Origin: Candidatus Poribacteria bacterium
GTDB taxonomy: Bacteria; Poribacteria; WGA-4E; WGA-3G
Direction of reading: 5' to 3'
DNA length: 64,000 bases
Assembly: GCA_965205025.1 (NCBI GenBank)
Contig: CBDBFU010000004.1
Location: 12,898-76,897, forward strand
Shown here: positions 1 through 64,000 of the stretch, piece after piece
Layout of the letters: each line of letters begins with the position of its first letter
How positions within the stretch are numbered: position 1 is the stretch's first letter
Program-made: the position numbers and the translations under genes
The notes under the pieces: generated by a model
Told to the model about the DNA's origin: nothing
Seen by the model: only the letters and a program-made list of their open reading frames with translations
Database searches by the model: none

Positions 1-399
1 TTTGAAGATGGCAGGTTAACACCTTCACAGTTTAAAGGAAATCTCATAATTGACAGAAGTGATGAAAGAGTCTCCTTCTTTAGCACCTATGTCCCTGAGG
101 GTCCAGTAAATCTTGATATCGTCTGGTATGAAGATAATGATAAACAAAGTGGAATCACTGATGCTGGTCTATGTACACAAATGGAACTCTGGTCTGGTAT
201 TGTGGAACCGACCAATAATATCGAATATACTGAAAGTATAACACAGGAAGAATCAGAACGAGAGTTAATACTCCGTTTCTACGAATCAGAACAGATTAAC
301 TGGGTTTCACCAGAGAAAGCAATAGAATTGGCTGAGGAACAGGTAAAGTTAATACATGTGATCTCTATAGATGGTCCATTACATGATGAATCCTGCTGA
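1..399 (+). CDS. cassette protein A, copy 1 (C-terminal ~132 codons; 5' end lies beyond the window edge); unknown function
   Basis: Frame open from nt 1 to TGA 397-399. Translation ...FEDGRLTPSQF...YVPEGPVNLD...HVISIDGPLHDESC is collinear with the C-terminal half of the 254-aa ORF 2059-2823 (...FEDGRFTPSQF...YVPEGPVNFD...HVISIDGPFTDEAC). Confidence 0.6.
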   Translation, partial: FEDGRLTPSQFKGNLIIDRSDERVSFFSTYVPEGPVNLDIVWYEDNDKQSGITDAGLCTQMELWSGIVEPTNNIEYTESITQEESERELILRFYESEQINWVSPEKAIELAEEQVKLIHVISIDGPLHDESC

Positions 400-414
400 G
401 GGAGCGGAAAAGGA

Positions 415-1221
415 TTGAGGGCAGGTGTCCTCTATTGGGATCGATTAATCGAGTATTTAAACCAGAACTTTATTAACACATGGGTATCCAACGTCATATT
501 AGAACGTACACCTCGCAAAAAAGCATACATGGCAAAAAGACCAAAGAGTGAATCCAATCAATTCAATAAAAACCACCCATTAGCAAAAGCAATAATGGAA
601 GGTTGGAAGGAACATTCACCTGTGGATTGTTTAGTTATTGCACCTGAAGGCGATGTAATGGGTAAACTACCACTCAACGACTTCTTCGATGAATGTTATG
701 AAAATAACCTTAAAGAAGATGTCTACCTGCAGTTTCTTAAGGATTCATTAGATGCGAAATTTCCAGGTTTCGATGAGGATACTTCAGATCCGTTCTTAAC
801 GGGTTTGAATGTTATCCTAACTGAAGATAATCCTAAACAAGAAGTAATACACATCTACCGAACACCACGTTACGGATATCAAGATTACAATGTCATCACA
901 ATCGATACCACTACTTTTAAAGACGGTGGCAAGTTGACAATAGATATAAATATTGGAAGTGCAAAAGCAGGTGGTTCATTCGATCTGTATGATGGTGATA
1001 CGGAATTACCAACAAAAGGATATCCAGATGGAGCAATTGCGTCTGCATGGGATATTCCTACCGGACAAAAAGGTAGAATTGAATACGAATTTGAAGAAGG
1101 TAAGCTCTTTAAACTCGGTGCTACCGGTACATGGTTCAGTGGTAAAGGAAACATTAATGCTTTTCAGGCAAAAATTTCTATAGAGCCAGCAGAAAAGAAG
1201 AAAAGAACTTATAATGAGTAA
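415..1221 (+). CDS. cassette protein B, copy 1 (268 aa, one C-terminal ~110-aa beta-rich module); unknown function; possibly a readthrough continuation of A
   Basis: ORF begins with TTG, same frame as A, 15 nt after A's TGA. N-terminal region LxYDxxIEYLNxNFxNTWVSNVxLERTP and module YRTPRYGYQDYNVITIDTTTFKDGG...INAFQAKISIE are conserved with ORF 2839-4011. The first in-frame ATG would delete the conserved N-terminus. Confidence 0.6.
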   Translation: MRAGVLYWDRLIEYLNQNFINTWVSNVILERTPRKKAYMAKRPKSESNQFNKNHPLAKAIMEGWKEHSPVDCLVIAPEGDVMGKLPLNDFFDECYENNLKEDVYLQFLKDSLDAKFPGFDEDTSDPFLTGLNVILTEDNPKQEVIHIYRTPRYGYQDYNVITIDTTTFKDGGKLTIDINIGSAKAGGSFDLYDGDTELPTKGYPDGAIASAWDIPTGQKGRIEYEFEEGKLFKLGATGTWFSGKGNINAFQAKISIEPAEKKKRTYNE

Positions 1222-1298
1222 AACATAAAAATGTTATATTATAGGGATTTGAAAGAATTTATTTATGTCCTATTCTCAACTTCGTATATCTATAACTT

Positions 1299-1589
1299 TT
1301 GAAAGGTGTAGCGATGCCAGACAAGACTCAAAAATCCCTGAAATACAATGGTACTCCTAAGCAGGTTTCGCGTAAAGATTTTAATCATTATATCAAACCC
1401 CATCTCAAGAAACGCATCAAAGGTCCTAAACCGAAACTGTCTTTCTATAAGATATTCAACTATATACTTGATAAACTTTCGGGTTGCTTTCAACGATTCT
1501 TAGATGTTACTCGCTATGAATTCTATATGAAAAATAAATCTCAATTATGCACTTTTTTCACCTTTAAATTGTGTCATGTATTATTGTAA
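1299..1589 (+). pseudogene. IS5-family (DUF4096-type N-terminal domain) transposase fragment, truncated; no DDE domain
   Basis: Translation ...RKDFNHYIKPHLKKRIKGPKPKLSFYKIFNYILDKLSGCFQRFL matches the DUF4096 pattern (W-x-x-I-x-P-L-L-P ... R-G-R-P-x-x ... ILYVLRTGCQWR-L) of IS5/IS1182-group transposases. The ORF stops after 96 aa. Confidence 0.45.
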
Positions 1590-1613
1590 ACATTTTGACT
1601 ATGGAGTAAACTC

Positions 1614-1964
1614 ATGAATAAAACAGATGTTGAACTTATTAACAGTATCCTATCAGGTGATAATACTGCGTTCACTACCTTGGTACAAAAATACCAAAAG
1701 AGTGTCCATACCATCGCTTGGCAGAGGGTTAAGGACTATCACATAGCAGAAGAAATTGCTCAAGATGTCTTTCTACAAGTATACGATAAGTTGTCTACAT
1801 TAAAAGACCCAGATAAGTTTGAAAGATGGCTGTATGTAATTACTAAACGACGATGTACTAACTGGCTCCAGAGGGAGAAAACCAATGTAGAATCGTTAGA
1901 AGCTACGGATAAATTTACACTAGTAAAAGCTGCATATTTTCCTTTTTCTGCTCAATTTGCGTAA
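1614..1964 (+). pseudogene. truncated ECF (sigma-70 family) sigma factor; region 2 only, region 4 missing
   Basis: MNKTDVELINSILSGDNTAF...VHTIAWQRV...DVFLQVYDKL...ERWLYVITKRRCTNWLQREK is a typical sigma-70 region 2.1-2.4. The ORF ends after 116 aa and runs into an unrelated remnant in another frame. Confidence 0.5.
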
Positions 1965-2057
1965 GTCTTGTCTAAATTTGGTGCTACAGAGGACTGGTAC
2001 GGCGAGAAGGGACGTATCAATGCCTTTCAAGCACAAATTTCTGTAGAGGAGAACTGA
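1965..2057 (+). pseudogene. remnant of the C-terminal module of a B-type cassette gene
   Basis: Frame 3 translation VLSKFGATEDWYGEKGRINAFQAQISVEEN* aligns with the ends of B (FKLGATGTWFSGKGNINAFQAKISIE) and B' (INAFYLRISVEEN*). The stop overlaps the ATG of A' (TGAAATG). Confidence 0.45.
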
Positions 2058-2058
2058 A

Positions 2059-2823
2059 ATGGAAACCTTAGAAAACAAAATCACACTTAATCTTGACAGT
2101 GACGCAGAAGTCAACGTCAAAGGCTTCATCACCCCGATTGAATACACCATATCCAATTTCCATGTAAAGTGGGATGCATTGGCGAATCTGCGTGTTGCTG
2201 AACCGGAAAAGCGGTATCCTGAATCCGTTTTCCAAGCCTTCATGCCGAGCGAAACTGTTTCGGTTGGCGAGCATTGGCAGATTGAAAAGGGCAGTGTGCT
2301 AACACTGCTCCGACAACTACACCCCAATCCGAATCTGGATATGAGCATCAATGCCGGTGATTCCCGCGGGTTATGGGCATGCCTGCGCGCGTACAACGAT
2401 AAATTCGCCGACATTGTGTTTCGAATTCACGCCGAGTTCAAGTTTGAAGATGGCAGGTTTACACCCTCACAATTTACCGGACATCTCGTGATGGACCGAA
2501 CCGCAGAGAAGGTTGCTTTTTTCGAAATGTACGTCCCTGAGGGGCCAGTAAATTTTGATGTTAGCTGGAATTCTATTGTCGATGCCGGACTTTGCACGCA
2601 GATGGAACTCCGTGTCGGAACACAGAATCCAGTCCGAGATGCCGAATTCACAGCGGATTCCATCACCCAAGAAGAAGCGGAACGCATCCTGATACAGCGT
2701 TTCTATAAATCCGAACGAATTAACTGGGTGCCGCCAGAGCAGGCGTTAGAAATAGCACAAGCACAACAGAAGCCGATTCATGTTATCTCAATAGATGGAC
2801 CGTTCACCGATGAGGCCTGCTGA
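2059..2823 (+). CDS. cassette protein A, copy 2 (254 aa); unknown function
   Basis: ATG start abuts the B-remnant stop. Full-length paralog of partial ORF 1-399. Ends ...ISIDGPFTDEAC-TGA. GC-richer (~50-58%) than copy 1. Confidence 0.7.
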   Translation: METLENKITLNLDSDAEVNVKGFITPIEYTISNFHVKWDALANLRVAEPEKRYPESVFQAFMPSETVSVGEHWQIEKGSVLTLLRQLHPNPNLDMSINAGDSRGLWACLRAYNDKFADIVFRIHAEFKFEDGRFTPSQFTGHLVMDRTAEKVAFFEMYVPEGPVNFDVSWNSIVDAGLCTQMELRVGTQNPVRDAEFTADSITQEEAERILIQRFYKSERINWVPPEQALEIAQAQQKPIHVISIDGPFTDEAC

Positions 2824-2838
2824 GGGAGCGGTAAAGAT

Positions 2839-4011
2839 TTGAGGGCAGTTGCCCTCTCTTATGATAAAACTATTGAATTCTTGAATGAGAACTTCGTTAA
2901 TACCTGGGTGTCGAATGTCGTATTAGAGCGGACACCCGCAATGCGTGATTATGCGGCACAGAGATTTGAAGACGGCACCAGGGCACTGTTTAATAGAAAA
3001 CACCCTTTGGCAGAAGTCGTCATGAAGGGGTGGAAAGAACACTCACCAGTAGACTGTTTGATTATCTCATCAGATTCTGAATTGATAGGTAGACAACTCG
3101 TCAACGAACTCCACAAAGACGGGCGTCGTAGAGGACTCCTATCGAATGAATATTATCTCACATTCCTTAAGGAAGCCTTGGATGGAAAACACCCCGGATT
3201 GGGGAACCTCATTCTCACTAAAGAGTCTCCTTCACAGAAAGTGTTGGACGTTTTTCGGACCCCTACAGTCGGTTATCAAGATTATACTGTTGTCTTGATT
3301 GATACCACCGAATTTGAAGACGGAGGCACACTCACTATTGACATTGAAGTTGGCAGAGATGGTGGTGAAGGTGCGTTCTATCTGTTTGATGCCGATAGCG
3401 AACTTTCTACAGAAGAAGAGACCCCTAAAGACATGCTTGCTCAGAGATGGGTTGAATCCGGTGCCACAAAGCAGCTCACGCATCGTTTCAATCGCGGCCA
3501 ACGTTTTAAGTTAGGAACCACCGGGGATTACGAGAGAGAGGAACCGTGTATTAACGCTTTTAGCGCAACAGCTTCCGTACAGGAAAATTCAGATGAAGGC
3601 AGTTCAGATACACCTTCACCCGGTGTGCATGTTGTACTCAATAGTCCGCAGTTAACATGGGAGATATTAGATGTCTTTCGCGCCCCCGGAAACGGTTATC
3701 AAGATTACACTGTCGTCAATATTGATACCACCGCGTTTGAAGACGGAGGCACACTCACTATCTATGTCAAGGTTGGGAGTGCAGACGCTGCAGGTTCGTT
3801 TGATCTCTTTGATGGCGATGCCGAACTCCCGACAGAAGGACTACCTGATGCGCTTGTCTCGTTTTGGGGACTTGAACCCGATACAGCGACAACAATCAGA
3901 CACCGTTTTGAGCGAGGCCAAGTTTTTAAACTCGGTGCCACTGGTGATCAGTCCAGTAAACTTGGGGACATAAATGCTTTCTACCTAAGGATTTCTGTGG
4001 AGGAAAATTGA
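2839..4011 (+). CDS. cassette protein B, copy 2 (390 aa) with two tandem copies of the ~110-aa module; unknown function; possibly a readthrough continuation of A'
   Basis: TTG start 15 nt after the in-frame TGA of A'. Conserved N-terminus MRAVALSYDKTIEFLNENFVNTWVSNVVLERTP. Modules FRTPTVGYQDYTVVLIDTTEFEDGGTLTIDIEVG...INAFSATASVQEN and FRAPGNGYQDYTVVNIDTTAFEDGGTLTIYVKVG...INAFYLRISVEEN. Confidence 0.7.
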   Translation: MRAVALSYDKTIEFLNENFVNTWVSNVVLERTPAMRDYAAQRFEDGTRALFNRKHPLAEVVMKGWKEHSPVDCLIISSDSELIGRQLVNELHKDGRRRGLLSNEYYLTFLKEALDGKHPGLGNLILTKESPSQKVLDVFRTPTVGYQDYTVVLIDTTEFEDGGTLTIDIEVGRDGGEGAFYLFDADSELSTEEETPKDMLAQRWVESGATKQLTHRFNRGQRFKLGTTGDYEREEPCINAFSATASVQENSDEGSSDTPSPGVHVVLNSPQLTWEILDVFRAPGNGYQDYTVVNIDTTAFEDGGTLTIYVKVGSADAAGSFDLFDGDAELPTEGLPDALVSFWGLEPDTATTIRHRFERGQVFKLGATGDQSSKLGDINAFYLRISVEEN

Positions 4012-4013
4012 TA

Positions 4014-4058
4014 TGAAAACATTATCAAACAGAATTACGCTTAATCTTGAGTGAGGCA
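4014..4058 (+). pseudogene. stub of a third A-type gene (14 codons then stop)
   Basis: MKTLSNRITLNLE* matches the start of A' (METLENKITLNLDSD). It sits 2 nt after the B' stop, as in the B-remnant/A' junction. Confidence 0.4.
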
Positions 4059-4274
4059 AAAATCAACTCTACCAAAGTTTCATTTTGACTTTTTTCTTGA
4101 AATAAGATATTATTCCAATAATTGTGTATTGTTGTGCGGACACCGAGCTGCTTTCCTATTTCCGTACCAATTGAAGAAGCACACCGATAAAGTTTATCAT
4201 CTGAAATAACTGTGAAGAATGGAAAATTGAATGGAAGGTCTTGTACCTACTACTCCCTCAATAAGGATGAAAAA

Positions 4275-5084
4275 ATGAAAAGTATAAATATCTTTTGCAT
4301 CATCTTAATCCTCGTAACATTGATGTTCATTCCACAAATTCAAGCAAAAATAGACCCTAAAGCCGCCGTTGGCATCTGGCTCTTTGACGAAGGTAAAGGA
4401 AAAACGGTCAGCGATCTATCAGGTAACAGCAATGATGGAGAAATTATGGGTAATCCCTCTTGGGAGAATGGCAAATTCGGAACTGCCCTACAGTTCGGTG
4501 AGCCATCTGATTGGGTTCAGGTCAAAGATCATCCGTCCTTACGGGTTTCCACAGCATACTCCGTTATGGCATGGGTACATGCTGAAAGATATTTCTTTCC
4601 CGGTACACAATGGCAAGGCATTATTGCGAAAGCAAATAATCCAAGATCCTTTAGTTTCTATACCGATACTTCCAAACGACCTTTAATCGCAATACATTTT
4701 GGGGGTGCACACATCGTCGCATTCGGTACTGAGTTCCCTCTCGAAGAGTGGACACATCTCGCTTTTGTTGTAGAATCAGGGAAGAATGGTGGGAAAATTA
4801 CTGCCTACACTAATGGAAAACTTGTAAAGGAAACACAGAGCGCTGCACTAAATGGACTTCCCGGTGATGGCGATACCAAAGATGTCGTTATTGGACGAAC
4901 ACATGAAGGTGCACGCTTTTTCGGGGGTATGATTGACGAAGTTGCCCTTTTCAATACAGCACTAACCGAAGATGACATGGCTGATATTGTAGAGGACGGA
5001 CTTTCACGGATACTCGGGATAACCCCTGTCGAACCAACACAGAAATTAACTACCACTTGGGCAACGCTCAAAACTCACGAGTAA
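4275..5084 (+). CDS. secreted LamG/concanavalin-A-like lectin domain protein (Laminin_G_3-type)
   Basis: AAGGA RBS 7 nt before ATG 4275. Signal peptide MKSINIFCIILILVTLMFIPQIQA. ...GKFGTALQFGEPSDWVQVKDHPSLRVSTAYSVMAWVHAE... fits the LamG_3 pattern (candidate-site/defect-site pairing with W-V at the edge strand). The ORF track start at 4212 is probably too far upstream. Confidence 0.7.
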   Translation: MKSINIFCIILILVTLMFIPQIQAKIDPKAAVGIWLFDEGKGKTVSDLSGNSNDGEIMGNPSWENGKFGTALQFGEPSDWVQVKDHPSLRVSTAYSVMAWVHAERYFFPGTQWQGIIAKANNPRSFSFYTDTSKRPLIAIHFGGAHIVAFGTEFPLEEWTHLAFVVESGKNGGKITAYTNGKLVKETQSAALNGLPGDGDTKDVVIGRTHEGARFFGGMIDEVALFNTALTEDDMADIVEDGLSRILGITPVEPTQKLTTTWATLKTHE

Positions 5085-5215
5085 TTCATAGGGCATGCCT
5101 ATAATTGATCGTTATATAGTAATACCATTTCTATAAATGTTTATCCCATGAACATTTGTAATACATGTTTCTCTAATGTAGTACAAACTGGAAGTTTATG
5201 CTCCATTAAAGAGAC

Positions 5216-5351
5216 TATAATTAACGTGAGTTTGATAATAGGTAAAAATCTTCATTTTTCCCAAAAATATCACTCCTATAGACCCGGTAGGTGCGGTTTC
5301 CTAACCGCACGGTTCATAAGAATCTGATTTATCAAACTCACGTTATAATTA
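5216..5351. repeat. MITE-like element (136 bp) with ~21-bp terminal inverted repeats and an internal REP-type hairpin
   Basis: Left end TATAATTAACGTGAGTTTGATAA (5216-5238). Right end TTATCAAACTCACGTTATAATTA (5329-5351) is its reverse complement (20/23). Internal hairpin GTGCGGTT-TCCTA-AACCGCAC at 5291-5310. A related copy is at 48754-48906; partial copies are at 50355-50410. Confidence 0.5.
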
Positions 5352-5357
5352 TCAGAA

Positions 5358-7295
5358 ATGGTATTACTTGATAATACTATAAAAGATACCATCATGGAAA
5401 GCATACTTCGTTCTCTATTACTACTACTGTTAGTATCAAACATTGTCATCCCTTATGTATTCGCTGAATACGAACCAGGCACTCAACTCGCACTTCCAGA
5501 AGGTGCATTAGCACGGCTGGGCAAAGGACGGGTAGAGAAAATCGCTTTTTCTCCTGATGGAAATACACTTGCAGTTGCAAGTTCAATCGGTATTTGGCTA
5601 TACGATGTACGTACTTATAAAGAAGTCTTCCTCCTGACGGGACACACAGCGGATGTTGATTGTGTCTCCTTCAGTCGAGATGGTAAAACCCTCGCCAGTG
5701 GAAGTCAAGACGATACTGTTCGTTTATGGGATATCCCAACAAGAAAACATATTGCTACCCTGCAACATACAGGTATGGTTTTAAGTGTATCTTTTAGTCC
5801 TGATGGTGATTTACTGGCAACAGGATGTGGTTATATGATGACGGCTGATAGATCAACACCTTTACCCGATCAAGATACTGTTAGATTGTGGAATGTTCAT
5901 ACAAAGAAACATATTGCAACATTCAATGGACATTCTGACTATGTGGAAAGTGTGGTATTTAGTCCAAATGGTGAAATACTCGTTTCAGGCAGTTGGGATA
6001 AGACTATCCGGTTGTGGGATATTAAATCCGGGAAAAACATCGTTACACTCGAAAGACATACCGATTCTGTCCATTGTGTTAGATATAGTCCAAACGGTCA
6101 TTTCATTGCAAGTGCTGGGAGCCTGGAAGACAAAAATATCCTATTATGGAATGCAAAAACCGCACAACACATCAATACGCTGAAAGGACACACAAGCTTT
6201 ATCAGTAGTATCGCATTTACATCAGATGGGAAACTAATCGCAAGTGGGGGTGGTGATAATACCGTACGCGTATGGGATGCCAAAACTGGAAAGAAAAACA
6301 TCACTCTCACAGGACATACAGATTGGGTAATAAGTGTAGCATTCAGTCCAGATAACAACACGCTGGCAAGCGCAAGTCGAGATGGAACTATTCGACTATG
6401 GGATGCATCCACTATTAAAGGATATACTCAAAATATTTCTTGTGTAGCATTCAGTCCAGATAGTTCCACATTAGCAAGTACAGGTTGGGATAAAAAAATA
6501 CATCTATGGGATGTTAACACAGGAAAACATAAGAAAGTACTCACAGGTCATACAGATTCAGTCTCAAGGGTAGCATTCAATCCTATAAACAACACACTTG
6601 TAAGTAGCGGTAACGATAAGACACTACGACTCTGGGATATTACGACTGGTAAAACCATCAAAATACTCAAAGACAATACATTCCCTATAGCAATTAGTCC
6701 CGATGGCAAAATATTGGCATGTGGCAGTCCAGACAACACAATACATTTGTTGGATGCAAACACAACGAATCATAAGCATACACTCAAAGGACATACGGAC
6801 TTTGTCGATAGTGTGGCTTTCAATCCAGATGGTAACATAATTGCTACAGGTAGTTCGGACAATACTGTGAGGCTATGGAATACCAATACAGGGAAACAGA
6901 AGAGAGTATTAAATGCCAATATACCATCCTTCAATCATCTAATGTTTAGTCCAGATGGTAATACAATAGCAAGTAATAACTACAACAATTCAATACTCTT
7001 ATGGGATGTTTCTACAGGTAGTTTGAAGAAAACACTTAAACACAAGCAAAAAGCAAACGGATCTACAGATGGTGCCTTATCTGTTGGGTTCAGTCCTGAT
7101 GGTAAATTCTTAGTGTCTGGCAGTTATTCTGGCAAGGTTCATCTATGGGATATTAAAACTGGAGATTTTAAGAGAATACTCAATGGACATACAGGGAATG
7201 CCACTACTGTAGCAATTAGTCCAAATGGAAAATTCTTGGCTACTGGTAGTACAGACGGCACAATCCTCCTATTTGGTCAAGTATGGAAGGAATAA
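5358..7295 (+). CDS. WD40-repeat protein (>=12 WD repeats) with N-terminal signal/anchor segment
   Basis: Repeated GH-x-x-x-V-x-S-V-x-FSPDG-x-x-LASGS-x-D-x-T-(I/V)RLWD units. N-terminus LLLLLLVSNIVIPYVFA. Shares the N-terminal motif LPEGALARLGKGR with the paralog at 21293-23125. The start could instead be at ATG 5394. Confidence 0.85.
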   Translation: MVLLDNTIKDTIMESILRSLLLLLLVSNIVIPYVFAEYEPGTQLALPEGALARLGKGRVEKIAFSPDGNTLAVASSIGIWLYDVRTYKEVFLLTGHTADVDCVSFSRDGKTLASGSQDDTVRLWDIPTRKHIATLQHTGMVLSVSFSPDGDLLATGCGYMMTADRSTPLPDQDTVRLWNVHTKKHIATFNGHSDYVESVVFSPNGEILVSGSWDKTIRLWDIKSGKNIVTLERHTDSVHCVRYSPNGHFIASAGSLEDKNILLWNAKTAQHINTLKGHTSFISSIAFTSDGKLIASGGGDNTVRVWDAKTGKKNITLTGHTDWVISVAFSPDNNTLASASRDGTIRLWDASTIKGYTQNISCVAFSPDSSTLASTGWDKKIHLWDVNTGKHKKVLTGHTDSVSRVAFNPINNTLVSSGNDKTLRLWDITTGKTIKILKDNTFPIAISPDGKILACGSPDNTIHLLDANTTNHKHTLKGHTDFVDSVAFNPDGNIIATGSSDNTVRLWNTNTGKQKRVLNANIPSFNHLMFSPDGNTIASNNYNNSILLWDVSTGSLKKTLKHKQKANGSTDGALSVGFSPDGKFLVSGSYSGKVHLWDIKTGDFKRILNGHTGNATTVAISPNGKFLATGSTDGTILLFGQVWKE

Positions 7296-7467
7296 AGTAT
7301 GCAGCTGACCCTTGAAGGCATTCAAAAATTATGTTATTCTTTTCTCATAATACGAAAATATTAACAGGAGCATTCACATTTAAAAGACAAGACTCTTAAC
7401 TAAAATAAAACCTATTTGTAGAAGATTCTTGGATTAAGCTTTAACAACATATTTGAAAGGATAAGAA

Positions 7468-8199
7468 ATGCAAAGCCACGAAGTAGATTATGAAATATTT
7501 GGAAATGACATGCAGGTCGTTGAAGTTGAACTTGACAGAGGAGAAACAATTATCGCTGAAGCTGGGGCAATGAACTGGATGGAGGATGACATTTCCTATG
7601 AAGCAAAAATGGGAGATGGTACAAATCCTGACGGTGGATTAATGGGTAAATTCCTGAGTGCCGGAAAAAGAGCATTAACCGGTGAATCCGTATTTTTGAC
7701 GCACTTTACCAATTCCAGTCCAAACAAGAGGCGCGTTGCCTTCGCTGCACCGTATCCCGGGCATATAATGCCAATTAACCTATCCGCAACAGGTGGCGAA
7801 TTGATCTGTCAAAAAGATGCATTCCTTTGTGCAGCCTTTGGTACACAATTAGATATCGCCTTCTCAAAAAGATTAGGTGCTGGTTTCTTTGGTGGAGAGG
7901 GTTTTATTCTACAAAGACTTCGCGGAGATGGTATGGCATTCATACATGCAGGTGGAAGTGTAGTAAAAAAAGAACTCTCTAACGACATGCTCCGCGTAGA
8001 TACAGGCTGTCTTGTCGCATTCTCATCTGGTGTTCAATATGATATTGAAATGACCAAAGGTCTAAAATCCATGTTCTTCGGTGGCGAAGGATTATTCCTT
8101 GCAACATTACAAGGCACTGGAACCGTCTACCTTCAAAGTCTACCGTTTTCTAAATTGGCTGATCGGATCATCGCACAAGTGCCACGTTCCGGTGGATAA
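7468..8199 (+). CDS. TIGR00266/AIM24-family (DUF124) protein
   Basis: N-terminus ...[35 protein letters not shown]... is the characteristic opening of this family. 243 aa. Confidence 0.7.
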
Positions 8200-8337
8200 A
8201 AAGTAGACACACACCGTGTGCCGTTAACCCTATTTAGTTCCGTAAAAATATTATAAAAGAATCAATGTTTAGTTCACTGAATATCAGATATTTCGGAAAT
8301 TCCATATTGTCAGGGTGTGGAAATGTGAATTAACCCA

Positions 8338-8503
8338 TATGCGTCAGTTTAGGAGAAAAATGTTATACCTTGCCTGGTAGGTGCGGTTTCCTGACCGCAC
8401 TGAATTTGTGCTAAACTTTTGATTGAAAGCCTTTCGTATAATCCGCTTCGGTTAGGAAACCGAAGCTACCGTTCCTAAGATATGCACTAAATTGACGCCT
8501 ATG
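8338..8503. mobile_element. IS-derived MITE (~165 bp): degenerate left and right ends of the IS4-family element found at 59038-60492, no transposase, flanked by 22-bp direct repeats
   Basis: Left end TATGCGTCAGTTTAGGAGAAAAATG resembles IS left end TATAGGCGTCAATTTTAGAAAAAGGATG. Right end AAATTGACGCCTATG matches the IS right end. Flanking direct repeats TGTGGAAATGTGAA(T/C)TAACCCA at 8316-8337 and 8502-8523 (21/22). Interior carries two REP hairpins (8380-8402, 8446-8480). Confidence 0.5.
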
Positions 8504-8550
8504 TGGAAATGTGAACTAACCCAAGAATCAGTATAGAATTTGGAGTCTTT

Positions 8551-9654
8551 GTGAAAATCCGTTCCATAAAAGCCTATCAAGTTGACCTACCACTCCACGA
8601 AGGCAGCTATAAATGGTCAGGAGGTAAATCGGTCTCTGTTTTTGACAGTACAATTGTGTCCGTTGAAACAGATGAAGGTATTACAGGATACGGTGAAGTC
8701 TGTCCACTGGGACCATTCTATCTACCAGCCTACGCTAAAGGCACCAGAACCGGCATTGCCGAACTGGCTCCATATTTAATTGGAGAAGATCCAACCCAAC
8801 TCCTACCGTTAAATCAACGTATGGATGCTGCTCTTAAAGGACATCCTTATGTCAAAACCGGAATCGACATAGCATGTTGGGATATTCTTGGAAAAGTGTC
8901 AAATCAATCGGTGTGTACACTACTGGGAGGGAGGTATGGAGAAGACTTCATGCTCTACCGCGCAATCTCCCAACAATCTCCAGATGAGATGGCGGAGAAA
9001 GTCGCAACCTATCGTGCCGAAGGATACCGAAAATTCCAGTTGAAGGTCGGTGGAGATCCAAACACTGATATTGAACGCATTCATGCTGTCTCTGAATTGA
9101 TGGAACCGAGTGATGTGCTCATCGCTGATGCCAATACCGGTTGGCACATGCATCAGGCAGCTCGCGTGGTACGTGGTGTAAGTGATGTGGATGTTTACAT
9201 CGAACAACCATGCCTATCTTATGAAGAATGTCTCTCCATTCGGGAACGGACAGACCATCCTTTTGTCCTTGATGAGACTGTTGACAGCATCAATATGTTG
9301 CTACGCGGACATGCCGATAGGGCAATGGATGTTGTAAACATTAAGATCAGCAAATTTGGTGGTCTGACGAAAGCTAAGCTCGCAAGAGATCTATGTGTTG
9401 AACTGGGAATTGCAATGACGATAGAGGATAGTTGGGGTGGTGATATTACTACTGCAGCAATAGCGCACCTTGCACACAGCACACCAACGGAATTCCTATT
9501 CACTGCAACCGATTTCAATAGTTATGTCACTGTCAGCACAGCAGAAGGAGCACCACAACGGGTTAATGGTAGGATGGCAGCCTCTACACAACCGGGGTTG
9601 GGTATCATCCCAAAAATGGATGTGTTAGGCAAAGCGGTTGTTCATATAGAATAA
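8551..9654 (+). CDS. enolase-superfamily enzyme (mandelate racemase/muconate lactonizing enzyme family); hydroxyproline dehydratase/epimerase-type candidate
   Basis: GTG start. Capping domain then TIM barrel with metal ligands in IADANTGW / YIEQP / VLDETV. The KFQLKVGG strand matches the MR/MLE pattern. Confidence 0.8.
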
Positions 9655-9740
9655 TTTCTTATTTTCTCTTACCATCACCTATTAAATGTGGTACACTATT
9701 TACGATGTGAAAGTCAAGTGAAATAAGTATATCTAAGGAG

Positions 9741-10611
9741 ATGCCGAAAATGACTTACATTTGGAGAAAAGAATATAAAGACCACAGCAGAAGCCTTGAT
9801 AAATTCTACACGAAACAGGAAGTCGTCAAAAGGTGTTTAGATGAAATAACTAAATTACCTTACATATATGATTGTGTGATAGAACCGTCTGCGGGGGATG
9901 GTGCGTTCTATAAGAATATCGAACATGACACTAAGATAGGTATTGATATTGAACCGCAACATGATGACATTATCAAAGGTGACTGGTTCAATTACAAAAT
10001 TAGCAACCAATACGAGCGCGTATTGGTTATTGGGAATCCGCCATTTGGTCAATATCAGAAACTCTCTTCAAAATTTATATCCCACGCTATCTCATTTCGT
10101 AATGTCCAAACAATTGCTTTTATTTTACCAGATGTTTATAGAAAACATACCCGGCAAAAAATATTGCCCAATAATTGGAGAATAGTCTCTATCACTGAAT
10201 TAGGAAGGGACTGTTTTACATTAAAAGGAAAAGCATATCATGTACCTGCAAGTTTTTTTATTTTTGATAAATCAGAGGGAAAAGATCTAAGAGTTAATCC
10301 TAATGCCTACACAGAAACGAATGATTTTAAATTCTCCAATAAAGACGACTTTGACATATTTGTATTTGGTGCTTCTCCAAAAAAGATTACAAAAACGCCG
10401 ACAACAAATAATAGAGGCTACTTCCTTAAGTCAAAAAATTCCAGTCGAAGATTTGATATCTAAGATCAAAGCAGTTGATTGGAATGGAAATTCTTGTGCA
10501 AACGGCGGTGTATATTGGTTAACAAAATTTGAATTTTTGGAACAATATATAAAATGCCATGAACCAGATAGAACTGAAGAAAGCCAATGGAGTTTGTTTG
10601 ATCTCCTTTAA
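9741..10611 (+). pseudogene. TaqI-like (gamma-class) N6-adenine DNA methyltransferase, disrupted by a +1 frameshift in an A6 run (10434-10439)
   Basis: Motif X-like DKFYTKQEVVKRCLD, motif I IEPSAGDGAF, motif IV VIGNPPFG (NPPF). Frame 1 stops at 10463. The +1 frame continues from the A6 tract as KIPVEDLISKIKAVDWNGNSCANGGVYWLTKFEFLEQYIKCHEP... to 10611. Lower GC than the flanks. Confidence 0.55.
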
Positions 10612-10659
10612 CTCAAATGTGTCAAGAAAAGACTACCTACATCTTTACCATAAAATGCC

Positions 10660-11238
10660 ATGAACCAGATAGAACTAAATAAAACACTAAGTTTCATCTT
10701 AGACAACATAGATGAAAGTAGAAAAGTGCTGAATAGCGTAGTAAGTATTCGGAAGAAATTAATTGATTTAACCATTGAAGAACAAGTTATTTCTGAACAA
10801 GACTTCTACAAAATTAGTAGCGTTTTGTCCACACAATCAAGGAGTCCATTGTGGGAAAATTATTTCATAAAAAAGCACCATTGTGAAAGAGTTAATAAAA
10901 GTGAGGATAGAGGGGATTGTAAAAAGAACGGCAGATACTATGAGTATAAAAGTTCTGGTTACAATCAAGAAAATGCTGTTCATATTCTTCAAATTAGACC
11001 GTGGCAGGATTGCGATTACATTATTCAGTCAATCTCCGATGATGGGGCAACTACATTTGTTTTAACCCATGCAGAAATGATGTTAGAAATGAATAGACTT
11101 AAAGCCACTCCCGCACATGGAACTCGAAAAGCATTAGAAGATAACAAAACTATAGAATACATGATGATGCTAAAAAGAAATTCTGCGGGTTGGGATAGGT
11201 GGATTAACAACTATCCCAAAGAGGGTGATATTTTTTAA
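10660..11238 (+). CDS. hypothetical protein (192 aa), candidate partner (restriction/other) of the adjacent methyltransferase
   Basis: ATG within the second copy of a 26-bp direct repeat. No recognisable family; a possible D...D-C-K motif (SEDRGDCKK) is not decisive. AT-rich like the MTase. Confidence 0.45.
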   Translation: MNQIELNKTLSFILDNIDESRKVLNSVVSIRKKLIDLTIEEQVISEQDFYKISSVLSTQSRSPLWENYFIKKHHCERVNKSEDRGDCKKNGRYYEYKSSGYNQENAVHILQIRPWQDCDYIIQSISDDGATTFVLTHAEMMLEMNRLKATPAHGTRKALEDNKTIEYMMMLKRNSAGWDRWINNYPKEGDIF

Positions 11239-11282
11239 TGTTCTACGTCTTTATCGATTGACGAAGGAGACACTGCACAGAC

Positions 11283-12257
11283 ATGATCATTAAGAAAATT
11301 AGAATCCTTACTGCTAAGGATGTCCGAGCAGCCCTCCCTATGTCCAAAGCAATTGACGCAATGCGGCATGCATATGGGCAACTTTCCGCAGGTACAGCAA
11401 TAGCACCACCAAGACAGCATATTACTTCCGATAAAGGTGTCACACTTATCATGCCGGCTTACCTACCCAAACGAAGTGAATTCGGCATAAAAGTTGTATC
11501 CGTCTATGACGAAAACCCAGATATAAACCTACCACGTATCACTGCCACCGTATTAGTACTTGATCCCTATACAGGAGCACCAAAAGCATTTATGGATGGC
11601 ACAAGTCTTACAGCTATTCGAACAGGTGCAGGTGGTGGGTTAGCTGCAGATTTACTTGCACGGAAGAATTCAAAAACGGTTGGACTCTTTGGGGCGGGTG
11701 TTCAAGCAAGAGCACAGTTACAAGCGGTCATGGCAGTCAGAAAAATAGAATGTGTAAATCTCATCAGTCGCACCCAAATATCTGCAGAGAATATTGCTAC
11801 TGAAATCTCTAATTGGACAGATGCCCCAAAAGTGAATCTTGCTACCTCTCCACAAGAAGTAGTAGAAAACGCAGATATTGTTATCTGCGCAACGACATCC
11901 GCAACCCCGCTTTTTGATGGGAACGACATAAAAACTGGTACACATATCACAGCCGTAGGAACATTTGCACCAGAAAAACGTGAAGTGGACACAGAAACCG
12001 TTACACGTGCAAATCGAATCGTCGTGGATTCACGAGAAGCATGTCTTGAGGAAGCAGGAGATCTGATAATTCCAAACGCTCAGATTGACACAGAAATAGG
12101 TGAAATCGTTAACGGAGACAAACAAGGACGGCAGTCAGAAGATGAAATCACTTTCTTTAAATCGGTTGGGGTGGCAGTACAAGATGCAGTCGCAGCATCA
12201 GCTGTCCTGAAAGAAGCAGAAACTGAAGGATTGGGAACTGTTATTGAAATGACATAG
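11283..12257 (+). CDS. ornithine cyclodeaminase/mu-crystallin family protein (candidate Delta1-pyrroline-2-carboxylate reductase or OCD)
   Basis: Family pattern: ...LTAIRTGAGGGLAADLLARKNSKTVGLFGAGVQARAQLQAV... (Rossmann GxGxxA). 324 aa. Confidence 0.85.
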   Translation: MIIKKIRILTAKDVRAALPMSKAIDAMRHAYGQLSAGTAIAPPRQHITSDKGVTLIMPAYLPKRSEFGIKVVSVYDENPDINLPRITATVLVLDPYTGAPKAFMDGTSLTAIRTGAGGGLAADLLARKNSKTVGLFGAGVQARAQLQAVMAVRKIECVNLISRTQISAENIATEISNWTDAPKVNLATSPQEVVENADIVICATTSATPLFDGNDIKTGTHITAVGTFAPEKREVDTETVTRANRIVVDSREACLEEAGDLIIPNAQIDTEIGEIVNGDKQGRQSEDEITFFKSVGVAVQDAVAASAVLKEAETEGLGTVIEMT

Positions 12258-12648
12258 TGTAAACAAAGGTAGAAAATATTCGGCACTGTTTACATTTAGA
12301 TAGAATTGGCATAATACGATACATTTACTGTTGTATCAACATGGAAACTAAAGAAGCAGATGTATCTCAACATTTACTTCATTCAATCAGTGATAACGCT
12401 TGGAAAGTCTATTGCCTTTCCTTGATTCGTATCCAAACATTTATGGCAATAGGGTTTATACCTGTTAATACCGGTGTGTTGAGTGTAAAAAAAACCTACA
12501 GTGGTTCAAAATCCAAAGAAGTTGATACAATCTAATCTAAACTTAGTGACATCATATACCAACCAGACCTTTCATTACGTATTGACATTGACATCCGCAT
12601 ATAAACAGGCTATAATTGTTCACACATTACCAAAGATAACACCATATA

Positions 12649-14952
12649 ATGCGTTTCTCCTATTTTTGGCCTTTGTGGGCTATTATCCTTGCAATCGTAA
12701 TTGCAGTTGGCATTACGATATTCTTTTATTTTAGGCTAAAACACCCATTAAGCAAAATACTAAGAACAACTCTTATAACACTCCGTTTTGTTGCTATCAC
12801 TATCCTACTTTGTTGTTTATTAGCACCGGTTATTATAGAAAAGAAGGATGTTACCCCACCAACACATTTTTCTATTTTAGTTGACACATCCAGTAGTATG
12901 CAGTTAGAAGATAATTACAAGGGGGTTTCTGATATTTCAAGGATGGATCAGGTCAATCAACTACTTTTTAGTGAATCAAATCAATTCCTTCAAAGATTAC
13001 AGAAACAATATAGTATACATCTTCATGGGTTCGATGCTTCGCTCAACCAGAGTCATATAGTAGGAGAAGATTTTGTTGCAGATGGCAAACTTACTGATCT
13101 CTCTAAGGCAATTGCAGAAGCAGATAAAGCCACAAAAGGTCATCCAAATGCTGGAATCCTTCTGATTACAGATGGTTCACACAATACATCTAAGTTTCCA
13201 TTAGAGATAATTGTAGATTTAAGTGTGCCGATTTATGCTATAGGAGTTGGTTCATTAATACCTCCAAAAGACATACAAATTCAGAACATTGAAACACCAC
13301 CCATAGCACATACTGGGCACGAAACTGTCGTGCGGATAACTGTTATTCAATCAGGATATACAACGAAATCCACACGCTTGTCTCTACGAGAAACTAATAC
13401 TAATAAACTAATTGATGCTGAGATACTCACATTTGAAGAGGGATCGTCAAATGAAAACATTACACTAAAAGGACAAGGTGTTATTCAAGGAACAAGACAT
13501 ATTGTCGACATGAAAATTACACCTGATACTGAAGGTACATTTCAATATAAATTAGTTATCCCTGCTTATGAAGATGAGCTAACACCCGAAAATAATGAAA
13601 AGACCTTTTCACTAAAAGTTATAAAAGCAAAACTTAACGTCTTTTATTTAGAAGGACGACCAAGATGGGAATATACATTCCTAAAACGGATATTAGAAAG
13701 AGATCCAGATCTAAACCCAACATTTGCAGTACTGTCAAAAAACATTAGACAGAATACTATACTTTTAAAAGAAGAAGGATATTATCCACAACAAAATGAG
13801 AATATTACCCAATTGCCGGATACTCTGCAAGGATTATCAAAATATGATATAATCATCTTAGGGGACCTAACAGACCAACATCTTACACCTACTCAACAAC
13901 AATCCATAATTGAGTTTATTGAAGTTCGTGGAAAGGCAGTTGTTTTTCTTCCTTCACACAATGCACTTGGCAAAAGTGGGTATAAAAATAGTAAAATTAA
14001 TCAGATTCTACCTATCCAAATTCCATCAAATGGTTGTATGGAACGGGATGTTGACTATACATTGAATCTGACGCAATTCGGCACTTATCATCCAATGATG
14101 CAACTTTCAGAAACTTTAGAAGGCAATTATAATATATGGAATAATCTACCACCATTATCTAAAGTATTCCAAGGTTTTCAGCTGAAAGCAGGTGCAACAC
14201 CACTCATCGAAATACAAGATGTTGGACCTATCCTGATTTTTCAACGCGTTGGATTGGGAAAGAGTCTACTTTTTACAGCTGAAGGTTTATGGAACTGGCA
14301 CTTTGGAGTCAATGCATATAAAAACGAAGCCTTACAGAATACATATCCACGTTTGTGGGCACAAATACTAAGATGGATGGCACAACAATCAGATGATAAT
14401 ACAATCTATATTTCATCTGATGCTCCAACTTATAATCAAGGGAATACCGCAAAAATTAAAGTTAATGCATATTCACCTACATTTCAACCACAAGAAAACG
14501 CAGACATCCAAGTATCTGTAACCGCTCCTAACGGATCACAGTTTCCTCTTCAGATACAACCTGAGATTGATAATGCCATTTCACAAGGGAATAGTTATAT
14601 TACAGAATTAACAGTTGATGAAATAGGAACATACCATCTATCAGCAAAGGGATCACTTGGGAACATACCACTTGGAGAAGATAAAATAGAGATCACTGTT
14701 CAACCTCAGTTAATAGAATTAGAATCCCCACAACTGAATGAAACTCTATTAAAACAATTGGCTCAACAAACAAATGGTGCCTATCTCACAATAGATGATG
14801 CGAACAAATTACCTGACAGCATTAATAGTGAACAAAAACCTGTTTTTGTCGATGAAGAACGCGATTTATGGGCACATCCCCTCGTATTAATTTCAGTTGT
14901 AGGATTGTTAAGCACTGAGTGGTTTTTACGAAAAAGGATAGGTTTGACCTAA
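12649..14952 (+). CDS. BatA-like membrane protein: N-terminal double-transmembrane domain + von Willebrand factor A domain + large C-terminal extension
   Basis: Two N-terminal TM helices (WPLWAIILAIVIAVGITIFFYF; LITLRFVAITILLCCLLAPVII), then MIDAS motif ILVDTSSSMQ. 767 aa. Confidence 0.75.
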   Translation: MRFSYFWPLWAIILAIVIAVGITIFFYFRLKHPLSKILRTTLITLRFVAITILLCCLLAPVIIEKKDVTPPTHFSILVDTSSSMQLEDNYKGVSDISRMDQVNQLLFSESNQFLQRLQKQYSIHLHGFDASLNQSHIVGEDFVADGKLTDLSKAIAEADKATKGHPNAGILLITDGSHNTSKFPLEIIVDLSVPIYAIGVGSLIPPKDIQIQNIETPPIAHTGHETVVRITVIQSGYTTKSTRLSLRETNTNKLIDAEILTFEEGSSNENITLKGQGVIQGTRHIVDMKITPDTEGTFQYKLVIPAYEDELTPENNEKTFSLKVIKAKLNVFYLEGRPRWEYTFLKRILERDPDLNPTFAVLSKNIRQNTILLKEEGYYPQQNENITQLPDTLQGLSKYDIIILGDLTDQHLTPTQQQSIIEFIEVRGKAVVFLPSHNALGKSGYKNSKINQILPIQIPSNGCMERDVDYTLNLTQFGTYHPMMQLSETLEGNYNIWNNLPPLSKVFQGFQLKAGATPLIEIQDVGPILIFQRVGLGKSLLFTAEGLWNWHFGVNAYKNEALQNTYPRLWAQILRWMAQQSDDNTIYISSDAPTYNQGNTAKIKVNAYSPTFQPQENADIQVSVTAPNGSQFPLQIQPEIDNAISQGNSYITELTVDEIGTYHLSAKGSLGNIPLGEDKIEITVQPQLIELESPQLNETLLKQLAQQTNGAYLTIDDANKLPDSINSEQKPVFVDEERDLWAHPLVLISVVGLLSTEWFLRKRIGLT

Positions 14953-15057
14953 TAACTGAAATCATACTGAGTAGGGTGGATTCGACTTACCTATTGAATC
15001 ACAAGATAGAATGATTATATACTGAAAAGCAGATATTGATTTTAGAATACTTCCATT

Positions 15058-15747
15058 ATGAAAAAAACTGTAGTTAATCACATTTATAGAGCATATTTAT
15101 TAATTGTCTGCAGCATACTTTTTTTGAGTATAATTACTATTCCTGATGCTGGTGAAAAATTCACAATAGCACAAATACAATATGGTGGGGGTGGGGATTG
15201 GTATGGTGATCCTTCATCTATAAAAAACTGGCTCCGTATATTACATGAACGTACAGATATCGATACAGGAGATGATAGAGTAATCCTCAAATTAACGGAC
15301 CCAATTCTATTCCAATATCCTATGTTATACATTGTTGGACATGGGAATATACGACTTACTGAAAATGAGGTGGTGAACCTAAAAAGATATCTTGAAAATG
15401 GAGGATTTCTATTCGTAAATGATGATTATGGATTAGACGAAAGTTTCCGAAGAGAAATTAGTAGGGTGTTTCCATCACAGAAACTACAACCTATTCCGAA
15501 TACACATCAGATTTATCACTGTTATTATGATTTACCCGGACTTCCTAAGATTCATGAACATGACTCAGAACCAGCACAAGGATATGGATTATTCCATGAT
15601 GGACGGATGGTTGTATATTATGTATATAGTGCTGATATAGGTGATGGATTAGAAGATCCAAGAGTACATCCAGAAGATACACCAGAGGTTAGAGAACTTG
15701 CTGCGAAGATGGCAGTCAATATTGCCGTGTATGTGCTAACTCATTAA
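15058..15747 (+). CDS. DUF4159-like protein with N-terminal TM anchor
   Basis: 229 aa. TM LLIVCSILFLSIITI, then GGGGDWYGDP...YIVGHGNIRLTENEVVNLKRYLENGGFLFVNDDYG. Position directly after the VWA double-TM gene matches Bat/MoxR-associated operons. Confidence 0.55.
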   Translation: MKKTVVNHIYRAYLLIVCSILFLSIITIPDAGEKFTIAQIQYGGGGDWYGDPSSIKNWLRILHERTDIDTGDDRVILKLTDPILFQYPMLYIVGHGNIRLTENEVVNLKRYLENGGFLFVNDDYGLDESFRREISRVFPSQKLQPIPNTHQIYHCYYDLPGLPKIHEHDSEPAQGYGLFHDGRMVVYYVYSADIGDGLEDPRVHPEDTPEVRELAAKMAVNIAVYVLTH

Positions 15748-15758
15748 AAAGGATTCAA

Positions 15759-18700
15759 ATGTCAAACCAAGATTTTAACAGGAATTATCAATCCATCTTA
15801 TCAAAATTAAATTCTGTTCGTAGAAATTGGAGATGCCTTATATTCTGTGAACGTTTATTGTTCTTATTAAGTGCTTTAGCACTATTATTGACATTTGTCT
15901 TAATCTGTTTCCAATTACCCCTTCCTTATATCATACGCATAAGTATTGTCTCACTATCCACGATTCTCGTAATTTACCTTGTCATCAGGATACTCATTCG
16001 ACCCTTGTTTCGTAAATTAACCTATGTAAATGTGTCCGCGTATCTTGAAAAAACGTATACAAATATCGAAAATCGAATTCTAAGTGCTGTCCAATTGAAA
16101 CCTGTCTTAGAAGACAATAGATTTGGATATGCCCGGGATTTTGTTGAGCAACTTATTACCCAAACATATAATGATATTGAGAATATCAAATCAAGTAAAA
16201 TTTTTAGCAATGAATTCTATAAGATTAAACGGAATGCAGCTTTTATGGGAATATCTTTAGGAATCTTCTTATTATCTTATTTTTTCTTACCATCATCATT
16301 GAAAGGTATTACACGAACATTTGAATCAATTCCTAAAACTACCCAAAACGGTTTTACAATCCAAATTGATGATGTTCAACCCGGTGATATACAAATCAGA
16401 CAAGGTGATGATGTAAGAATAACTGCTTCAGTCAGTGGACATCTGGATGCACCGCTCAATATTTTTTATCAAGTAGCTCATACAAATAGCAATGCTGATG
16501 TAGAAAATATAGAAGCACCATCAATTGATATTAAAGATTGGGAATCTCTTTCAATGGCACGTGAGTCAATAGATTCGCCTTATTCAGCCACTTTACAAAG
16601 TGTAAATAGATCACTCCAATACTATATTTCAACAAAAGATGTGAATTCACCACATTATGAAATTACTGTTGGACATGATCCTCTTGTGAAATCATTTCAA
16701 ATTCAAATCAATTATCCAGAATATACACAGTCACCTTCAAAAGTCCTTGATCAGAATATCGGTGATATACGTACATTATACGGTTCAGAAATTATTTTCT
16801 CAGGTAGTAGCAATAAATCATTGTCTGATGCAAACTTAGTTTTTGAAGATCTTGAACCTGTTAAGTTAGAAATACAGGAAAACACTACCATAAATGGTAG
16901 TTTTATAGCAAAACAAGCAGATAGATATCACATACAATTACTGGATACGACTAATCTTACAAATATTGAACCCTTGATTTATACCCTGGACATATATAAA
17001 GATACACCACCCCAAGTTGCCATCATTGTCCCTGGTGAAGATAGAGTATTAGATGATGATATGTTGGTGGAATTAAAGGTCGAAACAACGGATGATTATG
17101 GCATTCAAGCAGTGGAATTGGTATATGCAATACAAAAAGAGAATGCTACTAACCAAACTATCTCCCTTAAACGAATACCTTCGGATACTTCACCACCACA
17201 TTCATCAATGTTCTTAACATATACTTGGGATATTGATCCAATAGGTCTATTCCCAGGTGAATCTATCTCATACTATGTTCAAGCAATTGATACTGATAAT
17301 GTCTCAGGTCCAAATATAGGTAAATCGCGAACCTATATTCTTAGATTTCCCACCCTTGATGAATTATACGAGGAACTTTCTGCAGATCAGGAAACAGAAC
17401 AAACCGATATAGACGAACTATTTGAGGAACAAACTGAAGCTACGGGAGCGGTTGATCGTATTTTGGATAAAATACGTAAATTCAGAGAGTTTTCAATCAC
17501 CGACAAAAAACAGATGCAACAAGTGATTGAAACACAGAAGGATATTGAACAGAAAGCAAATGAACTCCTAAGTAAAATGCAACAGACCACTTCTGAAATG
17601 GAAAAAAATCAGCTATTTGATCCTGAAACTATACAGAAATATCAAGAACTTCAAGAATTGATGAAAGAGGCACTCTCTGAAGAACATCAAGAACTCCTAA
17701 AGAAATTGTCTGAAGCATTGGCACAACAAGAATTGTCTGAACAAGAAATGGCTGCAACTGAAGCCAATTTCAATCAGGAACAATTTCAACAACAGCTTGA
17801 ACGGTTGAAATCATTATATCAGCAGCTTATTTTACAACAGAAACTTGAAGCAGCAGCAAAGCAGGCGCAAGCACTGGCTGAGGAACAAAAACAACTCATT
17901 GATTCTATAGATCAACCTCCTGATGAGATAAATCAAAACACTTCTGGCATACAAACAGCAAAATTAAATGATGCTGCCAACAATGAAGAGCGTATTCAGA
18001 ACGATTCAAATAACCTTAGTGAAAAATTAGACAATCTCGGTAATGAAATGAGTGGACTGTTTGAATCACAGGATAATGCTGCACCGCAGTTAAAAAAGAT
18101 AGCTGACGAAGTTAAGAGACTCAACCAGTATACTCGTGATGAAAAACTACAGGATAATCTTCAACAAACAAGTAAGAATCTTCGTAATGCAGAAAAACAA
18201 GAGGCTGTTGAAACAGGAAGATATGCAGAACAAACTATGACCGAACTGGCTCAAGGTCTTGATAACGCAATGGAATTCTTTGAAGGGGCAAACAGTAATG
18301 AAGCTTTAACTGCAATGAAAGAGGCAGTAAAAAGTGGACTATCCTTATCACACCTTCATGAAAAGGTCATTGATAATTCAAGAGTTCTCCTTACGACAAA
18401 CCCTGGTGATTATATCAATAGTGAGATATTACAACTTCAACAACTCGCGGCTGATGAACTCAGCGCAGCTAAAGGTATTGAGCAAATTGCAGATAAATTG
18501 TGGGAACTTGGAAAACAGCAGATGCAAGTGGATCCTAAGATTGTTTGGCAAATGAACTCTGGAAGTGATGCTCTTCGGCGCGCTGCACGCGCTCTTGAAG
18601 ATAGACAAGTAATGCTGGCAATTCCTATACAACAGTCTGGTCTTGCAGATATAAATCAAGCTGTATTTGATCTACTTACCGCTATATCACAGATGAATCA

Positions 18701-19277
18701 ACAGATGGGGGGTGGTGGACTTGAAAATATGATGGAGCAACTTGAACAACTCGCACAAAGTCAGGAACAATTGAATCAGATGGCACAAACTCTCAGACAA
18801 CAAATGCGAGAGAGGGGACAAACACCTGGTCTGCAACAAAGATTGGATAGACTCGCATCACAACAACAAATGATACGGGAAGCAACTGAGAAATTGGCTG
18901 AAATTGCTGAGAAAGCAGCAGAAATGCTCGGAAGCTTAGAGAATGTTGCTGAAGAAATGAAAGAGGTTGAACGAAAACTTGAAGAGGGTGTACTGAATGA
19001 TCAGGTGATTAATCAGCAAGAACGAATTGTTACCAGAATGTTAGATAGTTTGAAATCCTTACATCAACGCGATTTAGGTAGAAAAAGAAAAGCACAGGTA
19101 GCAAAGAAAACCACACCAACTGCCCAAGATATACCCGCCCTACATCCTGAGTTGCTGGAAATAGTCCGTAAACTTGAAACAACTCCAAATGCCAAAGAAT
19201 TTGAGAATATACCTTTCCAATATCGTGAAAAACTTAGACAATATTTCAAGGCTTTATCAACAAAAACTGTAAAGTAG
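15759..19277 (+). CDS. large (1172 aa) membrane-anchored protein with extended Q/E-rich coiled-coil C-terminal half (DUF4175-like)
   Basis: Starts 12 nt after the previous gene. Two or three N-terminal TM segments. Central beta-rich region. From ~aa 540 long heptad-like Q/E/L-rich sequence (QQLERLKSLYQQLILQQKLEAAAKQAQALAEEQKQ...). Confidence 0.6.
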   Translation: MSNQDFNRNYQSILSKLNSVRRNWRCLIFCERLLFLLSALALLLTFVLICFQLPLPYIIRISIVSLSTILVIYLVIRILIRPLFRKLTYVNVSAYLEKTYTNIENRILSAVQLKPVLEDNRFGYARDFVEQLITQTYNDIENIKSSKIFSNEFYKIKRNAAFMGISLGIFLLSYFFLPSSLKGITRTFESIPKTTQNGFTIQIDDVQPGDIQIRQGDDVRITASVSGHLDAPLNIFYQVAHTNSNADVENIEAPSIDIKDWESLSMARESIDSPYSATLQSVNRSLQYYISTKDVNSPHYEITVGHDPLVKSFQIQINYPEYTQSPSKVLDQNIGDIRTLYGSEIIFSGSSNKSLSDANLVFEDLEPVKLEIQENTTINGSFIAKQADRYHIQLLDTTNLTNIEPLIYTLDIYKDTPPQVAIIVPGEDRVLDDDMLVELKVETTDDYGIQAVELVYAIQKENATNQTISLKRIPSDTSPPHSSMFLTYTWDIDPIGLFPGESISYYVQAIDTDNVSGPNIGKSRTYILRFPTLDELYEELSADQETEQTDIDELFEEQTEATGAVDRILDKIRKFREFSITDKKQMQQVIETQKDIEQKANELLSKMQQTTSEMEKNQLFDPETIQKYQELQELMKEALSEEHQELLKKLSEALAQQELSEQEMAATEANFNQEQFQQQLERLKSLYQQLILQQKLEAAAKQAQALAEEQKQLIDSIDQPPDEINQNTSGIQTAKLNDAANNEERIQNDSNNLSEKLDNLGNEMSGLFESQDNAAPQLKKIADEVKRLNQYTRDEKLQDNLQQTSKNLRNAEKQEAVETGRYAEQTMTELAQGLDNAMEFFEGANSNEALTAMKEAVKSGLSLSHLHEKVIDNSRVLLTTNPGDYINSEILQLQQLAADELSAAKGIEQIADKLWELGKQQMQVDPKIVWQMNSGSDALRRAARALEDRQVMLAIPIQQSGLADINQAVFDLLTAISQMNQQMGGGGLENMMEQLEQLAQSQEQLNQMAQTLRQQMRERGQTPGLQQRLDRLASQQQMIREATEKLAEIAEKAAEMLGSLENVAEEMKEVERKLEEGVLNDQVINQQERIVTRMLDSLKSLHQRDLGRKRKAQVAKKTTPTAQDIPALHPELLEIVRKLETTPNAKEFENIPFQYREKLRQYFKALSTKTVK

Positions 19278-19292
19278 GAGTAAATACTTGAT

Positions 19293-20963
19293 ATGCGTAA
19301 CTCATTAATTCCTCTTATTTCGCTTAGCCTCGTTGTCTTAACTACATTCTCCGTCAATGCCCAATCACATATTACAAAGGCTGATGCTGATATTGAGGCA
19401 CTTGTGTCTACTATGACAATAGATGAAAAAGTTGGACAACTCCTTATGTTCGGTATTGGAGGTACCAAAGTTGGACAAGTTGCTGAAGCACATATTACAA
19501 AACGCCTTGTCGGTGGTTTAGTACTCTTTGGTAAGAATGTAAAAGATCCTGTACAGTTGGCTAATCTAATTGCTGGCTTACAACAACTTTCATTACAAAC
19601 ACAGAAAGGTATTCCATTGTTAATTGCAATGGACCAAGAAGGTGGAACAGTAGTTCGCATGAAAAAAGGTGCAACTGTACTACCGGGGAATCTTGCATTA
19701 GGGGCTACAAGATCTATTGTATTAGCAGAAAAAGCTGGAAGACTCACCGCGGTAGAATTGTCTGCTGTTGGGGTAAATATGAATTTTGCACCGGTAATTG
19801 ATGTAAATACCAATCCGAAAAATCCGGTTATCGGTGTCCGCTCTTTTGGGGAATCAGCAGATCTTGTCGCGCAAATGGGAACTGCATACATACGTGGACT
19901 TCAACGGAATGGTGTTCTCGCAACTGCTAAACACTTTCCTGGCCACGGGGATACGACTGTTGATTCACACAAAAAACTGCCTATCATAACTCATGACAAT
20001 AAACGTATTGAAACTGTTGAATTACGGCCATTTCGTGCGGCAATAAAAGCAGATGTTGCAGCAATTATGTCCGCACATATCCTTTATCCTGAACTTGATC
20101 CTGAATTACCTTCAACACTATCATACAATATCCTAACAAAACTTCTAAGACAGAAGTTAGGATTCAATGGTGTCATTATTACAGATGACATTGAAATGCA
20201 GGCAATAGATGCAAATTACGAATCTGGTAAAGCAGCTGTGATGGCAATTCAGGCTGGAGCAGATATAGTCCTTGTACCATGGAACTTAAAAAAACAGCAA
20301 CGGGTTTATAATACCTTACGTCAGGCAGTACGGAACGGAAGAATTACCGAAACACGATTAAATCAATCTGTTAGACGCATCCTAAAAAGCAAGAAAAATT
20401 GTAATGCCTTCGAAAAAAGAGAGGAATATAGGTACGCATCAAATCCAATTGACGGTCCAATTGAAATAGTAGGGAATTCAAAGCATCGAGAAACTGCTCA
20501 AATTATTGCATCACAAGCAATAACTCTATTAAAGAATGATGACAATATCCTACCTTTAAGTACTGATTCAAAAGATCCATTACTACTGCTTAGTCCGTCA
20601 CGTTTATTCTCAAACACTTTCCTAAAGGCACATCCGGAATTGGAACACATTACACCAGTTATTATTCCACCAAAAGTTAACCCTGAATATATATTACCTA
20701 TATTATTAAAGAATAATGCCAAGTTAATCGTTGCTGGCATACAAAATGCTCAACAAGCAGATCTAATTCACCAATTTAGCCAGAAAACTGACACACCAAT
20801 CATAGTGATATTGCTTTCATCTCCCTACCTTTTTGGAAAATGTCCTGATGTATCGGCTGCTATCGCAGCCTATGATGACAACTATTATTCATTACTCGGT
20901 GCAATAGAAATCTTGTTAGGAAAGAAACAAGCAGTTGGTAAATTGCCTGTCACAATACCTTAA
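19293..20963 (+). CDS. glycoside hydrolase family 3 N-terminal domain protein (beta-N-acetylhexosaminidase/beta-glucosidase-like), secreted
   Basis: Signal peptide MRNSLIPLISLSLVVLTTFSVNA. GH3 signature KHFPGHGDTTVDSH. 16 nt after the previous gene. Confidence 0.85.
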   Translation: MRNSLIPLISLSLVVLTTFSVNAQSHITKADADIEALVSTMTIDEKVGQLLMFGIGGTKVGQVAEAHITKRLVGGLVLFGKNVKDPVQLANLIAGLQQLSLQTQKGIPLLIAMDQEGGTVVRMKKGATVLPGNLALGATRSIVLAEKAGRLTAVELSAVGVNMNFAPVIDVNTNPKNPVIGVRSFGESADLVAQMGTAYIRGLQRNGVLATAKHFPGHGDTTVDSHKKLPIITHDNKRIETVELRPFRAAIKADVAAIMSAHILYPELDPELPSTLSYNILTKLLRQKLGFNGVIITDDIEMQAIDANYESGKAAVMAIQAGADIVLVPWNLKKQQRVYNTLRQAVRNGRITETRLNQSVRRILKSKKNCNAFEKREEYRYASNPIDGPIEIVGNSKHRETAQIIASQAITLLKNDDNILPLSTDSKDPLLLLSPSRLFSNTFLKAHPELEHITPVIIPPKVNPEYILPILLKNNAKLIVAGIQNAQQADLIHQFSQKTDTPIIVILLSSPYLFGKCPDVSAAIAAYDDNYYSLLGAIEILLGKKQAVGKLPVTIP

Positions 20964-21292
20964 TGTCAATTCTACAGGACACTATCCTTCCCATCCAGAT
21001 TTACCGTTGTTTTTCCATGCCCATATAATCTTCACTTGGTAGATCAGGTCACCTATTATATGCAATACACGCATCTGGTGTTGAATTAATAGAAACCGAA
21101 CCTTTATAGAACAGGTTTGAGGTAAAATATTATCTTTATACTCTTACATTTTGACAACAATTACTTTCTGATTATTGCCAATTTTCCTTATCAATTATAC
21201 GATTTTATCACAAACCTATTTGATAATATTGATATTGACAAATGGAGACATGATCCTTGATTTCATTACATTCTTTAGACTCAAGTACAGCT

Positions 21293-23125
21293 ATGCAAGA
21301 TTACACACAATGGAATCTACCCACAGGTGTGAAAGCCCGTCTGGGGAAGGGTAGGATAAGTGATGTATTAAATCCATCTGAAATAGCATACTCTCCCGAT
21401 GGACAGTGTTTTGCTGTAGCAAGTGCCAATGGTATTTGGATATACGACGCACAGACGGCTAAAGAACTTAACCTCCTAACAGGACATACATCTGATAACA
21501 CAACCGTATCTTTCAGTCCAGATGGGGTTATCTTGGCAAGTGCGAGTGGGGACAATACCATCCGTTTGTGGGAAATTCAAACTGGAGCACATGTCGGAAC
21601 ATTGAAAGAGCATACATCTCGTATTAATAACATCGCATACAGTCCGAGTGGCTTATTATTAGCAAGTGCAGGTGATGACAATACAATTCGTCTGTGGGAT
21701 GTGCAAACACATGATATGATTCGGACACTCAGAGGTCATACAGACAGGGTTACCAATGTTGTATTCAACCCAGACGAATCTATCTTGGTTAGCGCAAGTT
21801 GGGACAATAACATATGTCTTTGGGATGTGCATTCTGGCACCTTGCTTCAAACACTCACAGGGCATACATCTACTGTCAGTAGAGTATCGATCTGTGCAGA
21901 TGGAAAAACACTTGCAAGTTCAAGTTGGGACAAAACTGTGCGTTTGTGGGATATGCAAAAAGCAATGCATATACATACTCTTATAGGACATACGGGGAGG
22001 GTTACCAACGTTCTATTTAGCCCAAATGGTGAATTACTTGCAACCACTGCGATGGATCATGATACAGATTTACGCTTGTGGGACATGCTGACAGGTGGTA
22101 CACCTCTTAAGATACTAAAAGGACATACGAGAAAAGTTACAAGTCTTGTGTTTAGTCCGGATGGGTCTACTTTGGTAACTGGAAGTGGGGACTGCACTGT
22201 CCGTCTGTGGGATGTGGCAAGTGGTACATCACGTCAGATAATTACAGACCATACCTTTCGTGTCGCAAGTATCGCCTACAGTCCGGATGGATCAATGTTA
22301 GCTAGTTCTGGATGGGATGAAACTATACCTATATGGAACACGTATACCGATGAATTACTTCATCGACTTAAAGGACATAAGGCTGATGTCGTAGACCTTG
22401 CGTTTAGTCCTGATGGAAAGACAATCGCAACTTCAAGTTGGGATAGAACAGCACGTTTATGGGATGTGAAGACAGGTACATCTTTACACATACTGACAGA
22501 GCATCGTGACTTTGTCAATTGTGTAATTTTCAGTCCTGATGGCAAGACCCTTGCCACTGGGTGTGCTGGGAGTGCTGACAATGATGTGCGTTTGTGGGAT
22601 GTAGCGAAGGGAAAACTCATATTGACATTGACAGATCATACGCGGAGTATCAATAGCGTAGCGTTCAGTCCTGATGGCAAGACTCTTGTGAGTTCAAGTG
22701 ATGACAGGACAGTCCGTTTTTGGGATGTAGAAACTGGAGCACATATTCGAGTACTTAATGAGCATACGAAATCTGTTTATAGTGTTGCATTCAGTCCTGA
22801 TGGAAAGATACTTGCAAGTTCGAGTGACGACAGGACAATACATTTATGGAATATACAGACTGAAACATATTCACACCGTCTCACAGGACATACCGATGGT
22901 GTAAGGTGCGTTATATTCAGTCCAGATGGAAAAACACTCGCAAGTGGGAGTAGAGACAATGATGTGCGTTTATGGGATACTCAAACAGGTAAACACCTAA
23001 AGACATTGCAGGGTCATACAGGACTGGTTTATACAGTTGTATTCAGTCCAGATGGAAAAACACTCGCAAGCGGGAGTCGTGACGGCAGCTTGCTGTTTTG
23101 GGACCTTGATTCACAAAACCAGTAG
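21293..23125 (+). CDS. WD40-repeat protein (second paralog, ~13 repeats)
   Basis: Repeated GHT-x-x-V-x-S-V-x-FSPDGK-x-LASxS-x-D-x-TVRLWD units. N-terminal LPTGVKARLGKGRISD as in 5358-7295. The ORF track start 21257 is TTG; the first ATG is 21293. Confidence 0.85.
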   Translation: MQDYTQWNLPTGVKARLGKGRISDVLNPSEIAYSPDGQCFAVASANGIWIYDAQTAKELNLLTGHTSDNTTVSFSPDGVILASASGDNTIRLWEIQTGAHVGTLKEHTSRINNIAYSPSGLLLASAGDDNTIRLWDVQTHDMIRTLRGHTDRVTNVVFNPDESILVSASWDNNICLWDVHSGTLLQTLTGHTSTVSRVSICADGKTLASSSWDKTVRLWDMQKAMHIHTLIGHTGRVTNVLFSPNGELLATTAMDHDTDLRLWDMLTGGTPLKILKGHTRKVTSLVFSPDGSTLVTGSGDCTVRLWDVASGTSRQIITDHTFRVASIAYSPDGSMLASSGWDETIPIWNTYTDELLHRLKGHKADVVDLAFSPDGKTIATSSWDRTARLWDVKTGTSLHILTEHRDFVNCVIFSPDGKTLATGCAGSADNDVRLWDVAKGKLILTLTDHTRSINSVAFSPDGKTLVSSSDDRTVRFWDVETGAHIRVLNEHTKSVYSVAFSPDGKILASSSDDRTIHLWNIQTETYSHRLTGHTDGVRCVIFSPDGKTLASGSRDNDVRLWDTQTGKHLKTLQGHTGLVYTVVFSPDGKTLASGSRDGSLLFWDLDSQNQ

Positions 23126-23305
23126 AACTCTACTTTATATGTTCTACTACATAGTGCTATTTTACGGTGATAGTTGCGAAACCACCAAAACGAAAATCGA
23201 ATAAAGTTGACAGTATAAATTTGATTGTGTATACTTAATACATTTAAGGTAAATGGGTTGAATATATTATGTTATGAAATTGAACATCAATACAAATTGA
23301 TTATC

Positions 23306-24346
23306 ATGGCAAAGAAAAAAAGCAGATCTGTTAACGTCGCTCGCAAACGAGAAAAACGGAATAGGGACCGAAAATCAAAGAGCAAGAAAATAGCTGCTGA
23401 AAAACACCATAAATTACCTTTAGAGAGGATGGATGAGGAACGTTTACATTCATATCTATTGAAAAGTTATGATCTGCTTGATGAACCAGAAATTCAAAAG
23501 CTCCATTTTGATCTGGATATGGTAGAAATCGAATTATTAGATTTAATCAGGAAAACAGAACATCAAGGTTCAAATGCGGAAGAAGATGCAGCATTAGTAT
23601 TTCAAACGTTTGAAGTCTATGAAACAGATATCTTATCTCGGTTAATTACCACACAATTCAGAAAACAACTGCTGTGGTCGTTAAATGCATGTGAAAATAG
23701 GTTAAAAAAGTATGGCAAACATGAACGAGCTGAAGTCGCATACGTAGCACGGGCTTTATTTGAAATAGTGCCAGCAGATGTTATGGCAGGACATCCAATC
23801 ATACAATGCATCGGTAAACAGAGCATACAACTACTTGTTGAAGATAGAATTAATTCTGATGATTTGTCTCCAGTGAGTGATTATCTACCAGAAGTACAGG
23901 AAATTGATTATTCTGAATTTCAACAGAATGAATCGTTTCAAAGCCTGTTTTCTGATGCAATATCAAAAAAGTCAAACGATATTGAAGAAAACCAACAGGA
24001 ATCGATCGTTAACATACCATCCTTAGTTCAAGAGCAAGAGAGTGAATTATATCCAGAAACTCTACCAGCGAAGGCTTTATACAAGAATTTTGATGGATTA
24101 AAAATCAGAGATAGTCTAATTAATTGGAAGGGACAATTCCTTGAAAAAGAAACTGAAACTCAACTTGATTTTATCAATAGGGATTGCGAGTTATATATAA
24201 CAGTTACTGAGAATCGATTACAGTTACATGCTGAGAGTGAAGAAAAACTAAATACAGCTATGGCAAATTTAGAGATGCACTGCCAATCGGCGGTGATGTA
24301 TCTTGCTAAGACTTTTGATGAAGGAGGTGAAACCGATGCCACGTAG
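23306..24346 (+). CDS. hypothetical protein with K/R-rich N-terminus
   Basis: ATG 23306 MAKKKSRSVNVARKREKRNRDRKSKSKK... No family recognised. Confidence 0.5.
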   Translation: MAKKKSRSVNVARKREKRNRDRKSKSKKIAAEKHHKLPLERMDEERLHSYLLKSYDLLDEPEIQKLHFDLDMVEIELLDLIRKTEHQGSNAEEDAALVFQTFEVYETDILSRLITTQFRKQLLWSLNACENRLKKYGKHERAEVAYVARALFEIVPADVMAGHPIIQCIGKQSIQLLVEDRINSDDLSPVSDYLPEVQEIDYSEFQQNESFQSLFSDAISKKSNDIEENQQESIVNIPSLVQEQESELYPETLPAKALYKNFDGLKIRDSLINWKGQFLEKETETQLDFINRDCELYITVTENRLQLHAESEEKLNTAMANLEMHCQSAVMYLAKTFDEGGETDAT

Positions 24347-24449
24347 TAAAAGCGGACAGGTTAGACGCAGAACACAAATTCGACAACGTCAATTACGACG
24401 AAAAAAAAGAAAAAAAGCCCAACTTAAAGAACTTTTAGCAAATAAGTAG
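24336..24449 (+). CDS. small highly basic peptide (37 aa)
   Basis: Strong SD AAGGAGGTGA 7 nt upstream of ATG 24336. Overlaps the stop of the upstream ORF out of frame. MPRSKSGQVRRRTQIRQRQLRRKKRKKAQLKELLANK. Confidence 0.4.
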   Translation: MPRSKSGQVRRRTQIRQRQLRRKKRKKAQLKELLANK

Positions 24450-24717
24450 TAAGATTTCATTAATTCATAACGGGTAAACATTGATATCTTCTATTAATAG
24501 TATTCGGGAAAATTACCTATATATCATTTACAAGAATATCTACGGTTTGATATCCGCTGGACAGGAGTTATTCTATTCTGAATAAATGACTTGTTTTTTG
24601 TACACTAATAAACCTTAGATTCATCCAATAAAATAGAAAACATTACAAGAATAATTTGACATTCAATCTATTGTGATATTATAATTACTTCTATAAATTA
24701 AGACCAGCAATATCCAT

Positions 24718-24736
24718 GATATTGAGATACAATATC
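24718..24736. promoter_or_regulatory. Fur-box-like 19-bp palindrome ~100 bp upstream of the OM beta-barrel gene
   Basis: GATATTGAGATACAATATC is a perfect 7-5-7 palindrome with the same architecture as the two GATAATGAGATTCATTATC sites at 31589 and 36345. Confidence 0.35.
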
Positions 24737-24833
24737 ACAACAGATTAAATCTACAAGAAAATTATGTTGAATCAGTCAAAGTAAATATATTTGATATTGT
24801 GTCTCATTATCATATTTTCTTCTGAGATATATT

Positions 24834-26045
24834 ATGAAGTTATTTCGTGTTCTAATATTGATATGGACCTGCTTATACATTACTATCACTGCCAATGCTG
24901 ATGAAAAACCATTTTCTGTATCTGGTTATGGTGTAATAAACTACTCACATTTTAATTGGGACCTTGATCCAGATAGACGGGCTGCATTGGATTTAGAAAG
25001 ATTGGTTGTTGCCCCAAAATACCGCATTAACAACACTATTCGTCTTGAAGCTGAGCTTGAATTTGAACACGGTGGTACTGGTAGTACGATGGAATTTGAT
25101 AAATTTGAGGAATTTGGTGAATTTGAGTTTGAAATAGAAAAAGGTGGGGAAGTTATTGTTGAAAAACTTGCAGCGGTTTTCTCAATAAAACCTTCTTATA
25201 ACTTCCGTATCGGACATATCATCGTCCCTATAGGACTTGTGTCTAAACGTCATCGACCACAACACTATTTTACAACAACCCGTCCAGAAGCCGAAACACA
25301 CATCATTCCGACAATTTGGCACGAAACTGGAGTTGAAGTTTTTGGTTCATTTGGTCCAGTAAGTTACCAAGCACAAATTGTCAATGGATTAGACTCTACT
25401 GGATTTAGTTCAAGGTACTGGATTGTGCGAGGACATCAATTACGATTTGAAACTGTAAATGCTGAAACCCCTGCTTATGTTGGAAGACTCGATTATAACT
25501 TCCAGAAGAATGGAACCATCGGTGTCTCAGGTTATTATGGAGATACCGCTGCAAATCGACCTAAACCTGATGTTGACTTCAATGCAAACGTCGGGATTAT
25601 AGGTCTGCATGGTTTTTATGAGGAAAATGCAATTATACTACGTGGATTGTTCCTAATGGGAACTTTGGAAAATGCACATCTACTTTCAAAAGTCAATCGG
25701 ACATTATCCAATAATCTGAATGTTAAACGCACACCAATAGGTAGTTCAGCAATAGGATGGTATATTGAAGCAGGTTATGATGTCCTCTCTTTCTTAAAGA
25801 AAAATAAAGAAACACACCAAAGACTTGAGGTTTTTGGACGGTACGATTATTACGATACTATGGCAAGTGTGGAAGGCGTTATTTTTGATAATCCCCGATG
25901 GGAACGAAGAACTTGGACAATGGGTTTAAACTACCATGTCCACCCGCAATTAGTTTTCAAGAGTCATTATTCTTTACGAAGGTTAGCTACCAAGGAGAAA
26001 AACAAAGAAGATACATTTTCACTTGGTTTCGGTTTTCAATATTAA
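24834..26045 (+). CDS. outer-membrane beta-barrel (porin-like) protein
   Basis: Signal peptide MKLFRVLILIWTCLYITITANA. Alternating amphipathic beta strands. C-terminal ...FSLGFGFQY (terminal aromatic). Confidence 0.55.
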   Translation: MKLFRVLILIWTCLYITITANADEKPFSVSGYGVINYSHFNWDLDPDRRAALDLERLVVAPKYRINNTIRLEAELEFEHGGTGSTMEFDKFEEFGEFEFEIEKGGEVIVEKLAAVFSIKPSYNFRIGHIIVPIGLVSKRHRPQHYFTTTRPEAETHIIPTIWHETGVEVFGSFGPVSYQAQIVNGLDSTGFSSRYWIVRGHQLRFETVNAETPAYVGRLDYNFQKNGTIGVSGYYGDTAANRPKPDVDFNANVGIIGLHGFYEENAIILRGLFLMGTLENAHLLSKVNRTLSNNLNVKRTPIGSSAIGWYIEAGYDVLSFLKKNKETHQRLEVFGRYDYYDTMASVEGVIFDNPRWERRTWTMGLNYHVHPQLVFKSHYSLRRLATKEKNKEDTFSLGFGFQY

Positions 26046-26089
26046 TTTTTCAATTACTGAATAAAATGGAAATTCATAAGGAGGATATA

Positions 26090-27178
26090 ATGAATTTCAA
26101 TAAATGGATATCAATGTTGTCATGCCTGTGTGTTTTGGTATTTCTTTTGGGTTGTGGCGCTGAAGATGATACAGATGGAGACGACGAACCAAAGGCTGAA
26201 GCATTCCAATCCAGTACAATGCTAAATGATTTCGCGAATACTGTCGTTTTAGCAACCTATACGGAATTGGATAAGAAAGCAGGAGAACTATTGGATGCAG
26301 TTAAGGTATTGGAAAGTGATACCACACAATCAAATCTTGTGAAAGCACAAGAGGCATGGAAAGCCACACGTACACCGTGGGAACAGAGCGAAGCATTCTT
26401 GTTCGGACCGGTTGATACACAAGGTCTCGACCCCGCATTGGATAGTTGGCCAGTTGACCACGTTAACCTACAATCTGTGTTAGATAGCAATGACAACCTA
26501 ACAGTAGATTATGTCAATGGCTTAGAGGATACACAAAAAGGTTTTCATACAATTGAATTTTTATTATTCCGAGATGGAGATCAACGGAAAGCCTCAGATA
26601 TAACGGATCGTGAATTGGAATATCTTGTCTCAACAACAGAAAACCTTAAGGCAAGTACTTCACAACTACGATTAGCATGGGCACCAGAAGGTGAGAATTT
26701 CAGTAGTTCTGTTGCTCAAGCTGGAACAGGAAGTATTATTTACACATCTCAGAGCGCGGCTGTTCAGGAAATGGTTAACGGTATGATTACAATCGCCGAT
26801 GAAGTCGCAAACGGGAAAATATCCGACCCCTATAATGAATCAAACACCACACTTGTGGAATCACAATTCAGTTTTAATTCTATCTCTGATTTTCAAGATA
26901 ATATTAGAGGTATTCAAAATGTCTATCTCGGTAAATATATGAATGATGGACAAGGATTAAATGAATTTGTAAATACCAAAAATGCAGAATTAGATTCACG
27001 GTTTCAATCTGAAATACAAAATGCGATTGACACCATTGGGGCAATCCCTGATCCTTTCCGGGATTCTATTACTAAGAGTCGAAGTTCTGTACAGGCAGCA
27101 ATTGATGCCGTAAGTAAAGTTCAGTTAACTTTGGAACAAGATATTCTTCCACTTGTACAATCAAGTGAGTTCAATTAG
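26090..27178 (+). CDS. imelysin (Peptidase_M75/IrpA-like) family lipoprotein
   Basis: AGGAGG 6 nt before ATG 26090. Lipobox LLGCG. ...KAQEAWKATRTPWEQSEAFLFGP... matches the conserved imelysin core. The ORF track start 25898 overlaps the previous gene and is unlikely. Confidence 0.6.
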   Translation: MNFNKWISMLSCLCVLVFLLGCGAEDDTDGDDEPKAEAFQSSTMLNDFANTVVLATYTELDKKAGELLDAVKVLESDTTQSNLVKAQEAWKATRTPWEQSEAFLFGPVDTQGLDPALDSWPVDHVNLQSVLDSNDNLTVDYVNGLEDTQKGFHTIEFLLFRDGDQRKASDITDRELEYLVSTTENLKASTSQLRLAWAPEGENFSSSVAQAGTGSIIYTSQSAAVQEMVNGMITIADEVANGKISDPYNESNTTLVESQFSFNSISDFQDNIRGIQNVYLGKYMNDGQGLNEFVNTKNAELDSRFQSEIQNAIDTIGAIPDPFRDSITKSRSSVQAAIDAVSKVQLTLEQDILPLVQSSEFN

Positions 27179-27212
27179 ATAGATTTCAATACCCAAAACT
27201 CTATGACTATTA

Positions 27213-27254
27213 CTATTGTTGGGAATAGATTTTCTACTTTCCAACAATAGTTTT
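27213..27254 (+). terminator. rho-independent terminator candidate after the imelysin gene
   Basis: CTATTGTTGG ...18 nt... CCAACAATAG followed by TTTT. Confidence 0.45.
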
Positions 27255-27315
27255 AAAACAAAATCTTATATTTTCACTTGTTTTAGAACTAAGATTCAGC
27301 AGTTTTTAAAATTAT

Positions 27316-28718
27316 ATGAAGTATTTCAATGTAGTATTACTTTTTTCTATGATTTTCTTCATCAGTGGTTGTGAAACAGACCGTGAGACAGACAATTTAA
27401 ACAACACACAAACGAATTCAACCATTCCTCTGGCTGGAGGGGAAACAACTGTTTTTGATGCATCAAGTCATGCATTCTCCATCCCAGCACCAAATCTCTC
27501 AGCGGATGCTTTGAATAAACACCTTGAAGGGGATGTAGAATTTGAAGCTGTCTTTGTTACCTCCCCAGCAGTTGTGAATCCGGGATTGGGACCAATATAT
27601 AATAACGTCTCTTGTATTAATTGTCATTCTCGTGATGGACGTGGACGACCTCCCACTGTTAATGAAGAACTCGTTTCTTTACTATTCAGACTTAGTCTTC
27701 CCAATCCAAATAACATTGTAAATGGAAAACAACCTATACCTGTCCCCGGGTATGGCACCCAACTGAATAATCGGGCAATTTACGGAACACCTGCTGAAGG
27801 AAATGTTGACATTACCTATACAGAACAACCTATAGTAACATCAGATGGAACGAAAATACATCTACGATATCCAAGTTATTCTATAACAGATGCTTATCAT
27901 CCACTACCTGAAGACATTGAGGTATCCCCACGAGTAGCTCCAGTGGTATTTGGTCTCGGTTTGTTGGAAGCTATCCCTCAGGAAGTTATCCTTTCAAACG
28001 CAGATGAATCAGATGTTAATCAGGATGGTATATCAGGAAAACCTAATTTTGTTTGGGATGTAGTAAAAAAGCAATACGTCTTAGGACGATTCGGTTGGAA
28101 AGCAAACCAGCCAAACCTACTACAACAAGTAGCTTCAGCCTATCATGATGATATGGGGTTAACAACTTCACTGTTCCAGATGGAAAATTCAAAAGGACAA
28201 TCACAACATACTGAAGTAAGTACATCACCAGAAATAAGCGATGAGATATTGGATGTAGTGACATTTTATGTTCAAACATTAGCAGTACCAGCACGACGTA
28301 ATGTGGATGATCCTAAAGTAATTCAAGGAGAACAACTTTTTACACAAGCACAATGTGGTACATGTCACACCCCAACACACAGAACTGGTTTATTCCAGGG
28401 TATACCATCAGTAAGTAATCAAACAATTCATCCATACACCGACCTATTACTTCACGATATGGGACCCAGATTTAGCAGACAATCGTCCTGATTTTCAAGC
28501 AACTGGTACGGAATGGCGAACACCACCCTTATGGGGAATAGGTTTAGTACGGACTGTCAATGGCCACACCAATTTCCTACATGATGGTAGAGCTCGTGAT
28601 CTTATGGAAGCTGTTCTTTGGCACGGTGGTGAAGCTGAAAAATCTCGCAATATTACATTAGAGATGTCCCAAACTGAACGAAATGCATTAATTGCATTCT
28701 TAAATTCATTGTAATTCA
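27316..28718 (+). pseudogene. DUF1111 di-heme cytochrome c peroxidase-like (thiol oxidoreductase) lipoprotein, frameshifted near 28455-28465
   Basis: Lipobox FFISGCETD. Two CxxCH heme motifs (CINCHSRDG, CGTCHTP). Frame 1 ends ...LLHDMGPRFSRQSS*. The -1 frame continues DPDLADNRPDFQATGTEWRTPPLWGIGLV...HGGEAEKSR... to TAA 28716-28718, i.e. the normal DUF1111 C-terminus. The shift lies at GGGACCC. Confidence 0.65.
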
Positions 28719-28733
28719 ATTCCACAAAAGGAT

Positions 28734-28991
28734 ATGGGAATGAATCTAACTATAATGACCATTAATTGCAGTATATTAATAATAATGTTTTTAATTGGAC
28801 TTTGCTTTTGTGGTTGTGAAAGCGACCCAATACTATCTCCTCAAGTTGAAGTATCTGAGGAATCGGGTAGTTACGGAAATACAAACATTGAGATTAATGA
28901 ATCTGAAACCAGTTCAAATAAAGTGAATAATCAACAGAAAAGAAGAATTCGTAGCAAGTTTAACAAGAATACAAACCCTAAACTCTTCTAA
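28734..28991 (+). CDS. small putative lipoprotein (85 aa)
   Basis: Hydrophobic N-terminus with LIGLCFCGCESD lipobox-like motif. Confidence 0.35.
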   Translation: MGMNLTIMTINCSILIIMFLIGLCFCGCESDPILSPQVEVSEESGSYGNTNIEINESETSSNKVNNQQKRRIRSKFNKNTNPKLF

Positions 28992-29009
28992 GGTACAGGA
29001 TTATCTTTT

Positions 29010-31520
29010 ATGTATATTTTTACAGGTGTAGTTAACATATCAAAAACATGGAATAGATCCGTAATAATGATCTTGATGGTTACACTTCTCATGTGTATAG
29101 TCCATAGTTCCGAGGGAACAAACATAATTAGTGGTAAGGTCGTAAATAAAGAAACAAAACTCCCAATTTATGGAGCGACTGTTAAAATTGATTCAAAAGG
29201 ACATACCATACAAGAAACTTCAACCGATAGAGAAGGCAACTTTCATTTTACGCAAGATTGGCATGAGGATCAACAACTTCATGTCAATTCAGAAGGTTTT
29301 AATTTCTACAAGCAAGTACTATCATCTACTGGAGAGTTAGATGGTTTGGAAATAATGTTAACACAACAGCCTTTTGAGCTTGCACCCATCGAAATCATAG
29401 GTCAATCTTTACTGGAACATAAGAAATTACCGGGTACAATGACTAAGTTAGAACCAGAGACTGTTAATTTAATCAATCCTGTAGGAACCCAAGAATTACT
29501 TGAACTAATACCTGGAATCAATGGATATGCAGATGATGGTTTCGGGAACTCACGATTGAGTATTGGCATACGTGGTTTAAACCCGCGAAGAAGTGCCCGT
29601 GTGCTTTTGCTTGAAGATGGTGTCCCAATTCAACCCGCCGTATATATCTATCCAAATGCTTATTACAACCCACCAGCAGACCGTATTGATGCAGTCGAAG
29701 TTATTAAGGGTAGTGGAGCTATCCGCTATGGTCCACAGACTATGGGGGGTGTGATAAACTATACAACCCGAAAACCAACAGGAATACAAGGCTTAGCTAA
29801 TCAAATTACTTTGGGAAACAATGGATATTATAGTGGATTCTCAGAAATCAGAGGAATTGGAAGTCCTGATATCGTTGTCTCAGATGTACAACTTCTATAT
29901 AAACATGGGGATGGATTTAGAGATAATAATACTTTTGATCAATTCAATGGTACAGTGAAGACATTATTCCAATTGACTGAAGAAAAAACACTATACATGA
30001 AATTAAATGGGAATTATGAAAATTCAAATGCAACATATACAGGATTGACAGAGTATTCTTTTAGGACAAATCCGAATTTCAATCCAAAGAATGATGACAA
30101 TTTTAAAGTCATACGTACTTCACTTGACCTAATTTATACCAACAAGATATCAGATAACATAGTTAGTAATTCGACCCTATATTCAAGTCTTTTTGATCGT
30201 AGATGGTGGCGTGAGGATGATATTTTTGTTCGACCATCCTCATTTGACACAGGTAAATTAACACCAGTACCGTATTTCCAAAACGGAGACCTTATCAGAA
30301 CTGGTAATGGAAAGAGTAATTTTGGTATTCTGCGTACATTCTATGTTGGTGGAGTGGAGCAAAATTACGCATGGAAACATGGAATTGGTAGCAATTCAGC
30401 AAATGTAGACATTGGGGGCAGATTACATTGGGAAAGGTTTATTGACGATAGGAAAGTTGGTAATGCCCCTGATGCACGAGATGGAGTTTACTATACTGGT
30501 GTACAGGATTCAACTAAAGACCCTGTGAAGATTGTTGGACAAAGTCATCATTACGAAACTACTGCATTGGCACTCTACGCAGAAGAACAGATTGAATTTC
30601 AAAACTTGACTCTGATAACCGGTGTTCGGTATGAGCTATTTAAACAAGACCGTGTTGATAGATTACGCGGGTCAGTACTCGCTGATAAAGTATCTTCTGT
30701 ATTATTACCAGGTATTGGCGTAAATTATGAAGTAGGACATTTCAACTTTTTTGGGGGTATTCATAGAGGTTATACTGCACCTTCCAGCGGGGCATTAAAG
30801 ATAACTAATTTTGGACAGAATGTGGAATCTGGTGGACTTGACCTTGAACCTGAGAAAAGCTGGAATATGGAAGTTGGTGTTAGATCCTGGATACCGGGGA
30901 TTATCCTAGAGACATCCACCTTTTTGATTCAGATTGAAGATTTAGTCGCAGCGGGAAGAGGTACGGCATTTAAGAATTTAGGTAAGGTCAATCTATCTGG
31001 ACTCGAATTTGCAATGAAATTAGGTATATCAGAATTATCTTCAATTCTTCCAGATTTCAACTTTACATATACATACCTTCAAACAGAAATTATTGATGGA
31101 ATTATAAAGTCTGCTACTATAGCAGGTAATGTTGATGTAGATATAAATGGTAATGAATTACCCTATGCTCCACAACACACCTTTACAATAGGTTTGTCAA
31201 AATATTTATGGGATTCTATCCGTATGCGTGCAGATATGCGGTTTGTTGATGAAGTATTTACTGATTTTGAGAATCTACAACAAACCTTTAACCGAGGAGA
31301 CACTGGACCTATTCCAAGTTATTCAATTGTTAATGCAAGTATAGATTACAAAGTTTCACAACAATGGCAGCTATTTTTTACTGTCAAAAACCTATTAGAT
31401 CAAGTTTATATCGGGTCACGACTGCATTCAAATGCTGGTCAACCTGAAGCAAATCTAAGCTCAGGAATCTTAATTGGTCCGAGAAGACAGATATTATTTG
31501 GTATAAAACAAGGTATATAA
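29010..31520 (+). CDS. TonB-dependent outer-membrane receptor with N-terminal carboxypeptidase-regulatory-like domain
   Basis: ISGKVVNKETKLPIYGATVKIDSKGHTIQETSTDREGNFHF (CarbopepD_reg-like), then plug domain. Long beta-barrel. 836 aa. The real start is possibly ATG 29067. Confidence 0.8.
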   Translation: MYIFTGVVNISKTWNRSVIMILMVTLLMCIVHSSEGTNIISGKVVNKETKLPIYGATVKIDSKGHTIQETSTDREGNFHFTQDWHEDQQLHVNSEGFNFYKQVLSSTGELDGLEIMLTQQPFELAPIEIIGQSLLEHKKLPGTMTKLEPETVNLINPVGTQELLELIPGINGYADDGFGNSRLSIGIRGLNPRRSARVLLLEDGVPIQPAVYIYPNAYYNPPADRIDAVEVIKGSGAIRYGPQTMGGVINYTTRKPTGIQGLANQITLGNNGYYSGFSEIRGIGSPDIVVSDVQLLYKHGDGFRDNNTFDQFNGTVKTLFQLTEEKTLYMKLNGNYENSNATYTGLTEYSFRTNPNFNPKNDDNFKVIRTSLDLIYTNKISDNIVSNSTLYSSLFDRRWWREDDIFVRPSSFDTGKLTPVPYFQNGDLIRTGNGKSNFGILRTFYVGGVEQNYAWKHGIGSNSANVDIGGRLHWERFIDDRKVGNAPDARDGVYYTGVQDSTKDPVKIVGQSHHYETTALALYAEEQIEFQNLTLITGVRYELFKQDRVDRLRGSVLADKVSSVLLPGIGVNYEVGHFNFFGGIHRGYTAPSSGALKITNFGQNVESGGLDLEPEKSWNMEVGVRSWIPGIILETSTFLIQIEDLVAAGRGTAFKNLGKVNLSGLEFAMKLGISELSSILPDFNFTYTYLQTEIIDGIIKSATIAGNVDVDINGNELPYAPQHTFTIGLSKYLWDSIRMRADMRFVDEVFTDFENLQQTFNRGDTGPIPSYSIVNASIDYKVSQQWQLFFTVKNLLDQVYIGSRLHSNAGQPEANLSSGILIGPRRQILFGIKQGI

Positions 31521-31588
31521 TTTAGTGTATACAGATATAGAAATGTATTATAACATTTCTATATCTTGTATCTTCAAACTTAATTTTG

Positions 31589-31607
31589 GATAATGAGATT
31601 CATTATC
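31589..31607. promoter_or_regulatory. Fur box (17/19 match to consensus GATAATGATAATCATTATC) 21 bp upstream of gene 31628
   Basis: GATAATGAGATTCATTATC, perfect palindrome, identical to the site at 36345-36363. Confidence 0.6.
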
Positions 31608-31627
31608 CAAAAAATGTAAGGTGATTT

Positions 31628-32944
31628 ATGATAAATATTTCAAATAAACTACAATGGTTAACAGTTTTTCTAACAATTTCAATCCTATTTATTTGCGGAT
31701 GCGGTAGTGACGAAGATGATGATACTATAGATCAAACTGGTGAAGGGAAAATCCAAGTTCCTCAAGCGTATGTATTTGACAGTCGTTTCCAAGAGGGAGA
31801 AAGTAGTGTATCCTATTCTGGACAAGTTGTTCGAAATTTACTACTACAGGATCTGAAAGCAGTTACAGATAGTGTCGGAAAAGATAGTGGGAAAGCTGCA
31901 TCTGTAGATGATATGTTACAATTATATGAATACGACGATGCTTTGAACCTAAAAACAATTACTACCACTGGATCCGTACCTGCCCTTGAAAGTCAGTACT
32001 CTTCTCTATCAACTGGTAAGAATCTCGTTGGTAAAATCTCCGATGCTCCTGTTATCGGTTATAACCGGTCTGCCGATGATTTAGTACGAGAATGGTTCAA
32101 AGGAATATCGGACAACTCACAAGATTCGGATAAACTCGGTACTGCAATGGCTTATACTACCGAAGATGGTGTTGACATGTCTCAGATGATAAACAAAGTC
32201 CTTATTGGTGCTGTTCCCTACTATCAAGCAACTGGCGTTTACCTTGATACTCTACTTGAACGTGATAATAGTGAAGCAAGGGATGGTACAAAACCGTATA
32301 CTGCAATGGAACATGCATGGGATGAAGCTTTTGGTTATTTCGGGGCAGCTCGGGATTATGCTCGATATACCGATATACAACTGGCTGGATCAGTTGATGA
32401 TTTTACTTTTGATTCTAATGGTGATGGATCAATAGATTTCAATTCCGAGTACAATTTCGGTCTATCCAGAAATGCTGCTAAACGGGATAAAGGAGGTACA
32501 GGCGTTGATTTTACTACTGAAATCTTCAATGCATTCCTTGCCGGTCGGACTGCTATCACAAATCAAGGATCTGTCTCAGAAATAAGTGCACACAGACAAG
32601 CTGCTGCAAATGGCATGGAAAAAGTAATCGCCGCAACTGTTGTTCATTACATCAATGATACACTTAGTGATATGTCAAAGTTAGGGACAGACGAAGAGAA
32701 TCTTGCTAATCTAAATAAACATTGGGCAGAAATGAAAGGATATACAGTTGCATTACAGTATAATCCTTTCAAGTTAATTAGTGATGGTCAACTTAGGGAG
32801 TTACATGGTATCATGGGAACGGCTCCGAAGTACGATACACCCGGAACAGATGCCTATAAAACTCAGGTCACTAATTATCAACGAGCAAAAGATGTAATGC
32901 AGGCTGCTTACGGATTCTCAAATTCAAACATGGAGAACTGGTAG
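31628..32944 (+). CDS. lipoprotein, DUF4856-like (family often linked to imelysin/DUF1111 iron clusters)
   Basis: Lipobox LFICGCGSDEDDD. 438 aa. Preceded by a Fur box. Confidence 0.45.
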   Translation: MINISNKLQWLTVFLTISILFICGCGSDEDDDTIDQTGEGKIQVPQAYVFDSRFQEGESSVSYSGQVVRNLLLQDLKAVTDSVGKDSGKAASVDDMLQLYEYDDALNLKTITTTGSVPALESQYSSLSTGKNLVGKISDAPVIGYNRSADDLVREWFKGISDNSQDSDKLGTAMAYTTEDGVDMSQMINKVLIGAVPYYQATGVYLDTLLERDNSEARDGTKPYTAMEHAWDEAFGYFGAARDYARYTDIQLAGSVDDFTFDSNGDGSIDFNSEYNFGLSRNAAKRDKGGTGVDFTTEIFNAFLAGRTAITNQGSVSEISAHRQAAANGMEKVIAATVVHYINDTLSDMSKLGTDEENLANLNKHWAEMKGYTVALQYNPFKLISDGQLRELHGIMGTAPKYDTPGTDAYKTQVTNYQRAKDVMQAAYGFSNSNMENW

Positions 32945-33051
32945 GTAATACTCTAAGTTCGGACCCATATAAGGTTGAGTAGTTAAACAAAGGAAGATTA
33001 TCCACGTAATGGTTAATCTTCCTTTTTACATCTCTTGAAACGTCCAAAAAG

Positions 33052-34542
33052 ATGAACAAACAGGAACAAACAAACCATCTATTCACATGGGGATTTATCT
33101 TACTCTGTTGTATTGTTTCCCGTTTGTTAAGTACTATCTATTACATTGAAGATATAGACAGTCTAAGATTTGCATTGAGTATGCTGGAATATGATGTAGA
33201 AAAGTTACAACCTCATTTTCCAGCATATCCCGTCTTCTGTTTCCTAGCAAAATTCATTTATATCTTGACTGGACGGTACTCTATAGCATTTTCAATTATA
33301 GGAGGTATATCCACTTTTCTGATAATCTTCTTTACCTTAAAGATTGTTAAGATCAAATGCACTTCTCAATTGGGAATAATCGCTATCTTGATTTTATTCA
33401 TGAACCCTTTATTGTGGTTAATGAGTAATCGTTATATGCCAGATATTTTAGGTCTTGCATGTCTATTAGGAGCATTCTATTACATCTTAAAATCTATACA
33501 CAAGGATGGAAACAACTCATCATTTTATGGTTACATTGGATATTTTCTTGCAGCAATTTTGTCGGGAATAAAAATCTCATATATCCCATTATTGATACCA
33601 GTCCTATTAATCGGATTAAAAAACAATAATAGAATAAAGTTAATTATCGTAGGATGCATAGGGCTATTATTGTGGCTAATACCATTATTGTGGATGACAG
33701 GGTGGAAGACACTCTTAGGAAGTGCTCTGAACCAGACACAAGGGCACTTTACAGATTTTGGGGGTACAGTTTCAACAAATCCGGATTTATGGCTCCGTTT
33801 GAGTAAAATTATCGAGAGTATCGTTGCTGATGGGTTTGGATTATATTGGCTGGGACGTCATCTCATAACAGCTGTAAGCACTATCCTTCTCTTAGTTATA
33901 ATTTTCTCAAATTGGAAATCAATAGTAGGTAGAACTGAACAGAGTCTGTTTGGACAGAATCATATATACCACCAATCACTATTGATTGGTTGCATAATTT
34001 ATTCTGTCTGGTTATTTGTAGGACAGAATGTGATATATAAGAGTCGACATATAATACCATTATTACCTTTTTTCTCTATAGGAATAGCCATCGCATGTAA
34101 TCAAATGTTAATAAATGCGAAGAAGCAGACTGATTCAATACGTATGGTATTGAAAAGATGGTATCAATACAGCATTGGAATTCTTGTATGCTTTCTTCTT
34201 TGTTATAGTTTCGTTACAATACATACCGTCATTCAACATACAAGACCTACCGCAATAGCACAAATACAAAGATACTTACTCGAAAAAACATCTCAATCTA
34301 ACCATGAACTCAAAATTGTATCTGTTCCACTAATTAAATATTATTTGGTGTCCCAAGGAGTGAAAGCAGAATATATACCTATAAAATCTCCAAAAGATAT
34401 ACAACAACTTAATGATCTGAACAGTAAATATGTAGCAATTGGAACAAATTTACCTAATCGCAATCCAAAAAAGGAATTTACGTTTTACCATAACCCTTAT
34501 GTGAACAGAATGTGGTCAGAATTACATGTATATGAATACTAA
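33052..34542 (+). CDS. polytopic membrane protein, GT-C-fold glycosyltransferase-like (DUF2723/ArnT/PMT-type)
   Basis: >=10 predicted TM helices. First loop IEDIDSLRFALSMLEYD...QPHFPAYPVF resembles the D-x-x-E...HPPGYP motif of DUF2723 proteins. Confidence 0.45.
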   Translation: MNKQEQTNHLFTWGFILLCCIVSRLLSTIYYIEDIDSLRFALSMLEYDVEKLQPHFPAYPVFCFLAKFIYILTGRYSIAFSIIGGISTFLIIFFTLKIVKIKCTSQLGIIAILILFMNPLLWLMSNRYMPDILGLACLLGAFYYILKSIHKDGNNSSFYGYIGYFLAAILSGIKISYIPLLIPVLLIGLKNNNRIKLIIVGCIGLLLWLIPLLWMTGWKTLLGSALNQTQGHFTDFGGTVSTNPDLWLRLSKIIESIVADGFGLYWLGRHLITAVSTILLLVIIFSNWKSIVGRTEQSLFGQNHIYHQSLLIGCIIYSVWLFVGQNVIYKSRHIIPLLPFFSIGIAIACNQMLINAKKQTDSIRMVLKRWYQYSIGILVCFLLCYSFVTIHTVIQHTRPTAIAQIQRYLLEKTSQSNHELKIVSVPLIKYYLVSQGVKAEYIPIKSPKDIQQLNDLNSKYVAIGTNLPNRNPKKEFTFYHNPYVNRMWSELHVYEY

Positions 34543-34855
34543 TAGAAATGCAGAAGAGAATTAGTAGGTATGTGGTTCTCTAAACGACTATATAATAGTG
34601 TAATTTAAGACATATACACTTACATACCTCGGTAGGTGCTGTTTCCCGACGAATTCCTATCGGGAATACCTTAATGGCATTCATACCGTTGATTTGACGG
34701 ATTCGGTGTTGATTCCCCGCATTGGTTTTTAGTGTATCATAAACTTAAAATCTACCATATTATGACTTAATCACACAAACTGATTTTGTGAATCATTGTT
34801 CAGAAATAACATAAGACATTATCAATCTATTTTTGGTATCGGAGAAAAATTCATA

Positions 34856-36187
34856 ATGGAAATTCCTGATCTTCATATACTCGGTGGTGGGCCTGCAGGT
34901 TTAACGACAGGATATTATGCCAAGAAACACAATATCAATTTCCTTATATATGAAGCGGGGGAACAAGTTGGAGGGAACTGTCGTACACTTCAAATTGATA
35001 ACTTTTTGTTTGATACTGGAGCACACAGATTTCATGATAAAGACCAAGAAGCAACAAAAATAGTTAAAGAATTACTTGGAAATGATCTACAAAAGGTTGA
35101 TGCCCCAAGCCAGATTTACTTTAAGAGTAAATATTATTGCTTTCCATTGGTACTAAGTGATCTGGTTCAGAAACTGGATAGAAAAACTCTACTAAAAATC
35201 ATTTTTGAGAAACTGCAAAGTGGACAGATAAGGCATTTAGATAATTTTAAACAACTTGCACTGAAAAAGTATGGCAGTACGTTAGCAAACAATTTTCTAC
35301 TTAATTACTCTGAAAAACTATGGGGTGAGACACCAGAAAAACTATCTACATCAATTACTGGCAACAGACTAAAAGGATTAAACCTTTGGAGTTTTCTACA
35401 ATCTACCGTTCTGGGTACTCCAAAGAATCCAAAACACTTAGACGGAACATTTTTCTATCCAAAATACGGGATTGGAATGATTCCTAATAAACTCTCTGAA
35501 TTTATAGGTAAAGAACGGATTCACTTAAATCATAGAATTAGTCGTATTAATCATAATTATGAAAAAATTGAAAGTGTAATATTAAATGATGATCTGGAGA
35601 CACAGATTAAGTATGTTGTGAATACATTACCTTTAACATTATCAATTCGTTTGATGAATCCAAAACCCCCATCTGAATTATGTGAAGTAGCAAATTCAAT
35701 AAAATTTCGACATCTTGTTCTTTCAATATTCTGCTTAAATCGAGAATATTACACACACAATGCTTCACTTTATTTTCCAAGTGAAGACTTTCCATTTACA
35801 CGTTTGTATGAACCAAAAAACAGAAGCATTCACATGGCACCAGTTGGACAAACAGTAATTGTATTGGAAATCCCATGTTACACAGAAGATCCAATCTGGT
35901 CAATGGAAGACAATACTATTGAAAAAATAGTATGGGACGCTTTAAGTAAAGTTAAGACAATAGATGCAGAGGAGGTAATCCACAGTCAAATATATAGACT
36001 TCCTTTCGCTTATCCTGTTCTTGAAGTAGATTTCGAAGATAAAGTTAAGCAGCTGGTGTCTTATTTCGACCAATTTAATAATTTACTTCTGACCGGCAGG
36101 AGTTCGCTGTTCAGGTATCTACATCTACATGACCTTTTTCATGCAGGCAAAGATGTAATAAGTAAATTGCAACAATCAAACATATAA
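34856..36187 (+). CDS. FAD-dependent oxidoreductase (amine-oxidase/protoporphyrinogen-oxidase-like Rossmann family)
   Basis: GGAG RBS. N-terminal dinucleotide-binding motif HILGGGPAGLTTGYYA...YEAGEQVGGNCRT. Confidence 0.75.
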   Translation: MEIPDLHILGGGPAGLTTGYYAKKHNINFLIYEAGEQVGGNCRTLQIDNFLFDTGAHRFHDKDQEATKIVKELLGNDLQKVDAPSQIYFKSKYYCFPLVLSDLVQKLDRKTLLKIIFEKLQSGQIRHLDNFKQLALKKYGSTLANNFLLNYSEKLWGETPEKLSTSITGNRLKGLNLWSFLQSTVLGTPKNPKHLDGTFFYPKYGIGMIPNKLSEFIGKERIHLNHRISRINHNYEKIESVILNDDLETQIKYVVNTLPLTLSIRLMNPKPPSELCEVANSIKFRHLVLSIFCLNREYYTHNASLYFPSEDFPFTRLYEPKNRSIHMAPVGQTVIVLEIPCYTEDPIWSMEDNTIEKIVWDALSKVKTIDAEEVIHSQIYRLPFAYPVLEVDFEDKVKQLVSYFDQFNNLLLTGRSSLFRYLHLHDLFHAGKDVISKLQQSNI

Positions 36188-36344
36188 ATAATAATATAGA
36201 TAATAAATACCAATTTAAGTTGTAAATTACAAATTAAACTGAGAATATTGAAAAATAAATTTGACATTAATTAATAATTATAGTATTCTATCAATGCAGC
36301 AACCGTAATAAAGCATCTACTGCTTCAAAAACAGCCTCTATTAT

Positions 36345-36363
36345 GATAATGAGATTCATTATC
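36345..36363. promoter_or_regulatory. Fur box upstream of heme-degrading monooxygenase-like gene
   Basis: GATAATGAGATTCATTATC, identical to 31589-31607. Confidence 0.6.
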
Positions 36364-36537
36364 ATAATTAAAGGTTCTTTTGAATACTCCTTAGGAACAG
36401 ACGGTATAATACGAGGATAGGATTCTAACTACAACCGACTATACCTTAACTCGAATTTACCTTTGTTGAACAATGGTTCTGTTAGATGAATATGTCACAG
36501 AATCTACAAGGTCGTTTATTCAGTACATATTCACTAC

Positions 36538-36567
36538 GTTTGGTAGGGAGGTATATCCCTACCAAAC
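36538..36567. repeat. perfect 12-bp-arm inverted repeat (GGTAGG-type palindrome)
   Basis: GTTTGGTAGGGA-GGTATA-TCCCTACCAAAC, 48 bp upstream of ATG 36615. Confidence 0.5.
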
Positions 36568-36614
36568 CTACTGACATGTCATTATAATCTATTTACTAAT
36601 GTAGGAGACAGTTA

Positions 36615-36980
36615 ATGATTACTGTAGCAAATCGTATTTATGTAGCAGAAGACTATAAGGACGAATTTGAAAAAAGGTTTCGAAATCGAGCTAAACTTGT
36701 TGATGGAATGCCAGGGTTCATCTCAAATCAGGTGTTGCGACCTGTGAATGATGGTGATCCTTATATTGTCTTTACACTCTGGGAATCACGCAAAGATTTT
36801 GAGAACTGGGTTGATTCTGAGGAATTTCGGAAAGGGCATGCACAATCAGGAACGCTACCAAATGAAGCCTTCACACAATCAAACAAACTGGAACTACATG
36901 AGGTGTTTTTATATTCTGAGGAACCAGATTTGAAGGATGAACCATCAGGTGGTCCCTTCAAGATTCACCAAGAAGGATAA
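36615..36980 (+). CDS. antibiotic-biosynthesis-monooxygenase (ABM) domain protein, IsdG/HmoB-like heme-degrading monooxygenase candidate
   Basis: 121 aa. ...PGFISNQVLRPVNDGDPYIVFTLWESRKDFENWVDSEEFRKGH... is typical of ABM/IsdG. Preceded by a Fur box. Confidence 0.65.
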   Translation: MITVANRIYVAEDYKDEFEKRFRNRAKLVDGMPGFISNQVLRPVNDGDPYIVFTLWESRKDFENWVDSEEFRKGHAQSGTLPNEAFTQSNKLELHEVFLYSEEPDLKDEPSGGPFKIHQEG

Positions 36981-37199
36981 TTATACGCAGAAAAAGCGGC
37001 GAGTAGAACAAGGCATGCTCCAACTGGCAATTGATAGCAAATGCCGATGTTTCTAATGGAAATGATACATCTGGACTGATGATCTACAATCTCTCGCGTT
37101 TGATGGATCACACGCACAAGGTATGAACGTAGTCACCCTATGCCTTTTCTGCATTTATAAGAATACAACATTAGTATCTCAACTGTCAAGGGGAATTCA

Positions 37200-37922
37200 A
37201 TGGACAACAATGTAAATACTTCAAATAGGCATTCTGTAGGTAAAGATAGTAAAAAACCTGTAAAACGTAGAAGACGTTCACCATATTCCTTCTTACCGCT
37301 TAGATGGAGTCGAGGGAGTTTCCTAAAATGGCTTCGGAGAACGCATGCATGGTTAGGTCTTTGGGGAGCAGCATTAGGAATTCTGTTTGGTGTGACCGGG
37401 ATCCTTCTTAATCATAGAGGAAAGTTACAGATCAACGCAGCCCATACCGAACAGACAGAGCATGAATTGACTCTTCCCAAACAAAAACCAGAAAATATCG
37501 AAGAATTCGCATTATGGTTGAAGACAGAACTTAATATCAATAAGGAATGGAGTCGTATTCGTTCACAAAAGCCTCGTGAAATAAGTTGGGGTGGAAAATC
37601 TGTGACACAACCGGCAAGATGGAGTGTCAGTTTTAGTAATCCTAAAGGAGGTTACAGTGCAGATTATTGGGTCGGTAATACCTATACATCAGTACGACAT
37701 TTTAATAGGAATATATTTGCTTTTCTAAACCGATTACATATGGCAAGTGGATTAGGAGTCGGTTGGATTCTTCTTGCCGATACAATCGCAGGGAGCTTAA
37801 TTATCCTATCACTCTCAGGCATATTACTTTGGACCCGTTTACATGGTCCAAGACTTCTGGCAGCCAGCCTTGGTATAGGATCTATATGTATGGCAGTATA
37901 CTTCGTCTGGAGAGCCTTCTAA
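37200..37922 (+). CDS. PepSY-associated TM helix protein (PiuB-like)
   Basis: WLRRTHAWLGLWGAALGILFGVTGILLNHR is a PepSY_TM signature. 240 aa. Directly upstream of a TonB receptor. Confidence 0.7.
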   Translation: MDNNVNTSNRHSVGKDSKKPVKRRRRSPYSFLPLRWSRGSFLKWLRRTHAWLGLWGAALGILFGVTGILLNHRGKLQINAAHTEQTEHELTLPKQKPENIEEFALWLKTELNINKEWSRIRSQKPREISWGGKSVTQPARWSVSFSNPKGGYSADYWVGNTYTSVRHFNRNIFAFLNRLHMASGLGVGWILLADTIAGSLIILSLSGILLWTRLHGPRLLAASLGIGSICMAVYFVWRAF

Positions 37923-37940
37923 AAAGAAAAGGATCAACAC

Positions 37941-39935
37941 ATGCATTCAAGCAATTCGCTATATTTCTCAGGAGTAAATCGTCTTCAAAATTATGTTTCA
38001 GTAATATTGGTGAATTTATTCGTTGGAATGATTTTTTCCGTATCACCTATTATCGCAGAAATTGAATCCAATTCCTCAGAAGATATTGCTGTTGAATTAG
38101 ATCCTGTGGTCGTTACAGCAACAAAAACACCGCATCGTCTATCAGATTCACCTGTTATTACAGAACTAATTACTCGCGAAGAAATTGAAGCAACTGGCGC
38201 AGAAAACGTTGGTGAAGTATTAGAGTACAAATCAGGGGTAATCATACATCGAGATGGACATGGGGATGGTGTACAACTTCAGGGACTTGATTCTGAGTAT
38301 GTATTAATTCTCATAGATGGTGAACCACAGATTGGACGTATAGCTGGCAAACTGGATTTGGCACGACTCAGTATTGAAAATGTCGAAAGAATTGAAATAG
38401 TCAAAGGGGCAACTTCATCACTATTTGGCAATGCTGCACTCGCAGGAGTCATAAATATAATCACTCGAAAAGCTACCGGACCATTGGCAATTCAAATCTC
38501 TCAAAATATAGAACAATACAATAATTATGATAGTAGAGGAACTATTGAATTACATCAAGGGAATCTCAATGGGTTACTTTCATTAAGTGCCAATAGCAGA
38601 AATCCTATAGATTTTGATACATCTGATCTTACAACAACAATTGACGGATATGCCAATATCACAGGTTCATTACGCACAGAATATACCGTAACACCTACTA
38701 CAAATATACTGTTATCAGGACAATACTTTATTCAAGACCAAGAAGGTATTAGTGAGAACGGTCCAATTGTATTTGACAGACTGGGTGATATCGAGAACAT
38801 AAGTGCAACTTTAGGTATAATACGAGAATTTGACTTTGTGAGTATTGAAAATGTGGCTACTTCATTTTTCACAGGGAAAATATATTTAACACGATATGAT
38901 GATGTATCTACAGTAATCAATAGGAATACAGAGGAAACAACATCACAAAATATTAATATCCAAGATCTTATCAAAGGTGAAATCCAATTCGACACAACAC
39001 TATGGCAGAAACATCAATTGACCTTTGGTAGTGAGATAATTCTTGAGAATTTACAGTCGCAACGTATAAATGGAGGCGAACGTGAAATACTAACAAATTC
39101 GCTCTTCCTACAAAATGAGTATAGACCCTTCACTCCGGTTGCTGTTGTCATCGGAGGACGTTTAGATCATCACTCAGAATTCGGTAGTCATTTCAGTCCA
39201 AAATTGAGTTCGTTGTATAAAATCACAGATAATCTTCGGATACGTGCTTCCTATGGACAGGGTTTTCGAGCACCAGATTTTAAGAATCTATATCTCAACT
39301 TTACAAATGTCACATCCGGATATCAGGTATTAGGAAATGCATACCTACAACCCGAATCATCACATAACTGGAATATCGGGATTGACTATCATTTCTCAAG
39401 AGTCCTTATGGGTAGAATACACATGTATAGAAATGACTTACATAACCTGATTGAGGCAGAACGTATAGGTCAGAGTGTGTTAGGTGGAAGTAAATTTGAA
39501 TACCAAAATATTAACCAAGCATATACAGAAGGTGTTGATGTTGAAATCCTGTTAGGTAGTCTTGGGGGGTTCACATCAACAGTGGGTTATGCCTATCTCA
39601 GAGGGGCAGATAAAAACACAGGACTTCCTCTGCTCAACCGTTCTACACATAGCACAACCCTTAAATTTTCATATTTCCATCTCAAAAGTGGTTTTCGTGT
39701 TGACTTACGTGGCCGATATGCAAGCAAATGGGGTTTCTATGATGATGGGGACAAAATACTTGAACCCGAAGAACTCGCCCCAAGTTACTGGTTATGGAAC
39801 GTCCGAACTTCAAAAAGCCTTTTCAAATTGTTAAAAGTTTCAATAGGAATAAACAATGTTTTTGACTTCAAAATTCCCAGATATTATACATTTATCGGCC
39901 GTTCATTCTATGGTGGTTTATCACTGGATTATTAA
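37941..39935 (+). CDS. TonB-dependent receptor (heme/siderophore/cobalamin type)
   Basis: Signal peptide, TonB box DPVVVTATK, plug then beta-barrel. 664 aa. Confidence 0.8.
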   Translation: MHSSNSLYFSGVNRLQNYVSVILVNLFVGMIFSVSPIIAEIESNSSEDIAVELDPVVVTATKTPHRLSDSPVITELITREEIEATGAENVGEVLEYKSGVIIHRDGHGDGVQLQGLDSEYVLILIDGEPQIGRIAGKLDLARLSIENVERIEIVKGATSSLFGNAALAGVINIITRKATGPLAIQISQNIEQYNNYDSRGTIELHQGNLNGLLSLSANSRNPIDFDTSDLTTTIDGYANITGSLRTEYTVTPTTNILLSGQYFIQDQEGISENGPIVFDRLGDIENISATLGIIREFDFVSIENVATSFFTGKIYLTRYDDVSTVINRNTEETTSQNINIQDLIKGEIQFDTTLWQKHQLTFGSEIILENLQSQRINGGEREILTNSLFLQNEYRPFTPVAVVIGGRLDHHSEFGSHFSPKLSSLYKITDNLRIRASYGQGFRAPDFKNLYLNFTNVTSGYQVLGNAYLQPESSHNWNIGIDYHFSRVLMGRIHMYRNDLHNLIEAERIGQSVLGGSKFEYQNINQAYTEGVDVEILLGSLGGFTSTVGYAYLRGADKNTGLPLLNRSTHSTTLKFSYFHLKSGFRVDLRGRYASKWGFYDDGDKILEPEELAPSYWLWNVRTSKSLFKLLKVSIGINNVFDFKIPRYYTFIGRSFYGGLSLDY

Positions 39936-39939
39936 GACC

Positions 39940-39972
39940 TTCGGTAGGACGTGTCATGGCGTTCCTACCGAA
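39940..39972. repeat. GGTAGG-type REP-like hairpin after the receptor gene
   Basis: TTCGGTAGGACG-TGTCATGG-CGTTCCTACCGAA. No T-tract follows, so it is not a classic terminator. Confidence 0.45.
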
Positions 39973-40032
39973 TAATAGGGCGAAAAAACTACATTCAATA
40001 GTTATTTGCCTAAACACAAAAGGAGCAACTTG

Positions 40033-40680
40033 ATGAAAAGGTTAATGTGCATACACAACTTCATTCTTAGCACAACCACTCTTTTTATCTTAACATTCAG
40101 TATTTCACAATTAAATGTAAGTGCTGAAATTAACCACAAATCTTTGACTGTTGATGCGACTGATCGAGAGCAATGGGTATATTTTAACCTGTCTGAATCA
40201 GATGTTGTTGACATCAAAGATCCAACCACATCCCTCAAATGGGATATCGGATTTAAAAGGACTGCCATTATTACAAATGGTGGTATTAATGGTCCAGGAG
40301 AATCCGCTACATTGATATTAACTGACACATCCTTTGAAAGTGTTGATGTTGCCCCTGAGGGAGATTACATCTCAGATACCGATCAGATTGCTACATTTGC
40401 TCGTGGTGATGGGTGGTATACCTATACTGGTCCGCCAAATCACTGGATATTGGTAAATGATAAAATCTATATACTACGGACTGCTGCAGGTAATTATGCA
40501 AAACTCCGTTTTATCGGATATTATGAAAATAATGATACAAAAGAAGGTTCAGGATATATCAGTTTTGAATATGTCCTGCAGAATAATGGAAGTCGATTTT
40601 TTATTGACATATCCCCAGCTGATATAAACGCTATAAAGAAGTTAACTATCACGTGGGCAGAAGTTAAGAAAAATCGATAA
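40033..40680 (+). CDS. HmuY-like heme-binding lipoprotein candidate, copy 1
   Basis: AGGAG RBS then ATG 40033. Signal peptide. ...REQWVYFNLSESDVVDIKDPTTSLKWDIGFKRT...GWYTYTGPPNHWIL...YAKLRFIGYYENN... Paralogous to 41081-41767. Confidence 0.5.
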   Translation: MKRLMCIHNFILSTTTLFILTFSISQLNVSAEINHKSLTVDATDREQWVYFNLSESDVVDIKDPTTSLKWDIGFKRTAIITNGGINGPGESATLILTDTSFESVDVAPEGDYISDTDQIATFARGDGWYTYTGPPNHWILVNDKIYILRTAAGNYAKLRFIGYYENNDTKEGSGYISFEYVLQNNGSRFFIDISPADINAIKKLTITWAEVKKNR

Positions 40681-40803
40681 GTCTATATGTGCGAGGAATA
40701 ACTACAACTCCTCGCACATCTCAAATATGTCTTACATTAGTTTCAATAGAGGAATTAAACGAATTATCTAATTTACAACTTATCCCGTAAACAGGAGTGA
40801 CTT

Positions 40804-41034
40804 ATGGGTCAGAAAACAAAATACCTATCACATGACGAAATCTGTGCAGTTTATTCATGTCTTCAAGGTCATATACACGTTAGATTCCGATCCTTGGATA
40901 TTACAATGGAACCGGAAGAATTTTCTCAATTTACGAGTGTATTGTTTGATGCTTTCAAAACCCTGCGTGAGGCAAACAAACCTATTAACGAAGAGGTTAA
41001 TTTGGAAGATATTGAAGTCTTACCTAAAGTCTAA
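40804..41034 (+). CDS. small hypothetical protein (76 aa) between the two HmuY-like genes
   Basis: Protein-like composition (HVRFRSLDITMEPEEFSQFTSVLFDAFKTLREANKPINEE). No homology recognised. Confidence 0.3.
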   Translation: MGQKTKYLSHDEICAVYSCLQGHIHVRFRSLDITMEPEEFSQFTSVLFDAFKTLREANKPINEEVNLEDIEVLPKV

Positions 41035-41080
41035 ATTTTATTTGACGGTCAAAGTATCGTCCATTAGAGGTTATTTAATC

Positions 41081-41767
41081 ATGGATATTATCAAAGATTA
41101 CTTCACTTGGCGAATTGTTGTTTGGATTATGTTATTTCTGGGTATATTCATTCTCTTTAGTTGCAGGGCAGCTGATAACGAAGGACTTGAGCAAGTCCTT
41201 ATAGATTCAAAGGCAACCGATGATACAAACAATATTTCTGTAACCCCAGATAATAATGAACCATTGGATGAACCAATTAAGTTAGATACATTGACATTTA
41301 CCGTTGATGCAACCAGTAGAGAACAATGGTCATACTTCTCTTTTCAGTCAGGAAATATCGTAGATATTGAGGATCCACTCAATTCGGAAGAATGGGATAT
41401 CGGTTTTAAACTAACACAGGTTAAATTAAATGGTGGAGTCAGTGGTCCAGGAATGGGAAGTGTTGTCATGCTTACAGAGACTACCTTTGAAGAGGTAACA
41501 ATTGCCCCAGAAGATGGATACCGTTCCGACTCAGAAGACACCCTCGCTATCGTACCACAGAGTGAGAAAGGTTGGTACGTTTATACTGGACCACCTACAC
41601 ATTGGGTATTACCGCTTGAGGATCGTGTATTTGTAATGAAAACTGCAGATGGTACATATGCGAAAGTTCGTTTCGTTGGATACTATAAAGATAACGAAAA
41701 AAAAGAAGACAGCGGATTCGTTACCTTGGATTATGTACATCAACCAGATGGAAGTCGGAACTTTTAA
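41081..41767 (+). CDS. HmuY-like heme-binding lipoprotein candidate, copy 2
   Basis: AGAGG RBS then ATG 41081. Lipobox ILFSC. ...REQWSYFSFQSGNIVDIEDPLNSEEWDIGFKLT...GWYVYTGPPTHWVL...YAKVRFVGYYKDN... Confidence 0.5.
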   Translation: MDIIKDYFTWRIVVWIMLFLGIFILFSCRAADNEGLEQVLIDSKATDDTNNISVTPDNNEPLDEPIKLDTLTFTVDATSREQWSYFSFQSGNIVDIEDPLNSEEWDIGFKLTQVKLNGGVSGPGMGSVVMLTETTFEEVTIAPEDGYRSDSEDTLAIVPQSEKGWYVYTGPPTHWVLPLEDRVFVMKTADGTYAKVRFVGYYKDNEKKEDSGFVTLDYVHQPDGSRNF

Positions 41768-41974
41768 AATTAATCCATTTAGTGATTAATACATATGTAA
41801 GAGGGAAGAAGCATAGGTCTTTACTTAGTATATACAGAAAAACTGAACAATGAGTTCATGAAGGGTTGGATATGAAACTTGTATAAAACAATATGCTGTA
41901 GCATATTGGCGCACAAAATCTCCTTAATTAAAACAGATTTCATATCCAATCAATCATCTTCAAGAGGAATAGAA

Positions 41975-42943
41975 ATGGATATAATAAAATCTGATTTGTT
42001 CAAAGTATGGATATTAACTGTTTTCATTTACATTCTATTAACATTTGTACTTTGTTTCGTTGTTGCCGATACACTTGAGGTGACAGATGCAGAGGGCAAA
42101 ACCATCGTTATTGATTCTTCTGCCCGTATAGTAAGTCTAAATGGTAGTACAACAGAGATTCTTTTCGCACTTGGTGTCGGTGAAAAAGTCGTTGGATGTG
42201 ATGCTTCATCAACATATCCAAAAGGTGTAAGAGAAAAACTACCAAGTGTTGGATACCAATACGGTCTTAATGCTGAAGGAATCTTATCTTTGAAACCAAC
42301 ATTAGTCATTGGTAGGAATGATGTCAAACCACCACAAGTTGTAAAACAGCTACGTATGGCAGGTGTAACGGTATTATTGCTTGAGGAGCCTCGTAGTTTT
42401 GAGACTGCAAAAAAGAGATTACACATTATTGGTAAAGTGGTTGGAAAAGAGAAAAAGGCTAAGGAGTTAATAAAAATATTAGATGCCGATATCAAAAAAT
42501 TAGAAACTAAACTTGCATCACGTAAAGATAAAACCAAGCAAAAAGCACTGTTTCTCTATCTCCGTGGAACCCAAACTACATTGGTATTAGGTAAGGATAC
42601 TGCTCAAGCTGCAATGTTAGAAATAGTAGGTGCAGAAAACGCTGCAGGTAATATAAAAGGTAACAAACCTATGACAGCTGAAGCGGTAATTGCAGCACAG
42701 CCAGATGTGTATGTATTATTCACAACTGGTTTAGAATCAGTTGGCGGAGTGGAAGGGTTACTAAAATTACCTGGATTAGCTCATACACCTGCGGGGAAGA
42801 ATAAACGGGTGGTTGCAATGTCAGGACAGTACATATCTGGGTTTGGCCCTCGAAGTGGTAAGGCTGCGCTTGATTTATTCCAAGGTATCCATGAGGAAGT
42901 AGGAACTTTCATTGCTGAAGGTGAAGAAAGAGAATTAGAATAA
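41975..42943 (+). CDS. ABC transporter periplasmic substrate-binding protein, heme/Fe-siderophore/cobalamin class (HmuT/BtuF-like, Peripla_BP_2)
   Basis: AAGAGGA RBS then ATG 41975. TM/signal. ...RIVSLNGSTTEILFALGVGEKVVGCDASSTYP... is the typical opening of this class. Confidence 0.75.
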   Translation: MDIIKSDLFKVWILTVFIYILLTFVLCFVVADTLEVTDAEGKTIVIDSSARIVSLNGSTTEILFALGVGEKVVGCDASSTYPKGVREKLPSVGYQYGLNAEGILSLKPTLVIGRNDVKPPQVVKQLRMAGVTVLLLEEPRSFETAKKRLHIIGKVVGKEKKAKELIKILDADIKKLETKLASRKDKTKQKALFLYLRGTQTTLVLGKDTAQAAMLEIVGAENAAGNIKGNKPMTAEAVIAAQPDVYVLFTTGLESVGGVEGLLKLPGLAHTPAGKNKRVVAMSGQYISGFGPRSGKAALDLFQGIHEEVGTFIAEGEERELE

Positions 42944-42957
42944 GAACATTCCAGAAC

Positions 42958-43953
42958 ATGCAAAAACGTACAAAGCTAATTCTATTACTCACCATCTTAC
43001 TCCCGGCATCAATTTGTGTTGCAGCTGGAATTGGGGCATATCGTATATTACCATGGAAAATACCAAAAATACTACTCTTCAAAGAGGAAGGTTTTCCAAT
43101 CTTGCTATACGTGCGGTTTCCACGCGTCCTGTTAGCTGCTCTCGTTGGTTCTATGTTAGCTATTTCGGGAACTACTCTCCAAGGTATCTTTCGTAATCCA
43201 CTCGCAGATCCTGGACTCATCGGAATAACAGCAGGTGCTGGTTTAGGAGCTTCAATATGGATAGTTTTAGTTGGTGGTGGTAAAATAGGGTTATGGGGAC
43301 TACCTATCGCAGCTTTTGGCTGTGGGATGTTTGTAACCTTAGCAGTCTGGAAAGTATCAGAAATACAAGGTAAAGTCCATACTGTAACCTTACTGTTAGC
43401 AGGAATTGCGCTCAACAGTCTCGCCGGATCAGGTATCGGGTTAATGACCTTTCTTGCTGACGATGAACAACTGAGGAGTCTTACTTTCTGGCTACTTGGA
43501 GGGTTTGGCGGAGCAACATGGACGGTTCTATTAGTAACACTACCGATAGGTATTATTGGCTTATTCTTATTATTAGGACAAGGTTCGGCACTCAACACAT
43601 TAAACCTTGGTGAATCTGAAGCATACCATCTCGGTGTTCCCACAGAATCAATAAAACGTGTATCAGTTTTTGGTGTTGCTTTAACTGTTGGAGCAGCGGT
43701 TTCTGCAGCTGGGGGAATTGGGTTTGTTGGACTTGTTGTCCCTCACCTTCTACGACTTTTGGGAGGGGCAGATCATCGGTTTGTCTTACCAGGTTCGGCA
43801 CTTGGTGGAGCAATTTTGTTGATTTTAGCAGACCTATTTTCACGGACTATTGTAGTTCCCGCAGAATTACCGGTTGGCATTGTTACTGCACTACTCGGCG
43901 GACCTTTCTTCTTATGGCTTCTAATCAGATTTAAACGACAGATTCTTCTTTAG
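42958..43953 (+). CDS. FecCD-family ABC transporter permease (HmuU-like)
   Basis: Nine predicted TM helices. Conserved ...ALVGSMLAISGTTLQGIFRNPLADPGLIGITAGAGLGA... Confidence 0.8.
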   Translation: MQKRTKLILLLTILLPASICVAAGIGAYRILPWKIPKILLFKEEGFPILLYVRFPRVLLAALVGSMLAISGTTLQGIFRNPLADPGLIGITAGAGLGASIWIVLVGGGKIGLWGLPIAAFGCGMFVTLAVWKVSEIQGKVHTVTLLLAGIALNSLAGSGIGLMTFLADDEQLRSLTFWLLGGFGGATWTVLLVTLPIGIIGLFLLLGQGSALNTLNLGESEAYHLGVPTESIKRVSVFGVALTVGAAVSAAGGIGFVGLVVPHLLRLLGGADHRFVLPGSALGGAILLILADLFSRTIVVPAELPVGIVTALLGGPFFLWLLIRFKRQILL

Positions 43954-44005
43954 ATAAATGTCAGTAATTGGATTTAAATTTAATTTAGTACATTGAGGTG
44001 CTTTC

Positions 44006-44692
44006 ATGATAGAGCTGGAAGATGTCGGATACAAGGTCAATGAAAAATGGTTAGTCCGCGACATTAACCTTACAATAAAAAACGGTGTGTTTTGGGGATT
44101 TATTGGACCAAATGGTGCTGGGAAATCAACCCTCTTACGACTAATCTCAGGCGAACTTACACCAACAAATGGTGAAATTCGATTTTTTGGCAAACCAATA
44201 AATAGTTATCAACCCACAGAACTCGCACGACTCCGAGCATATTTACAGCAACAAAGAGAAGTTAATTTTCCTTTCACTTCATTAGAGATAGTGTTGTTTG
44301 GACGATACCCATATTTAAATGGAACAAAAGAGTCTGAGAGTGATATAGGAATTGCACGAAAATCATTAAAACGGGTTGAAGCTGAAATGTTTGAAGATAG
44401 ACATTATCCAACCTTATCTGGAGGTGAGGCAGGTCGTATTGACATAGCTCGAATTCTCGCTCAAGCTCCAGGGTTATTGTTATTAGATGAACCAACGAAT
44501 CATCTTGATCCAAGACACCAAGTACAAATATTAAACCTATGCAAAGGTATCTGTGAACAAGGTAAGACCGTAATTACCGCAATACACGATCTTAACCTCG
44601 CATCAATGTATGCTGATCAAATATTAATGTTGAAAAATGGAGTTTCTATAACGTCTGGTCCTCCAGAAGATGTATTTAAAAAAACATGTTAA
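44006..44692 (+). CDS. ABC transporter ATP-binding protein (HmuV-like)
   Basis: Walker A GPNGAGKST, signature LSGGE, Walker B LLLLDEPTNHLD. Confidence 0.85.
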   Translation: MIELEDVGYKVNEKWLVRDINLTIKNGVFWGFIGPNGAGKSTLLRLISGELTPTNGEIRFFGKPINSYQPTELARLRAYLQQQREVNFPFTSLEIVLFGRYPYLNGTKESESDIGIARKSLKRVEAEMFEDRHYPTLSGGEAGRIDIARILAQAPGLLLLDEPTNHLDPRHQVQILNLCKGICEQGKTVITAIHDLNLASMYADQILMLKNGVSITSGPPEDVFKKTC

Positions 44693-44861
44693 CCAAAACC
44701 TATGGTATATCGTTTAATATTCTAAAGCATCCTGATGGATATCCATGGGTGATGCCGAATCTCAATTGTCTATAGATTCATTTACTATTATCATCTTTAG
44801 ATTTGTTGATTCTATAGATGATTGATTTGCGGACGTTCAACATATTAAGATTGGAGACAGA

Positions 44862-45317
44862 ATGGAACAAGCGAAAATAGATACAATCATAGAGGAACTT
44901 ATTAAAGCATATTGGTTAGAATTAGAGGCTACAATTAATTTTTTGGCAATATCCGTTGATTTGGATGGAATCCGAGCGGAAGAGATTAAGAAATCTTTGG
45001 CAGCTGATATTCAAACAGAAATTGATCATGCACAGCAGCTTGCTGCACGTATCAAAGAGATAGGCGGACGTGTTCCGGGTTCATACGATTTTGAACCGAG
45101 ACAGGCTTCACTTCAACCACCTGAAGATACAACAGATGTCGTAGTGGCTATACATGGCGTTATTGAGGCTGAAAATAGTGCAATAGAACAATACAACAAA
45201 ATTATCCGTTTATGTGATGGGTTAGACTACGTCACACAAGACCTTTGTATTAGACTTCTTGCAGACGAAGAAACACATCGAAGAGAATTTAGAGGATTCC
45301 TTAAAGAATACGAATAG
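44862..45317 (+). CDS. ferritin-like / bacterioferritin-like protein
   Basis: 151 aa four-helix-bundle-type sequence. ELEATINFL...IDHAQQLAARIKEIGG...AIEQYNKIIRLCDGLDYVTQDLCIRLLADEETH resembles Bfr di-iron ligand helices. Confidence 0.5.
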   Translation: MEQAKIDTIIEELIKAYWLELEATINFLAISVDLDGIRAEEIKKSLAADIQTEIDHAQQLAARIKEIGGRVPGSYDFEPRQASLQPPEDTTDVVVAIHGVIEAENSAIEQYNKIIRLCDGLDYVTQDLCIRLLADEETHRREFRGFLKEYE

Positions 45318-45408
45318 GATTTCACATTTATACAGATATAAAAAGAGAGCATCGGATTTATTATTCGATGCTCTTCTTTTATGTTATGTTTTATTGATGT
45401 ACATATTA

Positions 45409-46047
45409 CTATTTCTCAAGCACCATGCTCGATTCTGCTGTACCCGTGGATTTAAGAGTAAGTGTTCCATCAGTCACAGTAAAATTAGTTTTTTCGAATG
45501 CCTTTAGAAGATGCATATTGAACTTATCCATCAGGTCTTTTCTCGCAGCAATTTCTCCACCTTCAGCAAACTCATCCAAAAATTCAGGTGGGCTAGAAAT
45601 TAACTTTATATCTTTTTCCAATGTAATCAAGGATAAGACAGAATTGTTAATCGTATAGTTCCCAGACCATGCACCTGTCACTTCAATCTTACCAGCCTTC
45701 TCAGCGTCCCCTCTATTCGGATCTTCAGGAAAATCAAACATTTCAAATTCAAGGTTTACGATCCAAGAACCCTCATCAGCAAAATCATAAGTAAATACAG
45801 ATATTTCTTCTTTCGGTCTATCTTCTATATCCGGTTCCTCAGCATTAATAAAGGCTAAAGGAGGACCGTCATTGATGGATATAACATCCCAGATGCCAAG
45901 TAATTCGGTAGGTGCAACCTCAGGTTCCGGTATTACGGGTTCGGTTATCTCCTTATCCGGTTCTACTTCAGCACTTCCACAACCGCTGATGATTAATATA
46001 GATATTAAAATTAGTATAAACAGACTTGGATATGTCTTTCTATTCAT
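45409..46047 (-). CDS. hypothetical lipoprotein (212 aa)
   Basis: Lipobox LIISGCGSAEVEPD. Acidic and Pro-rich linker. Confidence 0.45.
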   Translation of the reverse strand: MNRKTYPSLFILILISILIISGCGSAEVEPDKEITEPVIPEPEVAPTELLGIWDVISINDGPPLAFINAEEPDIEDRPKEEISVFTYDFADEGSWIVNLEFEMFDFPEDPNRGDAEKAGKIEVTGAWSGNYTINNSVLSLITLEKDIKLISSPPEFLDEFAEGGEIAARKDLMDKFNMHLLKAFEKTNFTVTDGTLTLKSTGTAESSMVLEK

Positions 46048-46131
46048 AATATCCTTAAATAATCTGAAATCTGGATTAAAAGATGCTGTAAATAGGAACT
46101 AAAGAATTAGAATGAAACAGTTAAAGAAACA

Positions 46132-47196
46132 TCACTTTGTCTGATAAACCTTGTCACGGGAATGGAATCCATCCGTAATCACGACTTCATCAAGATTGGC
46201 TTTGTCAACTTGGATTGGTGTAAGTAGAATAGAAGAGACGTCAACTTTTCCATTATTTACTTTCTGCTTCGCTTTTTCAATTGTCTCACCCTTTGCTAAA
46301 GCTACAGCAGCGATCGCAGCTTCCTTGGCAATGAGACGTATCGGTTTATATACAGTCATCGTCTGTGTACCTTTAACAATCCGTTGACATGCAGCAAGTT
46401 CAGCATCCTGTCCAGAAACAAGTACAGTTCCAGCTAAATTTTGCCCTTCAAGTGCCTGAATCACACCGCCTGCAGTTCCATCATTCGAAGCAACAACAGC
46501 ATCTATCTGGTTATTTGTTAGCGTCAATACCTGTTCAGCTTTGTTAAGAGCATCATTCGGATCCCAATTTACCGCCCAATGCTTACCATCTGCAACTAAT
46601 TTTATATCTCCATTATCAATTGCGGGTTGTAAGGCACGGAGTTGACCTTCACGAAGAAGTTGAGCATTATTATCACTGGGGGCACCACCAAGTAAGAAGT
46701 AATTCCCTTTCGGTTTATGTCGAAGGATATATTCGGCTTGCAAATAACCGACCTGTTCATTATCAAAAGAAATGTAGAGATCAGGTTCACTTTCACGAAT
46801 TAATCGATCATAAGCGACAACTTTAATCCCCTCAGCATGTGCAGAGTTTACTATTTGGGATGCAGCCACACTGTCCTTCGGTATCACAACCAGAACATCT
46901 ACCCCTTGTGTGATCATATTCTCTGCCTGTTCGTTCTGTTTGCGCTCATCCCCATCAGCAGATTGTACAATGACTTCTGCACCCAGTTTTTCTGCCTCTT
47001 CAATAAATATATCTCTATCCTTCTGCCAACGTTCAACACGCAATGAATCCATGGACAATCCAATTTTAATTTTCTGGGATGAGTCATCACAACTAAAGAT
47101 TAGAATAGTGCAAAATGCTATCATCAGCAGATGAAATGATAGTTTAAGAACTGGATACTTTGGGATAATCAGACCAAGACTTATTTTTATTTTCAT
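46132..47196 (-). CDS. periplasmic sugar-binding protein of ABC-transporter type (XylF/RbsB-like, Peripla_BP_4); orphan, no adjacent permease or ATPase
   Basis: ...KIGLSMDSLRVERWQKDRDIFIEEAEKLGAEVIVQSADGDERKQNEQAENMITQGVDVLVVIP... is the typical N-lobe of D-xylose/ribose binding proteins. Confidence 0.7.
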   Translation of the reverse strand: MKIKISLGLIIPKYPVLKLSFHLLMIAFCTILIFSCDDSSQKIKIGLSMDSLRVERWQKDRDIFIEEAEKLGAEVIVQSADGDERKQNEQAENMITQGVDVLVVIPKDSVAASQIVNSAHAEGIKVVAYDRLIRESEPDLYISFDNEQVGYLQAEYILRHKPKGNYFLLGGAPSDNNAQLLREGQLRALQPAIDNGDIKLVADGKHWAVNWDPNDALNKAEQVLTLTNNQIDAVVASNDGTAGGVIQALEGQNLAGTVLVSGQDAELAACQRIVKGTQTMTVYKPIRLIAKEAAIAAVALAKGETIEKAKQKVNNGKVDVSSILLTPIQVDKANLDEVVITDGFHSRDKVYQTK

Positions 47197-47211
47197 ACGA
47201 CTTCTCCAACG

Positions 47212-48510
47212 TTATTCTTCCATTTGATCTTCATCTGTCGTTACCACTTTCAGTAAATCACCACGCTTAATATCTCTACTCTTATCAATAACCTTAACTA
47301 TAGAAAGTCTGTCGTTTCGGATTTCAATAACTGCCACAGTTGCAATTTTGACAGGGATATAATCAAGTACTTCACCTGTGTCAATATCACGGATAGGTTT
47401 TCCGTCTGTAAAAACATCAAACTCTTGATTAATTGCTAATCCACGTGCGGAACCCGCATTGATATATATCATGTCGGGATTTTCACTATCGACATAGGTA
47501 ATCTTAATCGGTTTGTCAGAAACCTGTTTTACAACTTTTTCTTCATTCTTATCAGAGACGACTGCTGCCTCCCAAGGTGTAATAAAGTTTGGACCATAGT
47601 TGTCTCTTAGTGCTAAAATAACCTTAATAAGAGCGTCATTGGTTACCATTCCAAAAAGTGTTCTGTCGTATTCTGCGGATGCGAATTTTATTTTATTTAG
47701 TTCTGTAGGTTTTACAATTGGTCGCGTGTTTTTGCCATGTTGTTCTGACATCTGTCCAAATCTCAGGTGTGAACCAGTTTCAGTTATACTTGCTTCTAAA
47801 CCAGAGACTTGTGTCCCGGCAAGACTATGATAGCGCGTAGAAGAAACTGGAACAGTTGCTATTTCATTACCAGAGTCATCATATATTTCCATTTTTAATT
47901 CTACTACTGCCCGATGTCGATAGCCAATAACCCCTATACCCGTCATATAACTTGCAGTTATTGATGTAGACGGTGCTTCTCTTCCTCCCTCTCTCAAACT
48001 ACGGGATGCATTTGCTTTCATTCGTGAGAGTGAAAACTTCTTAATCTCTCCTAAAACAAGGACATCAGCATTTAGATGCTTTGCTAATGCAGAACGTTGC
48101 TCTTGATTTAGTTTCTTCAACCTATGACGAGGTAAGGTCAACTCTGCCATCGCATCCAACAATTCATCCTGCGAAACAGGAACATAGACTACGGTTTCGG
48201 CGAGTTTACGATTAAGCATTGTTTGAAACCCAACTTCCAAATCCCACTTTTTTTTTGTCCCGAAGATCGCGCCAATAAAGTTAGGGACGCAACCACACCC
48301 AGTTGAGGAGTCAAAACGGCTGTTATCCTCGAAATATAAAACCCCCACTCTTTTTGCTGATGGGTGTTGTTCTTCTGTATTTGAATAGCAATTTGATATA
48401 TTTCCGTATAAGAAACTTATAGAGAAAACGATAATAATTATTCGTATAATATCTCGCACCATATTCCTCCTTGATATATTGAGTTCTCTTTCACTTATAA
48501 CGAAAATCAC
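47212..48510 (-). CDS. lipoprotein with CsgG-like N-terminal region and C-terminal beta domain
   Basis: ...VGVLYFEDNS...LAETVVYVPVSQDELLDAMAEL...ADVLVLGEIKKFS... follows the CsgG-family pattern. Low certainty. Confidence 0.35.
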   Translation of the reverse strand: MIFVISERELNISRRNMVRDIIRIIIIVFSISFLYGNISNCYSNTEEQHPSAKRVGVLYFEDNSRFDSSTGCGCVPNFIGAIFGTKKKWDLEVGFQTMLNRKLAETVVYVPVSQDELLDAMAELTLPRHRLKKLNQEQRSALAKHLNADVLVLGEIKKFSLSRMKANASRSLREGGREAPSTSITASYMTGIGVIGYRHRAVVELKMEIYDDSGNEIATVPVSSTRYHSLAGTQVSGLEASITETGSHLRFGQMSEQHGKNTRPIVKPTELNKIKFASAEYDRTLFGMVTNDALIKVILALRDNYGPNFITPWEAAVVSDKNEEKVVKQVSDKPIKITYVDSENPDMIYINAGSARGLAINQEFDVFTDGKPIRDIDTGEVLDYIPVKIATVAVIEIRNDRLSIVKVIDKSRDIKRGDLLKVVTTDEDQMEE

Positions 48511-48753
48511 TCATCAATAGTTTACCAACTAATTGGATTTTACTCAATGTAAAACAATGAACGTGGGGTGTAATGTTTTTGGCATGAATACCACGAATCA
48601 TATAGTTTTAGTTTATAGTTTTTAGTTGTTTCAGAGTAACAGTGTAATTTTCAGAGCAAATGCTGTTAGATGATGTTTTATATTTTCTATAAAGTGAGTT
48701 ATAGTCTGGATTCCTATGTATTTTCTAAATAGGTCATACCTCATAATTATTAT

Positions 48754-48906
48754 ATTAACGTGTGTTTGATAAGACACATTGTAACCCGAACTTTTAGTTA
48801 ACACCAGAGTGCACAAACTGGAAAGTTTGTGCTACAAAGACTATTTTCAAGACAAAATTCTGTTTATCGATCTGACATTTTTTATTATCAAACTGACGTT
48901 ATATTA
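48754..48906. repeat. second copy of the MITE-like element (TIR AACGTGtGTTTGATAA ... TTATCAAACTgACGTTATAtTA)
   Basis: Ends match the 5216-5351 element. Interior contains palindrome GCACAAACT-GGAA-AGTTTGTGC. Confidence 0.45.
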
Positions 48907-49287
48907 AGAGTACTTTGTTCCTTACGATGTACTATATATTGAACCCAGTATTATTCTGTAAATTTACTGTTTTTTAGTTGTTCACAATAGTAATATAATT
49001 ATTATCTAATCGTTTAAAATGTTACACTTTTTGTCACATCGTGTGACATTGATAAAATCCCTCTCTCGTTAGTACTACACTATGTTTACAGCCGCTTTTT
49101 TAAGGTTACAAGAATTTACAAAAATGAAGAATTTGTGTCTTTTTTCTATTCTTCTGGTCCATTGAATTGGTATTGTATGGATGTGAAATATCTTGTCTAT
49201 CCATTTTGATAAGATATTGAAATATATCCCATAAATCATATATTTGGAGGATTCTTTGGACGTGCCATTTGCTATATTTTGAACCAA

Positions 49288-49345
49288 CGGGGAGATCCCG
49301 TTTTTACGAAGATTCGGACGGGGAGACCCCGTCCCTACGAAGAGG
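49288..49345 (+). repeat. tandem pair of GC hairpins; first is terminator-like
   Basis: ACGGGGAGATCCCGT-TTTTTACGAAGA then ACGGGGAGACCCCGT-CCCTACGAAGA, 30-bp period. Confidence 0.4.
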
Positions 49346-50290
49346 AACTGTCTTAATATGATACTCTTTAGTAAAACGAAAGAGAGTAAAATGAAAAAGT
49401 TACACTTTTCGTTACATGGTGTAACTTTGTAATATTGCTCTAATCCCTGTGGTGGACTGGGTTTATTGTAATTATCTTGAAATTTTAGAATTTTGAGTTT
49501 TGTGTCATTTTCTGGTTTTTCTGAATTTTCTGAGCACTGAAGCCATTCGCTATTTTTTCTATGTCTAATTGTATTTTTATGAATATTTTGGATTGTCATT
49601 TTTCATCTTCCTATTTATTGCTCTATGCTCTATCTTCTTTCTGTAGATGTGAATAACGATTCATATTTATGAGATACACCATAGTTTTATTTTCATAACA
49701 CAATTTTTAGATGCAAGATTTCAAACTGGTTTAAAATCAGTCCCAGAAAGGGTTTATAGATAATCCTGAAAATTGCGTTATTTTTATTTTTTTTTTAATA
49801 TTTTCATACTATGCACTTGTTTAAACTACTCTAAACCTTGTTCTGGTATGGGTTTGTAGGCATATCAGATTTTAATTTTACTTGCATAACTGTTATGCAA
49901 GTTTCATAACAACAATTTAGCTATGCTTTTACTGTGATATGTATAGTAACATAATAAGATGTATGTGTGAAGACAAAAATTATATATTGTGATATATTTA
50001 ATTATTTTATTTACTATTGTCATTTTGAAATTATGGATATTTCTATAATATTATATCTTTAGTTGTGTTATGGTTTGGTTTTCTTCAATAATTCTTCAAT
50101 TATTATTGGTTATTATATTTTTTGTTTTATTTCTCTATGTGTTATGTCATTAATTCTGAATTATGGATGGTGGGTTGTGTATGATGAATGGGAGGGTGGA
50201 AGGATGGAAGAGGAGAGGGATGTTTTGTTTTTTTGATTCTATAAATGTCTATTCCATGAATTGTTGTTATACATGTCTTTAAAATATACT

Positions 50291-50352
50291 GCCCACACTG
50301 GAAGTTTATGCTACATAAAAGAACTGCCCACACTGGAAGTTTATGCTACATG
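50291..50352. repeat. two tandem copies of a 29-bp direct repeat
   Basis: ACTGCCCACACTGGAAGTTTATGCTACAT x2 with a 4-bp spacer. Related GGAAGTTTATGCTCCAT at 5195-5211 sits next to the other MITE copy. Confidence 0.5.
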
Positions 50353-50605
50353 AAACGCGAGTTTGATAACTTATAACTTTGGATTAGGTGTAGTCAGAAA
50401 CCCTACCTAACGTGTAAGAAAGTGTATAATATTTTCAATATTCATCATAGTAAAGTTTACACGCCCTGATAACTCCAAACACCTTGATTCTCATTGTAAA
50501 ATGTGTTAAAATATCCACTTATTATTGCTCATTCGTTACACTGATTATTGTAAGATCTCTCCGTTCTGTCACACAACTTCCTACTAACCTTCAAGGAAAA
50601 CTGAG

Positions 50606-53600
50606 ATGAGAAAAGTATTATCAGACTATATAAAAACACAGGAAGATTTCGAACGATTCTGTAATTTGTTCTTGAAAAAGGAAATATCTCCCCTTGTAAA
50701 GGTTTACAACACATCAGGACCTGATGGGGGTATTGATGCGGAATACTGTGGGACATACGCCGGGAAAAATGGTCGTTGGGTGTTTCAGTGCAAATTCCGT
50801 AACTTACCAAATACAGAGAAAACGCGACGCAACATCATTTCTGTTATGAAAGGTGACAAGAGAAGAAAAGACAAAAGAGGGGAGTTAGACAAAGCAAATG
50901 AATCGAAATGTGATCATTATATCCTAATAACCAACGTCTCGCTGACTTCAGGGAACATTGGTGAAATCAAGGGTATTCAAAGTCAGAAAGGCTATACTTT
51001 TTCATTAGACGTTTGGGATGCTGAAGACCTGATTACAATGATCGATGAATTTCCCTACATACTAAATTCATTCCGAGATCCGCATCTACCTGTATTCCTT
51101 TCTTATGAAGACATGTTCCGCGATCAAATCAAAGGCGACCATAGACTCTTGAGGTACGACTACGATACCTTTGGACGAGAGGAGGAGATTGACCAATTTA
51201 GATCCTTTGTCCAAGACACTGACAAAAGATTGTTCGTTATGTCTGGGAGTGGCGGCATCGGCAAAACTAAACTTGCAATTGAATTCGCAAAAATGGTCGA
51301 ACAAGAACACCATGACTATGAACCCTTATTTGTTCAAATTGCCGAAGATAGTTTTGAAAATGCGTTGGCAGATATTCCACCAAATAGAAAGTACATCTTC
51401 TTTGTAGATGACGCGCATGACTATATAGACAACCTTGGCGGTATTAAAATATTGCTTAAAAGTTCTGGATATAGTGAATCGAAAGCAGTCCTTATAACAC
51501 GAAAGCCGTTTAAAGCATCTTTGAGAGGGATTTTCTTATCTGCGTTACCAGAACAAGCCATTCACGAAATGGAAATTCCAAGACTATCGTTTGAGAAAAC
51601 CAAAGATTTTATCAATTCACATATACATATCCAAGACAGTGTCCGTTTGAATGACTTGGCAAAAATTGGAAAAGATACACCTTTAATTACTGTAATGGTG
51701 ATAGATCTATTCAATAAAGGAAATGATCTTAGTAAATTAACAGAAGATAAATCGATAGAACGTGTTTTTGAATCCTATATAAATGACATATTTAGTAAAC
51801 ACCTTCGTAAATATGACAAACAACACAGAACATTACTTAACTGGTTCAGTGGAATCGAACCAGTAGACATTGAAGATAACAGAACACTCGAAAAATTGGC
51901 TGAACTCTTAAAACTGGAAATCTATGAGATAGAAAGATACCGTGATGATCTTATAGGATCCGGTTTACTTGTTCAGTATGGAAGGAAGTCAAGGGTTTTC
52001 CCTGGTCCACTCAGCGATTATATTTTACGGAATGCATGTTTTTTATCCGATAGGAATACTTCCTCTTTTCACAAGTCATTGTTAGAAGAGTTTCTACCGA
52101 TCTGCCCTATCAATGTTGTTAAAAACTTAGCACGGGTAGAAATCACAGCTGGTAAAACAGAACTTCTTGACGAGTACGTAAATAAGCTTCAATTACTGGC
52201 ACAATCAGGTGATAACGCTGATCGGATGCTTATTCTACTTCAAATGGAAGGCATCTGTTATTTTCGACCAGATGATGCAATTGAGATCTTTAATATCATC
52301 CTGGATAATCCGCATTCTGAAGCCACTGAAGTGGTGGACAAGTTTTGGGGGAAATTCACGGTGACACATCAAGCGTTAGTAGAAAAGATAGCGAATGAAG
52401 CACAAAAGACTGTTTACACGCTTTCAGGATTCCGCGGAACGTTAAATGTTATTCGAAAACTTTTCCAGGCGGATAACCTGGATTCCCCTAATGTTCGTAG
52501 ACCAGAATGGTTACTAAGGGATATAGTCCGTTTCCGAAATGGTAAATCCTTTGTATTTCAAGAGGAAACTCTTGAAGCATTTGAGATGTGGAAAAATGAA
52601 GATATACCAAAGCTCAGTATAGCACTGCTCAACGCACTTGATTCTTTACTTGTAATGGATTTTCAAGAAACTGTCAGTGAAGGATTTACATTGAAGATTT
52701 CTTGGCACTCATTAAAATACACTCCAGCATTAATCCAGATTAGAGAGCGTTCTATCAATCTCATAGCAGATTGTATGAAAGTAACTCAGTATACTAAAGT
52801 TAAATTGAAAGCGATAGATTGTATTAATAAAGCTCTAAGACCGTTTGAGGGTCCTCGTAGGAACCCTGATTTGATGGATGAAGAAGAACAATTATTTCTA
52901 CAAGCAGAGCAAGAACGGCTTTTTCAAATACTTACCAATCAATTATCAGAAGAATCTGATTTCAATATCCTCAATGCCATAGATGAGTGTTTACATGTAT
53001 ACACGGAAAATCCACCCGGCTACTTAAAACAACGTGCTACACAATTGTTAGAAAAATTTGAGAAACAAGATAACTATAATCACTATCTTTTTTATAGGCA
53101 ATTTACTGGAAAATATCGACAGTGGACAACCCCAGAAGAAAAAACAAAAATTCGTTGAAAAGTATATAGAAGAATATCCAGCTAAACGTCTTGCAGAATT
53201 AATGAGTGCATTCCTGGGCTCAAGTGTGTACGAAACGAATACTTTGGCAGTAACTGAACATCTATGGACTATTGGTAAACTTAACCCAGTTTATGGATCT
53301 GAATTGTTAGATTATATTCTTTCTTTGCAGACTGATGTAAAAGATTACGCAGCAGGGTTACTTGGTGGTATTCGTTATTCCAATAACGATAAGGCATTAA
53401 AAATAGAACACCAATTATTGAAACAAGACAATATATCTGTCAAAAGAATCGTTGTAAAGAGTTTTTTATGGGTCATGGAAGGACAATCTTTAGATAAAGA
53501 TAATCTGCAAATTTTACTTCAATTGGTAGATATACCAGATGAAGGCTTAAATTCAGACATTGTTAAAACTCTACCTAATTTCTATAACGTGGACGTAGAA

Positions 53601-54450
53601 TCCGTTCGGGAGATATTACTACGATTATCAACCAATGAATCATCATTGATTAAATCGGAGACTATAAAAGTTCTTTTGAGATTCCCATCACAGAAATACT
53701 TGGACACTTACAAACAGGTAATGCACAATTGTGTGAAATTAGAACACCTTGATTATCATTCTGAGGAAGTCCTACATGCCATATTTATGTCTGATCCGAT
53801 ATGGGTTATTACGTTTTTTGAGAAACGAATTGTATACCAAGAGATGGAATTTAAGAGGAATGCTACAAATTATGAGGCAATTCCAATTCGAACTAACAAT
53901 CTGTTTAGGGAAATTGACTGGAATGACAATAACGTTATGAATGCTTTAAGGCGGGTTAGAGATTGGGGTTTAGGACCTCCGAGTTATCGTAAATGGCTGG
54001 CTCCCGGATTATTGTCATCTATGGTTGATGGGAACAGTTCTCAAATTGAAGGCACTAAAATCAACAAAACGGTGCAAACAATCCTTGAAGAATGGATTGA
54101 CTCAGAAGATTCAGATAAGATGTGGTGGGTAGCTTGTTTGTTGAGAAATTTTGATAAAGACAAAAACTTTTTACTCTCTTGTAGAATCACTTCTTATAAA
54201 AAGTAAAGGAAATGCAAAGATATTAACCGAAATTGAAGTTTCTATTGGTAATGTAGGTGCTTATTCCGGACCTCTTGGTGAACCGCTACCTCACCATGTA
54301 AAACGCCTCGAATACCTTAAGGCATTGCAAGACAAAACTGAATCCTCAATTGTCAAACAGTTTGCAGATCGCCTCATAGATAGAACAAAACAGGAAATCG
54401 AAAGAGAACAGCAAAGGGATGAAGAATTTCTTGAAGGAGAGGAATGGTAA
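50606..54450 (+). pseudogene. Avs-like antiviral STAND NTPase with N-terminal Mrr-type PD-(D/E)xK nuclease domain; interrupted by two +1 frameshifts at A-runs (~53140 and ~54160)
   Basis: N-terminal ...GPDGGIDAEYCG...WVFQCKFRN (Mrr_cat motif), then P-loop MSGSGGIGKTKLAIEFA (NB-ARC/STAND-like), then long helical-repeat region. ORFs 50606-53158, 53058-54206 and 54151-54450 are successive +1 frames. Their joins fall in GAAAAAACAAAAATT and ACAAAAACTTTTTAC. Confidence 0.5.
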
Positions 54451-54647
54451 ACCTAACGCACGAACAAGACCTCCTTGACGAAATTGACAACCTTAATTCA
54501 CAAAACCAAATTCAAAATTCTGTCGGTTTACCCCCACAAGAAGTTAAATCAAAAATTGAGAGACTAATTAAAACGACCCAACAGCGGATTAACGCCACAG
54601 AATTACATCTGAACTTAATAAAAAAAATAGATTCAGAAATCAGTTAA
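54444..54647 (+). CDS. small hypothetical protein (67 aa), start overlaps preceding stop (ATGGTAA)
   Basis: Translational-coupling-type overlap. No homology recognised. Confidence 0.3.
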   Translation: MVNLTHEQDLLDEIDNLNSQNQIQNSVGLPPQEVKSKIERLIKTTQQRINATELHLNLIKKIDSEIS

Positions 54648-55623
54648 TACATGATGACATAGATAGTGTAGTTCATCCAATATCTCCTCTTTCAGGTCTT
54701 ACATCTGATCCAAAATTGAATTTCTACAATTCATTCTTTCCTACTAATACCTCCCCAACCAGTCCTACTACAGAAGTAATCACTTTCTGCAAATATGTTT
54801 TTCAAGAGACTGTCAATTTTATAGATGTATGTTATAAGTTGACTTATGATGACCTACAACAAAGCGGAAGTCTTCCAGTTTAGTATTCTCAGATTTCTAA
54901 TGTCAGAGAACTTGAAAAAGTGATAGCATTCATGGCAGGATTGCACTGCAAATTTCGCATTTTTGACATTGAGTAAGTCAAAATATGCTGATTCAATCCT
55001 TAATTCAATTTTTTCTTGCACAATTTTTGTATAATTGATACAATACCTGCTGACGTTAATAATTCGCGAAGCGCGCGTGGGTTACGTCAGGAAGCTGCCT
55101 AAGTTTGCTTAGGTGCGTCACCGGTGCAGCAACACCAGCGACGCTTAGCACTGACATAAACGGACTATGACAGCGCTGGTTTCTATTATAGCATATAGCA
55201 TAAAGTTTTTCTTTCTGTTAGTTCTAAGATGGGAACCAGCTTCCTATAGGGATGAGTTGCCTGAAAATACTTCTCTTTTATTGACAGATATGTCTGTCAA
55301 CCCACCCTGTAGACTGTCAAGACTATATACACAACCCTGGTGTAATTTTGATACAGTCTAAATTCAAATACACCCATAAATTACTATATATCACAATCGG
55401 TTTGTTTCTATTCACAAATTCTCATATTCTGTCGTAGCGATTTTCGATTCACGACATACTATCGAGAATCGGAATCTTCTCCTATTTTGTATGATGTTGT
55501 GAATTGAGAAGTTTTGATATTCAAAACTCAAACGAGACCAACGGGTGTAATATAAATATGTCAAGTGTTAACTGTCATAACGCATAAAATTAAGAAAATC
55601 TAATTTTTTCATAAGAGTTCCAC

Positions 55624-58600
55624 TTGATGCAACAAGATCAGAACAGAACATCAGAATCCCTACAAAAACTACAAGACCTACTCCAAAAACTTTTCCGTGC
55701 AGATGCCGCCGACCTTGACTTCGGCATCTACCGTGTCATTAACCAACGACGCAATCTAATCCAAGCTTATATTGACCAAGAACTTCCCACCGAAATAAAT
55801 GATGCGCTTAACGCAAACGCCGAAATTGAATCAGATCGCGAAAAACTTGAAGAGCTAAAAAAAGGAGTCGTAGATGCTTTTGGTAATGATGTGTTAGATG
55901 TAGAGGGAAATCTAATTGATGAATCCATTAAAGAGCGTCCTGGAGTTAAGAAATACCTTGAGGAGAAAGAACGAATTGGCTCCCCGCAAACTCGTGATCA
56001 GCGCGCAGATGTCGTTTTCAATCATCTTTACACCTTCTTCTCACGATATTACGATAACGGAGACTTTATCCCACGCAGACGTTATTCACAAACCGAACGT
56101 TACGCTGTTCCATATAACGGTGAAGAGGTATATCTCCATTGGGCAAACCGAGATCAATACTATGTCAAGAGTGGAGAGCACTTCTCCGATTACAGATTTA
56201 AGTCTCAAGAAATTACCGTTATCTTTGACCTTCAAAATGTAGATATTGAAAAAGACAATGTCCAAGGCGTTAAACGTTTCTTTATTCCTATAGCAGCAGA
56301 GACTAAATATAACTCAGAAACCGACAAGGTGTGCATCCCTTTTGAATACCGTCCCCTTACCGATGACGAAAAATCACGCTACGGCACCCGCGACCAACAG
56401 GACAAAATCATTGATGCTGCAGAACCTGAAATCTTGGAAAAACTGTCAAACCATTATAATGCATTATCTGCCCTTGAGCATCAAACAGAGGATGTAACCA
56501 TCCTCAAGAAACACCTCCGAACCTATACACGCCGCAACAATGCCGACTTTTTCATTCACAAGAACCTTGGGCAGTTTTTTAATCAAGAATTGGATGTCTT
56601 CATCAAAAACGAAGTGATACCGATGTCCTCACTCATTTTTGATGATGTTAATTTCAATTTAGAGAATCTAAACAAGGTAAATTGGATTGAAACAGCAAAT
56701 CTCGTTCTCACCATCGCTTCTAAGATTATTGATTTCTTGGCACACATTGAAGAATTCCAAAAACGTCTTTGGCTAAAAAAGAAGTTTGTTCTTTCTACCG
56801 ATTACTGCTTTACGCTTGACCGTGTCCCAGAAGAACTCTATCCCGATATAGCGGAGAACGATGCACAACTTGAGGAGTGGAAAGACCTTTTTTCTATTCA
56901 CGAAATAGACCACGACCTTATCCATACCGATTACTCCGAGCCGCTCTCCGTTAACTTTCTCAAAGAAAATCCGAACCTTGTTTTGGATACCTGCCACTTC
57001 GACTCTGACTTCAAAGATCGCCTCTTGACACATTTTAACGATCTGGATAACGAGACAGACGGCTTGTTAATTCATGGGGAGAACTTTCAAGGATTGAATC
57101 TGCTGACTGAGAAATACCGAGAATCTGTAAAGTGTATCCACATTGATCCACCGTATAATACTCAAACAAGTGGGTTTCTCTATAAAAACTCATACCAGCA
57201 TTCAAGTTGGTTATCAATGATGGCAGATAGATTGACTTTATCTGAATATTTTATGGCCCAGGATAGTTGTTTCTTCTCTCATATTGACGAGAGCGAATAT
57301 GAGAAACTTTTCTTGTTTTTTAAAACATTATCAATGGATGATCAAGGGACAGTTGTGTGGGATAAAAGGAACCCCATTGGAGCATCAAATACGATAGCGA
57401 CACAACACGAATATACTATTTGTCATTCTAAGGGAAATGTAAAATTAAAGTCACAACATGCTAATGGTGAAATAATATTAAAAAAAGCATCGTCATTAAT
57501 GAAAGCACATAGTGGAGTTACAGTCCAATGCCGTAAAGAATTTAAAACTTGGATTAACACAAATACAGAGTTAAGCGGAATGGAACGATCCTATTCTGCA
57601 ATTGACGATAATGGACATGTTTATACAACTGTCCATATGGGAGCTGGAGATGTCCGAACAGATCCTAAATACTTTAGACATTTAATTCATCCTATTACTA
57701 AGAAACCTTGTCCTGTGCCGAAAAATGGTTGGTCAAGTACTCCAGAATACATAGATGGTTTATTACAGAATAATGAAGTTAGCTTCGGCGTTGATGAAAC
57801 AACTCAACCACGCCGAAAGTGTTATTTGAAAGATAATCTGACAGGTGAATTAACGTCTGTAATTTCAACTGGTGAACGGGGCAAACACCAACTGGATGCG
57901 TTTGGTTTAGATTTTCCGTATTCTCACCCCGTAGGTTTGTATGAAAAACTTGCTTGGTCAGTTACACCTGATGGAGAAGGTATAATACTTGACTTTTTTG
58001 CAGGTAGTGGTACTAATGCCCACGCAGTTATTAATCTCAATCGTAAAGATCATGGAAACCGAAAATACATCCTTATTGAGATGGGACACCACTTTGATAC
58101 TGCACTGATGCCTCGCGTCAAAAAAGCTGTTTATGCAGAAAAATGGAAGGATGCAAAACCTGTCTCTCGTGATAGTAGACTTTCCCACATCATTAAATAC
58201 CAGCGTATTGAATCTTATGAAGATGCCCTCAATAACATAGAATTCAACGAAACTGATTATCAAAATCTGTTAGTTAACGAACACCAATTGAGTTATATGT
58301 TGGAAAGCGATACAAAGGAATGTCCAACGTTTCTAAACATCTCGGAACTCCAAAACCCGTTCAGTTATCAACTTGATATTGTCAAAGATATGCAGACACA
58401 TACACAGACAGTGGATTTACCCGAAACCTTCAACTATCTTCTCGGTTTATCAGTCAAGACTCGTCAGTGCTTGTACGATGATGACAGACGTTATCTTGTC
58501 TACAGAGGAACAGTTGGGCAAAAGTTGGTCGTCATTATCTGGCGTGAAACTTCAGGGTGGGAACAAGAAGATTATGAACGTGATTATCGTTTCATTCAGG

Positions 58601-58710
58601 AGAATGAACTCACAGAAGGTGCAGCAGAGGTGTATGTCAACACAGATAGCAATGTCCCGGAGGCAAAATCTTTAGATCCGCTTTTTAAACGGTTAATGTT
58701 TTCACAATAA
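55624..58710 (+). CDS. Type III restriction-modification Mod-like N6-adenine (beta-class) DNA methyltransferase with ~480-aa N-terminal extension of unknown function
   Basis: LIHGENFQGLNLLTEKYRESVKCIHIDPPYNT (motif IV DPPY preceded by the Type III Mod I-x-GDNL-x-L box), ATQHEYTICHSKGN, motif I ILDFFAGSGTNAHAV. 1028 aa. Confidence 0.8.
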   Translation: MMQQDQNRTSESLQKLQDLLQKLFRADAADLDFGIYRVINQRRNLIQAYIDQELPTEINDALNANAEIESDREKLEELKKGVVDAFGNDVLDVEGNLIDESIKERPGVKKYLEEKERIGSPQTRDQRADVVFNHLYTFFSRYYDNGDFIPRRRYSQTERYAVPYNGEEVYLHWANRDQYYVKSGEHFSDYRFKSQEITVIFDLQNVDIEKDNVQGVKRFFIPIAAETKYNSETDKVCIPFEYRPLTDDEKSRYGTRDQQDKIIDAAEPEILEKLSNHYNALSALEHQTEDVTILKKHLRTYTRRNNADFFIHKNLGQFFNQELDVFIKNEVIPMSSLIFDDVNFNLENLNKVNWIETANLVLTIASKIIDFLAHIEEFQKRLWLKKKFVLSTDYCFTLDRVPEELYPDIAENDAQLEEWKDLFSIHEIDHDLIHTDYSEPLSVNFLKENPNLVLDTCHFDSDFKDRLLTHFNDLDNETDGLLIHGENFQGLNLLTEKYRESVKCIHIDPPYNTQTSGFLYKNSYQHSSWLSMMADRLTLSEYFMAQDSCFFSHIDESEYEKLFLFFKTLSMDDQGTVVWDKRNPIGASNTIATQHEYTICHSKGNVKLKSQHANGEIILKKASSLMKAHSGVTVQCRKEFKTWINTNTELSGMERSYSAIDDNGHVYTTVHMGAGDVRTDPKYFRHLIHPITKKPCPVPKNGWSSTPEYIDGLLQNNEVSFGVDETTQPRRKCYLKDNLTGELTSVISTGERGKHQLDAFGLDFPYSHPVGLYEKLAWSVTPDGEGIILDFFAGSGTNAHAVINLNRKDHGNRKYILIEMGHHFDTALMPRVKKAVYAEKWKDAKPVSRDSRLSHIIKYQRIESYEDALNNIEFNETDYQNLLVNEHQLSYMLESDTKECPTFLNISELQNPFSYQLDIVKDMQTHTQTVDLPETFNYLLGLSVKTRQCLYDDDRRYLVYRGTVGQKLVVIIWRETSGWEQEDYERDYRFIQENELTEGAAEVYVNTDSNVPEAKSLDPLFKRLMFSQ

Positions 58711-58785
58711 TACCAATTTTGCTTAATTAGTTTACATTAATAGCAAATCGGAGAAGCTAATTTAGTTCAAAAGGATTCTATAAAC

Positions 58786-58856
58786 ATTCCGTCCCTACGG
58801 GACTCAAGATAATGGATAAGCACGTTTTCTATAGACATTTCGTCCCTACGGGACTC
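58786..58856. repeat. two ~35-bp direct repeats each containing hairpin GTCCC-TAC-GGGAC
   Basis: TCTATAAACATTCCGTCCCTACGGGACTCAAGATA / TCTATAGACATTTCGTCCCTACGGGACTCATAATA. Confidence 0.45.
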
Positions 58857-59037
58857 ATAATATCTATATGATAAACCTTATATCACGTAAGTCACGTAAG
58901 TCATAATGTAAATTTATCAATTGAAAATGGTATTATATGGTCTTAATTATTTCAAGGGAAATGACCCATGAAACTCGAAGAAAATAAAAGAATCTGTTGT
59001 TCAAGGAAACGGAGTGAGTTTGTTGAATACCTAACAC

Positions 59038-60492
59038 TATAGGCGTCAATTTTAGAAAAAGGATGTCTGATTTTTCAATAATAATTATTGTTAAGTGAAA
59101 ACATCTCCTATATAATGTATAAAAATATTACCTTTTACTTTATACAAGAGGTGTTTCCAATGAATACATTATCACAGGTTCCTGAAAAAATGCAACAGAT
59201 TCTAACAACCATTGCTGATGAAGCAGCCCTTGAAACAGGATTTTGCAAAAGAAATCGAAAACTTGCGGGGAGTCATTTTGCTCAGACACTTATTTATAGT
59301 TGGTTAGAAAATCCTGATGCCACCTATACTCAACTTACACATACTGCTGCTTCTCTCGGTACTCCAATCTCACGACAAGCGATTGAACAACGATTTACTG
59401 CTGAAGCTGCACAAACCCTCAAAGCAATCCTTGACGCGGCTGCGTCCGAAGTGATTTCTGCGGATCCACAAGTTCTCCCACTCCTTGAACAGTTCAACGG
59501 TATCTATATACAAGATAGTTCTTGGATAACACTCCCTGATACGCTTCACGATATTTGGGAAGGTGCCAGTAAAAAGGATTATCCGAACAAATCCGAACTG
59601 AAACTCCATCTACGCTTCGATGTTGCTACAGGGACATTCGAACACTTTCAACTCACCAACGGCATCACCGCTGATAGCACTGTAGAAAAACAGATTGACC
59701 GGCTCCCCCAAGGGAGTTTACGCCTTGCGGATCTCGGTTATTTTTCGCTACAAACCCTTCAAGAACTTACGGACGAAGGGGTCTTTTGGATTTCACGGTA
59801 TAAAGTTAGGTGTTCGGTTTTTGACAATACAGGAAAGCCTCTTTGTTTACATAAATGGCTCAAGTTTCAGACCGAAAACATTATCGAAACAGATATTTTC
59901 ATAGGTTCAAAAAAGCGGATGAAAGTAAGATTAGTAGCTCAGAGACTCTCCGAAGAAGAAACCGAAAAACGACGACGAGATATCAACTATCGTGCTAAAC
60001 GAAAGCATACACAAGCATCACAGGCACGACTCCAACTCGCAGGTTGGAATATCTACATTACAAATATTGGAACGGATCAACTCACCGCTGAACAGATATG
60101 TGTCATTGCGCGGATTCGATGGCAGATCGAGTTGATATTTAAGTGCTTTAAAAGCCTTGGAAAAGTAGACACATCACGAAGTAAAAAACCGTATCGTATT
60201 CTATGTGAAATATATGCTAAACTGATCGCTGCAATCATTCGGCATTGGGTGATGTTGGTCATAGGATGGCGATGTTTACGGCATAGTTTATCGAAAACAG
60301 TAGAGCTTATTACGTCCTACACACGCACAATCACAATAAGCTTTCGCAAGTCAAAGAGACATCTTAGAGAGACATTTGATGAGATAAAACAAGTATTCGA
60401 AAACGGGTGCTACATTGAAAGAAGAGCTAATAGAAAAACAACATTGGAATATCTTGAAAATGCTACAAAAAACCGCTAAATTGACGCCTATG
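59038..60492 (+). mobile_element. complete IS4-family insertion sequence (1455 bp) with 15-bp terminal inverted repeats, flanked by a perfect 20-bp direct repeat
   Basis: IRL TATAGGCGTCAATTT (59038-59052); IRR reverse complement CATAGGCGTCAATTT (60478-60492). Flanking direct repeats GTTTGTTGAATACCTAACAC at 59018-59037 and 60493-60512. Single transposase ORF. Confidence 0.75.
59160..60479 (+). CDS. IS4-family DDE transposase
   Basis: AAGAGGTG RBS then ATG 59160 (MNTLSQV...). C-terminal Y-x-x-R-W-x-I-E-x-x-F-K motif (IARIRWQIELIFKCFKSLGK) is typical of IS4/DDE_Tnp_1. Confidence 0.8.
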   Translation: MNTLSQVPEKMQQILTTIADEAALETGFCKRNRKLAGSHFAQTLIYSWLENPDATYTQLTHTAASLGTPISRQAIEQRFTAEAAQTLKAILDAAASEVISADPQVLPLLEQFNGIYIQDSSWITLPDTLHDIWEGASKKDYPNKSELKLHLRFDVATGTFEHFQLTNGITADSTVEKQIDRLPQGSLRLADLGYFSLQTLQELTDEGVFWISRYKVRCSVFDNTGKPLCLHKWLKFQTENIIETDIFIGSKKRMKVRLVAQRLSEEETEKRRRDINYRAKRKHTQASQARLQLAGWNIYITNIGTDQLTAEQICVIARIRWQIELIFKCFKSLGKVDTSRSKKPYRILCEIYAKLIAAIIRHWVMLVIGWRCLRHSLSKTVELITSYTRTITISFRKSKRHLRETFDEIKQVFENGCYIERRANRKTTLEYLENATKNR

Positions 60493-60570
60493 GTTTGTTG
60501 AATACCTAACACCCAGAAGGCACCAACAACGCAACTCAAAAAAGAGACACGGCAACTCACAGAACACACG

Positions 60571-63500
60571 GTGAACGCAATGCCTAACGCACGACAGCAA
60601 CGCAAACTTGACAACCATCTCACCCTTCACGGATGGTTAAATAGCCACTTCAAGTACAAAACAACACAAGACCTTCTTAACGCAGTAAAAAACGAAGAGG
60701 AAGGCTTCAATCCAGATGGACACTCTCCCATCTGTGAATTTCTTATCTCCCGTGCAGAGCCAGATTCAGCAATTGAGAATGCCCTACCAACCTACGACAG
60801 TAACATCAAACGACACCTGTCCGCTATAAACAGTAAACGTACACAACCGATTGTTCTCCGCTATTTCCAATACCTTTCCCTGATCTATACCGAAATATTC
60901 CTTGATTGGAAATTCAACAAAAGTGGTGAATTCTTACGTCAACTCAATGATTTTGTCCAAACACGTAACGATGCGCGAGCACCGAGTGACGCGATGGATA
61001 CACCTTTTTCAGAAGCAGACGTTGAAAAACTCGCCTTCTGGATGGCAACGGGTGCTGGCAAAACACTTATTATGCACATCAATTATCACCAGTTCCTGCA
61101 TTACTGCAAAGAAAAGTTAGACCACATTGTGCTTATCACACCTAACGAAGGATTAAGCGAACAGCACATGCGTGAACTCGCAAACTCGGATATCCGATGC
61201 GAACGGTTTAACGTTGAAGGTAATCGTCTGTCGCACGCGGACGATACGATGCAAGTCATTGAAATTACAAAGTTAGTAGAGGAAAAAACAGGTAGCGGGG
61301 TAAGTGTTCCAGTTGAGGCATTTGAGGGAAATAATCTTATTCTTGTTGATGAAGGACATAAAGGCAGCGGTGGTAAAGTTTGGCGTGAATACCGAGAAGC
61401 ACTTGCCGAAACAGGTTTCACTTTTGAATACAGTGCGACCTTCGGACAGGCACTCGCTGCTGCAAGCAATGCTGATCTCATTGATGAGTACGGTAAATCC
61501 ATTGTATTTGATTATTCCTACCGATATTTCTATGGTGATGGATACGGTAAGAACTTCCGCATTCTCAACGTCAAACATGACGACGCAACCCAAACGGAGA
61601 TGCTACTTTTAGGCAATCTTCTGAGCTTCTATGAACAGAGACGTTATTTCAGTCAAAATACTGAGGTAGTGTGTGATTACGGTTTAGACTCGCCACTGTG
61701 GGCATTTGTCGGTAGTAGGGTGAATGCCGTTTATTCCGAAAACAAACAATCACGTTCTGATGTTCTTAACGTTATAAGCTTTCTGCATCAGTTCCTGAGA
61801 AATGAAAAAGGATGGGCAATTGATACTATTGAGAAAATCCTCAACAACGATTCCGGATTAAAAGATGACAACGGTAGCGATGTTTTTTACAATAGACTTA
61901 GTTATCTCAAAGAATCCAGAGATACACCAGCGCAAATTTACACCGCTATTCTCAACGAGGTATTTCACACTGATTCAAGTGGGGAATTACACCTGAGTGA
62001 CGTCCGTAATGCTCCTGGTGAAATCGCTTTAAAAACAACACATGGTAGTAAGGAATTCGGACTCATTTACATCGGTGACACGTCTGCCTTCAAAAAACTT
62101 GTTGAAAATGACGATGCAGGTATTAAAACGGATTCTGAAGATGTTCTCACCGAGAGTCTCTTTAACGGCATTAACACCGTTGACAGTCCAATTAATATTC
62201 TCATTGGCGCGAAAAAGTTCATTGAAGGATGGGACAGTTGGCGTGTCACCGCTATGGGACTATTGAACATTGGTAAGCAAGAAGGCTCTCAGATCATTCA
62301 GCTTTTCGGCAGAGGGGTTCGCCTACGTGGCAATGATATGTGTCTTAAACGAAGTAGTGCCGTTGGTGGTGAACATCCGCCTAATCTTCCACTTTTAGAA
62401 ACACTTAACATTTTTGCTGTCCGTGCCAATTTCATGGTACAATTCCGAGATTACCTTATGCGTGAGGGTGTCCCACCCGACGAACCTGTCCAATTGGAAT
62501 TACCCATCAAACCGAACATAAATTACCTTTCGAATCAACTTTTTGTTCCAAAAGTGTTGGAATATAACAAAGCTGCGAAAGGAAAGTGTGTAATGCTTAA
62601 AGCAGATCCAGCTGCTATTATTTCCCATACGACCCAAAGCGTTGAGATTATTGGGAGTAGTTCACAGAGTGGTATCCAAGGGGATCGAGCGGATGCGGCA
62701 CTCCAAACTCATATTGAAGATAAATACTTGAAATTAGTAGACTGGGAGAACATTTACTTGCAACTCCTTGAGTACAAGCAAGAAAAAGAATTTCATAATC
62801 TGATTTTTAATACCGAGATTCTTCAACAGATACTTAATCCAAACAAAGGTTTATATGAACTTTATGTCATGGATGAGTCTGAAGTTATGCCGAAATCATT
62901 TGTTGAATTGGAACGATTAGAGGAATTAGTACTAACACTCCTCCGCAAATATATTGCTAAATTTTATCGTATTATTCAAAAACGTTGGAATGATGAAGCA
63001 GTACGCTTAGATAAGTTGAAAAAAGAGAACCCTAACTTCACTAATTGGAAAGTTTCCATCCCTCGAGAGGATGCAAGTGAACTTGAGCCACAAATAAAAC
63101 ATCTCATAGAAAATGGCGTTATATATGGACCTGATTTAACCCATCTTCCCAATATCTATAATGACCGTCATCTCTACCAACCCCTTCTCACTGTAGGTGA
63201 AGTAGACACGGTGTTACGTACAACCCCGCCAGCCTTAGAGGAAAGTGAAAAACACTTTGTCGAAGATCTTCGTCGTTACGTACGTAATCAAGATGAGACA
63301 CTCCTTGCCAAAAAGGAGATTTACCTCTTACGTAACCAGAGCCGTGGCAAAGGAATGGGTTTTTTCGTAAATGAAGGCTTTTACCCCGACTTCATCCTCT
63401 GGATACTTGAAGGTGTGAAACAGCGGATCGTTTTCATAGAACCCCACGGTATGATCTATGAAGTCATAAATGAACACAACGACAAAATTACTCTTTTCAA

Positions 63501-63720
63501 GAGACTGCGATCCCTCTCCCATGAACGTTTCCGTGGTGAACACGTGCAAATGGATGCCTATATGATTTCAAGAACCAGTATGTCTAATCTTATACGTAAA
63601 TATCAAGACGAGGACAGAGATACATTTGCAGAAAAATGGCATATCCTTTTCCGCACCGATACCGATCCCACCTACCTTTCCCCAATCTTTCAAGATCCAG
63701 ATTCAGATTTTTCTGCCTGA
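60571..63720 (+). CDS. Type III restriction enzyme Res-like subunit: SF2 helicase/ATPase with C-terminal nuclease-like region
   Basis: Motif I MATGAGKTLIM, motif II LILVDEGHKG (DEAH-type), motif III YSATFGQA, motif VI QLFGRGVRL. C-terminal YPDFILW...RIVFIEPHG resembles PD-(D/E)xK with K replaced by H. 1049 aa. The start is GTG 60571 or ATG 60580. Confidence 0.75.
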   Translation: MNAMPNARQQRKLDNHLTLHGWLNSHFKYKTTQDLLNAVKNEEEGFNPDGHSPICEFLISRAEPDSAIENALPTYDSNIKRHLSAINSKRTQPIVLRYFQYLSLIYTEIFLDWKFNKSGEFLRQLNDFVQTRNDARAPSDAMDTPFSEADVEKLAFWMATGAGKTLIMHINYHQFLHYCKEKLDHIVLITPNEGLSEQHMRELANSDIRCERFNVEGNRLSHADDTMQVIEITKLVEEKTGSGVSVPVEAFEGNNLILVDEGHKGSGGKVWREYREALAETGFTFEYSATFGQALAAASNADLIDEYGKSIVFDYSYRYFYGDGYGKNFRILNVKHDDATQTEMLLLGNLLSFYEQRRYFSQNTEVVCDYGLDSPLWAFVGSRVNAVYSENKQSRSDVLNVISFLHQFLRNEKGWAIDTIEKILNNDSGLKDDNGSDVFYNRLSYLKESRDTPAQIYTAILNEVFHTDSSGELHLSDVRNAPGEIALKTTHGSKEFGLIYIGDTSAFKKLVENDDAGIKTDSEDVLTESLFNGINTVDSPINILIGAKKFIEGWDSWRVTAMGLLNIGKQEGSQIIQLFGRGVRLRGNDMCLKRSSAVGGEHPPNLPLLETLNIFAVRANFMVQFRDYLMREGVPPDEPVQLELPIKPNINYLSNQLFVPKVLEYNKAAKGKCVMLKADPAAIISHTTQSVEIIGSSSQSGIQGDRADAALQTHIEDKYLKLVDWENIYLQLLEYKQEKEFHNLIFNTEILQQILNPNKGLYELYVMDESEVMPKSFVELERLEELVLTLLRKYIAKFYRIIQKRWNDEAVRLDKLKKENPNFTNWKVSIPREDASELEPQIKHLIENGVIYGPDLTHLPNIYNDRHLYQPLLTVGEVDTVLRTTPPALEESEKHFVEDLRRYVRNQDETLLAKKEIYLLRNQSRGKGMGFFVNEGFYPDFILWILEGVKQRIVFIEPHGMIYEVINEHNDKITLFKRLRSLSHERFRGEHVQMDAYMISRTSMSNLIRKYQDEDRDTFAEKWHILFRTDTDPTYLSPIFQDPDSDFSA

Positions 63721-63817
63721 TAACTGTCCATTTTATTGATTGGTTGTATTAACACAATATCTTAGCCAATTATTCTGTATTTATAGTAAACTTTAGATTT
63801 AATTAGACACTTTACTT

Positions 63818-63859
63818 GTAGGAGCGACCTCCTGGTCGCGACCGGGAGGTCGCTCCTAC
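63818..63859. repeat. 42-bp near-perfect palindrome (15-bp perfect arms, palindromic centre)
   Basis: GTAGGAGCGACCTCC-TGGTCGCGACCG-GGAGGTCGCTCCTAC, 98 bp after the Res stop. Confidence 0.6.
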
Positions 63860-63957
63860 AGAAGAGGTGTGGGACGCGAACGTAAGTTGAGCCAATAGAA
63901 AATGTAGTATTCATTTTATTGTTTACTATAGTTCTGGCTGTGTGATGAATTGCACCG

Positions 63958-64000
63958 TAGGCGTCAATTTAGTGAGATTCGTATATTTTTAGGTTGGTTT
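63958..64000 (+). mobile_element. probable left end of another copy of the IS4-family element or its MITE derivative, running off the window edge
   Basis: GTAGGCGTCAATTTAGTGAG matches IRL TATAGGCGTCAATTTTAG. Preceding TGATGAATTGCACC resembles the target/direct-repeat sequence seen at the other two insertions. Confidence 0.4.

Follow-up and report, generated by a model that had tools for sequence, protein, structure and literature searches.

The STAND gene, its partner and their surroundings

Within the 64,000-nucleotide stretch of Candidatus Poribacteria DNA analysed here (the window), a STAND gene is spread over three forward-strand ORFs and is followed by two remnants of a partner gene and by a type III restriction-modification locus with an insertion sequence between mod and res (Table 1). 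A first-pass annotation had described the three ORFs as pieces of one gene in successive +1 frames, and we verified their coordinates in frames 2, 0 and 1; each join is therefore a +1 shift. Reading-frame limits confine junction 1 to 53052-53156 and junction 2 to 54145-54204. When one base is skipped per join, the anticipated protein of ~1280 aa is rebuilt as 1280 codons with 0 internal stops, and alignments to more than 100 intact Poribacteria homologues of 1280-1310 aa cover this repaired product completely (100%). The closest intact homologue, P0001, is 84% identical to the repaired protein (85%, 79% and 88% over segments 1, 2 and 3), followed by P0002 and P0003 at 77%. Homology runs through both joins, and the C-terminal tail of fragment 3 (...EEFLEGEEW) is identical to the end of intact homologues. 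Judged from the alignments, the continuity of homology over both joins is far beyond chance.

Nucleotide alignment with three intact loci identified only two frame-breaking differences in the STAND gene, located in the A-runs at 53139-53144 and 54162-54166, which bears out the earlier placement of both joins in A-rich homopolymers. The first is A6 instead of A5, and the second is an extra A, where the window reads GACAAAAAC and relatives read GAC-AAAG (GACAAAG); the alignment puts the extra base in the A-run.

The earlier one-gene view captured the lesions of the STAND gene but overlooked a conserved downstream partner that is likewise destroyed in the window. Of 32 related Poribacteria loci, 31 have a gene for a HEPN-like product of ~280 aa downstream of the STAND gene. 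Its ATG and the STAND stop share the sequence ATGGTGA, a 7-nt overlap seen in all nine of the gene-called intact loci examined, by which the partner is translationally coupled to the STAND gene. The window copy has suffered a deletion that takes out aa ~64-197, seen against two independent references, locus L001 and the syntenic locus L050. When JGI metagenomes were scanned for the exact patterns of junction 1, with either A5 or A6, and of the junction left by the partner deletion, no match was obtained.

Further downstream, a perfect 20-nt direct repeat borders the insertion sequence on either side; the syntenic locus lacks the element, and no empty target site for it was found there. No tRNA that could mark an island boundary was found in the window. 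Overlapping ORFs elsewhere in the window (24834/25898 and 37200/37763/37941), considered as candidates for general frameshift errors, proved to be distinct genes (e.g., porin/imelysin and PepSY protein/TonB receptor).

Table 1. Positions of the STAND gene, its partner and neighbouring features in the window.
Feature	Position	Strand	Description
STAND fragment 1	50606..53158	+	850 aa, frame 2; TGA end made by frameshift 1
Mrr-type PD-(D/E)xK nuclease domain	50639..51040	+	aa 12-145; GIDAE (D44) and FQCKF (Q61-x-K63) invariant in family
Walker A P-loop GSGGIGKT	51245..51268	+	aa 214-221 (G214-T221), invariant in 44 homologues
Frameshift 1	53139..53144	+	A6; A5 in 3/3 intact reference loci, i.e., 1-nt insertion
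STAND fragment 2	53145..54167	+	frame 0, ~341 codons of HEAT-like sensor; mechanical ORF 53058-54206
STAND fragment 3	54151..54450	+	frame 1; conserved C-terminal tail
Frameshift 2	54162..54172	+	AAAAACTTTTT (A5-C-T5) here, AAAGTTTTTT in relatives; one base extra
Partner 5' remnant	54444..54647	+	partner aa 1-63; ATG overlaps STAND stop, as in intact loci
Partner deletion junction	54632..54633	+	403 nt (134 codons + 1 nt) lost; frame shifted
Partner 3' remnant	54633..54883	+	other frame; HEPN-type FRNQLIHDD (Rx4H) motif and C-terminal helix
Type III R-M Mod methyltransferase	55624..58710	+	intact; defence-island context
Insertion sequence	59036..60494	+	DDE_Tnp_1 transposase 59088-60479; 17-nt terminal inverted repeats
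Type III Res helicase-nuclease subunit	60571..63720	+	intact

Domain composition and variation across the family

Fragment 1 holds the Mrr-like nuclease, an NTPase and winged-helix module (~aa 185-480) and the start of the helical sensor. The assignment of an Mrr-type nuclease to the N-terminus is supported by near-full coverage of the Mrr_cat profile (PF04471; positions 6-114 of 115), which matched the isolated N-terminal 170 aa at 20.5 bits (just under the gathering cutoff of 21, E=5.3e-4) and also matched 11 of 34 family members. The expected catalytic residues are present on alignment, with E26 (helix 1), D40, D44, Q61 and K63 invariant (34 and 44 sequences). The NB-ARC-like P-loop was likewise borne out, given that the STAND motifs are conserved and weak Pfam matches to nSTAND3, AAA_16 and NB-ARC were obtained. 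The Walker B motif FFVDD (F265-D269) and the sensor-1 arginine (T298-R299) are invariant or nearly so across homologues, and in the model of the N-terminal part an alpha/beta core is joined by helical and winged-helix elements. The top Pfam match of the P-loop/Walker B region is nSTAND3 (PF20720) for the window protein (25.3 bits, under the 27.2-bit gathering threshold), whereas it is nSTAND_NTPase5 for 7/7 distant relatives; nSTAND5 (PF25199) reaches at most 30.8 bits, under its 34-bit gathering threshold. Because all of these scores fall under the gathering thresholds, membership in the nSTAND3 or nSTAND5 family is not established.

The remaining ~800 aa form the helical-repeat C-terminus described in the first-pass annotation, with weak HEAT_2 matches in the window protein and PF13646 recorded in homologues (precomputed for ~51 of the 120 homologues listed). 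Three parts follow one another in this layout, an Mrr effector, a STAND NTPase and, at the C-terminus, a HEAT-like sensor of ~800 aa (at least 400 aa in Avs systems). When the PDB was searched with sequence profiles of the partner, the nuclease domain and the STAND family, a marginal NB-ARC P-loop match was the sole result. In the partner, R199 and H204 of the Rx4H motif (IRNxLxH) are invariant in 34 sequences; the profiles HEPN_Cthe2314, pEK499_p136 and HEPN_Apea were weakly matched in 15/34, 1/34 and 1/34 partners, respectively, at no more than ~17 bits against a threshold of 27, and the AF2 model of the partner (pLDDT 78) had no significant neighbour in the PDB.

Poribacteria are uncultivated sponge symbionts, and the module is present in most of their species representatives at a fairly uniform 52-57% identity. 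Distant relatives keep the NTPase and sensor and have the N-terminal effector replaced by a caspase, and at the syntenic locus the sensor region is mosaic, hypervariable and recombinant. Decay of the module is frequent and independent in other genomes. Among 33 loci, the partner has been knocked out by two IS insertions and three deletions with the STAND gene surviving, and this repeated, independent loss may point to the partner as the costly, toxic component. Members of the family are annotated merely as "hypothetical", "ATP-binding" or "HEAT repeat" proteins, and PADLOC Avs models miss the family.

Probable recent decay and its alternatives

In our view, a copy of an Avs-like defence module, made up of two genes and specific to Candidatus Poribacteria, has probably just been pseudogenised in this region. 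On this reading, two short A-runs in gene 1 have each gained a single A, independently of one another, and the product would stop at residue 850, so that the C-terminal third of the sensor would be lost, and this truncation together with the out-of-frame 403-nt deletion in gene 2 would leave the module non-functional. Recent inactivation, a sequencing artefact and slippage had all been offered as explanations for the split gene; the first is now favoured, the second could apply to the two single-base indels only, and the third is essentially excluded. A real, very recent pseudogenisation explains the data best because every other gene of the window is free of frameshifts and the syntenic relative is intact, with both module genes uninterrupted in L050 between flanks of 91-93% nucleotide identity to the window. 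The damage appears to be very recent, given that the repaired frame has no stops and that the window lineage has no excess of non-synonymous changes (synonymous:non-synonymous, 62:65 on the window branch versus 41:47 on the branch of the intact L001), and the relaxed-selection test is uninformative beyond the recency of any inactivation. Since the module is widespread and usually intact in Poribacteria, we view the broken copy as ordinary gene decay.

It is less probable, and in our judgement unlikely, that the organism has an intact STAND gene and that homopolymer errors in the consensus of a metagenome-assembled contig account for the two extra A's. Both lesions are +1 growths of short A-runs, the classic type of such errors; the stop-free repaired frame and the lack of any sign of relaxed selection suit an intact gene equally well, and the single-T losses in T4 runs in both copies that another MAG, CBDBFT01, carries could equally be assembly errors. 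However, 35 other ORFs of the window, which span 48 kb and contain 672 A/T runs of at least 4, are all intact, whereas a uniform homopolymer-error rate giving two errors in the STAND gene predicts ~21 elsewhere, with a probability of ~8e-10 for none. Even at the 95% upper bound of the error rate, the probability of at least two errors in the STAND gene is ~0.03. Flanking genes totalling ~11 kb that can be compared directly with L050 match their syntenic counterparts in ORF length, the 403-nt deletion in the adjoining partner cannot be a homopolymer error, and the island bears further real decay, as it has taken up an IS and lacks a WD40 gene.

We give still less credence to a non-immune role, in which the protein would serve Poribacteria as a housekeeping or signalling STAND ATPase peculiar to their lineage and its loss here would simply reflect incidental erosion of a symbiont genome. 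The wide presence of the family at uniform identity would fit such a role, as would the setting of its largest clade, whose loci have a conserved synteny unrelated to defence; the module lies there among arrays of GFO_IDH_MocA oxidoreductases, together with genes for a periplasmic binding protein and a luciferase-like protein, and defence neighbours are lacking. Against it, the protein has an N-terminal nuclease with invariant catalytic residues, distant relatives swap in a caspase effector, Avs4 and Avs3 come out as the best matches by fold, the partner is HEPN-like, the sensor is recombinant and mosaic, and independent knock-outs are frequent. Defence genes also lie within 5 kb at four independent loci out of nine, called by Pfam and not by DefenseFinder in what is a small sample of loci, compared to a published null frequency of 0.0153 (PMC13581612). 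These are the window and L050 (type III R-M), L003 (four TIR genes and type III R-M), L001 (HNH and MTase-Mrr) and L047 (pAgo); none were found within 5 kb in L002, L048/L049, L051 or L052.

Regulated expression, whether by phase-variable slippage or by programmed +1 ribosomal frameshifting at the A-runs, is very hard to credit even though the lesions lie in homopolymers and a second genome (CBDBFT01) has an indel 3-6 nt from junction 2 of the window, given that no intact homologue, close or distant, is out of frame at either site and the shift is thus not conserved, that the tracts (A6 and A5) are merely 5-6 nt when those of typical contingency loci are far longer, and that two separate corrections would be needed simultaneously beside a partner gene that is irreversibly deleted.

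Proposed function and relationship to known systems

In its intact form, gene 1 encodes a protein of ~1290 aa with an Mrr-type PD-(D/E)xK nuclease, a STAND NTPase with a winged helix, and ~800 aa of HEAT-like repeats. By analogy with Avs3 and Avs4, the repeat domain may bind a phage protein and thereby lead to nucleotide-dependent oligomerisation, upon which the clustered nuclease domains would cut DNA and abort the infection. The intact gene 2 encodes a helical protein of ~280 aa that, from its Rx4H motif, is probably a HEPN-type RNase serving as a second effector or as a regulator. More tentatively, as a possibility that we hold to be rather less likely than not, the intact relatives could constitute an uncharacterised phylum-wide Avs-like system, with an Mrr nuclease fused in cis, a HEPN-like protein acting in trans and sensors shuffled by recombination. 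If this two-effector reading is true, the window would represent a snapshot of module turnover.

The broken copy itself carries little weight; it illustrates the rapid gain and loss that defence islands are expected to undergo, and it lies beside an IS-struck type III R-M locus. The greater value is in the family, in which an Mrr-STAND-HEAT protein and a conserved HEPN-like partner occur across most Poribacteria species and whose intact form is uncharacterised. The mosaic sensors at the syntenic locus, the exchanges between Mrr and caspase effectors and the repeated partner knock-outs are natural experiments that could shed light on the diversification of NLR-like receptors in bacteria and reveal the component that bears the fitness cost.

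Avs4 and Avs3 are antiviral STAND proteins that sense phage portal and terminase. The Avs architecture proposed in the first-pass annotation agreed with our results in domain order and, probably, in fold but not in sequence, as no AVAST/Avs model of PADLOC v2 (E<=0.1) matched the window fragments or four intact homologues; because these profiles do not match, we limit the term Avs-like to architecture and fold. A Foldseek search with the model of residues 1-520 returned Avs4 (8dgf, E=1e-10) and Avs3 (8dgc, E=1.5e-9) as the top PDB matches, with moderate confidence in the model (pLDDT 68) and low TM-scores of 0.26-0.32, followed by Apaf-1, Avs5 and plant NLRs. Avs4 (EcAvs4, 8DGF) and Avs3 (SeAvs3, 8DGC) share with the Poribacteria family the order of nuclease effector, STAND NTPase and large helical-repeat sensor; the effector of Avs4 is Mrr-like, as it is here, and the defence-island setting in the window resembles theirs. 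In contrast, identity to Avs4 and Avs3 is merely 11-16% and the PDB sequence-profile search recovers neither, the Poribacteria protein is shorter (~1290 aa versus 1540-2030 aa) and, unlike theirs, its sensor is HEAT-like. The family further differs from both in its nearly obligatory, translationally coupled partner gene and in being a clade restricted to Poribacteria.

Among other PADLOC profiles, the phage-defence candidate PDC-S73 was matched by the homologue P0026, whose nuclease and P-loop (aa 12-268) align with profile positions 11-248 (E=3.3e-10), and weakly by the distant relative P0268; only the first third of this 752-position profile is covered, and the window protein has no match. 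A literature search found no mention of PDC-S73. The partner family shares the Rx4H motif with HEPN RNase effectors, with Pfam scores that are all far under threshold. A 2026 census of prokaryotic defence STANDs delineated 589 clades, of which 198 are defence associated, and described Avs7-21 (PMC13581612). Both features by which the census recognises a defence clade, an effector domain of immune type and defence genes no more than 5 kb away, are present in the Poribacteria family, and the modularity of effectors and sensors that the census describes is also seen in this family.

Reading frame and domains of the STAND protein

The STAND gene in the window is carried by three consecutive ORFs, each in the next +1 frame (table), as the first-pass annotation had described. 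Overlaps between the open frames place join 1 within 53052-53156 and join 2 within 54145-54204, and skipping one base at each gives a frame of 1280 codons with 0 stops. Homologue alignments cross both joins without a break (...TTPEEKQKFVEKYIEE... and ...DKVFYSLVESLLIKSKG...), in agreement with the proposed protein of ~1280 aa. Join 1 reads AGAAG-AAAAAA-C-AAAAA-TTCG (A6 at 53139-53144), and join 2 reads GAC-AAAAA-C-TTTTT-AC (A5 at 54162-54166, T5 at 54168-54172). Relative to three intact loci, only two frame-breaking differences were found within the gene, both 1-nt insertions in A-runs, which matches the A-rich homopolymers noted earlier: an additional A at 53139-44 (A6 in the window, A5 in 3/3 intact loci) and an additional base at 54162-66 (GACAAAAAC in the window, GAC-AAAG in the intact loci). 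Nucleotide identity to the closest intact locus, L001, is 88.8%. As it stands, the window product ends at residue 850, which costs it the C-terminal third of the sensor.

The repaired protein had 217 matches in a sequence search. Nearly all of the best 120 are 1280-1310 aa long with query coverage of 97-100%, the exceptions being two proteins of 1259 aa, a single protein of 1333 aa and, at 850 aa, the ORF1 product itself. Identity to the repaired protein is 84% for the best homologue, P0001, and 77% for P0002 and P0003; where the source records name the homologues, which are from Candidatus Poribacteria, they are 'hypothetical', 'ATP-binding' or 'HEAT repeat domain-containing'. Judged by sequence, the reconstructed 1280-aa protein is a real family member. 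An exhaustive search gave 100 clusters at E<=1e-30 and 658 at E<=1e-10. The distant relatives (~1260-1480 aa, 23-29% identity; e.g., P0284 and P0268) have the NTPase and sensor in common and differ in their N-terminal effectors, one of which is a caspase (Peptidase_C14, 3e-16), and all of those tested matched nSTAND_NTPase5 below threshold. The superfamily they make up is large, with at least 658 clusters (50% identity, E<=1e-10).

The domains proposed in the first pass were all recovered. Searched in isolation, the N-terminal 170 aa matched the whole Pfam Mrr_cat profile (E=5e-4; 20.5 bits, cutoff 21), as did 11/34 members, and the residues E26, D40, D44, Q61 and K63 (GIDAE ... FQxKF) are invariant; by alignment, the D...QxK catalytic set of this PD-(D/E)xK domain is Mrr-type. 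The domain occurs as two allelic types (window 50606-51115, alignment A3), FQCKFRNLPNTEK and FQYKFFDPT; a TDRNGN insert is present in some sequences of the second type. These types do not track overall similarity: P0011, the allele at the syntenic locus L050, is 62% identical overall and ~95% in the domain. In the NB-ARC-like P-loop region, Walker A (GSGGIGKT), Walker B (FFVDD) and the sensor-1 arginine (TR299) are invariant, and nSTAND3, AAA_16, ATPase_2, NPHP3_N and NB-ARC all matched below threshold. The C-terminal ~800 aa of helical repeats matched HEAT_2 weakly, with PF13646 precomputed in ~51 of the best 120 of 217 homologues. When residues 1-520 were modelled with AlphaFold2 (pLDDT 68), the best PDB matches were Avs4 (8dgf, E=1e-10) and Avs3 (8dgc, 1.5e-9); Apaf-1, EfAvs5 and NLRs of plants and animals came next, and TM-scores were low (0.26-0.32). 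The Avs-like assignment therefore holds for domain order and probably for fold, but not for sequence, given that none of the PADLOC Avs/AVAST models matched; the nearest PADLOC entry, the phage-defence candidate profile PDC-S73, matches the first 250 residues of one homologue only.

The partner gene and the surrounding island

The first-pass annotation overlooked a partner gene that is likewise broken in the window. This gene (~270-300 aa, without a Pfam domain) directly follows the STAND gene in 9/9 gene-called intact loci examined, where its ATG overlaps the STAND stop (ATGGTGA), and it follows the STAND gene in 31/32 Poribacteria loci in a scan of species-representative genomes. In the window, 403 nt (134 codons + 1 nt) have been deleted and residues ~64-197 are gone; alignment to L050 (12091-12495), which serves as an independent second reference, shows the same gap. 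The partner model is all-helical (pLDDT 78, pTM 0.81), R199 and H204 are invariant in the family (IRNxLxH, an Rx4H motif), and three HEPN families were weakly matched, HEPN_Cthe2314 in 15/34 members. Because the model had no significant PDB neighbour, we infer, rather than demonstrate, that the partner is HEPN-like.

Features of the window and of related loci (window positions unless L-prefixed)
Feature	Position	Strand	Description
STAND ORF 1	50606-53158	+	850 aa, frame 2
STAND ORF 2	53058-54206	+	382 aa, frame 0
STAND ORF 3	54151-54450	+	99 aa, frame 1
Partner 5' remnant	54444-54632	+	residues 1-63
Partner 3' remnant	54633-54883	+	residues ~198-280, different frame
Partner lesion	54632/54633		403-nt deletion
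Partner lesion	L005:13912-14091		in-frame deletion of aa 23-235
Partner lesion	L007:5466-5744		aa 1-187 lost
Partner lesion	L018:14121-15391		IS630-like insertion
Partner lesion	L033:14661-15877		IS3-like (rve) insertion
STAND lesion	L011 (~13650)		frameshift
STAND lesion	L035 (~10954)		frameshift
STAND lesion	L034		truncation
WD40-repeat gene	L050:4456-6828		630 aa, not in window
AT-rich non-coding DNA	48614-49307		~700 nt, GC ~0.30
Small gene beside WD40-loss site	49306-49599	-	84% aa identity, conserved vs L050
36-nt repeat, two copies	58776-58862		just downstream of mod
Insertion sequence, DDE_Tnp_1 (IS4-type)	59018-60512		between type III mod and res
Piwi-domain and DUF6785 proteins	L047:3736-7836		directly upstream of intact STAND-partner pair

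Gene order in L050, which belongs to a related genome, is as in the window (ABC transporter, ferritin, periplasmic binding protein, STAND, partner, type III Mod, Res), the flanks are 91-93% identical with matching ORF lengths, and the STAND gene and partner are both intact there. The window carries an insertion sequence not found in L050. This element ends in inverted repeats of 17 nt, is flanked by a perfect direct repeat of 20 nt (GTTTGTTGAATACCTAACAC) and may uncouple res from mod expression. The window also has AT-rich non-coding DNA in place of the WD40-repeat gene. The two 36-nt repeat copies (89% identical, 51 nt apart), each holding a GTCCCTACGGGAC hairpin, could be a REP-like element or a tandem terminator.

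Real mutation, assembly error or programmed shift

The first pass had left three alternatives, of which we favour recent inactivation: the STAND-partner pair in the window has probably been pseudogenised. The argument is an indirect one, as a search for read data or an independent assembly found neither. The two 1-nt indels alone could instead be assembly or sequencing errors, which we consider unlikely. This reading accommodates the stop-free repaired frame and the lineage-specific synonymous:non-synonymous counts, which are similar on the window branch (62:65) and the intact L001 branch (41:47); this leaves either very recent inactivation or two indels that are not real. However, the other 35 window ORFs of >=200 aa (48.4 kb, 672 A/T runs of >=4) are all intact. 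A uniform error rate taken from 2 errors in the 65 runs of the STAND gene would predict ~21 elsewhere (P of none, ~8e-10), and at the 95% upper bound on the rate, given zero errors elsewhere, the probability of >=2 errors in the STAND gene is ~0.03. The partner deletion, because of its size, cannot be a homopolymer sequencing error. We favour real mutation because of these intact ORFs, the intact syntenic genes of L050, with which flanking ORF lengths agree, and the further structural decay in the island (IS insertion, absent WD40 gene). Overlapping ORF pairs elsewhere in the window were considered as frameshifted genes and rejected, each being separate genes. Programmed frameshifting or phase variation of the STAND gene is essentially excluded, given that no relative has the shift, the tracts are just 5-6 nt, two corrections would be needed at once and the partner deletion is irreversible. 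With the STAND product stopping at 850 and the partner without ~64-197, the module in the window cannot work as its intact relatives do.

Mosaicism, recurrent decay and relation to known systems

When window 50606-54450 was compared with L050:8001-11909 and L001:10001-13861, the window protein was 92-96% identical to P0011 in the nuclease and NTPase part (residues 1-300) and 39-50% in the sensor (residues 700-1280), whereas identity to the non-syntenic P0001 was 78-91% throughout. The allele is mosaic, which points to sensor-module exchange by recombination; a chimeric metagenome assembly is a less likely source of the same pattern.

The module often decays across related loci. The frameshifted L011 and L035 genes, paralogous STAND copies of one Poribacteria genome (both on contig CBDBFT010000001.1), have each lost one T from a T4 run, and the L011 lesion hits the same VFY codons at a distance of 3-6 nt from window junction 2. 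Possible causes are a hotspot for mutation, inactivation in parallel, or homopolymer errors introduced in that long-read assembly. The partner was destroyed independently at least 5 times in 33 loci, and since the STAND gene stays intact in four of those cases, this hints that the partner is the costly or toxic component of the module.

Of nine loci, four independent ones have defence genes no more than 5 kb away, with the window and L050 counted together (published null frequency, 0.0153; PMC13581612). They comprise type III R-M (window and L050), four TIR genes plus type III R-M (L003), HNH and MTase-Mrr (L001) and pAgo (L047). In L047, the Piwi-domain protein (prokaryotic Argonaute, 702 aa) is accompanied by a DUF6785 protein. 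The defence neighbours, swapped effectors, mosaic sensor and frequent decay fit an NLR-like immune module in its intact form; as counter-evidence, loci of the largest clade share a conserved synteny of a non-defence kind, surrounded by GFO_IDH_MocA arrays. If the module acts as Avs3 and Avs4 do, a phage protein would be bound by the HEAT-like sensor, after which nucleotide-dependent oligomerisation of the STAND module would bring the Mrr domains together to cut DNA. The coupled HEPN-like partner probably contributes an RNase activity or has a regulatory role in the complex.

The broken copy itself represents ordinary defence-island turnover, and the intact family is a reasonable candidate for experimental characterisation. 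A 2026 census lists 589 STAND clades (PMC13581612). Avs4 is the closest known system, with the same domain order, the same effector type and the best fold match. Compared with Avs1-5, the family is not a sequence-level member, the present clade is confined to Poribacteria, and the STAND gene has a near-obligatory partner.

Follow-up and report, generated by a model that had tools for sequence, protein, structure and literature searches.

An N-Terminally Extended Type III Methyltransferase of a Candidatus Poribacteria Bacterium Belongs to the Long-Mod Branch That Includes Eco86II

The locus described here raises the question of whether a DNA methyltransferase whose catalytic core is preceded by several hundred residues of unrecognized sequence represents a new kind of defense system. 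A sequence-only reading of the window (the whole stretch of 64,000 nucleotides analyzed in this study) had described the gene product as a Type III-like Mod protein with an unexplained N-terminal domain, and had suggested that this extension could be a sensor, regulatory, or DNA-reading module, in which case the locus would be an atypical restriction–modification (R-M) or R-M-derived defense system. The Mod protein is, however, an ordinary member of a large, already catalogued Type III branch that includes Eco86II, and not a new kind of defense. The locus as a whole very probably represents a two-gene Type III R-M system with the order mod then res, belonging to a 'long-Mod' lineage of which Eco86II is the characterized member. 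The features of the locus are compiled in Table 1.

Table 1. Features of the mod–res locus (positions refer to the window).
Feature	Position	Strand	Description and basis
mod gene	55627..58710	+	1027 aa, long-form Type III methyltransferase; ORF, PADLOC, identity to E. coli F9792/NCTC86 Mod
NTD-A (aa 1–120)	55627..55986	+	Helical segment with LFxxDxADLDFGIYR motif and helical hairpin with variable tip; AF2 secondary structure
NTD-B (aa 121–337)	55987..56637	+	Alpha/beta module
Hyperconserved motif (aa 137–181)	56035..56169	+	FFSRYYxxGDFxxRRRYS...YAxPYNGEEVxLHWANxDQYYxK; invariant columns, alignments A2–A5
Variable linker (aa 338–352)	56638..56682	+	7% of columns conserved
NTD-C (aa 353–470)	56683..57036	+	Long helix and small alpha/beta unit running into the MTase core
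MTase N-half	57037..57426	+	Motif IV DPPY (57145–57156)
Target recognition domain (TRD; aa ~601–760)	57427..57906	+	TRD class common to EcoP15I, Eco86II, and R. marinus Mod
MTase C-half and C-terminal domain	57907..58707	+	Motif I FAGSGT (57997–58014), then beta-rich C-terminal domain (aa 841–1027)
Two 36-nt direct repeats	58776..58862	+	Each with GTCCC-TAC-GGGAC hairpin; mod–res spacer
IS4-family insertion sequence	59018..60512	+	Between mod and res; Pfam DDE_Tnp_1, NCBIfam transpos_IS4_1 (E 1.8e-62), repeats
res gene	60571..63720	+	1049 aa; PADLOC REase_III PDLC03654 (E 4e-157), Pfam ResIII

The mod open reading frame on the forward strand can be read from position 55624 (TTG) or 55627 (ATG) to 58710, corresponding to products of 1028 and 1027 aa, respectively, the ATG being the likely start codon because close relatives begin with MQQDQN. 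The sequence IHGENFQGLNLL was located at aa 481–492 and IHIDPPYNT was found with its DPPY at aa 507–510, while ILDFFAGSGTNAHAV was also present, FAGSGT corresponding to aa 791–796. Motif IV (DPPY) lies N-terminal to motif I with the TRD in between, as is characteristic of beta-class amino-methyltransferases; the Pfam domain N6_N4_Mtase spans only aa 501–823, and the catalytic core begins at approximately aa 470. The PADLOC MTase_III model PDLC03646 covers the protein end to end (E 8.5e-227), and all its PADLOC matches were restricted to Type III and Type II methyltransferase models. Among the solved Type III Mods, phmmer matched EcoP15I (1e-39), H. pylori (1.5e-24), and Mbo45V (1.5e-20), and Foldseek matched 4zcf (EcoP15I; 6e-12). 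The assignment as a Type III-like Mod, based originally on the quoted motifs, was therefore borne out by Pfam, PADLOC, and homology to solved Mods. The C-terminal 560 aa constitute a normal Type III Mod, in which a beta-class methyltransferase is accompanied by an EcoP15I-homologous TRD and by a C-terminal domain. The enzymes EcoP15I/EcoPI, Mbo45V, and the H. pylori Mod (4zcf, 7dsu, and 6k0w) share the beta-class core with motif IV before motif I as well as a homologous TRD, and their Res partner likewise combines an SF2 ATPase with a C-terminal nuclease. The TRD of the window Mod can be aligned to that of EcoP15I and is 37–40% identical to the E. coli and R. marinus TRDs. Since no DNA alignment to four close relatives (loci L002, L017, L003, and L004) was obtained across positions 57210–57981, with flanks being 69–81% identical, the TRD allele is unlike those of the nearest relatives.

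The N-terminal region distinguishes the protein from these canonical enzymes. Alignments obtained with phmmer begin at chain residue 83 of the EcoP15I Mod (4zcf; window aa 468) and at residue 84 of the Mbo45V Mod (window aa 463), and the EcoP15I Mod possesses only about 82 residues ahead of the point equivalent to the core start. The window Mod is thus longer than the solved Type III Mods by approximately 380 N-terminal residues. Canonical Mods comprise 570–650 aa, with about 80 residues before the equivalent of window aa 465, and entirely lack NTD-A and NTD-B; the earlier statement that they begin around 100 aa before DPPY holds. Searches with aa 1–470 or 1–489, performed as a single sequence, as a 21-sequence profile, and as a scan of each member, yielded nothing above noise in Pfam, NCBIfam, PHROGs, and PDB sequences, and the predicted folds found no match in PDB or BFVD. 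Weak matches to TraY, TSP_NTD, and CARF were inconsistent across members and were dismissed. It was thus confirmed that the N-terminal ~470 aa are additional to a canonical Mod and are not accounted for by any known domain or fold. An uninterrupted reading frame and conservation across thousands of homologues rule out that the region is a chance reading frame or an annotation artefact. It represents a part of the polypeptide that defines the lineage and has been conserved by vertical descent, and a recent fusion is excluded.

Within this region, conservation is unevenly distributed. NTD-A, in which 20% of the columns are at least 90% conserved, occurs only in the long lineage. No segment of the protein is more strongly conserved than NTD-B: 41% of its columns reach this level versus 22–28% in the methyltransferase core, and no Pfam, PDB, or fold match was found for it. 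The invariant residues of its hyperconserved motif include D146, N164, E166, E167, D176, Q177, and K181; despite this conservation, the AF2 pLDDT of the motif is below 50. AF2 modeling resulted in a pTM of 0.73 for the full-length Mod versus 0.55 for the isolated N-region, which suggests that the N-terminal subdomains are packed on the rest of the protein.

To place the protein among its relatives, a profile of the N-domain was used, which retrieved 3086 cluster representatives (1156 of them at E < 1e-30). Nearly all are approximately 1000–1060 aa long with the domain at residues 1–500, and their source names read 'site-specific DNA-methyltransferase' or 'Type III RM methylation subunit'. The window Mod aligned co-linearly with 117 full-length homologues. 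In PADLOC, the N-region alone matched PDLC03646 (E 7e-85) and PDLC03638 (E 1e-18), both being Type III Mod models, and no other defense model. The expected pairing of the extension with the 1049-aa Res family was also observed: in 70 out of 80 loci, drawn from a wide range of bacterial and archaeal phyla, a Res homologue directly follows the long mod gene on the same strand, and in most of the remaining loci a contig end interrupts the sequence. Many related loci hold 1–4.6 kb of cargo genes between mod and res. The lineage occurs in 167 out of 5426 complete E. coli genomes and also on Klebsiella IncF plasmids. All of its hallmarks, namely the PDLC03646 match, the N-terminal ~470-aa module, and a PDLC03654-family Res next downstream, were found in the window.

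The characterized member of this lineage is Eco86II, described together with EcoF9792I and BspHIV as m4C Type III R-M systems (Murray et al. 2021, PLoS One; PMC8259958). Mod alone (M.Eco86II) was reported to methylate GAGCC, yielding m4C, and cleavage by the native enzyme, as is normal for Type III enzymes, takes place approximately 25 bp 3' of its sites (PMC8259958). The N-terminal module of long Mods is not discussed in that publication (PMC8259958). The 1040-aa Mod of E. coli NCTC86 is M.Eco86II, as identified by gene context and the published description (PMC8259958) rather than by a quoted accession; the F9792 Mod is 99.9% identical to the NCTC86 gene and has an SNF2 gene on its 5' side and a helicase gene on its 3' side. 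The E. coli F9792/NCTC86 Mod, approximately 1040 aa long, carries the same N-terminal module and is co-linear with window aa 19–1027 at 38% identity. The Res proteins belong to the same family (32% identity to the F9792 Res over the full length), the gene order is the same, and the TRDs are of the same class. In contrast, the E. coli Eco86II-type systems possess two genes 5' of mod, for an SNF2-type ATPase and an HTH protein, that are missing from the window, and their Res nuclease motif reads D-P-K instead of the E-P-H of the window clade. A tblastn search of the window with the E. coli SNF2 protein found no such gene, which places the locus outside the three-gene Eco86II/BspHIV subgroup.

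A second long Mod lineage, represented in PADLOC by the MTase_III model PDLC03638 and exemplified by the 899-aa Mod of the Rhodothermus marinus plasmid pRHOM17201, shares the region equivalent to window aa 130–470 (NTD-B and NTD-C), the methyltransferase, and the TRD class, and is accompanied by a related Res featuring the same FxPDFxxW...DPKG nuclease motif. However, it lacks NTD-A: the R. marinus Mod has no convincing counterpart, its significant alignment beginning at window aa 130. Furthermore, it retains only a degenerate form of the GDF...PYNGEEV...DQYY motif, its C-terminal domain is shorter, and its Res differs at the N-terminus. The Res-dependent methylases DthLIII and FnoB1III could not be linked to this second lineage.

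The res gene downstream encodes the expected partner, an SF2 ATPase with a C-terminal PD-(D/E)xK-type nuclease. Its ATPase motifs are a Walker A ATGAGKT (aa 159; 61045–61065) and DEGH (aa 260; 61348–61359), and the PD...E-P-H nuclease motif is located at 63379–63450 (YPDF...EPHG, aa 937–960). The position of the nuclease lysine is occupied by H in the window clade and by K in others; decay as an explanation for the H was ruled out, since E-P-H is conserved in a large subclade. At the sequence level, the window Res matched no PDB chain, EcoP15I Res included. Only 7% of the columns in its N-terminal 150 aa are conserved, and no docking region co-conserved with the N-module was found there. The IS4-family element in the spacer is bounded by inverted repeats (59036–59052 and 60478–60494) and flanked by 20-bp direct repeats (59018–59037 and 60493–60512), with the transposase reading frame at 59088–60479. 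It interrupts the operon 59 nt upstream of res, so that the expression of res may be uncoupled from that of mod. A 463-aa reading frame at 34796–36187, considered as a second copy of the element, turned out to encode an amine oxidase. Next to mod and res lie genes for an nSTAND-like ATPase, a HEAT-repeat protein, and the IS4 transposase; two metagenome scans for the upstream structured element gave no match.

By analogy with its Eco86II homologue, the window enzyme would presumably work as a standard Type III enzyme. A Mod dimer would read a short asymmetric site and methylate one strand, the modified base being m4C or m6A, which are indistinguishable from sequence. Res would use ATP to switch to sliding, and would cut near the site once two unmodified inverted sites communicate.

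Several other explanations for the locus as a whole had to be weighed against this reading. That the long reading frame merely fuses two adjacent genes through a sequencing error, or has a mis-called start, would agree with the many database relatives that are split into separate products of ~345 and ~550 aa. These split forms are, however, accounted for by frameshifts at linker repeat tracts, co-linearity over the entire length was seen in more than 100 full-length proteins (~1040 aa) of diverse phyla, and the E. coli RefSeq genes encode 1040–1046 aa; the full-length homologues and the F9792/NCTC86 Mod refute such an artefact, the probability of which is negligible. A non-classical defense of BREX, DISARM, or Dnd type, with the long methyltransferase as one component, is also highly improbable, even though a large methyltransferase with an unexplained domain and the SNF2-type ATPase gene 5' of mod in some relatives would be consistent with it. 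PADLOC places Mod and Res in no defense system other than Type III; scans with Pfam and PADLOC found no BREX, DISARM, or Dnd component, such as the signatures PglZ, BrxC, and DrmA/B, beside mod and res; and the SNF2 gene, missing from the window, was present in only 9 out of 80 loci. In Eco86II itself, methylation did not require SNF2, and the preparation that cleaved DNA lacked it (PMC8259958). The proposal of an atypical R-M or R-M-derived system deduced from the extension is therefore unsupported: the N-region matches two Type III Mod models, and the protein is co-linear with an enzyme that methylates by Mod alone and cuts like a Type III enzyme (PMC8259958), so that the region essentially conforms to a known Mod arrangement. 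More room remains, although it is doubtful, for a decaying or uncoupled system in which a solitary Mod, possibly in an epigenetic role, is left beside a silent res. The IS4 element and approximately 390 nt of additional spacer separate the two genes, which are only ~13 nt apart in the closest relative (L002), and the sequence upstream of res shows no conspicuous terminator-like or strong promoter-like signal. On the other hand, both reading frames are full length with every catalytic motif intact, the related loci tolerate kilobases of cargo in the same gap, the EcoP15I res gene has its own promoter (PMC12707154), and a weak outward promoter-like site is located at the right end of the element (60454–60482).

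Regarding the N-module, our best, though tentative, inference is that it is a built-in architectural part of the holoenzyme of this lineage. It may form an extra arm packed on the core of methyltransferase and C-terminal domain, helping to hold the divergent Res, the DNA, or both, and is probably not a sensor working autonomously. Against this reading, an enzymatic or ligand-binding site would likewise agree with conservation above that of the catalytic core and with the invariant D, E, K, and N residues; M.Eco86II methylates without Res (PMC8259958), so that the module is not needed to relieve inhibition by Res; and neither a structural or sequence relative of known function nor a co-conserved Res docking partner was found. 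Alternatively, the module, above all NTD-B, could be an autonomous domain with a function of its own, either enzymatic or in binding nucleotides, modified bases, or phage proteins. It would then provide an activity or checkpoint missing from canonical Type III enzymes. Such a domain appears unlikely. The extreme conservation of NTD-B, the clustering of its invariant residues in one motif, and the lack of a known fold accounting for it speak in its favor, as does the uncertainty of AF2 about exactly this motif, as is possible for ligand- or partner-dependent sites. However, the motif is not conserved in the second lineage, although the rest of NTD-B and NTD-C is common to both, no nuclease, NTPase, or reader family was matched, and the characterized homologue acts as a plain Type III enzyme (PMC8259958). 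A PD-(D/E)xK reading of D146...E166/E167...K181 was rejected, the spacing of acidic residues and lysine as well as their position in the predicted strands being incompatible with it and the motif being missing from the second lineage. It is quite unlikely that NTD-B is a new functional domain rather than a scaffold, whether as a switch that binds DNA or nucleotides or as a catalytic site formed by D146/E166/E167/D176/K181, coupling Mod to the divergent Res. If true, the repeat tract lying directly behind it in poribacterial relatives would allow cells to produce either the full enzyme or only a free N-module fragment, which would have a role of its own.

These tracts, consisting of poly-G, (AG)n, or (AC)n, were detected in the linker after aa 337 in poribacterial relatives (L001, L019, and L042), where they put mod in or out of frame, and 55 truncated products end in the linker loop. 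The excess of truncated N-fragment matches is partly a bias of the word-index search, as the R. marinus query shows likewise; the pile-up of truncated products at 340–360 aa behind repeat-encoded tails is real. Tracts of this kind inside the reading frame resemble those of phase-variable Type III mod genes (phasevarions), such as MmyCI of Mycoplasma mycoides with 12 AG repeats (PMC3498834). They differ in that the tract lies approximately 1 kb into the reading frame, in the linker following the N-module, the predicted OFF product being a ~345-aa N-module fragment. The window mod itself (55624–58710) contains no tandem repeat, the linker included, and thus lacks the repeat that characterizes phasevarions. 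The repeat-tract hot spot in relatives from sponge symbionts suggests, as judged by sequence, phase-variable methylation in uncultured Poribacteria.

For the window, the odd-looking methyltransferase turns out to be a typical representative of an abundant Type III lineage, for which no new category is needed. The lineage carries an N-terminal module of ~340–470 aa that is better conserved than the catalytic core and yet has no Pfam family or solved relative. As Eco86II is an experimentally tractable E. coli enzyme, whether this module serves in Type III assembly, DNA sliding, or control can be tested directly.

The protein encoded by mod, the long-form Type III methyltransferase gene under study, carries IHGENFQGLNLL (aa 481–492), DPPY (aa 507–510), and FAGSGT (aa 791–796), and every motif quoted in the sequence-only reading of this DNA was recovered in it. 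N6_N4_Mtase was the only Pfam match (aa 501–823). Among solved Type III Mods, EcoP15I (1e-39), the H. pylori Mod (1.5e-24), and Mbo45V (1.5e-20) were matched by sequence, the EcoP15I alignment extending through the target recognition domain (TRD). The same Mods were retrieved by Foldseek with the full-length AlphaFold2 model (pLDDT 73, pTM 0.73; 4zcf, the EcoP15I structure, at 6e-12). Because both searches lead to solved Mods, the last ~560 aa are identified as an ordinary Type III Mod. The sequence alignments open at chain residues 83–84 of the solved enzymes, corresponding to aa 463–468 here, and the proposed extra N-terminal region is real, comprising the ~380–470 residues ahead of the core that canonical Type III Mods lack.

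No recognizable motifs had been seen in this N-region, which is in agreement with searches of Pfam, NCBIfam, PHROGs, PDB, and BFVD. Residues 1–470/489 gave no credible match in Pfam, NCBIfam, or PHROGs, nor did a member-by-member Pfam scan of 21 diverse homologues. Against PDB sequences, the single query obtained no credible match and a profile of diverse homologues obtained none at E ≤ 10. Foldseek with a model of the N-region only (pLDDT 77, pTM 0.55) reached a lowest E of 0.07 in both PDB and BFVD, with a PDB probability of at most 0.21.

The PADLOC profile MTase_III PDLC03646 (1057 positions) spans the mod protein end to end (E 8.5e-227). The N-region by itself matched this profile (7e-85) and a second Type III profile, PDLC03638 (1e-18), but no further PADLOC defense model. 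Its own profile matched 3086 proteins among 1.84 billion cluster representatives, including 1156 with E below 1e-30. Of the best 150 among these 3086, nearly all were 1000–1060 aa long, with the domain at residues 1–500. Full-length proteins found with the family profile originated from Neomoorella, Sulfuricaulis, Synechococcus, Dehalococcoides, Clostridiales, Gemmatimonadota, and Poribacteria, and sources name such matches "site-specific DNA-methyltransferase" or "Type III RM methylation subunit". The N-region is thus a hallmark of a large, already catalogued Type III Mod lineage, and the earlier idea of an atypical or R-M-derived defense system gives way to a typical member of a known, widespread, partly characterized lineage. 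A second Mod lineage, represented by an 899-aa Mod on a Rhodothermus marinus plasmid, has aa 130–470, the MTase, and the TRD class in common with the window Mod, and its partner Res is related to the window Res; however, it lacks NTD-A, and the hyperconserved motif of NTD-B is degenerate (N-region parts in the table).

The product of res, the downstream helicase-nuclease partner gene, matched the PADLOC profile REase_III PDLC03654 (4e-157). A scan of one genome per species yielded 80 related mod loci, drawn from numerous bacterial phyla and some archaea; 70 carry a full-length Res homologue directly downstream of mod on the same strand. The pairing of long Mods with the 1049-aa Res-like helicase, raised as a check in the sequence-only reading, therefore holds: in eight of the ten exceptions, the contig ends less than 1 kb past mod, and in the other two (L054 and L060), only 2.5–4.1 kb of DNA follows and no Res match was found in it. 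The Res nuclease motif reads YPDF...(E)-P-H in a large subclade that includes the window, versus (D)-P-K in others, E. coli among them. The histidine represents a conserved substitution of the PD-(D/E)xK lysine (K to H) rather than a one-off loss.

The family is also carried by IncF plasmids of Klebsiella and E. coli and by 167 of 5426 complete E. coli genomes. E. coli F9792 encodes a chromosomal Mod of 1040 aa that aligns with aa 19–1027 of the window protein at 38% identity. This alignment takes in the N-module (e.g., FFSRYYDNGDFISKRRY...YAIPYSGEEVMLHWANKDQYYIKSGE), and the F9792 Res is 32% identical to the window Res over the full length. The F9792 mod gene is 99.9–100% identical in NCTC86 and B4103-1, and in NCTC86 it is flanked by an SNF2-related gene on one side and a DEAD/DEAH helicase gene on the other. 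Murray et al. (2021, PMC8259958) described Eco86II, with the isospecific systems EcoF9792I and EcoB4103II, as the sole Type III system of NCTC86, featuring an additional SF2 ATPase gene immediately 5' of mod. In their study, Mod by itself methylated GAGCC (m4C), and a native preparation of Mod and Res without the extra ATPase cleaved about 25 bp 3' of sites. Their mod-only plasmid constructs, 5.9 kb for the Eco86II-type mod versus 4.7–5.3 kb for other mod genes, are in line with an Eco86II gene that is longer, at roughly 3 kb; the N-terminal module is not mentioned in that paper. We infer that the long-Mod lineage includes genuine Type III enzymes of conventional mechanism. The SNF2-related ATPase gene, to which the paper assigns no role, is intact in NCTC86 and frameshifted in F9792; in contrast to Eco86II, the window lacks it, and it was found in only 9 of the 80 loci.

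Features of the window locus, the mod protein, and related loci (conservation: share of columns at least 90% conserved in an alignment of 118 sequences)
Feature	Position	Strand	Details
mod ORF	55624/55627–58710	+	1027-aa product
res ORF	60571–63720		1049 aa; Walker A ATGAGKT, DEGH, C-terminal YPDF...EPHG nuclease motif
Res nuclease motif	63379–63450 (Res aa 937–960)
TRD region	57210–57981
IS4-family element	59018–60512		17-nt IRs 59036–59052 and 60478–60494; 20-bp flanking direct repeats; 463-aa DDE transposase
ORF-free stretch	54633–55452		Upstream of mod
Promoter-like site	55016–55044	+	TTGCAC-17-TACAAT
Upstream core	55050–55370		~320 nt
nSTAND-like neighborhood	50606–54647		Directly upstream
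WD40 genes	5358–7295; 21257–23125
NTD-A	aa 1–120		Helical; 20% conserved
NTD-B	aa 121–337		Alpha/beta; 41% conserved, highest of all segments
Linker	aa 338–352		Variable, mostly acidic
NTD-C	aa 353–470		Runs into MTase core; 35% conserved
Two MTase halves			22–28% conserved
TRD			2% conserved
C-terminal domain			33% conserved
L001 tracts	11045–11066; 18555–18602		(AG)11 in out-of-frame copy; (AG)24 in in-frame 1068-aa copy
L019 tract	1317–1334		(AG)9
L042 tract	4507–4515		G9
Tract equivalent in window	56638–56682		Linker
L001 mod copies	8864–21074		One 4.25-Mb MAG
SNF2-related ATPase gene 5' of mod, plus small HTH gene (E. coli/Klebsiella versions)	L082 5941–8904; L084 5090–7980; L085 1589–4480

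Candidatus Poribacteria MAGs provided the best DNA matches to the window locus. The near relatives L002 and L017 share its gene order from the nSTAND-like ATPase gene upstream of mod up to and including res, with 77–81% DNA identity in the mod N-module and C-terminal part. The TRD region gave no DNA alignment with L002, L017, L003, or L004, whereas its flanks are 69–81% identical; it does align with copy 1 of L001. Since the region is unalignable with close relatives while the flanks align, the sequence comparison indicates an exchanged TRD allele, a kind of exchange also seen among other Type III mod genes. The same pattern was seen in E. coli genomes, matches covering about 52–54% of the gene. 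The distance between mod and res is 1860 nt in the window versus about 13 nt in L002. The spacer holds a pair of 36-nt hairpin repeats plus a complete IS4-family element (transposase vs. NCBIfam transpos_IS4_1, 1.8e-62), which sits 59 nt upstream of res and splits an operon contiguous in the nearest relative, L002; both ORFs are intact.

At loci L006, L007, L009, L010, L024, L026, L055, L068, L076, and L079, the mod–res gap holds 1–4.6 kb of unrelated cargo genes, by motif including Fic/DOC, OLD-like ATPase, Abi-like, a HEPN/MNT (nucleotidyltransferase) pair, RhuM-like, SIR2-like, and TIR-like. The mod–res junction behaves as a hot spot for the insertion of defense or toxin genes. Upstream of mod, the ORF-free stretch is 80–82% identical to L002 and L017 and contains a conserved, sigma-70-like promoter-like site, followed by a core whose folding is much more stable than that of shuffled sequences (z −4.75 for the + strand and −6.1 for the − strand); the + strand is favored by one-sided changes keeping G-U pairs. 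The stretch had no Rfam match, no second copy in the window, and no JGI metagenome match, and its core might correspond to a long leader of mod or to an unknown ncRNA. The neighborhood directly upstream, syntenic in L002 and L017, comprises genes for an 850-aa protein that matches nSTAND3/AAA_16 weakly and for a HEAT-repeat-like protein of 382 aa, as well as small ORFs of 99 and 67 aa, and may be a separate STAND-type defense or signaling module beside the R-M system. Genes for two large WD40 beta-propeller proteins, a eukaryote-like repeat type, lie amid TonB-dependent receptor and GH3 genes, a setting that fits the chromosome of a poribacterial sponge symbiont.

The closest relatives include 55 distinct truncated products of ~340–370 aa that end just past the IKNEV...L motif; their tails are translated from tracts of poly-G (GGGG), (AG)n (RERERE), or (AC)n (THTHTH), and in-frame full-length versions occur too. 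The tracts of L001, L019, and L042 all lie within the linker after NTD-B, and none was found in the window allele. The frame state, unlike the presence of the tracts, is subject to the caveat of homopolymer errors in long-read MAGs. The arrangement resembles that of phase-variable Type III mod genes known from pathogens. In poribacterial mod genes the linker is a repeat-tract hot spot, making this Type III mod of sponge symbionts a candidate for phase variation. In L001, mod is present in at least three tandem copies, which share identical N-modules but differ in TRD and (AG)n length; they alternate with repeated ~340-aa minus-strand genes that contain GIEQ repeats and, by eye, are probably Rpn/PD-(D/E)xK transposase-like. 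The stretch of L001 analyzed showed no res gene.

The N-region was divided into four parts by predicted secondary structure and conservation. The core motif of NTD-B, FFSRYYxxGDFxxRRRYS...PYNGEEVxLHWANxDQYYxK, has invariant residues including D146, E166, E167, D176, and K181, and AF2 pLDDT falls below 50 over exactly this motif. An enzymatic or ligand-binding domain is an unlikely explanation for the N-module. Since pTM is lower for the N-region alone (0.55) than for the whole protein (0.73), the models suggest that the N-subdomains pack on the core of MTase and C-terminal domain. A docking surface for the module was sought in the N-terminal 150 aa of Res, and none was found, as this segment is poorly conserved. 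We infer, tentatively and with some doubt, that the N-module is an integral part of the holoenzyme, specific to this lineage, and serves in DNA handling or in coupling to Res. It is a highly conserved domain and is testable in E. coli.

Follow-up and report, generated by a model that had tools for sequence, protein, structure and literature searches.

An insertion sequence (IS) that lies between the mod and res genes of a Type III-like restriction-modification system raises two questions: whether the insertion has silenced restriction, and what kind of element made it. Both were addressed in a 64-kb stretch of a Candidatus Poribacteria contig (64,000 nt, hereafter the window), for which the original prediction had read the IS as a natural switch-off of a restriction activity. 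The element occupies 59038-60492 (+ strand, 1455 bp) and has one long, intact ORF, a transposase gene of 439 aa from its ATG (59160-60479, + strand), so that the predicted complete IS was recovered in full. The protein matched Pfam DDE_Tnp_1 (PF01609) with 89.7 bits (cut-off 23) and the NCBIfam equivalog IS4_1 (NF033592) with 211.7 bits (cut-off 115), scores above the cut-offs that support the proposed membership of the IS4 family, and within that family it falls in an IS231-related clade. It could be aligned end to end with its relatives, with D119, D191 and E324 invariant and DDE spacings of 72 and 133 residues in that alignment. Of the YREK motif, the protein retains R320, E324 and K331 but has A317 in place of the Y; at this position relatives from Poribacteria have A or V, Herpetosiphon has L, and Chlorohelix and IS231F have Y. 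The transposase stop codon lies 13 bp inside the right end of the IS. No match at E ≤ 10 was obtained when the transposase was searched against PDB sequences, an Rfam search of 58400-60900 found no known RNA family, and an exact-sequence look-up of the transposase, Mod and Res proteins returned no identical record.

The ends of the element were predicted to be perfect 15-bp terminal inverted repeats (TIRs), which is correct for 14 bp. The left TIR, TATAGGCGTCAATTT (59038-59052, + strand), and the right TIR, whose reverse complement is CATAGGCGTCAATTT (60478-60492, − strand), share a perfect 14-bp core, ATAGGCGTCAATTT, but match at only 14/15 positions when the outermost base is counted: the left end has T (59038), and at the right end the complement of 60492 is C. 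The right end is CATAGGCG and the left end TATAGGCG, in agreement with the short TIRs with 5′-CA ends of the IS4 family (PMC2266710). The clade usually has C where the left end here has its terminal T. A fresh disabling mutation at 59038 was considered and rejected, because T is also present in L039, the closest copy recovered, a truncated element with 92% DNA identity over positions 1-1102; the base is therefore a lineage trait and no fresh lesion.

The IS is flanked on the left (59018-59037) and on the right (60493-60512) by the 20-bp sequence GTTTGTTGAATACCTAACAC. The two copies are identical at 20/20 positions, as predicted, and no further match occurs in the window even when three mismatches are allowed (0.01 expected by chance). 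Removal of the IS together with one copy of the repeat restores an empty site that reads ...GGAGTGAGTTTGTTGAATACCTAACACCCAGAAGGCACC.... An orthologous empty site was sought without success, and a 26-mer across the left junction/empty site had no exact match in JGI metagenomes. Direct repeats in all seven subgroups of the IS4 family are 7-13 bp long, and a length of about one helical turn is a hallmark of the family (PMC2266710), a range that the 20 bp seen here exceeds.

The length of the flanking repeat was examined across relatives of the IS in one genome per species. The scan yielded 43 loci with 52-86% identity, nearly all on Candidatus Poribacteria chromosomes, where the elements are multi-copy, and the TIR core is common to all 43. 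Footprints were scored in 40 complete elements, comprising 38 of the 43 scanned loci, the IS of the window and a MITE-like derivative also present in the window; a Clostridium relative (L133) was left out of the scoring since its record stops directly at the right end of the element. Perfect flanking repeats were present in 31/40 elements, with a length of 20 bp in 20 copies and 19 bp in 11, and the remaining nine had no matching repeat, both flanks being REP-like yet different. The first base inside the left junction was C, and that inside the right junction G, in 30/31 elements. Because this C/G persists when the target flank differs, the elements of the clade end in C...G (CATAGG...CCTATG). 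In the reconstructed targets position −1 was G in 25/31 and position +1 was C in 30/31, and the target sites of the clade read G|G(T/G)...(A/C)C|C. The repeats differ between copies of the same IS: 13 are near-perfect REP hairpins, e.g. GGTGCGGTTTCCTAACCGCACC, about ten come from a second repeat family (GGGTAGAGCG.TAGCGAAACCC), and about eight are unique sequence, as in this window. Repeats of similar length were found on two plasmids of Chloroflexota, where a Chlorohelix relative has the 20-nt repeat GGGTGCTAAAACCAGTGCCC beside CATGGTCGTCAATTTAA ends and a relative on Herpetosiphon pHAU01 has a 21-nt repeat. The same procedure applied to IS231F as a control returned a repeat of ∼12 bp beside CATGCCCATCAACTTAAGAAT.

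These data bear on whether the flanking repeat arose by transposition at all, since it might instead be a pre-existing tandem repeat or REP pair around the IS, or an assembly artefact. Elements of the clade do often adjoin REP-like repeats, and the nine copies with non-identical REP-like flanks fit such an origin. However, the 20-mer of this window is not a REP and occurs nowhere else in the window, and copies of one IS (L004, L005, L010, L030 and L034) lie beside different unique 20-bp repeats. The repeat lengths are held tightly at 19-20 bp, the IS-borne terminal C/G stays constant although the target flank varies, and relatives from another phylum have repeats of equal length. An origin without duplication is thereby rendered extremely improbable, and the comparison indicates that the 20-bp repeat is a genuine target duplication from transposition and normal for this clade. 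Given the perfect duplication and the intact ORF, it is plausible that the insertion is recent.

From the repeat lengths we infer that the target cuts of the clade are staggered by about two helical turns, compared with the one turn typical of IS4 elements. The nearest named transposases are those of IS231Q and IS231F, which are 29% identical to the present one across 95% of its length. As in the IS231 subgroup (IS231A, IS231F and IS231Q, from the Bacillus cereus group), the element encodes a DDE transposase in a single ORF and falls at about 1.45-1.65 kb; the TIR of IS231F, CATGCCCATCAACTT, is homologous to CATAGGCGTCAATTT here. The IS231 TIR signature CAT-------AA--TAA is matched by CATAGGCGTCAATTTAG at CAT and at AA in positions 11-12, and its TAA is partly matched, as TAG or TTA (signature from PMC2266710, Table 1). 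The single-ORF DDE transposase and the D(60-110)D(100-150)E spacing of the IS4 family (PMC2266710) are likewise found here; of the family's Y(2)R(3)E(6)K motif, R320, E324 and K331 are present and the Y position is A317. IS231A duplicates 11 bp at GGGNNNNNCCC (PMC2577343, Table 1), and the IS231 target is symmetric with G-rich/C-rich ends, a symmetry that is common to the clade described here. In contrast, IS231 duplicates 10-12 bp at GGG(N)5CCC, whereas the present clade duplicates 19-20 bp, in 31/40 complete elements, at its G|G(T/G)...(A/C)C|C sites. The hosts also differ, being Bacillus for IS231 and Poribacteria and Chloroflexota for this clade, whose targets are often entire REP hairpins. 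Judged by these comparisons, the element belongs to the IS4 family on its profile matches and resembles IS231 in its ends and in the symmetry of its target, yet it fails the duplication-length hallmark of the family.

Two other groups with unusual targets or repeats were compared. IS1634 and IS1549, which are IS4-related, have direct repeats that vary from 8 to 514 bp between copies, the only long repeats named in the IS4-family survey of De Palmenaer et al. 2008 (PMC2266710), unlike the fixed 19-20 bp of the present clade. The NCBIfam IS1634 model (NF033559) scored 45 bits on the transposase, below its cut-off of 100. The IS3-family elements IS1397 and ISKpn1 target repeated extragenic palindromes, insert in the loop and make short duplications. 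The preference for REPs is common to these elements and the present clade, but here the whole hairpin of 20-22 bp is duplicated and non-REP sites are used too. It is possible, with slightly less than an even chance, that the elements form an undescribed IS231-related clade of Poribacteria and Chloroflexota, characterized by a stagger fixed at 19-20 bp, by G|G...C|C sites and by a preference for whole REP hairpins. The literature searched for duplications of 19-22 bp by bacterial IS yielded unrelated papers only, and the word undescribed is provisional.

The unusual part of this locus is the doubled duplication together with the G/C-ended, REP-prone target; the insertion itself is ordinary. The length of a duplication reports directly how a DDE transpososome holds its target, and a fixed stagger of ∼20 bp, if true, would imply a different target-capture geometry. 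The IS4 family includes the structurally solved Tn5, and a clade with a stagger of ∼20 bp and a symmetric, G/C-ended target would offer a natural counterpart against which IS231 can be set in structural and biochemical studies. Duplication of entire REP hairpins, if it holds, is perhaps a route by which REP copies multiply and some REP arrays grow. For annotation, searches for target-site duplications limited to ≤13 bp would mis-call the ends of these elements.

The MITE-like derivative scored with the complete elements is 166 bp long (8337-8502, or 8317-8522 with its repeats, + strand) and has the same TIRs as the IS. It is flanked by 20-nt direct repeats, GTGGAAATGTGAA(T/C)TAACCC, at 8317-8336 and 8503-8522, which are identical at 19/20 positions. 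An orthologous empty site for this derivative was sought via the neighbouring enolase-superfamily gene, and the intergenic regions were too diverged.

Both genes of the restriction-modification system beside the IS are intact. mod encodes a long-form Type III methyltransferase of 1027 aa from ATG 55627 (55627-58710, + strand), with matches to Pfam N6_N4_Mtase (PF01555, 82.8 bits) and PADLOC MTase_III (753.6 bits), and is full length, its relatives having 1028-1029 aa. res encodes the restriction subunit (60580-63720, + strand), with matches to Pfam ResIII (PF04851) and PADLOC REase_III (522.8 bits); its homologues number thousands, the best of them 85-92% identical and 1045-1050 aa long, and its 1046 aa equal the length of the homologues (1040-1050 aa). 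The Type III assignment made from the letters alone is thus confirmed by profiles for both subunits. Of the two Res starts first considered, 60571 and 60580, the homologues favour the second: their N-termini, MPRxNxQRKLDNHL, align with MPNARQQRKLDNHL, and res was therefore taken to start at ATG 60580 with the full-length 1046 aa, and GTG 60571 was dropped. Once the empty site is restored, stop codons interrupt the res frame ahead of the insertion point, and the IS is accordingly intergenic. An IS that interrupts a longer res ORF was rejected on the strength of these stops and of homologues that start at the same MPxxxxQRKL, and an N-terminal truncation of Res, considered in view of an offset of ∼70 residues in the PADLOC REase_III match, was rejected on the lengths of the homologues. 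Lineage-specific amino-acid changes in Res numbered 29 here vs 43 in the closest Res relative (L003), with L001 as outgroup, and hence there is no sign of relaxed constraint on Res. As in EcoP1I and EcoP15I, mod precedes res in the same orientation and the two proteins carry N6_N4 and ResIII domains; Mod and Res are much longer here (1027 and 1046 aa) than in those systems.

The distance from the mod stop at 58710 to the res ATG is 1869 bp, compared with 2 bp in EcoP1I (PMC3874151). It consists of 327 bp of filler, the 1455-bp IS, the 20 bp of the second repeat copy and a further 67 bp of filler. In four relatives the corresponding distance is 22 bp (L001, Res identity 91%), 23 bp (L002, 90%), 21 bp (L047, 65%) and 19 bp (L048, 75%). 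The older filler on the mod side (58711-59017), which has no copy elsewhere in the window and is absent from close relatives, contains a tandem pair of 36-nt hairpin units with the core CGTCCCTACGGGAC (58776-58811 and 58827-58862, 89% identical). Since this unit recurs dispersed in other Poribacteria chromosomes (L016, L024 and L020), the pair was classed as REP-like dispersed repeats. The 67 bp upstream of res (60513-60579) contain no predicted promoter-like or terminator-like site. Because ∼394 bp of filler, with its REP-like hairpins, is missing from the relatives, the IS must have landed in a spacer that was already enlarged. The statement that the IS lies exactly between mod and res consequently needs qualification: it does lie between two intact genes, but their spacer also contains 327 and 67 bp of non-IS filler. 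A 33-nt imperfect inverted repeat (58707-58739/58904-58936), 79% complementary, AT-rich and without a flanking duplication, was not counted as a sign of a second element.

The junction was also compared among the 71 related loci in which both gene ends could be placed. The gap between mod and res is −89 to +23 bp in 41/71 (nearly all −14 to +23 bp), 91-123 bp in 4/71, and in 26/71 it holds 426-1686 bp of inserted cargo. This cargo includes HepT with an MNT-type nucleotidyltransferase, HEPN, Fic, DarT-Macro, a YhcG/DUF1016 nuclease, HTH-IrrE, ORF6N and an IS200-like Y1 transposase, and some of the inserts are on the opposite strand; in insert-bearing loci res still aligns over most of the query. 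In L003, the closest Res relative (92%), the junction is occupied by a 586-bp insert with an opposite-strand ORF, and because of this different spacer the locus was rejected as an empty site. Across these loci, separation of mod and res is seen to be not unusual in this long-form Type III family, and the junction seems to receive toxin-antitoxin and defence cargo repeatedly.

Signals that might govern res expression were sought next to and within the IS. The transposase gene shares the strand of mod and res, and no terminator-like site was predicted on the + strand between the mod stop at 58710 and the res ATG at 60580. Two sigma-70-like sites were predicted on the + strand, TTGTTA-17-TATAAT (59088-59116), a candidate transposase promoter upstream of its ATG, and TTGAAA-17-TAAATT (60454-60482), which lies in the right end of the IS and faces outward toward res. 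Promoter-like sites in the region as a whole were not above chance (21 found vs 15.3 ± 4.1 in shuffles). Both the promoter and the terminator scans used an E. coli-type consensus, from which Poribacteria promoters may differ. With the same consensus and the same reservation, no sigma-70-like site was predicted within 60493-60579, and no promoter was found within 60493-60570, where one had been named beforehand as counting against a switch-off.

On the sequence evidence, the spacer had grown earlier from about 22 bp to about 394 bp, including the REP-like hairpins, and the IS then transposed into it co-oriented with the operon, duplicating 20 bp of target. Close mod-res coupling, itself suggested by the spacing of 19-23 bp in close relatives, would have been lost, and since the spacer was already about 394 bp long, this loss probably preceded the IS, with res staying intact. 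res would now depend on transcription through or out of the IS, or on an unseen promoter. The outcome that we consider the most probable, with moderate confidence, is that expression of res is altered and probably lower but not abolished.

EcoP1I offers a comparison for the expression of res. Its res gene has a promoter that lies within mod, no mRNA spanning both genes was detected, and across the 2-bp gap between the genes res translation is attributed to ribosome re-initiation; Res levels depend on Mod post-transcriptionally, and in both EcoP1I and EcoP15I Res is unstable without Mod (PMC3874151). If the res promoter lies inside mod here as well, 1.9 kb of inserted DNA could strongly reduce res transcripts. 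The re-initiation attributed to EcoP1I, the gap of 19-23 bp in close relatives, which is consistent with coupled expression, and the lack of a promoter-like site in 60493-60579 speak for a strongly polar IS, after which the cell would still methylate but no longer restrict (r− m+), and such a loss of res alone would be harmless because Mod still protects the genome. Set against this are the coupling that the ∼394-bp filler had apparently broken earlier while res stayed intact, the co-orientation of an IS that has no predicted terminator, the inserts of similar or larger size in 26/71 related loci, some on the opposite strand and with res mostly alignable, and a Res without excess substitutions. 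A fully polar effect is on this balance less probable than reduced expression. For a very recent insertion, neither the intact res ORF nor its unaccelerated rate would be informative on current expression. The opposite effect would be that a transposase promoter or an outward promoter at the right end raises res expression or frees res from mod. With the transposase stop 13 bp from the IS end, transposase transcripts must exit toward res, 88 bp downstream, and the two sigma-70-like sites and a TTGACG in the right TIR that faces outward would suit such a role. Yet the promoter matches do not exceed chance (21 vs 15.3 expected), no good −10 element follows the TIR-borne TTGACG, and IS transposase promoters are usually weak. 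An excess of Res over Mod would moreover endanger the cell and be selected against. In EcoP1I and EcoP15I, though, Res lacking Mod is unstable (PMC3874151). IS-driven expression of res is given little credence, well below that of a polar insertion.

The reading of the IS as a natural switch-off of restriction is therefore weakened by the comparative data, given an insertion co-oriented with the operon, no predicted terminator, a Res without excess changes and inserts at 26/71 related junctions; reduced but persisting res expression would fit these observations better. As a restriction story the locus is ordinary: mobile elements are often found in or beside restriction-modification genes, and nothing here shows that restriction has been lost.

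A second IS, related to the first, enters the window with its left end (C+GTAGGCGTCAATTT, 63956-64000, + strand) and runs off the window there. It follows 235 bp of spacer after the res stop, is in the same orientation as the first IS and is preceded by a GG...AC sequence, the usual target type. The IS at 59038-60492 and this second IS at 63956 together bracket res.

Among related long-form Type III restriction-modification loci, 26 of 71 carry 0.4-1.7 kb of cargo at the mod-res junction, comprising HepT/MNT, HEPN, Fic, DarT-Macro, YhcG nuclease, HTH-IrrE, ORF6N and IS200-like transposase genes. In these long-form systems the junction has the look of a landing site used repeatedly by toxin-antitoxin and defence genes. 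Between the window's pair and its close relatives (L003 and L001), divergence is far greater in Mod than in Res: three-way alignments of similar length contained 590 invariant sites for Mod versus 910 for Res. The high Mod divergence is tentatively attributed to a variable target-recognition region. A short way upstream of the Type III system (window 50606-54206) are ORFs that resemble STAND/AAA NTPases weakly, at scores below the cut-off: one of 850 aa and, after it, an overlapping one of 382 aa that lacks a Pfam match. This region may constitute a defence island.

Downstream, 235 bp after the res stop, a second IS, related to the IS4-family element between mod and res (59038-60492), enters the window with its left end (C followed by GTAGGCGTCAATTT; window 63956-64000). 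It has the same orientation as that element and a different interior. The two elements flank res in a composite-transposon-like arrangement, of which the window includes only the left end of the second. A 166 bp MITE-like element (window 8337-8502) shares its terminal inverted repeats with the first IS and has REP-like hairpins in its interior (GGTGCGGTTTCCTGACCGCAC and GCTTCGGTTAGGAAACCGAAGC). On each side of it lies a 20-nt direct repeat, the two copies agreeing at 19 of 20 positions; the whole, repeats included (8317-8522), has an AIM24-family gene on one side and an enolase-superfamily gene on the other.

Relatives of the first IS are present in many copies in the Poribacteria chromosomes OZ243938, OZ250160 and OZ244616, where the insertion sites are mostly 21-22 bp REP hairpins that were duplicated on insertion. 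Two differing REP-like flanks were found in nine of the 40 complete elements analysed from this clade, which suggests recombination between IS copies or subsequent decay. A 36-nt hairpin repeat, TTCTATAAACATTCCGTCCCTACGGGACTCA (window 58776-58862), appears to represent a second dispersed REP-like family; it is common to the window genome and other Poribacteria genomes (loci L016, L020 and L024, which carry relatives of the IS).
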